Positions 1 to 64,000 of a DNA stretch of 64,000 nucleotides are shown here, piece after piece; position 1 is the stretch's first letter, and the number at the start of each line of letters is the position of its first letter. The stretch is from the NCBI GenBank assembly GCA_054772095.1, contig BAAGAE010000031.1, positions 1,366,979 to 1,430,978 of the forward strand, given 5' to 3'. The notes under the pieces are model-generated. The model saw only the letters and a list, made by a program, of their open reading frames with translations. It ran no database searches and had not been told where the DNA came from. The DNA comes from Chamberlinius hualienensis. Its lineage: Eukaryota. Position numbers and translations under genes: made by a program.

Positions 1-204
1 TGGTATATTTTGGTGTCTTGACGGTCAGATTGCGTACTGGAGTTGTGTCTAGGCGAGATAATTTTGATTATTTATGGTGATTAAGTGTAAAATTGTTTCG
101 ACAAGGTTTAAAAATGTGCTTGGCTGTTTTCTTTTCTATTTGCAAATTGTTGGGGTTTCAATACCCAGCTGTGTGAATTGAGACGTAACAGTGTGTTAAC
201 TTAC

Positions 205-351
205 CATACCATTCGTCGATGGGTCGATATAAGATTCTATACCCCAAGAGAATACCGTTGATAGACATTGCCGGAGGTGGTTGCCATGTCATATGAATGC
301 TTTTAGCTGTATACGGTGTACATCGAATATCCTGAGGGGAAGCGCCGGGAA
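205..351 (-). CDS. Dscam: Dscam-like exon: N-terminal part of FN-III repeat 3 (VPGASPQDIRCTPYTAKSIHMTWQPPPAMSINGILLGYRILYRPIDEWY)
   Basis: The frame is open and continuous from the upstream exon. AG acceptor at 352-353 and GTAAGT donor at 199-204. The translation aligns with the Drosophila Dscam1 stretch ...TPSQPPSDTACTTLTSQTIRVGWVSPP...YAPSDEWY. Confidence 0.8.
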
Positions 352-417
352 CTGCACAGACATATACAGCAATAAATGACATATATAATTTTTGTGACCA
401 ATGGGTACAATTTATAC

Positions 418-658
418 CGTCTTCAGCTGTGGCTGCTAATATCACATCGGAAGGAGGCCCTTTTCCCATGGCGTTATGAGCTTCCACGATAAATTCATAA
501 ATTGTAAATTTCTTTAAATTTCCTATGATTACTGCCAATTCTTTGGTCCCATTGGTGATGTCGAGACTTTTATACACGTACGAATTTTCAGCGTTTTGTA
601 TCTTGTATCCGACTCGATAACTTCTTAACTTGCCGTTATGAAGCTCCGGCTTTGGCGC
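418..658 (-). CDS. Dscam: Dscam-like exon: C-terminal part of FN-III repeat 2 (APKPELHNGKLRSYRVGYKIQ...ILAATAED)
   Basis: Acceptor cccattaaAG|GCGCC and donor GAC G|GTATAA. Phase 0 in and phase 1 out, matching the neighbouring exons. The translation aligns with Dm Dscam PPPRTEWNGEILGYYVGYKLSN... Confidence 0.82.
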
Positions 659-1302
659 CTTTAATGGGCAGGGAAGATAAAATATGACGCAATTAACGGG
701 TGAAATTGTGTAACGTTTAAGCCAATCTACGAGAAACACATGCCGCTAGTGAATAGCTCGACGTTAATTTCGTCCACAAGTTTAATAAGCACTACATTTA
801 TTGGTCGTTAACGAATAAAATAGCGGTGTATGGAATTTTGGTATGTAATGAAGTTGCTCATACTTTATGTACCTACCGAATACACTGGGTCCGTATTCAG
901 TAATTACCGCGCGTGAAACACTTTTATAATTTTGTTTTCATAACAACAAAGCATAAAAATTATTCATCAAGATTTTACTGAATGTCATTGGCATTCGACA
1001 ATAGCAGTCTACGTAAAGATTGACATGCCTGCTGTTCTCATAACAAAAGTTGCCCTGATAAGTGCTCTATTAGAAACTAAAAAAAAAAAGGAAGTTTAGC
1101 TGTTTATAATAGCATTCCAGCTGTTTAAATCTATTGAAGACTCGCAAGGTTCTATTATAAAAAATAAAACAAAATCGCGTATAGTGAATTGTTGAGTTAA
1201 TATTTGAATGACTAATCTCTGAGAAATTATTTTAAAAATTGCATTGATAAATATCACAATACTTTAAATGATGGTTTATTAACAAATTATTAATAATGAC
1301 GA

Positions 1303-1474
1303 TAAAATATAATTTTTATCGACTAATTTCTTATTTAAAATATAATTTTCATCGACTAATTTCTTATTTAAAATATAATTTTCATCGACTAATTTCTTAT
1401 TTAAAATATAATTTTCATCGACTAATTTCTTATTTAAAATATAATTTTCATCGACTAATTTCTTATTTAAAATG
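1303..1474. repeat. 33-bp minisatellite, about 5.2 tandem units (AAAATATAATTTTCATCGACTAATTTCTTATTT)
   Basis: Perfect direct repeats are visible in the sequence. They create the artefactual ORF 1296..1505 (NFHRLISYLKY repeated five times). The repeat lies in the intron between the FN-III 2 exons. Confidence 0.95.
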
Positions 1475-2029
1475 CAATTTTTTAAAAGTTTTGTACATTT
1501 TTTAGTTTTCTAATATTGGAATATTTGACGTTATAGCATTGTATTAAATAAATTCTCTCTGTGTTTCTGTCAGTAATTCTCCACATTTGCAACCGATACC
1601 AATGGGCAATTTGGTATAAATACAGTATATATCTGGTTCCTAGACATGAGAATTGGCCTTTAATTAGGAGTTGAAATTTTTTGCTCATTTAGAGATTGGA
1701 ATGTTATTGATAATGCCATATTATGTAGTTTAGCCTTTCTTCACACACACATATATATACTGTATATATATATATATATGGGGGTAATATGGATCATTCA
1801 AGATCGATGATATCAATTTGTGGAGCAAGTCCGTTGGATATATCATTCCAAGCATAGATGGTCTGTTGTCATGGTTACTATCAGAAACTCAGGTTCACAT
1901 AAGGCAATTGTTTGAAAGTTAATCAAGCGTCGAGGTTTTGTTTACTTTTTTTTTATAAGGTCATCGAAAAGTAGTTGAAGATAGCGAGATAGAAGTTTGA
2001 TGATGGAAAAAGTGGGCAGTTTTACTTAC

Positions 2030-2100
2030 TTTCCAGCTGACCTTTACAGTATGTGTGTCGATCGCTGTTATTTGAACATCTCTCGATGGCCCCGTAGGAG
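2030..2100 (-). CDS. Dscam: Dscam-like exon: N-terminal part of FN-III repeat 2 (APTGPSRDVQITAIDTHTVKVSWK)
   Basis: Short 71-nt exon with tttttAG acceptor and GTAAGT donor. The phase fits (1+71) and the translation aligns with Dm APSGKPQNIKVEPVNQTTMRVTWK. Confidence 0.75.
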
Positions 2101-2206
2101 CTAAAAATTAAAAAGACAGACAAAGACACAAGCTGAGTTTTTGGACCTGTTTTCTTTCTTTACATCATTATGAAGTCTATATCTACGGTGGTGGAAAATA
2201 ACCAAC

Positions 2207-2377
2207 CTTCTTCTGCTGTTATCAGATCAAATACTTGGCTGGCATTGCTCTGACCCATTTTATTATGGGCAAATAGCCGGATCTGATACTGAGTGGCCGG
2301 TTTGAGATCGGTTAATGTCAAAGTTGTTTCCTCCGTCCCAGTCGTTATATTTTTTGAATCCAACGGTTTTCCGGTTT
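2207..2377 (-). CDS. Dscam: Dscam-like exon: C-terminal part of FN-III repeat 1 (ETGKPLDSKNITTGTEETTLTLTDLKPATQYQIRLFAHNKMGQSNASQVFDLITAEE)
   Basis: aacAG acceptor and GAAGAAG|GTTGGT donor. The translation aligns with Dm ...KLSPATTYNIRIVAENAIGTSQSSEAVTIITAEE. Confidence 0.8.
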
Positions 2378-2458
2378 CTGTTATATATTGAAGGAAAAAA
2401 AAACAATTTTTGAAGTCATGTAAACTGATTTTTATTTTTACCCTTTAAGTATATCATA

Positions 2459-2593
2459 CCAATTTCCTTTGGTCGAAATTCAACTGTGTAGCCATTCACT
2501 GGAGAGTTTCCATCAAATGGTTGTGACCATGATATTTCAACGCTTTTACTCGTTGGTTTTCCCAATTTAATCTTTTTAACGGCGTCTGGGACT
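2459..2593 (-). CDS. Dscam: Dscam-like exon: N-terminal part of FN-III repeat 1 (EVPDAVKKIKLGKPTSKSVEISWSQPFDGNSPVNGYTVEFRPKEI)
   Basis: tgcAG acceptor and ATT G|GTATGA donor. The translation aligns with Dm EVPEMPYALKVLDKSGRSVQLSWAQPYDGNSPLDRYIIEFKRS. Confidence 0.8.
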
Positions 2594-3271
2594 TCTGCAT
2601 AGCCATTCAAAAACAAAGTAAATAGGCAGTTGAATATGTAATTTGGAAAATTTAGCTAATGCAATAAAAATCCGGATTAAAAAGGATTCATGCTTGGCTG
2701 AAAATACCGCATCGGTCATTGTAAATATTTATTTGCGTGTTTTGGGGATTAAGAGTCAACCGGATAAATGGTAATAGACTAATAGTCCATTTGAAATTTA
2801 AAATATAATATGGATGCAGTTTCAAAATTGTTTACATAATGACGATTTTTCTCTGTTAAAAAATGGATTTGACTTAATCTGTCCAATCAATTGGCTGTAT
2901 TAAGTCGTACAATATATCGCTTTGGTCAAGAAACTTGATGATTTAATGCATTTGGCTGTTTTTACTGTTTGATTTCGTCTCGATGGATTATAATTTATTT
3001 TGGTCTGTTTTAAATAATTTAGGACATCTGTATTGGTTACTTTAGAGTCTCTCTATGAAATGATTTTACATTCTGATCACTGTAGTAATGTTTTGGCCAC
3101 CATAAATGTTTTTCTTGCTATTAATATTTGACTCATTATTAATATGTCGGTTACTGTATGTAATATTTTAAGAAAGATTGTAAACGTTTAAAGTGTCTTA
3201 TGGAGTTACATTTTTTAATTGACATTTGTAGGGTGAACATTTATTTAGTAACTCTATTAGACTCTAAATAC

Positions 3272-3497
3272 CAGAGGTTTGGGCAGCGGAGCATTGGAGC
3301 AGCTGTATTTTGTCCGAAGCAAGAAGCAAAAAAATTGGAAAGGCTCCGTGCTCCGAATATTTACATAGTAAATGCCGAAAATTAACGACTATTGGATTGT
3401 TTTGCCGATTTATCGATTATTTTTCGGAGCGGAGCGGGAGCAAATAATTTGATACCGGAGCGGAGCTTGGTCAAAAACGGCTTGCTTCAAACCTCTG
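3272..3497. mobile_element. hAT-like MITE, about 226 bp, with CAGAGGTTTGG terminal inverted repeats (TIRs) flanked by a perfect 8-bp target-site duplication CTAAATAC
   Basis: The TIRs are CAGAGGTTTGGGCAGCGGAGC at the left and GCTTCAAACCTCTG at the right. The direct repeat CTAAATAC lies at 3264-3271 and again at 3498-3505. There is no coding capacity. The element is about 85% identical to the copy at 21452-21673 in the opposite orientation. Confidence 0.8.
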
Positions 3498-4504
3498 CTA
3501 AATACCATAGTTGATATCATTAAAAATGATTAGTTATGATGCACTAATCTGCTTCAACCTATTTAGATATTTTTTTTATTTGATGTAAGTTTGGCGCTTT
3601 TAAAATGCAACGGTATTTATTCATTTTCGAATAGGACTAATTGTTGGGGTTTAGATGAAATTACCGGATCAGCTGTTGTGCTGAAAATCAACTGGGAGCA
3701 AGTGGCGAAAGCTTTTTGAGAAGTAAAAAAATAAAGGGGGGAAAAAAACTAGTGTTGTTATAGCAAAGGAAAATTCAGTGGGAAAAATGAGTTGGAAACA
3801 CAATGGAAGAGGCTTCATAAATGTTAAAATAAATTGCGAGCGCCCAAGATGAAAAATGGCTTAGGAAAAGAAGGAAGGAGGAGATATGTATGGGTAAGAA
3901 AATATACGAGGTGGATGGAGTTTAAGCTTAAGTTTAAGGGGTAAGAAGAATGGCAGTAAAAGAGTATAAGATTGGGGAAGTATAGATGGGAGGAGGAAGA
4001 AGAGAAGTTTTATGTATGACGTAAGTACGGCGTAAGAGAACAAATCGATGAAATTAAAGCAGAAATGTTTGTTGAACGGTTTGTTGTCATTTATGTCTTT
4101 TAAAACTTGTTCGAGTTCTTCTTGGTAAAGATATAGGATTTCCTTGAAGTTAAAGATGTTAAGGAACAGGAAGCACTAAAAGCTTGTTCGTTTTCGCCAG
4201 GGAATTTGACGAGTAGTTTAGTTTGGGCACCAAAAATTGAACTAATACGGTAGACGTATGTTCATATGAGAATTGTTTGAAGTGGTCTCTCTTGAACAAC
4301 TTCAATAACACGCCCGCATTATGGGGAGATGGCTAGTCGTTAAAAGTGTAGAGTTATACAGTATTTTCAGTTAACTTTTTGTGTAAATATCGATACTATT
4401 GTCAACTACTAGTACTTCATATTGACATGTCAAAACATTTACACTATGTGACAAACTGACAAGTTGATTATCAATATTTTTATTTAATTAGAATTTTTTA
4501 TTAC

Positions 4505-4873
4505 CTTGAACGATGACGCTGATATTGGCGTTGTCGTCACCAAATGTGTTTTTAGCTATACACGTGAATATTCCTGTGTCGTCACGATGAGTCGAGCGAA
4601 TAATTAGTTGAGAAGTCTTCGATTTTGGCGAATTTTCCGTCATTTGAAGTTTATACCTGTCAATTGTATTCATTGTTATTCTTGATAATTTATGATTGAA
4701 TGAATGGTGTATAATTTGTATAAACCTGGAATTTTTTGTTGTTGGCAACGGTGTGCCATTCCTTGACCAAGTGACATCCAGTGGGTCATCACCTGCCACT
4801 TCACACGCCAGTGTTATGTTTTGACGAATTTTTACAAGGACACTTCCATTAACCGCTTTAATGTTTGGAGGAA
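4505..4873 (-). CDS. Dscam: Dscam-like exon: Ig9 domain (VPPNIKAVNGSVLVKIRQNITLACEVAGDDPLDVTWSRNGTPL...TGIFTCIAKNTFGDDNANISVIVQ)
   Basis: 369-nt open exon with ttcttAG acceptor and CAA G|GTAATA donor. An Ig-fold signature is present (C...W...DxGxYxC) and the translation aligns with Dm Ig9, which ends ...FTCVATNAFGSDDASINMIVQ. Confidence 0.88.
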
Positions 4874-5610
4874 CTAAGAATAAGCAAAGCATTTGATAAT
4901 TAATGATGTTCTACCTAGTAATTTGCTAGAATTTAAAGGGGGCCCTTTCTTAGCTATTTTATTACTTAATGGGTCATATAATTTTGGAGTATTTACATAA
5001 AGAACTGTATAACACGCACAGCGCACTGGTCACTGACAAAGCACCACCGTTAATTTTCACTTTTAGTGGTTTCTATAAAATACTGGCGCATGATTTGTAA
5101 GTTGTATGACATTTAAAGCGTAATTTTACAATGTAGATATAAAACTTGGATTGTTTTAAGTTGAATAAAATTTTTTAGTATTGTATGCTAGCTGGCATAA
5201 CGTCTAGGTCTAGAGAAATTCCGATGAAATAGTCAAATTCTCATCGATAGTGCTTCAATTATTTTGTTTGACATTTTTTTGTCTAATGCCATCCGCTTTA
5301 CTCTCTGCTTTAAAATGTTTCAGTCATGTTTTAAACCATTTTGAAGAGTATTTTAGAAGCGTATAATGCGTTTTTAGCGTGCATTTGATGTAGTATGTAA
5401 TGTTTTAAGATTTTCGATTGGCATATTTTAGACAACTATAAGACACCGTTTTATGCTTTTATCTTTTACTTATTTTTAGATGGGTAATATTAGGACGCAA
5501 AATAAGCGTAAATAATGCAGTGCATCGAAGGAGCTTATTAAGTATTAGTAGTAAAAGCTGAAATATTTGGTAGAAATGCTGTCTTTTTTTTTTTTTTTTT
5601 GTCATAATAC

Positions 5611-5787
5611 CATTGACGTATAAGTGCATGGCTATGCTGAGTCCTTCGTCAATCCCATTAGACGCTTGACAGAAATAATAACCCTCGTCGTCTGCTTGAG
5701 CATGGAAAATAGTGAGCGAGCCATTGCTGTGAAGGTTAAATCTGGAAGTGGTGACTATAACGTCTTTACGATTCCCTGGTTGAACCC
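5611..5787 (-). CDS. Dscam: Dscam-like exon: C-terminal half of Ig8 (...NGSLTIFHAQADDEGYYFCQASNGIDEGLSIAMHLYVN)
   Basis: gacAG acceptor and AAT G|GTATTATG donor. The translation aligns with Dm ...EEGTLHVDNIQKTNEGYYLCEAINGIGSGLSAVIMISVQ. Confidence 0.85.
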
Positions 5788-5931
5788 CTGTCGATTAAAA
5801 TAATAGTCGGTACAGGATGCACACACACACACACATGTACAGTATACAATTAGATGTTGGAAGGAAGACATTTTCTATGGAATTTGTCGAGATGGGTGTG
5901 TGCGGGGAAAATTAAATTACATTTAATATAC

Positions 5932-6051
5932 CTTCAGCTTTCATCCAAGTTATGATGGGCAGTGGGGAGCCCTCGGACTGACAGTGTATAATAACGTCGT
6001 GACCCAAAGCTACTGAAGTGTCTCTCGGTTCCACCAACCACCGTGGAGGAA
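5932..6051 (-). CDS. Dscam: Dscam-like exon: N-terminal half of Ig8 (VPPRWLVEPRDTSVALGHDVIIHCQSEGSPLPIITWMKAEG)
   Basis: ttatcAG acceptor and GAA G|GTATAT donor. The translation aligns with Dm VPPRWILEPTDKAFAQGSDAKVECKADGFPKPQVTWKKAVG. Confidence 0.86.
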
Positions 6052-7244
6052 CTGATAAGAACCAATAGAGAAAAATCATACCAATATATATACCTTAAAG
6101 TTAATAATAAAGGCAGCTCGAAAGATAGTATACAGTATATAAAAGCATTTGACAGTGAATACAAGGAGTTATTAAATATATAAGTAAAAGAGGGAGATAT
6201 ATAGAAGATATAGAGAACATTCAAAACCAAAAAAAAAATAATAAAAAAAGCTCATTTATTTTCTTTGTCCAATTTAACCAGTCGGCATTTTTAATTTGGT
6301 TACTTGAATAAGTTCAAGTTTTGATGTAACTTATAGTATGGCAAACACAAGTAAATGTATTTTTTAAGGTTAAATTGGATAAAAAAAACAAAAAACTTTT
6401 GCCAGTCTTAGCAGTTTCGTGACATTAATTTGTCGGAGAAAATAAAATAGTCTAGACTATTTTTTTATGTGAAATTATTTTTACTTCCAAGTAAACTACT
6501 TAGTTTTTTTTATACGTGTAATATTTTGTATGAAATGTCACGAATTTGGTAAAACTTTCTAATAATAATAATAATAATAGCTTTTTTTTCTATATAATAT
6601 GCTATATATTGAATGCTCATGCAAAAAATCAGTCTTTCAAAAAGTGTGAGCGTGTGTACAAATATAAGTGTTCATGCACATAGATCATGACGTCACGGTT
6701 ATGCTTTCAAAGGTTGGAATTATATACAGCTACATATATATATGACTAGATAAAGCATTGTAAAAACACTAAGCAAAACGATAACAAAATGGCACCAGAC
6801 CGTTCTTTCACGCCATAAACATTGCACTGGCTGTAACTTATGCTTTTAAGTTTTTTTTTTTAACCAAGAAAGCGTGGATATCACTTTAAACTAATATTTA
6901 CATATGTTAAATGCAAATTAGTTTTAACTGGAGTAAAAGAGGGCGTGGCATCCGCTTTGGTATCGATCAGCTGATTAGCACATCTTACCCACTGCCATCA
7001 TTTAAAAAAACGAAAACAAATAAATAAAACTGGTCACATAGTGGTTTCAATACAAAGATATATAAATAAGTAATAAATTAGGATGTTTGTCTTAATAATA
7101 CCGATTTAAAATGGTGGAAGGTGGATAGAAAGTATTAGAAATTGATATTTATTTAAATATATATACACAGTTTTAGATATCAAATATTATTAGTCAACGA
7201 TATACAGCATATCGGAAGATTTTTATGTGTTTTCTGTGTTTTTA

Positions 7245-7248
<4 letters not shown>

Positions 7249-7283
<35 letters not shown>
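7249..7283. repeat. T35 homopolymer, one of many poly-T or poly-A tracts of at least 18 nt
   Basis: The homopolymer runs are read directly. Other tracts are at 5587-5605, 9364-9389, 12926-12951, 13006-13020, 17796-17816, 22897-22922, 48076-48098, 57067-57086 and 61657-61680. Confidence 0.95.
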
Positions 7284-7284
<1 letters not shown>

Positions 7285-10200
7285 GGGGTTGAAAACAAAT
7301 ATCAAAAAATAGGAAATACAAATATATATAAAAACCACCAACTGGGCCACATTCAAAGATAAGGTGACAACATCAAAAGCACATCGAAATATATATATAT
7401 AGATACAATATAATATAAGACTCTTTTCAGTTTTTTTTTTTGTTTTTTTTTTTGGATAAATTTATTTGGCTTTTTTTTATTTTTTTATTTTGCTTTCATT
7501 TCTTGAAATTACAGTTTTTTTCAAGTCAAGCAAGTTAATGATGGTTGCAGGGAGTCAGTTGCGCCAATCGAGTGAAAGTTTTTATCAGAAAAGTTAGTAG
7601 AAAAAGTAATTGATAGTTTTAAAAAAAAGTTTGTCTTTCAAATGAATAAATATTAGTGAGTGTGAGAAAGCGAAGGAGTGACAAAATTATATTAGTTTAT
7701 AGTTTTGTTTTAAATTCAAAATCAATAAATGGATTTCAAACCAGTCAAACTTAACATATAAATTACTATGGCAAAATTAACTTCAAAACTTAAAACAAAC
7801 GTAAGGTATTTGGGCTGTGGATAAAGCAATATTTTTTTCTATAATTAATTGAACGGGGAGGGGGACAAGGGATTTAGGGATTTGTTGATGGGAATTTGAG
7901 GGGCCGATGTGTTAATGGGCTACTAATGATTTATGATTCAAAGCTGAAATATAGTCCACGCTTTAAATTTTAATTAAAAATTTACTTAAAAGGTCGCCAG
8001 CATGAATTTTGATGTTAAAGACGATATTCTCAGCTTTGGTCACATGGAAATATAAATATATATATGAATGCTTTATAGCATTTAGCAGAAATGAACTTCC
8101 AAATTGCACTTTTGGGATGGAGTCATTATTTCTAGTCGCTTTTTGCAGGTACTAAGCATACTGGACGTACTATCGACATTACTTATAAATATACTAACTT
8201 ATTATTCATAACGTAGTCATAATATTGAAGATAAATTCTGACCAATCGGATATCGAATGTCTTTACAAGTACCGCGTACTATAGTTCGGAATTTAACGAA
8301 TTGAAAAAGCGTTATTATAATGCCCACTTCGGCTGAGGAGGCTTCGGTTTTTGAAGCTTGGAGTTGTAATCTCCAGTAAATGACCAAACTGTGATGGCTA
8401 AATTTGGGATCGAGTTTCATTAAAATATAAATTTATTTTAAATACCAACTTAGCCATTTACGATGGTCAACTTTGAGTTTACTGTAATAATAGAGGTTTT
8501 GTTTGTGATAGCATTTCTGCATAATATGTTTATATTTCCGACATTAAACAATGAGACCTGAATATATATATATTTTTTCCAGGGTATTTGAAAATATGAT
8601 GATAAAATTTGGTTACTTAAAAAAATATATATACAAGAAAATAAAAGATTACATAGCTTAAAAGTGATAGAGAATAGCAAAACAGCAATTTTTTTTTGTA
8701 TTGTCGTTCATGCTCTGTAAAGGAATAAGTAATTCTTTTTGTTGGGGAGGAATACAGTATATTTTTTTTAGTGGTCATATTTTGACTAAAATTCCAACTA
8801 CTATCGATCTCGATCAATCAGTTATATTTTTTTTAAGTCTCCAATACGATTTGTGCGCATCAGTAGAGATACTTAATAAGTCATAAGCAGTAGAAAAATC
8901 AAATTCAAAAAAAATAAATAAATAGATATGATTATACACTGCATTTCTACCGCTCACATCATCACAATACACAGATTTATTTTTGTTATCATAGCAACGC
9001 AATTTAAAGAAAATAGAGGGGAGGAAAATAAAGGAAAAGTTAACAAAAACCAAGCCATTCTTTCATTTCAAGCACCATCAATTCCGAAGTTTCGATCAGT
9101 AATAAGTAGTGTATCGATTGGAAGAAGGCCTGGGAGTAAAAAGCTACAGTAAGAAAAAGCGATATATATATAAAATGTATAATATTGACTATGCAAATCG
9201 ATCGAGGGAAAAAAAAATAGTACCAAATGGGTGTTGTATAAAAATGGTGTGGTGGTCTTTATCATTTGGTGGGATTTTATTCTGTGTCTTGGAGTTTTCA
9301 AGGTTTATTTTTTTTTTCTTTTCTTGGGGTGGGTTATAGTCGGTTTCTTGGTTTGGGTGTTGTGTATTTTTTTTTTTTTTTTTTTTTTTGAAAAAAAGAT
9401 TTTTTTTTATGCTGTAAAGAAGTGCATCAATCGGTAATTTGACAAACGTGTCACGCACTTTTGTCGTAGTCACACATTCACTCACTCAAAGACTCAGACT
9501 CTGTGATTCAAACACAACGCTTTTTTTTTTCTTCCCCCTCACTTTTTTCTTCTTTTTTTTTTTCTTATATATATTTTGCTTTCCCATATCCTTTAGCAGG
9601 AAAAGTCACGTACTATAGGCAACGAATGAGTGAAATTGGTTTCGAACTGTTAAAAAAATATTGATCCATTTGAGATTTAATCGTTGATGATAGAGATTTT
9701 TTTTTTCTTTTCGCTGAAGTTATTTTTGCATTGAGTCGTTGAAACGCGTAATTACATCGAAAAAAATTGAATCTGTCAGTCTTTTTTTTTTTTTTATTTT
9801 TTTTTTTTTTTGTGTGTGTGTATTTTTGTTGCGTTGCTGTTTGGGTATACCAATACCATTTAATAGAATATTTGATTTTTTATATTAAAGGTGAAAGAAA
9901 GCATTGTGAAACGTTTTTGTTGTTGGATCTAGAGAATAATTAATTGTGGTGAAATGGTTAAAAATGTTTTTTTTTTTTGTGGGACTCTTGAGACATCCGA
10001 AAAAATTAGACATTAAAATATAATACGGGTGTTTAATTTAAATTTAAATCTATTTACAAATTACGGGGAAATTATGCATTTATTTTTCGATATATTCTAA
10101 TCAGTATTTTTATTAATTTTATTTTTACATTTGTTCTATTATTATGTATTTTTAAATTGCAATGCGGTGCACGGTGAACCATGCTTCAAGCGCATTTAAG

Positions 10201-12479
10201 TATTTTTTTTTAAATATTTTGGGTTAAGAAAACTTGAACTATTGAAGTAATATTTTGTACTGTATTATTACTAGTAGACATATAATTTTTATCTTTGGTT
10301 GCTAATTCGTTTATATAGTATGTGAAAATTCTCGTGCGTTTCTAAATCGTCATCACCAGCTGTGACGTTTCTCTTCTTTAAAATACCAATTGTCTCGCTA
10401 TTTTCTTAAAAAAATATAAATTGCATTTATTTTTGCAGATATATTTTTTTTTTACTTTTTAGAATCAAATTATGGTGTATGTATGCGAGTGTTAATACAA
10501 TTCCAGAAACATTTTATAGCACAATCGTTTTTGTTGAAATAGCCAATGAATGCTAAGCGAAATTTTGGCGAATGTAATGTTAATTCGTTCAATTATGATT
10601 TCTAGCTATTATTATTTAACTTGAATAGGAAATGACGATTGGATAAGCATTAGAAAGTTATTAGTGTGGAACGCGTGCATCAGTGTGAGAAGCAGTTGTC
10701 TTTCAATGTTACTGATGCCATGAATACTAATATTATCACAACAATTGTATTAAAGTGGGCCAAATGAAATTCCTATTTTGTGCTTCGGTTGTGGTTGGTA
10801 TTAAAAAATTTTCCGATTTTTTACGACGTAATTTACATGCAATTTTTGGATGATTGTTAAATTGCTTGTGTTTCCAGCGTAAGACGGTGACATCTCTTGC
10901 ATTTTTACCGGCTATTTCTGACTTTATACGCAAACTGTAACAATGAATTAAAAGCCAAACCAGCGTTGGAGTCGCAAAATGAAATTGGAAAAGGAAAATG
11001 ACTTTCTGCTTTTTAAACGTTTTTTGTCTCTTTTTTTTTTTTTTTTTTTTTTTCTTTTTCTGAGATGGTATCTGATATGTAGAAACAGACTACTAAGGGT
11101 TTATCTTTCATTAAAGCGTATTCAGTGTTGTCGAGTTAGTTTTTATGTCTTTTGAGACTGCATGAGATTTTCTGTGGTTTCTCAATGCACCATCATAGAA
11201 TTCAAAAGGACAATTGATAGTTCTATCCATGATGTTTTTTTTTTAAGAAAATCAAAATTTTATTTATAAAATTAATTAAAATGTCTTTGAAAACATTAAT
11301 GTAAGCCAATCAATTACAGTTTGATTAATGGATTGAAAATATAATGCTGAAAAATTTGTAGTAGTAAGAATTTTAATTGCATTCGAAGCCCTTTGGGGCT
11401 TATACTCGTACAATAGAGGAAGAAAAGTTTTTTGAAGACGGCTGTGACATTGTAAATAAAGCATACAATAAGTAATCGCGCACGTTTGTTGCGCTCGGTG
11501 CGTAAGTTGTTTACGGACGCTATTCAGAAATATTTGGATCATAGTTTGCGGAAAACTTCTGTATGTATTATTGTAACGTGTAGTGCTGCCAAATCTTATT
11601 CCGCGATGTCAGATGTGATAAAATGAACCGCATCAGTGGAAGCTTTATAATACGCACAAAAAAAATATGTCTTTCAGTGAAATAATTATTACATGAAATA
11701 ATTATTTTTATATTTGTCCATTAGAATCTGGTGAAATTTAACATGGAATGTTGCTTAACCAATAATACCCGTATCGACTTTAAACAATTGGTTAAAAAAT
11801 TTGAATTTTTTGTGCTCGAAAATATGTAACTTATTTATTATTATGTTTGTCTGCACTTTTGGACGCAAATAAAAAATAAGTTTTTTGCCGAAGTTTATCG
11901 TCTTGTCATAATCTGACTTCACGGTATACGGTTTGGAAATGCAATTTGATACACCGCACGGCATAATGTAATGGATAGTTTTCGTAAACGCACTTTTATT
12001 TTATGTTTGATATAATTGAATAGAAATTTAGGAATTTTTTAAAGCATCTGCTGATGTTAAAAATTTTAACTAATTAATTAAAATTACCATTGGAAAGTTA
12101 TTGTTATTGTATATTTGTTCGGATTTGACAACATAGTTTGTTGACTTTTATTTTTAGCTCGATAGCGCTACCCACAGTATGGAGAATTAACATCAAAAAG
12201 CGTTATGTTTTTATCACATTCCAGTCCGTAGCCCATCAATTTCATCGATCGGCTATGCAGTCAATGCTAAATGAGTGAAATGAGAATGTCGGATAAGATA
12301 ACTACTGTACGGTGTCTAAAAGAACTTTACTCGTGTTGTTTTTTTTTTTTACTCTTTATGTATAGAGCAAGAAATTCACAGTGCTTTCCAAATACCAAAA
12401 TAGTGATTGGTTGTGCTCAATATATAATGATGGTATCACATAAAAATTGAGGGTGGGGACATTTTCGTCATATAAAAAT

Positions 12480-12690
12480 GACCGGAAATGATGATGTTGG
12501 GATGAGAGGAAAAAATAAAAAAAAGGAATTGCTGATGAGAAGGGGATGGTTCAGGGATGTGCTGAGGTCAGTTAGAAAGTGAAAGTTGCAATTGAAAGAT
12601 GCAATGATGGTGGTGAATGAATGGGGTGGGGTGGGATGGGATGGGGGAGTGGGAGGGAAATGGAGGTAGTAAGGGTAAATCACTCGGGTG
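12480..12690. repeat. Purine-rich low-complexity tract on the plus strand (G/A-rich, contains GGGTGGGGTGGGATGGGATGGGGG), which is C/T-rich on the gene sense strand
   Basis: The strand-asymmetric composition is visible by eye. Similar tracts occur at 3840-4060, 19980-20080, 23600-23740, 25040-25140 and 26950-27200. Confidence 0.8.
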
Positions 12691-12918
12691 TGAACTTTTA
12701 AGGTTGCTGTAGGAATTTCAAGAGGCTTGTTCGTATCATCATCATCTACAGTAAGTCACGCACACAACATGCGTCGATTTTTGCCATTTCCACTTTTTTT
12801 TTGTTTTCTTTTTTCTCTTTTGTCTAAATCCAATGTGCAGATGGTTACATAAACGCATTGTCATTACCATTATCAACCGTTAGGAAAATAAAAACGTTAT
12901 CGTGTACAACTTAACTGG

Positions 12919-12952
<34 letters not shown>

Positions 12953-15854
12953 GTGATAAACTTTTTTACGAGTTTGTATTTCGTCTTATTGTGATGGAAG
13001 TTTTTTTTTTTTTTTTTTTTGGATACGTGTATTTTAAAAGGTGCAAACAGAAGAAGAATAAGAATAAACTGAAAGGGATTAAAATGAATTTTAAGGGTCT
13101 TCATGAAAAGAAATGAAAATGTGATTTGAATGAAGATTAGTTCTTATTTCTTAAACAGAAGAACTACTGTACGTGGTTTGAGATACACGGGTTTAACTAA
13201 TCACAATTTCTAAGTCTTTTTTAGTTAGATTTGGAAACTACTTAAACAGAAACAAGTTAAAATTAGCATATAAATGGTTGAAGAATGTGATAGTTAAATA
13301 TCAATTGAAGTTTTTGTTGTTTTTTTTTTACTGGATTTTTCTAGCTTAATTTAACTTGACAATTTTTTATTTTACTTATCTGCTGATTTATGTTAAGCTC
13401 AGAAGTCGAAATTGGAAAAGGGCCTGTATTTGATTAAGATTGTTATCTCAAATGACAAACGAATTTTTTTTATTCACTTTACAACGGCAAGTGTTAGAAT
13501 TTTGTTTAGATGGTATACATTTATTTTTTTACGTGACAATCATTTCCATAATCAGATTTAACGAAGCGTGATCTTTAATTTTCTTACTAGATTAGGCTGT
13601 TAATGTTAACAATCGTAAGTTTGTTAACATTTTAAGTGAAGTTTTGATAAAATTTGTATTTGTTCTTTTACTTCCAATATTTATGTTAAGCTATTTAAAA
13701 AACATTTTTTAAAGTTTTATTTTTTGGCTAATTCTAATGGCATACTGTAAGTTATGTTGACGAGACAATTTTTAATTCAGTATTCTTGTATTGTGTGATA
13801 CTAATATTATATCAATTTTTTAAATTTATATATGGGTTAGTTTCGTCTAATTTTTGACATTACTGGTCATTTTTAATACAATAGGCAAATTTCAGGCTAA
13901 TTTATAAATGTAGAATTGCATGATTTTTATAATATAACTTGTATATAATTTCTAATAGTTATATTTGTAGGGTTAACAATTTTATAAGTCATAAAAATTC
14001 GGGTCCTAATTATTACATTTTAAGTCTAAGAGTTAAGAGTTGGTTGCCAAAAACATTTGTATATGCAAATTTTTGATTTTTCCAATGATTGAAATTATAA
14101 TCTGCACTAATGACACACGCTGATGGGTAAACTATTTGTTTGTACTAATTTAGCGTCAATCATGACTAGTATCAGTTTGAATTGGGAAAACTATAAATCA
14201 CAGCCATATAGCTGTTTAGAAGAGAGAATTACGAAATATCTAATTATGTCATAAATATTTTTTTTTACTATACGGGTGAAATGATTAAGCTAACAAATTA
14301 AGCTGAATGTTGTATTTTTTATCATTTTATTTTGATTCATATTTTTCGTTTGTCATTTGGAAAACTGCAGTTATCATTTTTTTCATTCGTAATTTAAGCT
14401 ATAAATAATAAATAAATGGTATAAGGTGATTAGGCAAAATAACTGAATAAAGTTTGATTAGGAAAGATACAATTTATAACCAATTTTTTTTTTGTTTTGG
14501 CGAATGGATTTCAGAAGACTTCAAATCTACCAATTTCGAATTGAGACGTTCTTTTAATGACGGCTTTTTTATGTGTATAACTTTTATATATAAATTAGAC
14601 TATCTTATTTAGCTTTCATTAACGGTAATAGGGCATCGTTAATGACATCTATTGCGAATTTTATTCAGATTACTTGGCTTCAGATACTAATTTAAAATGT
14701 AACTTATTAGTTCATTTTATGTTTTGTTCTGCGCTTAGTTTTAGCGACTGCATCAAGTAGATTGAAGAGACAGAAAATTGGAAATTTGATAGTTTGCGCT
14801 TTCGTGAAAATTGGAATGCAGCAACGTCAAATTACTAAAATGTAAATTTTAATGAACTATTTTGGCACTTAAAATCTACATTTGTAATGATAAGTATCTT
14901 ATTGAAATCTTTGAGTAAAATATATTCTAGTAGAGATTTGGTAAATAGCCGACAAAGGCATGAGAATGTATAACATTTTGAAAATGGTGTGTTGTTATGA
15001 TTTTTAACATTTCTTATGGGAATAACTTGTTTGGGTTAGCCAATTTGTTTTCTAGTACGAATAATTTAATTAATTATTGCTTAGCTTCCTATTTTTAACA
15101 TTTCAAGACTTGAAACATTTCATCTTTGGATTTGAAATCTAATAGAATTATAAGCAATAGTTATTACTGCTTGAGTCTTGGAAATTCATATGATGCATGA
15201 GACAGGCAACGACTGCAGTAACAATAGTTAGAGCTTAGTACTGCTAGTGTACGTAGTGAAAAACGTAGGGCTTCTATGACATGAGCTAACATGTGAAATA
15301 CATAAAAAAAAATCACAGTGATTGACCAGTCAACTGTATACGGTCTAAATATGTTTTGAAAACGCAATATTGTGCTGTATTTGCAGTAAAATCTGTACCG
15401 TATTCAGAAAATGCAGGCTTTTTATATACCTCATTTGAGTATGAAATTTATAGGTATCTTTGGATTTATAGTTTTATTTCAGTTTCATATATGCAGTATT
15501 TATTGATGCCCAATAACAATTTGCTATTACGTTTTATATGTATCAATATTCTACGTGTGTTTGGACATCGAAAAGAAATGCGCATAACGTATTATGTGTG
15601 AAAGAAAAGTGAAAAGTCTGTAGTTGCAATAGATGTTTTTGAGTATTATCATTTTATGATGATCCTTTTGCTTCAGTCGTCAAATGTCTTAGATGCTGTA
15701 TACGTCACATTCACAAAGTCTTATTGATTTTGATACATAAGCTGTGCCTGCAACAATAAAAGAATTTTCCTTATGGCTTTTCGCATTTCTGTGCTTTTGT
15801 GGATATACAGTATGCACATCCAGTTTTTGATGTACAGCGTCAAACATTTTGTAT

Positions 15855-15885
<31 letters not shown>

Positions 15886-18800
15886 GCAATCTTATAACAG
15901 ACATGAAGTGTACATATACCGTATATGTATCTGGGAAATATGCTCGTATGTATGTGCGTGTGTGTCTGTGGACAAGATTTTGTTTATATACTGCATATAC
16001 ACACTTTAAGTTGTGTGCCTGGAATAAACTAAAACAGATGTATAAATCTGCTGCCTCGCAGTCACAACTCGGTAAACTGAACGGTAGATGCCATAGGTTC
16101 ATTGATTTTTTTTTTTCTCAAAGTGAAAGTGAATGTTGTGTCGCATAAAACTGTTTCACGGATTTCACGTATAAAACTTTACCATCAAAAACAAGAACCA
16201 AAGAATAACGAAGACTTTTTTTCCCTTCAATTTATATGTTTAGGTTGCGCACGTGTGTGTATATGTGTGTGTGTGTGCGAGTTAGATGGAAAAACACAAA
16301 GGGTCTTTTTTTTATTATATAAATATAAGCTTAGAAAGTTAGGATCATTGAACGGTGAGGTTGGGAAGCATTGGCACAACCAAGTGCCCTTTCCCTTCAA
16401 TATTGGTAGGTGGAGAGCCAAAATTCGGGAGAATGTTTGTTTAAAGAAGAAAAAATAAAATATAAAAGTCGAACTGCTGCTGGTTTCATTGATAGAAACT
16501 CCTGTCTTTTGTGTGCGTGTGTATGTAAGAGATGAAATTTAAAAGCTATATACGCTTTAAAACGGTGAAACTCTACCTTTACAGTTTATACCGTCGTTGG
16601 AGTACAAATCGCCCTACAGCGCGTATATAATGCTCGCTTTGCCAGGGGAACTTTTGCACAAAAATTGCAATTGTTTTCTTTCATCTCTCTCGCGCGGCTT
16701 TATCTATGAATATATGGAAATGTTATCGACTGCCTTTAACTATATAAGCGAAGAATAATAATAAGAAAAATATGGGAATAGTTTTTATGAAGAATATATG
16801 GTACATTATGATGTATGCGTCAAATACTTAACGCGAAGCTTGTGTGGAAAATGAAATTTTCAAGTCAAGTCAAGCAGATCAAAATATTGCTCTATATGTC
16901 AGCATCGTTCAAAAAGTGAATAATATTCTGCAGGCTGTGAAATTTTCAAGGAATTGGCTAACCTTTTTTTTTTTTTGAGATGTTTGTCAAATTATCAGTG
17001 GACTCGTAGTTAAAAATTGCCAAATGTTAGAGTTCATGTCTGAGACGATAATAATAGTTCAGAAGCACTTCAGGAAGCCAATTTAATTGACTCGTTATAT
17101 TGATGAATTAATGTTTTGACTTTTAAGGCAACTGTCTAATAATTGGCTTAATGCGGGAGTACAACCTTTGCAGCGAGATAATTAAAAGTCGTGAACTTCT
17201 ATTGGTAATTGATGTTTCAAGCTATCAAACGCCTGCGGCACTTCTGAAGAACTTTGGCAAATACGAGTTTTTATATGAAATTTACTCGATTATATGAAAT
17301 TTTGACATCTCTATAAGCTTCTTATTTGGCAACTTGGTCATGAATCATCTCGCATTTAACAATAATAACGTGTGTACTTTTGACAAAGTGTTGGTGACAA
17401 TTCAAGTATGAAATTACCGATGTAACTCACTATGACATATACAGTATTTATTACTCTCGTTCTTCTGTTTCACCTTTAATTTGAACTGTTAACTAGGTGA
17501 AGAGTTCACATTCAAAGTGATCAAATTATTGTTAGAAGTTTGTAATTAAAATTGAATGTCGTTACGCCAGTTAATTTTCTGTCTCTTAAATCGATGGAGA
17601 ATTAATTTAATATAATTACCGAATGATTGCTTTTTATGATTGCGGTTTATAATTTTTCATGCGATTTTTAAAAAAAATTATTATTGAGCGTAATTAAAGA
17701 TTATTTAAATTTTTTTTTTCTTATTTCTTCTATTTAAGTGTTCGTTATGAGTAAACAGAGGGGGTATATTCATAATAGAGGATGGGTTAATTGTTGTAAA
17801 AAAAAAAAAAAAAAAAAAGAAAGGGAAGAGGATGAATGAAATGTTGAAATTAAAAAAGGAATGGTTCTTTTCTGATCGTGTTTAATCTTGTGGGAGTGAT
17901 TAATATGCGTGGCAAAGCTCATTGACTGAGCTCTTTTGTTTGTTGTTATATATTTCTCTGCTTTTGGTGTTTATAGTTATTAATATAAAAGGAGTTGGTG
18001 CTAATAATATTAATTACAATGAAATTAATAATCGATTAATGTGCAATCCATCCATTTATTCCATTCTTCATCATCACCAACAGATGCTCCATTCGCTCCA
18101 TTTCAAATGCAGGCTCTCTCAGCAAATCGATAATTCAAATGCTCTCGATTCAAATCGATTTTCTTTATCTACCCAATGCATTTTATAAGCATCTTTTGGG
18201 GGGGATACGGGGAAGAGGAGGAGAAGAAGACTAAATAAAATGTGGGAGGGACAAAGCTTAAAAGGTTTGCGTATATATAGACAGTTTTGCTAGGAATTTT
18301 ATAAGAGGAATAAAATATATATAACTTATATATATATAAAAATAGGAGCGAAATTGAGGGGCATAGCTTGAATTATGAGCTAAAGCAAGGAATGAAAAAA
18401 GGAAGTTGTTGAATTCGATTTTACCAAAGGAGGAATCTCTTAAGGGAATTTTTTTTTATTTATACAAATGAATGGCACTGGCGAGCTGCACACTTCTTTC
18501 ACCGTGTCTCATTTTAGTTTAGCATTTTGCTTGTAACGTATAATAATTCGAGAAATAGCGAATCCGGTTTTTAATAAGATCTGATGCGGCTGAGACAGTG
18601 TTACACTCGGCCATCACCATGATATTGACGATTATTTGAAATTCTTTAAAGCAACTTTTAAGTGGCTGTCTAAACTTTTAAACACATTCGTATTTTACTA
18701 ATACTGTTTCTAAATAGGTTTTTATGACACAAGTTAGCTTTGAATGTTATCTAGTCATTGTTTTTAGTGTTTAAATTTGTGTTGTTTGAGTTTTAAAATG

Positions 18801-21451
18801 ATGTTCTTGTGTAAGGTAAACGATTGGAATGGAAAATGTATTAGGATTATTTCATTTATTGTAAGTGATCGAATTTTTTGTTGTTGACTTGTAATACGTG
18901 AAAACTTTATGATAAGCTTATATGTTTGCTATAAGTGAAGATATTTCCTGTCAGTTTTTTTTTTAATCCTATACATATAATGCTCATGAGCTGTTGGAAC
19001 TCTGCATTATTATATTGGAATCAGGTGAAGCACTTTTGAACATTTTCAAGCTGAAACTACAAAAATGAAAATATATTTTACTCTTTTTCACACTTTTTTT
19101 TTTCTTCTACTTTTGTAAAAGTGAATTGACAATCCTCACGATTGCTTTTGTGGAAAATTGCTTTTTTACGATGTTAAAATAATCGTCAAATATCCGTTTG
19201 AAAATGAAAGTGAATAGAAATAAAATGGTAACTTGCAAATTGGAGAAAAAAAAGTTGTTGAAAAATGACAGCAAAGAAAGTGAAAAGATTTCAAGGAGTT
19301 AAATTGGGTTTGAAATATATTGCTATAAATGAGTAGATAAGGGTTTTAAATATTAATATTATATGGAGAGAGAGAGGAAAAATTTATATATATAAAAAAA
19401 AGCGACTAGTTCGTTTTCTACATCTAAATATGCCAAGCTCATTAGCCAAGAAAAAAAAAAAGAACTAAAATTTGAATTTTTTAAATTAATCATTTTAAAA
19501 ATACTAAATCATTTGGAAATGGTTAACCGAATTTGTTGGAGGGGGGGGGGGGAATATGAGTTGGGCGAGAAAATGCATCGAATTGTTCAACTACTGCACT
19601 AAATTCAAGCTAGATGAATGACGTCATAGGCATGTTATATTATAAAAGGCGGCGGTGGACGAGCTATGTGTTTATAGGGAGAAAGGGGTGCTGCTCTAGA
19701 CTTAAAAAATAAGAGAATAGATAGGATTGGGATTGGTGGTGTCTAAATAGGCAAATATACTTTTTTTTTTTTTGATATAGAGTACACATACATATAAGAT
19801 ATATATGGAGATAAAAGGAGAAGATATGATTGCAGGCTTCTCGTTTTCTAAAACGAGAAACTACGTGACCGGAATACGCCGGAATGCTTCGTTTATTCTC
19901 TGGCTTTTTTTATATCATTTTTTATTTTGGAAATCATGCCGGATGCCATTAGTAGTGCACACTCTGCATATATAGAGTTTAAGAAAGTTAAGAGAAATTG
20001 GTGGTTAGGAAAAGGGAAGTATATATGATTGGGATGGATATACTGGGTATAAGGTGGGAGATGGGGAAATGATGTTTGGAATCGAGAATATTTTGGTACA
20101 AATTTAAGGTTTATATTGTATATTTGGGAATGAGAAAAATTATAATATCATTTAAGTGTTTTGGATTTTTTTTAATAAAAAGTCTGTAAACGAATTATAT
20201 TGTCAGATAGCCCTTTTTAATTTTTAATAACTAATACGATCGAATCGGCGAGTGGAAAGTTAAAAAAAAAATTATTTAAAAATATTTTGTAATATTTCAA
20301 CATAAATTTAGCCATATAGTATTGATGTGAATAGCTCAGCGAATTCTTTAAATATTTTAAAACAATAAAAAGTTCCTTTTACGCATTTTTTTATTTTTTT
20401 TTGGATTTTCTCAAAATTATTTTTTTGGATATACACTGTTTATTCCACTCACTGATAAAAAGGGTATAAGCAAGCATAAAACGTTTTATAGATTTTTTTC
20501 TACTTGGAAAGGCGCTAACTAATCTTACTACAGTTTTGTGTATTGTCTAAAATTAATTATTGCTAATGTTTATGATGTGTATTCAAGTCCTTTGGATGAT
20601 TTCAATTTAATAATAGTATTTCTCGACGTCAGCTAATGGAGTTTTTGTTTGATGCGAGCAGTCGTAAATTAATTAAACATGCGCATACTCAATGACTTAA
20701 TGATGAATGATGAATGAAAAATTAAATTGATTTTTACACAGTCTAATTTAGTGTTTCTCGGATTTTTTTAAACTCTACTTTATCAACGTGCAAAATTTGA
20801 TCATCATATTAATAATGAACTGGGAAAGTTAGTGCTGACGAAGCAAACTGATTATGATGCAAACTGATGTCTTTTTTTTTAATGTAATTTACATGCCAGA
20901 TTTCAATTTGAATAATAAATTAATAACACGTGGGGTGTGATGGAAATTAGAAACTAGTGTTGTTTTACTGTGAAAATGGCAAATTCGGAAGGTTTATTTT
21001 CTTAGCAGCGTATAACGAATAAACGATTTAGCAGGAACATTTTTTATTCATTTTAATCTTTGCCAGTCTTAGTTCTAAAGCTTATACTCTCTGTCACTCT
21101 TAAAATTCCAATAGAAAGTGAAATTTACCTCCACTTATAATGTAAAGCAAGTTGAGATTCATTATGATTCATATAATGTGACTTGGTGAAAATTAATTTA
21201 ATAGTTAACACTGAGATTTACTGATACAATATTTCCTAGTAATAAACTGATATCTACCACGTTTTTAAATGGAAATAGGTAAAATTAGTTAAGTTTTGTT
21301 ATTAGTATTAATTAAAATTTGTAGTAATTTTTTCAGTAAACTTGATCGGTTAATTATTTGTTTCTAGCAGTAACTTGTGTTATAAAAGGTGTCCATGTGC
21401 TAAATTGTAGCCTTTAAATGACATTGGACGATAATTATTTGCTATTACAAT

Positions 21452-21673
21452 CAGAGGTTTGGAGCAGGCCATTTTTGAGCGGCATCAAATTATTTGCTCC
21501 CGCTCCGCTTCGTGCTCCGAAAAATAATCGATAAATCGACAAAACAATCGATTAATTGTCAGTTTTTCTCATTTACTATGTAAATATTCGGAGCACGAGC
21601 CCTTGCAATTTTTTTTGCTTCTTACTCCCCTCTTGCTCCGGGCAAAATACAGCTGCTCCGCTCCAAACCTCTG
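21452..21673. mobile_element. hAT-like MITE, second copy, flanked by 8-bp target-site duplication ATTACAAT
   Basis: The TIRs are CAGAGGTTTGGAGC and GCTCCGCTCCAAACCTCTG. ATTACAAT is present at 21444-21451 and 21674-21681. It is inverted relative to the copy at 3272-3497. Confidence 0.8.
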
Positions 21674-21940
21674 ATTACAATACACGCTAACTACAACTGT
21701 CTGAATCTTATTGAGTATACGCGGTCTATTGACTCTACGAGACTTTAAAACGTGGCATTTAGCATACTGGCCTATCTTGATCATTAATGTGACCTTATTA
21801 ATTATCGTGCAAGTGTGATCTCAGTATGAAAATATGAAAAAAGATAGAAATGTGAAAAATATTTGTGCTTAAAATTTCGCTAGAGGCCTATGTTAGATGT
21901 ATATTTTTAAAACTAATTTACATTGGCTATTTACCCAACC

Positions 21941-21956
21941 CCCCCCCCCCCCCCCC
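21941..21956. repeat. C16 homopolymer. Also G12 at 19545-19556 and C12 at 29590-29601
   Basis: G and C homopolymers are unusual in an AT-rich background of roughly 30% GC. Confidence 0.9.
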
Positions 21957-23744
21957 AAAATTTTTTCTGGTATATTATAATGCATTATTAAGAAGGAAAA
22001 AAAGACAAAAGCTATTTCCTATCTTATTTATTTAATACTCAGCATAATTTAAGTTTATAAACATAAGTAATTTATAGAAAAGCAAATATTTCCAATTGGC
22101 TGAATTTTTAAAAGCCATCAAGTGCAAAATGTGTAAGGAATTATTTATATTTCGCTGCTCTCTTCAAATTATTTCGGTTATTATCAAGACTTTGAGTATG
22201 AATGAAAAGTTATTTGCTTATGCATAATAAATGTTTCTCTAATGTTTGACTACTGAATCCGTCGAGAAATACTTGAATTTTTTATATAAATATACTTTTT
22301 TTTTTTTAAATGTGCATATAGCGTATGTACGGCGTAGGCGTTTATAATTAGTATACGCAAAAGTATGAAGAAAACTGACTTGTGAGTGTAATAAAATGTC
22401 AACCGAAAAAAAAAAATGTTTTTCACCGTCGTTTTCTTTTTTTTTCTTTCTTTTTTGTATAGTTTCCCCCTATAGGGAAATTCCGATATAAATTAGGAAA
22501 ACATAAAGGGAAAGTATGCTATTTTTTTATATGATTTTTTTCTTTAGGGTCGTTTAATCTCTTTCATTTTGATACATTAACACACAAGTAACAAGTACAT
22601 TTCTTCCATAACCGTTCACTCGATTACATATTCATGTTATGAATGCCAAATAAAACTTTTAAATATATATAAGTAGTGGAAGGTTAATGTATGGGTGAAA
22701 AAATGTTTTTTTAGTATGCGTGAAAAATCAAAATGAAAGAGTCGTCGTTAAACTCATAAAGTGTCACTCATTAAACTTAAAGGGAAAAAAATTAAGATTA
22801 TGAAAAGACAGTGAAAAGATTATAGTGTATTATAAGTATTAAAAAGTTTATATGAAGCTATATCTACTATAGTCATTAATCATCAGGCAGGAAAACGTTT
22901 TTTTTTTTTTTTTTTTTTTTTTTTACATAACAATTCTTTGAAAAATTGTATGCTTAGGAAATGATATACTTAAAACAGCCATTAAAATTAACTGCGTTGT
23001 TATTGGGGAGAGGAAGCTGACAGAAATACCAAGCAGTTTTCAAGTGTTGTTTTATTGCACTAATTACAGTATAATCTCGATATAAGAGACGTTTTATTTT
23101 GAAGAAACGCGGTTATGAGGTACGACATTTTTGTTCTTCTGAAAAATTGGAATTAATTAAGAAAAAAAAAAGTTAATTTTTTCGTGCTTTATTGCCATTT
23201 GAGCAAGCAACATCATGCAATTTTAATGGAAAATGTACTGAGAACGTTCAAAAATTTATAACCCGCATGCCTAAAATTCCAATTTCAACGTAACATTTTG
23301 ACTTTTTTAAACTATTAACCATTTTGTTATTATTTTTTTTAAATATACTACTATACCACAATTGATAATAATATTAATTTTTTTGATTATTAAGTACAAA
23401 TTGGTGTATTAAACATTTTATATCGAGATTTTACCGCATGTCAAAGTTTTCTACATGGCTCTGAAGCATTATTTTCACTTTCATCAACTAAAATTCCTAA
23501 CATTCTGTTGTTTTGTATCGAGTGTCTTAATTTTACTTAATGGAAAGTTAAATAAAAGATGCAAGATACTAAATACAGTTTAATTTTTAACTAATTATCA
23601 TTCCTTAAGGGTAGGGAAGTTTTTTTTTTAAGGATTTTGGTTAAGGGGGTTATACAATAGGTTTTGGGAGAGAAGAAGGATTTGATTGAGGGGATAATAA
23701 ATGTTGGGTTTTTTTATTTGGGCAGGGGAGAGGGAATTGTTTAC

Positions 23745-24047
23745 CGTTGACAATAAGTTGGGTACTGTATCTGGCGCTTCCGGCATCGTTGCCTGCCACA
23801 CATGTGTAAGTTCCGCTATGCTCTTTCTTAACGGAATCAATGGACAGAATGCTCGAGTATTCATCAAACTTTCGGACCGTAATTCCGGTCCCGAGGATGG
23901 GGGTGTTGGGCACAGGTTGTCTGTCCTTCTCCCACATAATCCTCAGCGGTAAGTCGCCTCGACTCACCACACAAGACGCGCGAGCTAGCATTCCCTCGAG
24001 TATGTGCTGCTCGTCTTGGAATGAGAATGGCACAATCTTTGGCGGGA
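23745..24047 (-). CDS. Dscam: Dscam-like alternative Ig7 exon, variant 3 of 3 in transcription order, 303 nt (VPPKIVPFSFQDEQHILEGMLARASCVVSRGDLPLRIMWEKDRQPVPNTPILGTGITVRKFDEYSSILSIDSVKKEHSGTYTCVAGNDAGSARYSTQLIVNG)
   Basis: Complete Ig domain in a single exon. It shares acceptor phase (1), donor phase (1) and the donor motif AAC G|GTAA with the other two variants. It carries a 5-codon insertion relative to them. Confidence 0.85.
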
Positions 24048-24287
24048 CTTCATTCATTTATTAATTATTTAACGATTATCCAAGAAATACGGTAGTGGAG
24101 AGAGTGGTGTGGTGATGGCAAGTGTCATCAGCGGTGATAGTTGTTGATCATCATCGACATCATCAGGATACAAAGATTCGTGGACGATTTTTTTTTTTAG
24201 TAATTTTGTCAAAAGAATATTTTGTGGCCAAGAGGTTTTCGGTTTTGTTTTATCCCCAGTGAAGTTAGTAAGAATAAAGCCAAACAG

Positions 24288-24312
24288 ACAGAGAGAGAGA
24301 GAGAGAGAAAGG
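24288..24312. repeat. (GA)n microsatellite. Other short dinucleotide runs: (CA)n at 5820-5836, (TA/CA)n at 1741-1790, (GT)n-rich at 16250-16290
   Basis: Dinucleotide repeats are read directly. Confidence 0.9.
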
Positions 24313-25156
24313 CAGGGGTTTGAGAAACAGGGTGTGAAGGGAAATTATGGAAATTTAATTAATAAATTTTAATAAATGACAAAATCGGGATGTCAAATTA
24401 TAAAATAAAATATTTAAGATGGCGTTGTTGAAAGTCGATTTTTTGTTGTTGAAGATGGGAGGGATGGATAGGAATTAGGCGGGAAATTTTTTTTGTTGTT
24501 GTTGAAGTGAAGGAAGAGCACAAAAAAAAAAAAGAGAAAAAAAAAACAAAAAAAAATATTTGTGAGCACAACGATGTTTTACAACGACGATTAACAACAA
24601 ACACACCTGATTAATTAATATTATTCGTTAAATTTCATAATTTTTTTTTTGGTTGGTGGGGGAGTTTAAAGCGTAAAATCGACAACATTAACCAACATTA
24701 AGTTTTCTTTTCTTCCCTTCCTCTTCTTACGTTTATTACCGTTAACGGTGATGAAATTAAATCTTAATATTGGGAATGATGTCGATTTCACTCTTTTTGA
24801 CACCCTGCAACTGCAAAAAGTTTATTATATATATATATATTTTATAAATATATATGGATCAAAATATATTTATCCTAATCCCTTTTTAACCAAAAATAAA
24901 TAAATAAATAAAATGCAATAAACATCAAAATGAAATATATTCGTCGGCCGCAAACACATTGAATTAACATTAAGTGTAACTTTGATCACAGCACGCACTG
25001 CCATTATCATCTGCATTTCGACCAAATAAAAATAATGATTAATATTAATTAATAGAAATTAAGACTGTAGAAGAAAGAGTAGAAAATGACAGAGAGCAGG
25101 GATAGTGACAGTGACTGACAGTCGACAACCGTGACACACCTAGACAACTCAATTAC

Positions 25157-25444
25157 CATTGACCACCAAAATGGCCGACTGTTGGGTGGCCGCCGCGTTG
25201 TTGCGCACTTTGCACGTGAACGTGCCGCTGTGTCTACGGGCCACTTTGTCAATGGTAAGAATGCTAGAATAGTCGTCGATTTCACGGACCTTAACGGCCG
25301 GGTCGTCAAGTAGTGGTCGATCGTCCTTCAGCCATTCGATGACGATTGGTAGATCCCCCTGATATACCACGCACGACAGGCGTGCGACAGATCCTTCTAG
25401 TAAAGGATCGCCTTGGAATGAAAATGGGGTGATCTTTGGTGCAA
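25157..25444 (-). CDS. Dscam: Dscam-like alternative Ig7 exon, variant 2 of 3, 288 nt (VAPKITPFSFQGDPLLEGSVARLSCVVYQGDLPIVIEWLKDDRPLLDDPAVKVREIDDYSSILTIDKVARRHSGTFTCKVRNNAAATQQSAILVVNG)
   Basis: ttgcAG acceptor and AAT G|GTAATT donor. Same length class and phase as the other variants. Conserved ends (PKITPFSF...GDLPI...SSILTI...G.YTC...L.VNG) around a divergent core. Confidence 0.85.
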
Positions 25445-27394
25445 CTGCAACATGGAAAGAGATTTTTGGTGTTTTTTTTTTTAATTATTAGATCTTGACA
25501 CCACGGATCTCTGCTGGTTAAATAATTAATTTTGGCTATGTATTTGGTTGAAGTAGTAGTAGTGGCAGATGGAAATCGCATTGTGTTTTTTTTTATGCAA
25601 ACGCGCGCTCACACATTAGCATAGGCATATTCTTAAATTGGCTCGGTTTTATAATTAAAATGGAATTTCTTTTTTTGGTTGAAAAATTATTTAAAAAAAT
25701 TAAACAGCAAAGGTAAACATCCAGCGATATTGGTATAATACTCATATAAACATGTTATAACTTTTTTTAATGAAACAATTTTTTTGTTAAAATTTAATAA
25801 TTTTTTCTCCTTTGTTTGAACTTTTTTTTACGGTTGACATAACTTTCTACCAAAAGAATGGGACTTATTTTTGGCCATAAAATTGATTTCTACATAAAAA
25901 AAAGTACAGTATTACTATAGAATTGATCTTTTGATGGTTATAATGTTTACCGATAGCATTATTATCTTTGCAGTACGCACTCTAAGTCTTAAGTTAGTGA
26001 TTTAATTGGACCTTTATTGGAATAAGTAACCCAGCCATAAAATTTATAAAAAAAAAATAACCTCAAAGAGTTTTAAAAAATTTAATCTAAACTCAATTTT
26101 GTAAACGTTTTAAGAAATAAATTTCAATAACAAAAGCATAAGAAAAACAATTTTGATGAAAGTATTTGTTGGTGTATAGAACTGATAAGATGACGAAAAG
26201 TAGTTCAGTTGAGCTGTTTTATGAAAGATGAAATGTCTTGAACACAAATTCAAATTCTCAAATGATTCGGCGTTATTTGCATGTAGGTTTGGTTTTTGAG
26301 TTGAACAAACGAAAAAAAAATTTTTTTTTTTGTTGAGGTTTACTAACTGACTAAGCAATAAGTTTTCGGCATTTATCTCTTTACATAACGAAATCCCAGT
26401 CATTTTTTTTATACCTTTTTTTTTTTTTTAAAAAAAACTTGAACTTAGTTAGATGAATAAGAAGAAAAGCACATTAAATATCCTATTTTCTCGTTTGACT
26501 TATTCTCCAGGCTATCGAAATAATAAGATGATCTTACATTAATCACACAAAAAAGTAAAGGCAATTCGTCTATCTCTGAAATTGAAGACAAGGAAATTTC
26601 TTTAAACAAATTAAACGACATTTTCGGCTGAAAGATAAATGGCACAACAACGAAAGACACTGAGGTATTATCGACCGCAGTTTGCGCTTTAAATGCCTTT
26701 CCATCGGTGCCTATACCGGTATACAAGATATATGCCTATGCTTGTATGTGTGGGTGTTTGAATATTATTACACGGAGCTGCGACTTTTTGAGCAGTTGCT
26801 TCGACATCCTCTAGAGTTATTAATAAAAAATCTAAGAGAAAGAAAAATAATCTTTTTAGTATTTTTTTTTTCTTTTTTGATTAGTAAGTCGATGTTGGCT
26901 TTGCTTTGTTTCTCCTGTGAAAAATGAAGAATCTGAATTACAAAGAAACGTAAGGATAAAGTAAAATAAACGATGAGAATTTGAAATGTTTGATTTGGAG
27001 GTAGTAAAGAGCTAAATAGATGAGTTTGAAGATAAAGAATTTGGGGGATATACAGTATTTTTTTTTCGGGGGGAAGGGTTGTTGTAAAAGGAAAAAGATG
27101 GTGAAATTGAAGTCTTTTGGGTGGGTTAGGTAAATTGGAGGATTGAGGAAATCGTAAGATTGGGATATTTTAGGAATGAAGAATTGGTTCGGTTGGGCTT
27201 TTAAAGGATTTGAAAGAAAGATAAAAAGTACAAATAAAGGTGTAAAACATAGTCAAGTGATTAATTTTTATATCTGGAGTGATTATAAAAAATTTCTTTT
27301 TTTTTTTTCTGATCTTTTTAAAAAATGTTTAAAACTGATAATAACAAAGAGAATATAAAATATGATGGATTAAATAAAGACTAATTTTCTTTAC

Positions 27395-27682
27395 CGTTAA
27401 CAAAGAGATTGGCTGTGTGAGTGGTCGATCCGGCACTGTTGCTGACCATACAAGTGTAATTGCCGTTGTTTTTTGGAGTGATTTTTCCTATCGTTAAAAT
27501 GCTGGAAAATTCGTCCAAATCACGTACGGATACTCCAATATCCGGTGAAATTGGGTGGCCATCTTTAAGCCAAGTTAATCGAATGGGTAAGTCGCCATCA
27601 CTGACTACACATTGAAGTCGTGCTCGCATTCCTTCACGAATAAGTTGGTCTTGAAATGAAAACGGTGTGATTTTGGGTGGCA
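27395..27682 (-). CDS. Dscam: Dscam-like alternative Ig7 exon, variant 1 of 3, 288 nt (VPPKITPFSFQDQLIREGMRARLQCVVSDGDLPIRLTWLKDGHPISPDIGVSVRDLDEFSSILTIGKITPKNNGNYTCMVSNSAGSTTHTANLFVNG)
   Basis: tttcAG acceptor and AAC G|GTAAAG donor. The translation aligns with Dm Ig7 (exon 9 class) ...LPRIIPFAFEEGPAQVGQYLTLHCSVPGGDLPLNIDW... Confidence 0.85.
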
Positions 27683-30180
27683 CTGAAAGTAAATTGACAA
27701 AAAATTGTAATGAAATATTTGGCGATAAATCAAGCAGAATAATATCGTTGGTAAATACCACTAAACAAACGGCTTTAGAGCTACAGTATGTGTGTTAGAA
27801 CTTCTTTATCATTGCTGTAACTGCAATCTTTTCATTAATGTATTTCAGTTCTTTATGGTATTTTGGTCAGTATTTCGATGCTTTCTCTAATCATCTAATT
27901 TGATGTATATGATAGTCGAGTATTTGTTGGTTTAGGTTACGATTGGTGTTTGTTTAGTTGTTTAAATCAAAATTATTTTTTTGTTCGGTGTTTGTCTAAG
28001 CATTTAACTACTGAAATGGCTGTTAAGGTCTTTCTGCTAATCGCTTTTAATGCTTTGTAAATGGAGCCATGTTTTAGTCATGTATTAAGTGCTTGAAAAT
28101 ACACGTTTGACAGTTTCGACATTTGGCAATTTGGCGGCTCATTTTTTACTTAATAAATACTTGTCACGGTTTTAACAATGTTTTTAGTGCTTTGAACCTT
28201 ATTCGTGGTTCTTGATCTTTATTTAACCCTATAATGCTTAATTGGGACCTCAGTGGCCCTGTGGAGGCAGTGGGTATTTGAATATTTGATCAGTTGTAAC
28301 TTTTTGCTTGAAGATGTTTTTGTTATTAATTTTTAATTAAAAAAATATATAACTTGATGTTAGCTTGTTGTAAATGTAATATCAGTCATTTGTTTATTAG
28401 TGAATAGTGAATGTTAAATACCGACATTATTTCTTCACCATATTAATAGCGTCAATTTTTTCAAATACTTTTTCAGTGAATTAAACATTTCTTGTTTGTT
28501 TATTTGAATTGGAATTTTGAGATAAGAGCATTCATGTGACTGAATCGATTCGTTAAGATACAATTTCTAATTTCTATTCATGGGAGCTGCTTATCGATAT
28601 TTTAACACAGCTCGTGTTACTTTCCAATCACATTATTATGGCTTCAACTGTTTTATGTTTAAAACACCGGCATGATGTCGGGCACTATGTACTGCACCAC
28701 TACACATATATAGTATTTGTATATCACTATAAGTTTAAGAATCGCCCTATTAAGTATTAGTTTAGACAACGATGAGTATTTTGCTGTCGATATGGTTTTA
28801 ATAGTGTTTATTTTTAATGCATTTGACTAAGGGCTTTTTAAAGTACCAATTACAAATAGATTGCCGTCAGAGGGATAACGTGAATTTATATTGGCTTCTT
28901 GAGAATTGTTTTTAGATGTTAAACTTTGGCCTTTTACTAGTAACCTGCACTTCTAACTACTTTTATTAGTCGAACCTTTGACTGCACTGCAAACGAAATA
29001 CCGTTGGTTGTAAAACTATATCGGTAAAGATGTGAAATACAGTTATTACTAAATCTACTGACAAGTGAGTATCGATTTAATTTATTATGAAGCCTATGAC
29101 ACTTCAGTTGACTGTTTTATACAGGGGATAACAAGGTCTTGTTAATCGATTTGCGACACTTTCAACCGTCACGAGTTTCGTTTGGTAACCATATTTTTTT
29201 TTTAGTTGACTTTGCAATTGGTCATTTGGTTGTCATAAAATGTTTGTGTGGACGCCATAACCCGATTGTGATTGCCGACTTTGGAGACGCGTATCTTATT
29301 AAGTTCTATACAGTCTACGATCCTATTATTAAGCATGGGGGGAGGGGGGGTATTCTTTCAATGTATTACGATGACAGATAGGAAGAGTAAGCACGCGAAC
29401 GATGTTGTAAAATTCAATTTAGATTCGAGGTTATAAAATTCTATAGAAATGGGAACAAATCGTCTTCTAAATGTTTGAGCGAAGACATCTTACGGTGGTG
29501 TTGGCAGTGAAGTGCCCTACCTGCGCTTGACTTGACGCTATTACGGAAGGAAGTTACAGAAAGTGGGGAAAAAGAGCAAATTTATATCCCCCCCCCCCCC
29601 CTTATAGTATCGACTTTTGCCTGGAAATGTATAGTTATGCGGTATAGCTGTACTGTATATTATTATACTTTTTAATGTGTATTTGTATGCGCATATGTGT
29701 TTCGCAGCATTAAATGTACACTAAGTTCAATCCACCATCACAATGTAGCAAAGTTTTCAAACCTTGGTTTTCCCATATGGCTTTTACGTGAAAGATAAAT
29801 TTATATAGTTTTAGAAATTTAATAGACTGCATACATAATAATGACTTTTACTATTACTTGCTATAAGTGAGTCAATTGCAGAGTTCATTTTAGATAGTGT
29901 AAGGGCTCTGATGGTGCTTTTCTGTCTAATCAAACAACATGAATAATTATAATATATGTACTAATTATGAGGGTCATCTGGTTGCAACATGCTAGCGTGT
30001 ATTCAGCATCATAATCTTAAATTTGCGAATTGACAATGTTGATTTTGTTAGGTAAGATATATACGGTATACCATATTTGAATATTTTTGTACCTTAAATT
30101 TTTTGAGTAAAATTGTGCTTTTTATTAGTAAGTAAAATTTAAATTGTTAATTAATTTTATTTTAGAAATAAAAAAAATTT

Positions 30181-30261
30181 CGCTGCGAGCAGGATTCGAA
30201 CCTGCGCGGGTGACCCCATTAGATTTCAAGTCTAACGCCTTAACCACTCGGCCATCGCAGC
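30181..30261 (-). tRNA. tRNA-Ser, anticodon UGA, class II with long variable arm, 81 nt
   Basis: The reverse complement GCTGCGATGGCCGAGTGGTTAAGGCGTTAGACTTGAAATCTAATGGGGTCACCCGCGCAGGTTCGAATCCTGCTCGCAGCG folds as a cloverleaf. The A box is TGGCCGAGTGG and the B box is GGTTCGAATCC. The 7-nt anticodon loop is CTTGAAA. A run of T7 lies immediately 3' of the gene on the minus strand and is the likely Pol III terminator. This gene sits in the Dscam intron between the Ig6 exon and the Ig7 array. Confidence 0.9.
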
Positions 30262-33200
30262 TCCACGTTTTATACACTTGTTATTTCACTCCACGTATGT
30301 AGCAATATAGCAACAGCAGCTTAAATATTGTAGTTTACAGTTTGATTCATGATCGGCTATTAGGATTGTTCAAATATAGTGCATTTCATATCGAAACTCA
30401 TGGTCGTCCAACACATGGGATATCTAACACTTATTTTAATCGATTTTTTTTTACTATTACAGTTACTGTATTAGATTACAACAGCAGCGCACACAGGATG
30501 AAATGTTGGAGGGCCGATAATATCGGCGTATGCTCGATTACAGTTGTACTGTTGCCATATCGATAGTCGATAGGCAATTATGTTAGCTATAGCTTCAGAT
30601 TTATGATATGAGTCACGAGTGTCGATTGTGTTGTCACATGTCGATATCGGCCAATTTTATAGTTTCATTAAAAGATACTTTTTAATTTGTCAGTAAAATA
30701 TAGTTATAAATTTTTAAATTGATTGAATATTACAATTACATATTATTCTTTAATGGTATTTATTTATTTATTTTTTGGAAAAATCTATTGAAAAATTGAG
30801 TTTGATCACTAGAAAACTAGAAAACAAAGAAGGGGCGGGGCTGGTCCTTCGGGTGCGCTGGATTAAGAAGACCAAGTTTTAAACTATACACTATCAAAAT
30901 GTAAATGACATCGTATGTTTCAAACTATCTCTGATTGTAGCACTGAATATTCTGAATATCTTTGGCGACCATGTGTTCCCGCATGAAATTTATACTATTT
31001 TGACATTAAAATAATTATGTAGCCACTATAAACATTCTCGTTTCGCGTTGTTATCTTTAATTTTAAAGTTCAAAGATTTTATTTAAATTATTGTTCGCAA
31101 GTGCTGTGGACATGGCGTAACCAAGTTCCATACGAAATTGTAGACTTAAAATGTTTAACCATGTATAATTGTGAAGTATACCAAAATAAACAAAAATAAT
31201 AATATTACTTTTGCCCATTATATTTTTATATACAGCGTTAACTTTAAGACTCAATTCCTAACATTTTATTTTGTCTTTCCCTTTAATGCCCTTAGGGTGA
31301 AATTAATGCATTCTTCCATTCCACTTTGGCTTTTACTGTGCATTTCCAAATAACGGCCACATTTATATAAATATAAACGTCGTTTGCTTTAAGTAAGACA
31401 GTAGGTGTAACGTATATACAAGTTGAAAGTGCATTCGGTTTACTTGTAAAACTCGTAAATCTTGACAATTAAAGAAGATGGATTCTGACGTATAATAAAA
31501 GGAAACCAATGGAAGTGTTTGGAAGGAAGATTATACTATTATTTTCATCACCGTTCGTTGCTGGGTTTCTATTCTGAAGAAGTGAAGAATTAATTATACT
31601 CTGTGCCCAGTAGTAAATTTAACGATAGGGATGGGGATGTGTGGTCTTGCGCCAAATCGAAAAAGTGCGAAATCGAAATTAAAAACAATATTGAATCTTA
31701 AAATTGCATTTGAAATTAGAGTTGTAAGGGGTTAACCGATATCGTTAAATCTATTGTAAAGTTTTTCTATAAAATTTCGCTTGGACTGACATTAATCATG
31801 AGGATTAAAGACTTGTTTCGACTGCGGCTATCTTGAAGCCTAGTCCGATTTCTTTTATCATTAAATGACGTCACATAGGATTTACACGAAAAATAATTGT
31901 ATGTAACAGCTCGAGATATAGGGCTGAGGGGGTTTGAAGTGACTTTAAGACTTAAGAAGTGGGGAAGACTTTTCGTTATAGCCGTCTTTATTTCTATTTT
32001 TTTTTTCTTGCTACCGATCATGCGTATCAAGTTACTGTAAATGGCTTTCAGTGGTTTTATCGTCTCATTGAAAAATTTACAGACAGATCAGCTGAAATAA
32101 AATGTTGCCTGGTTCAATTGGAGAAAACAATTGTTGAAATTGATTTCAAGTTTATTTTTTTTATATATAATAAAATATTTAGGAGGAATGAAAGGAGAAG
32201 AGTAAGGAAAAAAAATCGATACGTGTCAGAATGGGTTTTGATTTTGAGCAAACATCGATTGTAGCTGTTGTGTGCCGTAGAAACATCTGCAGTTACTAAA
32301 GGTCGAGACTCGAGTGCGATTGAACAAACATTGGCTATTATGTCCTTTATCCTGAACGCAGTGCCGTCTTAAAGCATGAGCTCAATGAGCGGTTGCCCAG
32401 GGGCCCGTGGCCATTCTAATTTACATTTTTGTCTCCTTGTGAGCGGTTGTGGAGGCAGGGCCTCATATACACTGATTTGCCTAAGGGAAGGGGGGCATAG
32501 ATAGCCTTAAGACGGTCTTGTCTGATCGCGAGACATAAACTTTGACAACGTAAATCAAGTGTAAAGAACCACGTATATGTATTTGACGAAGAGTTAGTTC
32601 AAGTTGGAAGTTGCTTTATATTATTCAGCCAGTTGGTGATTCTCAGCTTTATTTATTTAGTTTTTTTTTAAAGTTTTCAGTTGTTTAGTTCATGATTGCG
32701 ATTCTGAATGTTGGTTGTTGACTTGATATACAAAGATACTGTATATCTAATTTTAGTCTAAAATGTACCTGCGATGATAGAGTCAGTCATTTGGACTATT
32801 GCATACTAAATTTTATTTAAAATCTACTAATGTGAAGTTAACGATAATAATGTTTAGGTTATTCAATGACTTCAGTTGCTGTTTTTTTTTTTAAATGTAT
32901 TATTATTGTATGTGGTTTAGCGACTTTAGTTGATGGTTAAATGAGCACTGAATATTGGAACCCTATTATGTGATTTTTAAAAATCTTAACATTTCCATTT
33001 TGTGGACTTCATAAACTCAGATAAATATGAAAAAAAAAATTTATTAGAAAAATATAAAAGTTAGTGTTCTGTAAGTGCTTTAATTTTTAAATTTTACTTT
33101 AAATTTATGAACAATGAAAATTTTATTCACTAAGAAAAGTATTTAAGTAGAAAAAATATATTAGGTAATTGGTTAATATGTGCCATTTATGCCACGTAGT

Positions 33201-33923
33201 TAAATTTTAACGACTTGTCGTTACAACGTTAGTTAAGGTTTTATTAGATGTTTTAGTTGCTGCAGTTGATGTGATAGCAAGGGTGTAAGATTTGGCGGTA
33301 AAAACCGCTTCTTAGGCCATCATTGAATTGAGAAACTTCCTTTGTATTTATAAATAACACGAAAACTAAAATCACAAATGATATTTAAATCAAATCATCA
33401 AATGATTTTAGATTTACCGATGAATTCTGTGTCGGTGCTATTTAGTTTTAAATGCATGCTTCTTTTTTTAATTGCATCTATTTAAAATTCATGTCATCGT
33501 AATGCCCAATGGCAAATTTAACATTAATTAATGAAACTCACGTGTGAAATGTTAATAAACATATTTAGCGGACTCCGACGTGCCATTACGTCAATTGTCA
33601 TCAGTCAAATGTAAAAAAAAAAAAATTAGAGGGCTTTTGAATGAGTATGCAAATGAGCTCTAATGATAATATTCCCTCAACATATTTATAACGATTAAAT
33701 GACATAAAAATTATAATATGTATTATGCCAATTATAATTGTACAGTTGTTGTTTAGATGTATTTGAACCATTAATAAGCGTTCGGTATAAATAATTAAAT
33801 GTTCTATAATAGTGAACATTACCGTGGCATCTAATATACTGCAGTAAACTATTCGCATCTTTGACATTTTTTTTAAAAGACATTTTCTAAATCTTCGATA
33901 ATACAACTGAAATTTTTTTTTAC

Positions 33924-34085
33924 CTGCAATGTCAATGTGGACAACGACGACTCCTCTTTGGCCATTTTTATTCCATGCAGAACAAGTGTAACGTCCGGCG
34001 TCCGTTGCCCTTTTCACTTTTTCGATGACCAGAGTTCCATTGGGATAGACCGCCTGACGGAGATTGATCGGTAATAACCGACCAT
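33924..34085 (-). CDS. Dscam: Dscam-like exon: C-terminal half of Ig6 (DGRLLPINLRQAVYPNGTLVIEKVKRATDAGRYTCSAWNKNGQRGVVVVHIDIA)
   Basis: cattccAG acceptor and GCA G|GTAAAA donor. The translation aligns with Dm RALPINRKQKVFPNGTLIIENVERNSDQATYTCVAKNQEGYSARGSLEVQVMV. Confidence 0.85.
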
Positions 34086-36539
34086 CTGGAATGTCAAAAT
34101 TGATGAAAACGTTATATTCTTCCGCATATATACTCAATAGCCAACCACACAAGCATCATAAGTGCACTTTTCTGACAAAGTATAGCAAAATTTTAATCGA
34201 TCAGATATTTAAATTTCAAGTAACGTTGATTCAAGTTCAATTTTGATACGATTACGACAGTCAGTTGTCTGAATTCTTCGTGAATACTGTTTTTAAAAAA
34301 CTTCTTAAGAGACATTAGAGGTTGTTTTTGACCAACGGAGAATTGCAATAAAAAGCAATCGGTAAATTACGATGGAACCATTTAGTTTATGTAACTTTCA
34401 CTTTTTAGTATGCGGCAGAGCTCAAATCTGATAAGTTCAATTTGGCACCAAGTTTACACTTTGGTTCGCATACTAGAAGATTTTAAGGTTTTTAACATTA
34501 TACTCTTTGCCACACTTAAAATGTTTAAAAACGTCTATTAAAAGTGCCTTTTACTTGATCACATATTATGAAAATAACTTGCCTATTTAATTGTCATGCG
34601 ATTGAGTTAAACACACTTTATAAATGGACATTTTGAAGTTTATATTGCCCAGTTTTAATTATAGTTATGAGGTATACTTTGAAGTTGCAGTACCCACATT
34701 TAATTTGTGAAAATTTTATCATTTTGGCACTTATCATCCTTTTGAGGTCGATCATAGACATACACATATAAAAGCACACTGGATGTCGGAAAAATTATAT
34801 TTTTCTCGTCTAACCCCTTTCCTCAACCTCCCTATTCCTTTCCTCGCTTTTATCCTATTTCGTATGCGATGTGCAAGCTCACAGTTCGTAACACTTTGAC
34901 CTCTTCATAAATACACTACCCAAGTTAGCAGTACCACTCAGTTTTACGTAGTCTGTCTGGTATCACTAATACTGGTACCGAAGATATGTATATGAATAAG
35001 CGATAAGAACAATAAATCGATTGGATCTTGTCAACGGATTGGACAGCATGACGCCATCTTTCACTTTCCAAACTTGAAAATCAGATTTGCAATTTAATCG
35101 CGTCCAAAAAATATTACATACATATATATATATACACGTCTTATTTTGAGAAATATATTCAGTAGCTGAGTGTGAAGATTCAATTTGCATATATGACTTT
35201 ATGTATTTTGCTAGAAGAGAAGATGCATATCGATTTATTGATATTTCTTTTTGATATGGTCCTCTTCTTTTTCTTCAAAACTTCGGATATGGTTTGACTG
35301 AGGAGTCTCGGTCTGTGTTTGATGTGATATATATGCATTTTTGGAGTCCGAATATTTCATTTGTAGCGTGTAAGCAAAGAATTTTTTTTTCCTTTTAAGG
35401 TTATACAGCAAAAACGATATCGCGCACGCATATATATCTTACGTTTGAGATAACCGCAACATTTTTTTTTTTTTTTATTAATTTTATATAAAGTTTTGGT
35501 AAAACGTGTGTATCTCTATACAGTATGTGCATACGATTTTTTTTAAATATGCACACTATACGGCACAGTACGCATGAATATAAATGTGAAATGGCTCCTC
35601 TAACTTTTTCTGTGATATAATGTTGATTTTAACAATGGCATTTTTCTGTAGCTGTCAGGAAAATTTATCGATGAAATTTTATGACTGTTTGCTGCTGTTG
35701 AACTTCCAATACAGAAAAGTTGCTCTTAAGCTATCCGTCTGCGTGTGTATTTTGGTCTGTCTCTGTCTAGTATTGCCTTCGTAGGTCATGAATCTTCTCA
35801 AAACTCATAAGTCACATTGATATTTTTCGACTTTTTCAACAAAAAAAAATAATATGTGTGAAAAATTTAGGCGAGTATGCTTCAGAAGAGTCGTCGATCA
35901 ATAAGTGGACGTTTAGAAACTTGTTTCTATTTAGTATTAAAAAAATAGAAGAATCCCCCTACTCATATTTTATGGAGAACCTCACATTCTTGTTCTTAAT
36001 GGAGTATCAAATAAATGCATTTAGAAGCAGAAGAAGACCATTTCACATTGCATAGCTTATTATTTTGAATACGATTAATTCTATTTTTTAAATATTATTT
36101 CGCGAAACTTCAAGATTTGTGATAATTGGATTTAAGAAGCTATTAAAGTACTGGGTCTAAATTACTAGGTTAAAACGAACGATAGTAGCCAACAGTCATT
36201 TTCTTAAGTTAATTAAAACTAAAAGTTGGAAACATAATTTTGCTTTATATTTATCATAAAGACACCAAAATGGCATATTCTCTTGAAAGCTTAATTACAT
36301 TAACTTTACTCTCACTGCTAAACAATTTTAAACCATTTTTTTTTTTTGTTTCTAAAAAAATATCTGTACGAACTCGTAAAAGATAAATTTGTGATAAAAG
36401 TTTTAAAGAATGGCTTTTTTTTTTTTTCATTTGGAGTACTATGGTGATAAATCCGACTAAGTATTTTATTTTTAATTTCCAGACAGACAGTCGAAAGATA
36501 AATTTGGCATATTATAAACTTTATAAAAATGTTATTTAC

Positions 36540-36650
36540 CTTTTTCCCATTGGTAAACTTGAATTGGATATCCATAAACAGGACAGTTAACGTATGCAGT
36601 CACTCCAGCCACATAAGTTTGCTTCGGAATTGGTCTTACGAATGGTGGAC
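36540..36650 (-). CDS. Dscam: Dscam-like exon: N-terminal half of Ig6 (GPPFVRPIPKQTYVAGVTAYVNCPVYGYPIQVYQWEK)
   Basis: tttcAG acceptor and AAA G|GTAAAT donor. The translation aligns with Dm GLPYIRQMEKKAIVAGETLIVTCPVAGYPIDSIVWERD. Confidence 0.8.
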
Positions 36651-39052
36651 CTGAAATAAAAAGTAACTCATTTTTAAAAGAGTGACAACTTTAAAACAAT
36701 TTTTAAAGTAGCTATTTTTTAAATACAGTATTGTCGAGACACGAGACAGTTCGTTTTTTGTTTTGTTTTTTTACAAGCCTGATTGTGACTTGAGACGTTT
36801 CCTGTTACTTATACGTTCATCTAAAATTAAGATGCCTTTTAAAACTGAAATGTTATGAATTAACCATTAAGTCTGGTTGAGGCCCCGATAACGGGTGTAC
36901 ATTTTGTAACTTCAAAATGTTAATGTTTTTTTTTATATTTATTTTAGGTGCGGCGTTCAGTGTATATTAAAGTGCAAGCTTAAGAAATAGAAAAGTTGAC
37001 ATTAAAGACTGGATTTTGGTAAGTTAAACAAGTTTTAAACGTAATTAGATTGTTAATTTAAGTTGTGGAAATGTCTGTGAACTTTAGTGTAGCTATAAAA
37101 AATGCTTGCGAAGCATTTTATGTATACCGAGTATTTGAATCTCGAGAGTTTACGTCAACTGAGAGAATAAATTTGTAAATGGTAACGACGACACGGAAAG
37201 ACTTTGGTTGGGATGTATATTAAGAGTTATGATGGATGGTCTTAAATGAGATAGTCCCTTGTCTATGCTATATTTTATTTTGGTGACAGCTATATACATA
37301 ACAGTATATACGAAAAAATCTTAGGCGTTTTATCACAGATTTTTTTTTATTTTTATATTTATTTACTTTTTTTTGTTGATAGATTTTACTCTGTTTTATG
37401 GTACAGTGTGCTTCAAATGTCCAAAATGTTAGTAATATTTATTTTTTTAAGATGACAGCGCTTACCAATGTCGTGCAAACGCTTTAAATAAAATGTAAGA
37501 ATAGTTTTTATTTTACATAATTAATATCATCATAGGGTAAGATAAATATTAGAAATGAAATCAGAATTTACTCTCATGAATTTGCCATTAAAACATTTTT
37601 GGTTAATGTCAACATGCTAAAGTGCTCCAAATGCGCTAAAAAAATGGAATGGTATGAATGAAAATATATTGTTTAAGTTGTGAAAATTTGTGAGGATAAG
37701 TAATAAACATTCAACAACATTTGAACGGCATGCAACAAAAGTAAGAGAACTGAAAAAAGGAAATTTTGGTGAACACATCCATTACAAGTTTCACAAACGT
37801 TGTATAAAAATGCTGGCAAGATTAATCCAAATGAGTCGCTTTAAAAACTTAGTGAATAGTGTAATTGGAAAGGTTGCATTACGTATTCTTGGATTAAGTT
37901 GTTGAATATTTTGTCTACGCGTCAAACTTTGACTGTTACTAAATGAATAGCACCGAATTTGTTTGATTGGTGAAAATGTTTGGTTTATTGTTATTCTTCT
38001 CTCTCCTCTTTCTGGTTAATTGCAACTGATTTGAAATTCCTGATGTTTTGATGATCGGCTTTCTGTATAATTTATCGCTGCCTCAATGTGTGTCGATAAA
38101 ACAGGTGGAGTAGACGGTATTTAAAAAACAAGGTTCATTAGTCGCCAGTAATATCAAATTAGCTTCACTGGCGGTTTTATCCTATTACTATCTAAAGAAA
38201 TGAGTGACCTAACATATTTTGAGCGCGAAAACATGTTTGATGTGACATTGATTACTTCTCATTTCGGATCAGAGGTACAGTATATGGCAGCGTTAATGTC
38301 ATTTTTAAGAGTTCGATGTAGCAGAATTAATCGATTCAGGTCATTTATTTTCCAACTTGGCGGATGTTTTGCGTCGGATTTAAAGCTATCGACCAGCAGA
38401 GACCTGTACATCAAACATCTGAGTTGACTGGCTTCGACCAAAATTAAAAGATGTTAAGCCCCTTTCTAAGTTTGGTGCCAGCTAAATAATCCTCACCATA
38501 AACACCGAGTTTACAACGTGCTCTCCCTTCAGCTCTTCAAAAAAAGCTTTTTTCTCGCTCGCTCTTAAAACTCAATATAGCATCATCTACTTCTTCTACA
38601 CAACATTGTTTAAGTGTTACATACACATATACAAGAGTATTTAGTAGCAGTTTCAAGTCTGCGTGTCGTTTAAGTTAAGGGGATCAAGAGTAAATGAGTG
38701 GAAAGTAAACGAGACAAGTGGTCTGCTGCTTAACCGAGTTCATTTAGTTATATAAAACTATTCTTTCTTTCTTTTTTTTTGCTTAGAAACTACTTCAATA
38801 ATTAGGTAGCATAACAGAACTGTAAGGTATTTAACAGATACGGGTTCAAAGTGGCAGGAGAATAACGTCGATTTTTACAGCGTAACTGTATTTGGTTAAC
38901 CTCATCATTACAAGGGAAACTAATCAACAGATTATAAACATGAATTAATGACCTCATACACTTACAGTATGGTTCAAGACCAAGTTTCTAAGTTTCATGA
39001 GCATATAGGAGTCAAAATAAAATTCAAGATATAATTATTAGTCAATACTATA

Positions 39053-39609
39053 CAGAGAACTCACACTAATTTCACACTCTCAGGACCGGCCATATTGTGT
39101 GAAAATAGAGAGAATGTGAAAATAAAGAATATTTTTTAAAATTAAAAAAATTAAATTTTCGTAAAGTAATCGTTAATTGTTGCCTGTTTTTGAGAAGCAG
39201 ACTTATTATAAACGATGCCTCTCTATCAGGCTCTTTAACTGTTGATTCTTTGTGGTGCTAAGAATCTTTGAAATATTGTTCTGTTGATGTCAACATTGAA
39301 TTCACTTTTTACCCACTTTTTCAAGTCTTTCTGTGTCATTCTTGGGTTCAATTCCTTACATTTCAAATTCTGTTTCTGCTTAGTTATCAGTGAACCATTT
39401 TTTTCCCACTTTTTCTGCTCATTTTTGAAAATATGTGAAATTACAGGGATACTAAAGTATGCATCGGGACAGTGATACTCAGTGATACTAGTGAGAATAT
39501 AGAGGTGTGAAATTAGCGCCTATATAGGTCCCAAGATGGGGCCACAGTCACACTGTGAAACTATAGAGATTGTGAAAATATAGAGGGTGAAATTAGGGAG
39601 AGTTCTCTG
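39053..39609. mobile_element. pogo/Tc1-mariner-like non-autonomous element, about 557 bp, with TIR CAGAGAACTC...GAGTTCTCTG and TA target-site duplication. It carries a remnant CENP-B-type HTH ORF on the minus strand
   Basis: TA flanks the element on both sides at 39051-52 and 39610-11. The subterminal region contains GTGAAA(T/A)TAGAG repeats. The internal sequence is about 93 to 95% identical to 58854-59417 in the inverse orientation. Confidence 0.75.
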
Positions 39610-40931
39610 TATTAGGATTTATAAAATTTGATCTTGATAATTGCATAAATGTTTGTGATTTTTGCCAAACATTTTAACGATTAATCTGAATATTTTAATT
39701 ACAGTAAGTGAGGGATTTTATAGCTTTATGGGTTTATGACTATTTTAAACATTATATTTGAAGCTTTAATACTTATATATTATGAATATGTAGCGTTTAA
39801 AAAATTGGTTATTTCAAAATTAACAGTTTCATTGTTTTACTGCATTTTTATGTTTCAAGTATTTGCTATTACACTTTCGCAGGTTTACCCACCTTATAAT
39901 TAAATTTTGGTTATTTGGTTAAGTATTTATTAATAACTCTAATGCGAGCGTTTATTAAATTATACACTTTTACGTCAATAATATTTACACCAGAGCTCGT
40001 AGTAATCCATAAGGAAATTGACAAAGCTTTCGAAATGAATTATTTAAGTTTGACAATTGAAATGGGATAAGTGTTGACATCAACTAGTTAAAACAACATG
40101 ACTCTAAATCGCTTTTTTTTTTTTTTCTTCCAATGCAGTATAATCTGATATAATCTTCTCATCGCAAATGTTTATATACATCTTAAAATCGTGTTGTTTC
40201 TTTGAAGTTAAAATGGCTTTGTGTGTTTACAATGTAAGCATTGGCTAAAACCGTGTATTTCGAATAGAAGTCAACGGAAAGACCAGCCATTTCATGTTGT
40301 GTAACGACACTAACTGACTATTAACAGCATTTATTTATCTCATGTAACAAATAAGATTCTTTTAGTGCTGCTTCCTGATGTTAACAGTGCAATTTTATCG
40401 ACGCTTTGTGACTTTTTTTTACGTTTTGTTTACCGTATTTAAAGCTGAAAGTTTGATATTTTGCTGAAATGTTTCAGAAGCGACGTTTTGACATTTCAGT
40501 AACTTTTAGGAAATTGAGTTATGCGTTTAGAGTATCTTAATTATTGTTAAAATTGTGAAATGTTTCTAACTCCAACCGTCTATTTAGGATTGTGATAGCG
40601 GATAATGTATGATAAAATAGGCATTTATTGATGTTTTCAGACGTGGACGTAGTAATTGCTTTCTGAATGCTCAGTAAGCATATTAAATCGGCCAACAATT
40701 CGATTTCACAGTCAAAAGTCAAATTGCGTGGTTAGATTATTTTTGAAAATATCGTCTATTATTAGTTAACGGGGCACTTTGACATGGCGTTTTCATGGTA
40801 ATTTTTGGCATGCAGTAATAATCTTATTATTTAAAATAATAAAAGCCACGGAGCGTATAATTGATTATCTGACTAATGTGACAGCTGGCGTGTTTGAATC
40901 GTTTTTTGAAAGAGTTTACAATTGCACTTAC

Positions 40932-41228
40932 CATGGACATTAATTCTCGAACTGTGCGTCGTTCTACCAACTTTGTTGGCCGCTGTGCACTGGTAAAGTC
41001 CGGCGTTATTGACATTCATATTTTGGAGATGAAGCACACTGACGACATTGCCATCCACGTCCAATCGGTCTTCCACTCGACTAACATTGCTTTTACGTAT
41101 CGAATTAAAGTCCAGATGCCACGTCACCTGAGGAGGCGGTATACCGAATATAACGCACTTGAGCGATACGCTTTGTCCAACTACCATCACTTTTTCGTCA
41201 AAAACTTCGAGAAAGTGAGGCGCAGCGT
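40932..41228 (-). CDS. Dscam: Dscam-like exon: Ig5 (DAAPHFLEVFDEKVMVVGQSVSLKCVIFGIPPPQVTWHLD...GLYQCTAANKVGRTTHSSRINVHG)
   Basis: tcgtAG acceptor and CAT G|GTAAGT donor. 297 nt in phase 1. The translation aligns with Dm Ig5 ...FLKCVAGGNPTPEISWELDG...GGLYKCIAKSKVGVAEHSAKLNVYG. Confidence 0.85.
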
Positions 41229-41479
41229 CTACGAAAAAAAAATAAACAAAATAAATACAAAAATTCACAGTTTAATCCGCTAATTTAAGAAATTATATAA
41301 TGTATGAAGTAAACATTTTGGTTAAAGTTGATTTTAAGAAAGTTTTATTTTTTTTTAAAATCTTGTTAGCTGGTTTTCGGTAACTTCGGTTATATCATAA
41401 ATCATGATTTAAAATTTCGCCTTAATGTTTCAAATTGTTGTTAATGAGACTATCAAAAGTTGCAAATGGATGCACTAAC

Positions 41480-41746
41480 CTTGGAGTCGTAATTCGGCAG
41501 TAGCTTGAGCCGTTTGGAATGAATTCGATACGAAACACTGATACATTCCTTTGTCTGGAAGCCGAACCTCTGAGATACGAAGAATATCTGTTTGTCCAGG
41601 ATGTAAGTCGTTGACAGGCAGCCATTTTCCATTATGAAGCCACTTGACTGAGGTGACCGGATTGCCCGAAATGGTGCATTTGAATTCGGCCGTTTTGCCC
41701 AAATCACTTATGTGAATTCTTGGGTGGATATCGGCTTGCAGTTTAG
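41480..41746 (-). CDS. Dscam: Dscam-like exon: Ig4 (AKLQADIHPRIHISDLGKTAEFKCTISGNPVTSVKWLHNGKWL...DKGMYQCFVSNSFQTAQATAELRLQ)
   Basis: atctAG acceptor and CAA G|GTTAGT donor. Almost identical to Dm Ig4 ...VKKEDKGMYQCFVRNDQESAEASAELKLG. Confidence 0.87.
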
Positions 41747-41821
41747 CTAGATTTTTAATATATACAGCATATAGTAAATTGAAACTTTAACAATTTGAAG
41801 AAATCGACTTTAATAATTTAC

Positions 41822-42000
41822 CTGTTACAGTGAGTACTGTTTCGGCTCTTTTGTTTCCAACATCGTTAATGACGTCACAAACGTATGTACCCGAGTCGGA
41901 TACTTGAATGTTTCTTATAAGAAGTCCGCTGCCAATTTTTTGAAATCTTTCACCAGAAAGCAATGGATGAAGCTGACCTCCACCAACTTTTCCATACCAT
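41822..42000 (-). CDS. Dscam: Dscam-like exon: C-terminal half of Ig3 (WYGKVGGGQLHPLLSGERFQKIGSGLLIRNIQVSDSGTYVCDVINDVGNKRAETVLTVT)
   Basis: tatAG acceptor and ACA G|GTAAAT donor. The translation aligns with Dm constant exon 7 ...VSGTLIIKDAVVEDSGKYLCVVNNSVGGESVETVLTVT. Confidence 0.87.
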
Positions 42001-42555
42001 CTATATTGTTAAGTTGACAACCATCAAACACAGGATTAGTAATATTTTGGTTAATAACTTATTCTGAGCGTTACAGCATAGTTAAAGTTAACTGGCGATT
42101 GAATATTATTTTTTGTTGTTGTTTCTGCTGCTGCTACCGCTTCTGCTGTTGTTGACGAAATTGTTTGAAGTGGACATTAACGACATGTGACACACTCAAC
42201 CTAACATTTATTGATCATCTTTTTTGGTATCTATGGCTGCTGGTGTATATTTATATCGTATGTCCTGTCATTGGACATACCGAGTCATTGAGTCACTGAC
42301 TGACAGATATGCCTCATCAAAATGGACATATAAGAGCAGTCATTGTCAAATGATAGGCTCAACATATCAATAAATGAGCGTTTTGGATTATAGTAACATG
42401 ATTTAAGCAGCATTCTTGCTCTTATTTGGCTCCCATGGCACTTCTTTGTGCGTCAATTGAGTGTGAACACGACCCACTATATACATTTAATATCTAACTA
42501 TGCTGTACGCTGGGTTTGTGCTCATTAATGAGATGCTATACGAATTCATTCTTAC

Positions 42556-42673
42556 GTGGTTATTGGCAACGGATAGCCCTGAGTGGCACAGGGAATCACT
42601 ATGGTCTCTCCTTCCTTCACCATCATTGTTGGCTTAGTGTCAATTACTTCTGGTTGGACGTTGCTTTGGGGAG
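42556..42673 (-). CDS. Dscam: Dscam-like exon: N-terminal half of Ig3, 118 nt (APQSNVQPEVIDTKPTMMVKEGETIVIPCATQGYPLPITT)
   Basis: ttggcAG acceptor and AC|GTAAGA donor. Phase 1 in and phase 2 out, as in the insect exon 6 class. It aligns with Dm exon 6 ...STMALLCPAQGYPVPVFRWY. I found only one copy in the window. Confidence 0.78.
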
Positions 42674-43501
42674 CTGCCAAACGAAAAATAATAATTGAAA
42701 GATACCTGTCAGATTTTGATTTTATTAATTCGGTAGCTGCTACCGGCAATGAATGCTCTGGAGCTATTACTCTTTTGTTTGGGAACTGATTTTAATTCGA
42801 CACGTACATTATTAAAGGCTGACTAAAATTCATTGTTGTTATCCGACTCTTCGCAACAAAAGCGGTTATTGATCGCATATAGGATAATCTTATGCGCGAT
42901 CTTGTATGCATAATACAAAAATGCTGATGAGATTTTGCCTTTTATAATTTAAACAGCGCTTATTAAAAGGTGCATCGACGTTTTATGACGAGATATTTTA
43001 CACACTTTTGGCAATCTAGTACTCGGGCATTTTGTAACGATTACTTGCATCCAGAATTGTTTCCACGTAAACCACTGATTCAAATTATAATAGCCATTGG
43101 CATCATTTGGTAAATTGGTACTGCATTTTGATTCAATTTTATATTTCGCTTACAGTTAATTAGCTTACGGTTGTCGCATTCATTTACTAATTTTGCATGA
43201 TTACATGAAAACTGTATTAAAAGTATTATCATGATTAGAAAACTCGCGAATGCCGAGTTTCCTTATTTTCAAGTGTTAGGTGACTGAATTTTAAGCATTA
43301 ACTTAAAAAAAATCACTCGTTTATTGAGCAAAAGTGTGCCATGTTTTCTTATTTACGAAAATTCAATTACTGCAACCTCTAACAATCTTTGACGAGTACG
43401 TTTGACTCAATTGTGATTGAGCGCCTACTACAATGAGTGACTAAACATGAGTCACTATAAAGAAAACTAGGTATCATCATCATCCTATGGCTATGTAAGT
43501 A

Positions 43502-44189
43502 CAGTGATACCTCTTATAACGAGTTTAATGCGTGACTAACTCTTGCTCGTTATGTGGAACAATTTTTCCCATAGAAATCAATGTAAAACGCGATAATGCG
43601 TTCCATGACAAAAAAATGCCAATTTCGTATGTAACGTTTCAAATACAATTAATATTAACAACAAACTGTTAAAATCTTAATTGTATTTGACTGTAAAGCT
43701 GTTAAGAGTCATTTGTTTTTGCCATTGCTTCAAAATTTGGTGAAAATGTAACACAGCATTGTCATTGAATACATTTCCAGCACCCATCACTACCGCCTTA
43801 TTAGGGTGATGTTTCGATTATTAATTAGATCGATTGTACAGGCGTGCTAGATAAGTCACTCTGTTCAATTATTTTACATTTTATTTCAGTTTTTATTTTG
43901 TAGTCTCTTATGGTAGTCTTCTTTTGACTTTTTCTTTGGGGACATTTTTGCAAGCGTTATTCAACTAAAAACTCTAATGACTAAATTAAAATGTAAAAAC
44001 AAATTTCAAAAAATTTCCTTTTTCAAAAAATTGTGTGAAAATGGCGCCATAAGTCTCGCGAGTGACAGAAAGTGGGGATTTCCTCTTTCAAAATCACTCG
44101 TTATGTGGAACATTGCTCGTTTTGAGAGCAATTTTTGTACCATTTTTTTTGCTCGTTATGTGGACTACACGTTATAAGAGGTACCACTG
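43502..44189. mobile_element. Tc1-like MITE, 688 bp, with 20-bp TIR CAGTG(A/G)TACCTCTTATAACG and TA target-site duplication
   Basis: The left TIR CAGTGATACCTCTTATAACG is at 43502-43521. The right TIR at 44170-44189 is its reverse complement, with one mismatch. TA flanks the element at 43500-01 and 44190-91. The internal sequence has repeated CTCGTTATGTGGA motifs. A 66-aa ORF at 43977-44177 has no recognisable domain. Confidence 0.7.
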
Positions 44190-47100
44190 TAGTTGCCAAT
44201 TCAAGTGTGAACTATACAATTTTTCTGCTTGTTTTGGGAATGTTGAGGAATGTTTTAGAATAACTCTTTTCATAGAACTGTATTATGATAGCGTATTTTT
44301 TACCTTATTCGTATATTATTTAGAACATTTGGCCCTGTCAATACGACTTTTACTGCTTCTTATGTTTCCTTGCGGTGCTTCATACGTAAATAAATGAATT
44401 TGGTCTCCCACGCTCATTTTAAGAATAAGAAATATTTTTGCTTACATTAATTTGGTGAAGTGACTTTTTTCTTATAGATACAAGGTTGGTTAGACGGCTA
44501 CAATAAGCTTCACTCGTATCGGAATGCTTTGTAAATGCTCCATTTTCAAGTCAAATATCTTTCTTTTCATGTAAAATGTTATGCTAATCTAAACTAAAAG
44601 TTTTTAAGAATAAGAAAAAGTCCTGTGGCTTGGTTAATTTGACCTTTTCGTACATGGATATATGCAATTTCTGTAGATAAACTAAGTCTGCGTTGCATGT
44701 AAAATAAACAATATCGATTTTTTTATGTGAAAAGCAAAAGACGTTGTGAACGTTTGATTTCGATGACAAAAAAATGCAGATAAATTCGTACACGAGACCA
44801 CACTCGAGTCTGGGAGGAGATTTTGCTTAAAAATACAGTATGTGCCTTTTTTTTTTTTTTTTGGCGATTAAAACTTTTTTTGCGATTTTTCTGTAAGCTT
44901 TTTGAGTTTGATACTTTGGACACTTCGCTATTCTGTACAGAAAACATTTCGTTGATATTTAAAGTTAATGGAATATCCCTTGTTTAAAATGAAGTTTTTA
45001 TTTTAGAATATAGTACGCAAGAGGGTAAACTGTTTGTTTTATATGTGAAAAAAGTAACTTTTGTTTATAGTATAGATTTCATATTTTATTCCGGTTTTTG
45101 TTTTATGACTCGTGTCTAAATTAAATATCTGCGCCACTTGTATTTTGGTCGTACCTAAATTGTAGATATTACTGAAGTAACGAAATTGCGTGATCTGAAA
45201 ATAAATTTGGCTGAATTATTATCTTTCGTATACAATATTATACTGTATATAAACAGTTAGCTGTATTTTTGGATCTCTGTAATTGTGAAGAATGGCGTGA
45301 TTTGAATTGCAGTTGGAGCTTTAGAAGTGAGTTTGTCCAAGCAGAAATACGGTAAACTTTTGTGGTCGTCTTGGGATTTTACTAAAGCTCAAACTTTTCG
45401 TTTGCCTTGTCTCGATATTTATTTTCCTTAGATAAACTTGTTTTACTTGCAGTAGATTTGCACGTAAATGTGTAGATTTACTGAGAAGTAAACTCTTCTT
45501 CATACACCGACCACACACTTTCTCGATGATGATTAAAATTGCACAAATTTTCTACTGAGAATTTGGCTGATTTACTTCAGCTCTAATAGATAACGATTTG
45601 AATGTTAATCATTTTGCAGCTGCTCCTAATAATTCGATTAGGAGGTGCAAAGACATTCTGCAGATTGAAGTTACAAGGAAATTAATAAATTTTTTTTTTG
45701 TACCTCAGAATTTGTTTGACGTCACTTGAGAGTAATTATCAGTTTATTGGACACGGATTTCAGCATCGTCGCTGGAACGTAAGGCGTTAAATTTAGAAGT
45801 AACGATGCGTTAACGTCTGAATATTAATTCTATCTTTAGCAATTAATGAAAGGATTGGTAGGTAGTGTTTTGTAATTTGTATTATGGGAGAATTGAGATG
45901 TAGGATGGTGTCAACCCTCCCACACCCATCCCTCGACCTCCCTCAATCATCAATTTTTCTTTCTTTTCTGCTCCAATTTTCAGTACAACCCACATCAATT
46001 ACTGTATACATCAACGCCATATCACATTGTTAGACGCCAAAAATAGAATTTTTTCTTCGAACTTTTACTTTGTGCGTAGTGGTGGTGAGGGGAAGGTACA
46101 GTAATATACTGTAGGTTGTAGGGTGAGTTGTGAACCTTATACTGTACGTTGCTTTGGTCATCAACGACGATTTTACGTGGCACCTAATTAATTTGACGAG
46201 CGTTAATTAACAAATTATGGTGTGAAGAGAAAATTAAAATATGTCTTAACGAATGATATAATTATACGTTGACATTTTTATTATTTTTTAAGCTAATTTC
46301 AATTGTTCCTACTCGGCACTAGTAAAAAAATAATGACTTAAAATTGAGAAAGACATTTGTGATATAAATATACTGTAAGTTTTGAGAAATTTAATATACT
46401 TAGTAGAATGGTGTTTATGTAACTCTATATCCAATCATTGTTGATCGAATTAATGGCGCTTTCGTCGTTATTTAATCTCGGTAAATTTCGGTGAATTGAA
46501 AATTAACATCTTTGGGTATTATTCATATATACAGGGTGCTTTGCGATCAAAATATTAACATTTAAGGAGCAAATAAAGATGTAAAAATAGTTATTCGGAA
46601 GAGCTACAGACTAATGATAGTTTGAGACATTCGTTGTCATTGGTCCATAAAGGAAATTTGCTTTTTCGAGGTATAAACCATTCTTTGGTACAATTAAGTA
46701 GTACATTTAAAAATTAACATTTCTCAGCGGTTTCTAGTGAAATTCATTTGGACGAAATATTTCTACACTTTAATGGCGTAATTGGGGTATTTAAAAATTG
46801 TGGATATTTTCAACTCAACGTTTAGCATTACTATTAACACAATTCATGCTAAAGTGTAAATACCCAAACATGGCTTTCACTACGCGGGCGATTTTCCTCA
46901 AGATAATTCTCTCTATTGTTGTGCTCTTAGTGGCGTTTCTTTTCAAGGTAATTTCAAATACGGTAATGAAGTTACTACAATATCTGACTTTAGATAATGA
47001 AGCAATTCTGAATGACTAAAGTGAACCGTGTATTGCGTTCTTTATAAATTTGCATACACTACGCCATTAAGTTTCTGCGAAGTCTTTAAACCGAAATGGA

Positions 47101-50100
47101 GAATGGCATTAATTGTGTTTTGTTATCGCAACTATTCTATTGCCTATGAAATTTGATATTGAACTCAGGTGAGATAATATTGCACGTTAGCGGAAAGGGA
47201 TGTTCCAAAAGATTTCAATATTTTTTTTAACGTTATAAATTGTGAGTGTGCGTCGTAATGCAATTTGAATAATCCCTTCGTTGTGTATCTCTTAATAATA
47301 TTCACAACAACTAATGATATATAATACTCATTTCTAACTTGATATATCGATCTTTTAAATTATCTTTATGTGGCATCAAATTACACAAAGCAAAGAATTT
47401 CTCAACTTTTATTTAATTAATAGAGTAACCGAGACTTCAATTTTTTTATTTCTATAATAAATTTATAACCAAGTGGTAATTTTATTTGAACTATTTTTGT
47501 ATCATTATCGCTGGAAAGGATGTTTTTAAATAATTACTTTTGTTTGTCTGAGCTTTTGTTGTATTTTACTTTACTTTAATACAAAGATTAATATTGAAAA
47601 ATAATTGGGATTATTGGAAATCCTTTGCTTATTTTGCTTGCGCTTCTAAACACACAACAACGCTGCAGTTGAGACAAATTGAGTGATTCGTTTGGATGAA
47701 AGCCAGATAAAAAATGTCTTGTGTGCGCCTTTTTTTTTCTTTTTTTTTTTCTCTTTAGGTTCTAGTCTTGTTGTTTTTGTATAAAACGTGTGCTATATAC
47801 TGTATGGTGAATGGGTAACATTTCTGTGGTGCTAGCGATGCCACTGCAGTGGAAATAAGAAAATATACATCTATATAAAAATAGAGATCGAGAAAGATTG
47901 TGTCAATGAACCGTTGACTCTTGTATTGCATTTTCCACCCATTGGCTTTGATGCTGTATCTAATTCCCTCAGTTGGATCAGCTCAGACTCGGTTTCTCTT
48001 TTAACAACTGCATTGAGAATTCGATCAGGCCTTAAGAATAAGTTTATTTCCCTTTTCCCACTTACTGACCAATGGTTTTTTTTTTTTTTTTTTTTTTGAT
48101 TAATTGCAGAGCAGCCAATCTCTTATAACTTCTCATAGGTAAAACTGATTGTAATAACATTGTTAAATGTTAAGTTATTCTTAAATATGCAGTAATGTGG
48201 TGGGACAATTGAGGAATTGGTGTGAAATGTTCAGCACAGGACAAAAGTATTTCTTTTTTTTTATCAATTTAATTTTAATAATTTTTTAAAATTTTCTTGG
48301 CACTGAGTGTTGGTCATACTCTTAAACGCATCTCACAATTTCATTTGCTTTTGTGAACGTTGGAAAGTCGTACATGGCCTTCCGAGATGTTGATCATAAT
48401 TGTGGTCAAGCAAGTTGTGCAAACATGGATTAAATAAAATGTTTTGTGTTATCATCGCATTTTGTACATCTAAAAATGTTTTTGGGTAAACCTTAATTTC
48501 TTTGATCATTTGTATTATTATTATTATTATTATTGGCGCTTATTACTGTAATGGTTGCGTTGGCGCCATTGTTTTTATTGCGAAGACGCTAGAAAACGTC
48601 CAACTGAATAGATAGATGTAGCTTCTCACTTTCTTAGTTATCATCATCATCATTATCCCCATCATTTCTATTGTTGTTGCTGGTATATCGAGTGTGGCTT
48701 TTTCTTGGAATGAAAATTTGTGATCACAGACGACCGTTATAGAGGAAGTTGGGAAAGGGGATTTAATTGTATCAGGGGATTTCATGTTAGGATTGTTAGA
48801 GTTTTGAGGGGGAAGAAGAAGAAATAGCCAGTTGCAACTAGATAACTGTTTCGGTTGTTGTAGTACAGTATGTTTGGCATCATATTCATTAAGTAAAGTG
48901 GAATGAGCGAATAAACAAAAGAAAATAGTGTGGGAGAGAAAAAAAAAAGTAAGAAAAACTCCAAAGTAATTTGGGAATAAGAAAACGTAGGATAGAAAAA
49001 AAAAACTACAATACTTTGAGAGCTGTGATAAAATACTTATCAACAATTTATTTTGAGTCAACAACAAAAAACGGTGGTGATAATACAAGTCATTTATTAA
49101 ACAAAGTCAAAACCTCTTAGCACCATTTTCTCGCGAGAATTTCTAACTTAACAAGTTTACCAAATACTGTAGTAATAAAAAATAACAATGATGATTAACT
49201 TTTGTCTGGTTTTGATTTTCAAATTCTATTTTTTGAGACTAACGATGGAACAAAGTTTTTTAAATTTTCAATGACTAAGTGACTGCATTTTAAGCATTCA
49301 CTTAAAAATCATGATATACAGTATAGGAAAATATTGTGTGGTGAAGTTATTTTTCCAAGTGAACGCTTAAAATTCAATCACTTATCGCTTGTAGATAAGA
49401 AAACTTTGTCCCATATTTGTTGCAAAAGATTTCAAAGTTGCATAAAATTTTTTTTTAAAAAAAGTTTTTTGTATTGAGCTGGTGCAAAAGCAAAGGCAGT
49501 TTATTACATTTAATCTTAAACAATAACCGTTCATCACACTTATTATCTAGAAAAAGTTTTTCACGAACTATTTTTAACTAGCTATTGTTTATGGTAAAAA
49601 TTTCCAAAAATTAGATGCATAATCCGTTTTTAGTGTGTTCGCGATTTATAATTACATTAATCGATCATTCATAATTGGAGTGTTAATGCTTAATCAGATA
49701 TTAATTAATACGTTTTTATGCATAAAATAAAATAAAATCACCATAAAATTTAATAATCTTCATTAATTTAGTTATTGTTTTGTTTTTTTTTTTGATTGGG
49801 TTAATGTCTTGTGTTGCGTAACGTTTACTTTTTGTTATAGTCGATGAACGTTGTTTATTTTTCTCTTACTCGTATAAATTTATTAGTACAATTATTGTTG
49901 AATGCAATAAATACACAACACCTACTGTATCCCATCATTTCGATCGATTGCGATAAAAAAACAAAGCGTGCTATTTTTATTATTTTTTTTTTTTTTGGAA
50001 CTAATTTTGATATTTTACATTGTGTTAAACAAAATTTGACGTGCTGCAGTTTACTCAAAACGCAGACGAAACTCATTTGATAAGTTTATCTAAGAGTGCA

Positions 50101-51837
50101 AATTGTCTCTTCAAATATTTTACATATGGAAATACGATCAAGAGAAAAATTTGGCAAAAATAAGTAATTTTTTCGCGGAAAAAAATAATAAAAAAAATAG
50201 TCAATTGGGGCAACTAGCAAAAGTTATATATTACGTTTTCAGTGAAACTCGAATTTCAATTGCGCTATATATATATATATATATTTTTTTTTTACTTGTT
50301 TTTCACTGTTGTTTTCTTCAAGTAGAATAATTTCGGTTGAAACGAAAAAGATTTTTTTTCATTTGCATTTATTTGATAGAACGCATAACTTTTTCCTTTT
50401 TTAAGGGTCTCGGTTTTTATCTTTTGTCGTTAAAATTTTTTTTTTTTATATTTTTTTCTCAGTTGTCGCTGTTACATATTCCCCATATGCTGGTGGTTGC
50501 TCTTTTCTTTTAACCCCCAAAGAGATTGAATAAGAGAGTCGTTAATTTCGACATTTTCTTATCCTTTTTATTTTTTTTTTATTTTCGTTTAGTTCCTTCT
50601 TCTGTGTTTTATTTTTTCTACTTTTTTAGTAACAAATGTTATTTTTTCTTCCTGTATATCCCCTGTTTCATCTATTTGGCACATTATGTATGCGACTTTT
50701 TACGTTGCCATAGAAACTGAATTTTTTTTTTCTACTTGAGATTCGGCGAAGATAAACAATGCAACCGTTTGAAGACACTGACTGCTTGATATTGTATGTG
50801 TGAAGTAGTTGAAACGCAAATTAACTTTTAAAAAAATGTTAATGACTTATTTTAATTACTAATGCGGTTAGTTATCATTACCACTTTGCCTGATAACTAT
50901 CGTTAACTAATAACTAGGTAATCATATTTGGTACAATTGCAGTTTAGTAGCAATATTATAGATGTTATGATTAAGTTAATTATCTGACAACATAAACTTT
51001 TTTTTTTAGAACTATTAACGCATAATTTACAGTAACAATAACAAGTACAGTCTACTTGCGTAATCGATATTTGCGATTTTGACATGGTTTAATTTGGAAG
51101 TTATTGTGATTAATTGCATTACTCACGTTTTACTTGTGAAACTTGGCTTTTTCTAGATGATTATGAATTTGACTAATGGCTATTGATTAATTAACAAGAC
51201 AATACACTTTAATTATTTATAATTTATTTTAGTTTTCACCAGACTGTAAATTGAAACCATAAGTGTTAATTTCCTTAGTGGCAGCTGCCTTCTGCATTGT
51301 GTGAATTATAACTGACCGTTTATTGTGACTGTCATGGATAAATCTAGACGTTATCTCTTTTTACATCGACGATATAAATGAAAAACAGAGTGATTTTTTT
51401 TTTTTTTGAGTTACGACATCGTTGAGCTGGATGGACAATTTATCACAGGAAAAAGTTTTCATTAAAACATTGCTTAGTTGACAGTTTAGAAAGCTGAATT
51501 AGGTCAAATAATAAAACACTGCAGTGCCATTATGCCACTCAAGTCTGTTTACTAATACTGTGATGGGAATGATTTCATCGATGACTTTTATTAGACAATG
51601 GCAACTAAAGTATACTTGAAATAAACTAAAGAAATTTTTGATAATTTTTGAAGGTGAATCGTTGGAAGTTGTTTACCTTCGTTCATTACCAGATAAACTC
51701 CTTTAGAGCTATTTTTGTAAATTTGCAAAGCGGTGTTTTATTATTTTTATTATTCAATTTTTTTGATTTTTCTTTTATTACTGAAGAATAACTAATTATG
51801 ATAATAGGAGAAATTAAATTTATGTTTAAAAAAAAAT

Positions 51838-51918
51838 CGCTGCGAGCAGGATTCGAACCTGCGCGGGTGACCCCATTAGATTTCAAGTCTAACGCCTTAA
51901 CCACTCGGCCATCGCAGC
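51838..51918 (-). tRNA. tRNA-Ser, anticodon UGA, identical copy
   Basis: The 81-nt sequence is identical to the copy at 30181-30261. A T9 run lies 3' on the minus strand. It sits in the intron between the Ig2 C-half exon and the Ig3 N-half exon. Confidence 0.9.
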
Positions 51919-52498
51919 TGCTACGGAAACTCCTGCACTGTTTTGCGTCGCCTTCATAAATCTGCTCAAAACTTTCTTCCCTTCTTCAATATTTTCCTCC
52001 GAAATTTTAATAGCAGGTATATCTTAGTGCTTATAACGATTTATGAATGTACAGGAAAGATTTATTTTATCAACATTTTAGCATTTTGTAATTCAAGACT
52101 GCCATATCTAGTAGATATTGTTGAGGTAATTTAGGTATATTGCAATGAAGCTTAATCACCATAAAAAGTGCTATAATATTTATGTTTAAAAAAATTTTTA
52201 GTTTATTTTTGTAGAATGCATTTTTAATTAGCGATTGCACATAAAAAATTTTTGAATGAAATTTAGGGTGGTGCCAATCGTTCTTTTTTGCAAGAAATGC
52301 GTAACTAAATTTCAAGCATTCACTTAAAACGTGGAGTTATTACTTTGTAAAATTTGCGATCTGAAATTTTTAACCAATATCATACATAAAGGGGTATAAC
52401 GCAGCTGTTTATAAAATTCTATATGTTTTGTTGTTACCGTACTCACAGTGTTACTTCTAAGTTACTACAACATACTGTATATCAAAAAGAAAAAATTT

Positions 52499-52579
52499 CG
52501 CTGCGAGCAGGATTCGAACCTGCGCGGGTGACCCCATTAGATTTCAAGTCTAACGCCTTAACCACTCGGCCATCGCAGC
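52499..52579 (-). tRNA. tRNA-Ser, anticodon UGA, identical copy
   Basis: The 81-nt sequence is identical to the other two copies. The terminator is T6 C T5 on the minus strand. It lies 580 bp from the previous copy on the same strand. Confidence 0.9.

Positions 52580-64000: not shown

Follow-up and report, generated by a model that had tools for sequence, protein, structure and literature searches.

Ig7 is one homophilic-recognition domain of Dscam. The closest described relatives of the locus reported here are found in the centipede Strigamia, in which the Ig7 exon has been duplicated two to five times in 40 Dscam genes, while Ig2 and Ig3 have not (Chipman et al. 2014, PMC4244043; PMC5465998). 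Strigamia transcripts indicate mutually exclusive use of these exons, which has been demonstrated for at least one gene (PMC4244043; PMC5465998), and small myriapod Ig7 arrays have been published as intermediate in kind, standing between Dscams with a single isoform and the hypervariable Dscam1 that insects and crustaceans possess. Insect and Daphnia Dscam2 (Dscam-L2) has a pair of alternative Ig7 exons (note b to Figure 8, PMC4244043), and the exon 9 cluster of Drosophila Dscam1 provides 33 Ig7 variants. Chelicerate sDscam genes, in turn, are shortened and begin with tandem Ig7-equivalent exons arranged as 5' cassettes, every cassette having a separate promoter (Yue et al. 2016, PMC4835542; Cao et al. 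2018, PMC5775551); according to the sDscam authors, this cassette organisation is absent from Myriapoda (PMC4835542; PMC5775551).

Here, we describe a Chamberlinius hualienensis locus contained in a 64,000-nt stretch of DNA (hereafter, the window) with three Ig7 exons, termed A, B and C. As in Strigamia, the array lies in a myriapod paralogue in which the whole-Ig7 exon alone is duplicated, Ig3 remaining single; exon types and order agree between the two, and public gene models are concatenated or truncated where the array lies. Unlike Strigamia, Chamberlinius is a millipede (Diplopoda) and its array comprises three types, lacking the Strigamia 'X' type. The Chamberlinius spacers are kilobase-sized, and a 557-nt AG-exclusion zone precedes its exon C. 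We found no earlier description of an Ig7 array in Diplopoda in the literature consulted, Kenny 2015 merely counting Ig7-bearing contigs. The locus extends Ig7 arrays from centipede to millipede, the array kind itself being already known.

The remaining systems resemble the locus in part. Dscam2 shares the small whole-Ig7 array in a non-hypervariable paralogue, the pair often being concatenated by gene predictors, but has two exons instead of three. The Dscam1 exon 9 cluster concerns the same domain, encoded by a whole-domain exon with a conserved framework and a variable core; it differs in its tens of variants, in the additional Ig2 and Ig3 half-domain clusters and in its docking/selector system, whereas Chamberlinius has a single Ig3 and no docking signal that we could find. 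The chelicerate cassettes are likewise tandem exons outside Pancrustacea, but in Chamberlinius the array sits inside a full-length Dscam, flanked by Ig6 and Ig8. We propose, with a probability of about one half, that the Ig7 exons of this myriapod Dscam paralogue form an alternative-exon array from which normally one Ig7 exon per mRNA is selected through regulated splice-site competition.

Gene identity and the three Ig7 exons

The window has a GC content of 31.7%; the reported genome value is 31.9%. Exons for Ig2C through Ig9, FN3-1 and FN3-2 follow one another in order on the minus strand, with Ig1, Ig2N and the C-terminal part located outside the window. The best protein matches are Dscam proteins, and this homology together with the collinear domain order places the gene among the canonical long Dscams. 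The Ig3 N-half is encoded by a single exon (42673-42555), and no second copy is present in the 13.6-kb intron upstream of it; the Ig2 N-half, lying outside the window, occurs once in the P0001 protein model. The gene is a myriapod Dscam paralogue and not a hypervariable Dscam1. This agrees with an earlier note on this DNA, made from the sequence alone, which had recognized a Dscam-family gene, seen one Ig3 N-half exon and set the gene apart from the 12/48/33 clusters of Dscam1: the Ig3 exon has no duplicate, and both the Dscam best matches and the alignment to the Dscam1 structure described below confirm the family.

All three Ig7 exons are on the minus strand and in phase 1/1: the 288-nt exon A (27682-27395; A-type, REGMRARLQCVVSDGD), the 288-nt exon B (25444-25157; B-type, ARLSCVVYQGDLP) and the 303-nt exon C (24047-23745; C-type, EGMLARASCVVSRGDLPLRIMW), which is longer by five codons. 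They are separated by spacer introns of 1950 nt (A-B, 27394-25445, minus strand) and 1109 nt (B-C, 25156-24048, minus strand). Upstream, the constitutive Ig6 C-half exon (34085-33924, minus strand), positioned by exact mapping of the P0001 peptide and by its splice context, ends in ...VVVHIDIA plus a G; its donor reads G|GTAAAA, and the V codon at the start of every Ig7 exon takes its first base from this Ig6 exon. Downstream, a 17.7-kb intron (23744..6052, minus strand), the first ~140 nt of which are C-rich and AG-free, leads to the constitutive Ig8 N-half exon (6051-5932, minus strand), which starts with VPPRWLVEPRD.... Reading the minus strand directly, we found an AG before each Ig7 exon and the donors AACG|gtaaag (A), AATG|gtaatt (B) and AACG|gtaaac (C). 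The overall extent, common phases and donor motif given in the earlier note for three complete exons of 288, 288 and 303 nt were reproduced throughout.

Translation yields VPPKITPFSFQ...LFVN for A, VAPKITPFSFQ...LVVN for B and VPPKIVPFSFQ...LIVN for C. Pairwise identities are 53% (A-B), 52% (A-C) and 50% (B-C), with tblastn E values of 1e-27 to 1e-31, so that the identity of roughly 50% and the 5-codon indel in one variant noted earlier hold. Each exon matches Pfam I-set/Ig_3. Because the alignment of the Ig6C-C-Ig8N product to Drosophila Dscam1 Ig1-8 (3DMK, E 3e-73) is collinear over residues 563-753, we assign the encoded domain to Ig7. No further Ig7 copies were detected by tblastn in the 64 kb at E<0.01, other Ig domains of the gene aside. 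When the search was relaxed to E 100, a weak match (E 0.34) appeared at 26648-26550 in the A-B spacer, where the Strigamia 'X-type' would be expected; a myriapod Ig7 profile run over all open frames missed this site, and we therefore dismissed the match as chance. The profile search revealed no Ig7 relic in the A-B spacer.

The window matches the C. hualienensis proteins P0001 and P0121 with exon-level perfection. The public annotation of this millipede gene is wrong: it splits the gene in two, fuses A and B into one concatenated sequence and omits C, which is absent from P0001 and P0121. That C is missing from these models, and that the sequence adjoining its acceptor is purine-rich, could suggest that duplication left one or two exons behind as dead pseudoexons. 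We regard this as very improbable, since all three exons retain open frames of 96-101 codons in a genome of 32% GC, and A, B and C alike keep both Ig cysteines, the Trp, the Y/FTC motif and intact splice sites. Conservation across myriapods and the sequence upstream of exon C, described in the next two sections, speak against it as well.

Age and conservation of the exon types

Each Chamberlinius exon joins its matching Strigamia type, and A, B and C never fall together, monophyly of A/B/C being recovered in 0/300 bootstraps. Support was 77% for the C-type clade, 36% for the A-type and 41% for the B-type, the latter two values being low because the domain has only about 100 residues. Signature motifs of the A-, B- and C-types are common to Chamberlinius and Strigamia. 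Exon C is 59-63% identical to the Strigamia type-4 Ig7 exons, versus 52-53% to A and B, and resembles its own counterpart as closely as A and B resemble theirs. In the Strigamia gene models, the Ig7 exons follow the order A-like, X, B-like, C-like; both the grouping by type and the order in Chamberlinius are those of models P0005, P0006, P0020, P0122 and P0144. The suggestion that this is a reduced-diversity Dscam of the kind described outside Pancrustacea is thus supported by homology and tree placement, which match it to the myriapod Ig7 arrays of Strigamia. The insect Dscam2 pair falls outside the myriapod A, B and C types in the neighbour-joining (NJ) tree, indicating that the insect and myriapod arrays are probably independent duplications.

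As the three exons pair with three Strigamia types in matching order, the array predates the centipede/millipede split. Types and order shared across two classes also make it older than the gene expansion in the Strigamia lineage in which such arrays were described. Comparison to a related millipede, represented by a transcript contig termed L001 (Logan contig SRR21676452_10995), extends this picture to shorter distances: A and its counterpart A' share 82% amino-acid identity (pN 0.12 versus pS 0.85), B and B' share 76% (dN/dS about 0.12), and the two pairs show dN/dS values of about 0.1 between the two millipedes. Judged by these substitution patterns, purifying selection on A and B is strong. 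Taken at the level of sequence, the three types appear to have arisen by tandem duplication before the centipede/millipede split, and each appears to have been retained as a functional coding exon. Neither the dN/dS of A and B nor the 59-63% identity of C to its Strigamia counterpart fits a pseudoexon.

The AG-exclusion zone upstream of exon C

The acceptor of exon C is directly preceded by a 557-nt AG-exclusion zone (24606-24050, minus strand), the longest AG-free run on the minus strand of the window; the next longest measures 170 nt and the mean gap is 22 nt. At exon A, in contrast, a good pyrimidine tract precedes a conventional acceptor and the AG-exclusion zone measures 76 nt; that of B spans 47 nt, and across the 15 acceptors of the gene other than that of C the zones range from 14 to 85 nt. 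Given the local composition, 15.4 AG dinucleotides would be expected in the exon C zone, but none is observed, and 0/20000 shuffles were AG-free; GA, with 17 occurrences versus 15.4 expected, is not depleted. This AG-specific depletion over 557 nt argues that the exon C acceptor is under selection and in use, and makes sense only if it is, which counts further against reading C as a pseudoexon.

Inside the AG-free stretch, which is far longer than 100-150 nt and beyond what composition explains, lie a U-tract (24546-24522), a (CT)11 tract (24312-24290) and, at a distance of 221 nt from the acceptor, a perfect TACTAAC (24270-24264); the motifs UCUU and CUCUCU show a 3-70 fold enrichment. Based on these elements, we predict that the zone holds a distant branch point and serves as a regulatory platform. 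The arrangement, in which a weak-looking acceptor follows an AG-free, pyrimidine-rich zone whose TACTAAC and U/CU tracts are located far upstream, resembles that of the distant-branch-point exons alpha-tropomyosin exon 3, alpha-actinin, PTB exon 11 and OGDH 4a/4b (Gooding et al. 2006, PMC1431707; PMC7969005), although at 557 nt it exceeds the vertebrate examples quoted, 381 and 438 nt (PMC1431707). In vertebrates, this architecture accompanies regulated, often mutually exclusive exons, and exons with long AG-exclusion zones have proved to be alternatively spliced and PTB-regulated in every experimentally studied case (PMC1431707). The 557-nt zone supports regulated, alternative use of C. The weak C acceptor was dropped as stand-alone evidence, several constitutive acceptors of this AT-rich gene being pyrimidine-poor as well.

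The parallel has a limit. In tropomyosin and OGDH, the branch point lies a few tens of nucleotides from the upstream donor and thereby enforces exclusivity, whereas the edge of the Chamberlinius zone, within which the branch point is predicted, is 548 nt away from the B donor. At this distance, a steric block of B-to-C joining is impossible.

Exon choice and competing explanations

Tandem homologous exons of like length, with a shared phase and their own splice sites, have the structure of a mutually exclusive cluster, and one Ig7 copy per transcript is plausible. The earlier note had gone further, holding that the constant spacing between Ig6 and Ig8 requires a one-of-three choice; the sequence lent this step no firm support. 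Since the exon lengths (288, 288 and 303 nt) are divisible by three and the phase is the same, every exon combination is in frame, which leaves no frame-shift or NMD penalty to enforce a choice. Steric exclusion would demand far shorter spacers than the 1950 and 1109 nt present. U2/U12 incompatibility does not apply either, all donors being GTAA and all acceptors AG, with no U12 consensus; the introns are U2-type.

Docking/selector complementarity, which the earlier note had proposed to look for, gave no signal above controls in two scans. The ungapped scan across all four introns returned a best three-way score of 25, versus 26-29 in reversed-target controls. Comparing 40-nt windows near Ig6 and Ig8 to the 600 nt flanking every variant on either side with RNAduplex, we obtained best weakest-of-three energies of -17.6 to -23.4 kcal/mol, versus -16.1 to -23.3 kcal/mol for shuffled windows; the power of such a search on a single genome is low. 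The 290 nt of intron following B' in the L001 contig shared nothing convincing with the window. An exact 16-mer common to this intron and the window downstream of exon A, CCATCATATTTTATAT, was rejected, being AT-rich and unrepeated, with a 3-mismatch count equal to expectation. Separately, four of the eight CCCTGC matches in the window fall within 1.4 kb near B and C; their total is not above that of shuffles and the flanks do not extend pairing. A cluster governed by the Dscam1-type mechanism, that is competitive pairing of a single docking site with a selector beside each variant, therefore seems improbable to us. Such control is established for Dscam1 exon clusters 4, 6, 9 and 17 (PMC12962786), and the spacers and the 17.7-kb downstream intron are roomy enough for the elements, but the scans performed no better than controls, and together with the L001 intron this amounts to a lack of support, though not an exclusion.

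The same contig is the sole orthologous transcript found; protein searches retrieved no C. hualienensis transcript and no orthologue transcript carrying C or Ig8. L001 runs from Ig6 into A' and B', joining A' directly to B' in frame; its 5' part is otherwise fully spliced, and the intron after B' is retained. An ATTAAA stands 34 nt ahead of the contig end and may point to a truncated isoform. Variants in tandem within a transcript are what the earlier note had named as refuting its reading, and L001 contradicts strict exclusivity of A and B, on the strength of a single, incompletely spliced contig. It raises the possibility that the millipede exons are not mutually exclusive, with A, B and possibly C routinely spliced in series, giving two, three or a variable number of Ig7-like domains, and C acting as a regulated cassette exon. 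We consider this possible but doubtful. In its favour, the unbroken Ig6-A'-B' run of L001 is accompanied in Chamberlinius by exon lengths divisible by three, spliceable 1950- and 1109-nt spacers, a good A donor and a good B acceptor, and the ...LFVN|VAPKI... junction is like the normal Ig-Ig junctions of the protein. In a second myriapod assembly, the GT..AG spacers between Ig7 exons measure 30, 44 and 57 nt and do not allow these exons to be joined, so that alternative use was hard-wired in at least some relatives, a point in favour of exon choice; the Chamberlinius locus has no such short-spacer block. Against serial splicing, an additional Ig7 would be expected to change the Ig5-8 geometry that serves homophilic binding in Dscam1 (3DMK structure). 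Moreover, the evidence is one contig from one run in another species, and since it ends in a retained intron, it may represent an unfinished or aberrant molecule. Concatenated Ig7 sequences in gene models are a routine annotation artefact, seen also for the insect Dscam2 pair (Gryllus, Timema, Homalodisca). Non-canonical Ig numbers have been reported for tick Dscams (PMC4244043), but the orthologous Strigamia array is reported to be mutually exclusive (PMC4244043, PMC5465998).

Under regulated splice-site competition, the reading we prefer, the array would yield a few receptor isoforms distinguished by their Ig7, an mRNA normally containing a single Ig7 exon, in line with the reports on Strigamia. 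For Chamberlinius, we infer this one-per-transcript usage and the regulators behind it. The choice would fall to regulated competition between splice sites instead of a structural block built into the locus. The acceptors of A and B are ordinary and strong; C would be a distant-branch-point exon, its AG-free zone being long and rich in pyrimidines, the architecture of exons that PTB-type factors repress or activate. With no physical bar to A-to-B or B-to-C joining and all combinations in frame, exclusivity is probably leaky. Lacking every simple enforcing mechanism and holding three exons in <4 kb, the locus offers a compact system for how exclusivity arises or is lost.

Such a loss may already have occurred. 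Millipedes could have given up built-in exclusivity as their spacers grew to 1-2 kb, leaving A and B to be spliced serially, as in L001, and C as a separately regulated distant-branch-point exon; we rate this scenario as rather unlikely. If it were true, isoforms would vary in both the number and the identity of Ig7-type domains, a route to diversity not described for Dscam.

Gene layout and the three Ig7 exons

The minus strand of the window is spanned end to end by one large gene, whose exons were placed by exact peptide mapping of two public Chamberlinius hualienensis proteins, P0001 (CHUAL_007381) and P0121; the exon translations are identical to both. In order, the gene comprises the C-half exon of Ig2 (56434-56279), the Ig3 exons (42673-42555 and 42000-41823), Ig4 and Ig5, the Ig6 exons (36650-36541 and 34085-33924), three Ig7 exons, the Ig8 exons (6051-5932 and 5787-5612), and Ig9 with two FN3 domains, all on the minus strand. 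The Ig7 exons A (27682-27395, 288 nt), B (25444-25157, 288 nt) and C (24047-23745, 303 nt), likewise on the minus strand, are each preceded by AG, end in AAY G/GTAA and have phase 1 at both ends, exactly as the earlier note had read their positions, lengths, phases and donors. They share 50-53% pairwise identity (E 1e-27 to 1e-31), Pfam calls I-set/Ig_3 in all three, and no further Ig7-like sequence was found within the 64-kb window. The C-half of Ig6, exon C and the N-half of Ig8 align in collinear order to the crystal structure chain of Drosophila Dscam1 Ig1-8 (residues 563-753), which identifies the domain as Ig7. Third-position GC is 0.57 in B and 0.58 in C versus 0.38 in A, with values of 0.25 to 0.53 in the gene's other exons; overall GC content is 31.7% in the window versus 31.9% in the genome.

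Public annotation splits the gene into two models (window 5930-56434, minus). P0001 runs from Ig1 through Ig6 into A and B in tandem and terminates two codons inside the intron that follows B, P0121 ('Dscam-like protein 1') initiates at an intronic ATG just before Ig8, and exon C is absent from both. The alternative Ig7 pair of insect Dscam2 is likewise concatenated in the Gryllus, Timema and Homalodisca models; such joining is a common gene-predictor artefact, and P0001 is therefore no evidence on splicing. Three paralogue models (P0037, P0043 and P0156) also stop immediately behind an A-type Ig7 exon, a sign that the C. hualienensis genome may contain further arrays of this kind.

The introns hold four tRNA-Ser(UGA) genes in the orientation of the Dscam gene (30181-30261, 51838-51918, 52499-52579 and 54004-54084, minus; ARAGORN and Rfam tRNA, 69 bits each), one of them between Ig6 and exon A, and a 33-nt tandem repeat within the FN3-2 region (1303-1481, 5.4 copies, 97% identity). 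A near-identical peptide (ITKQKQNLKCKELNPRMTQKDLKKWVKSEFN...) is encoded by two intronic open frames of opposite orientation (39238-39519, minus; 59051-59290, plus), which probably represent copies of a transposable element.

An Ig7 array shared with centipedes

In Strigamia, the Ig7 exon has been duplicated between two and five times in 40 centipede Dscam genes with unduplicated Ig2 and Ig3 exons, and transcripts suggest mutually exclusive use of the Ig7 exons (PMC4244043); a later review describes exclusivity as shown for at least one gene (PMC5465998). The Chamberlinius array is a millipede example of this published type, and the previous placement of the gene among reduced-diversity Dscam genes outside Pancrustacea was thus right. 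Since the N-half of Ig3 is encoded by a single exon, the gene is not of the Dscam1 type; the Ig2 N-half exon lies outside the window, and the single-copy observation covers the Ig3 N-half. On millipedes, the literature yielded a single statement, which puts the number of Trigoniulus contigs that bear Ig7 at 43.

Strigamia gene models contain as many as four Ig7 types, whose order is constant: A-like (signature REGMRARLQCVVSEG), 'X' (KGMRAHITCAVSQGD), B-like (SCVVYQGD) and C-like (type 4, EGMLVRVSCVVSRGDLPL). When 41 Ig7 domains were placed in a neighbour-joining tree with 300 bootstraps, Chamberlinius A, B and C never grouped together (0/300), each instead joining its matching Strigamia type. 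Support reached 77% for the C type, and was lower for the A (36%) and B types (41%) because the domain has only roughly 100 residues. With Strigamia type 4, exon C shares 59-63% identity, versus 52-53% with A and B. From the match in signatures and order, we conclude that the array predates the Chilopoda/Diplopoda divergence, and this conservation of exon types between centipede and millipede is a point worth following.

Constraint on the exons and an AG-free zone before exon C

A protein search retrieved L001 (SRR21676452_10995), an intron-free Logan contig of 3146 nt (run SRR21676452), which we assign to a related millipede because of its nucleotide identity of about 74% to the window's exons. 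Its orthologues of A and B, termed A' and B', have diverged by 0.12-0.15 non-synonymous versus 0.63-0.85 synonymous changes per site, giving a dN/dS of about 0.1 with a saturated synonymous value. No millipede orthologue of exon C was found in the databases; compared with Strigamia, C is conserved to the same degree as A and B.

The 557 nt upstream of C's acceptor (24606-24050, minus) contain no AG, with 15.4 expected from local composition and no AG-free outcome in 20000 shuffles. No other AG-free run on this strand of the window is as long, the second-longest measuring 170 nt against a mean gap of 22 nt; the corresponding zones at the gene's other 15 acceptors span 14-85 nt. The depletion is AG-specific, since GA is as frequent as expected. 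Within the zone lie a U-rich tract of 25 nt, a (CT)11 tract and, at a distance of 221 nt from the acceptor, a perfect TACTAAC; the zone also shows a 3-70 fold enrichment of UCUU, UCUC and CUCUCU motifs. By these sequence features, it is the AG-exclusion-zone signature of a predicted distant branch point, a class whose experimentally studied members in the defining human survey were all alternatively spliced and PTB-regulated (PMC1431707). The zone shows that C's acceptor is in use and subject to selection and, by analogy with the human cases, speaks for C being a regulated exon. The third-longest AG-free run in the window (23605-23766, minus; 161 nt) extends over C's donor and the C-rich sequence immediately downstream of it, so that pyrimidine-rich, AG-poor sequence flanks the exon on both sides. 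That one or more of the Ig7 exons are pseudoexons is very unlikely given the low dN/dS of A and B, the conservation of C and its AG-free zone; we regard the three-exon feature as real and functional.

Choice among the Ig7 exons

L001 comprises a 5' UTR, a signal peptide, Ig1-Ig6 and A' spliced directly to B', followed by GTAAAT..., the start of the intron after B'. The junction lies exactly at the exon boundaries, which ruled out an assembly artefact from shared k-mers. The contig ends 290 nt into this intron (L001 2846-3146), with an in-frame stop about 90 codons in and an ATTAAA hexamer 34 nt before its end, and the protein search found no contig with an orthologous Ig8 downstream. It may represent an unfinished (nascent RNA) or aberrant molecule, or a truncated, secreted isoform. 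The earlier note had proposed that exactly one of the three exons is chosen; A' and B' in tandem speak against this in its strict form, albeit in a single contig with a retained intron, and obligatory one-of-three choice is unproven.

Several mechanisms that could enforce such a choice were ruled out: steric hindrance by the spacers of 1950 and 1109 nt, a steric block by the AG-free zone because 548 nt lie between B's donor and its start, frame-shift plus NMD by exon lengths (288, 288 and 303 nt) that are all multiples of three, and U2/U12 incompatibility by GTAA...AG at all sites. We consider a hidden docking/selector pairing, known from the Dscam1 exon clusters, improbable. Neither of two scans, both single-genome and of low power, exceeded controls: the best three-way score for ungapped complementarity over all four introns was 25 versus 26-29 for reversed targets, and weakest-of-three energies from a thermodynamic scan near constitutive exons were no better than those of shuffled windows.

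We favor, at a probability of about 0.5, regulated alternative Ig7 choice that is mostly one-of-three, in which A, B and C would be used alternatively and an mRNA would normally contain one Ig7. The Strigamia precedent, the deeply conserved, distinct exon types and C's regulated-exon architecture point this way, whereas the L001 transcript and the absence of an enforcing feature favor leaky or absent exclusivity. The same two observations, A' joined directly to B' and no enforcing feature found at the locus, would fit routine serial inclusion of the Ig7 exons, which we nevertheless consider rather unlikely, since L001 is one contig ending in a retained intron.

Other myriapods present a different geometry. 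On L004 (GCA_031546965.1, JAVBJR010000682.1), four consecutive Ig7-type exons (3460-4579; A-type, X-type, A/B-like and B-type) are separated by GT...AG spacers of 30, 44 and 57 nt. Splicing cannot remove spacers of 30-57 nt, which keeps adjacent exons from being joined and amounts to a built-in, steric form of mutual exclusion. The millipede locus, in contrast, has lost, or never had, this arrangement, and exclusivity possibly relaxed when the spacers expanded; this potential relaxation and the 557-nt AG-exclusion zone are both worth following. In two Logan genomic contigs, L002 (SRR23967709) and L003 (SRR23967707), the A-type to X-type spacer is about 36 nt. These contigs (L002 4307-12282 and L003) also carry ten or more additional Ig-like exons, each about 285 nt long, a few hundred nt apart and 30-40% identical to the Ig7 types, which may represent an exon array of much larger size or a very compact myriapod Dscam gene.
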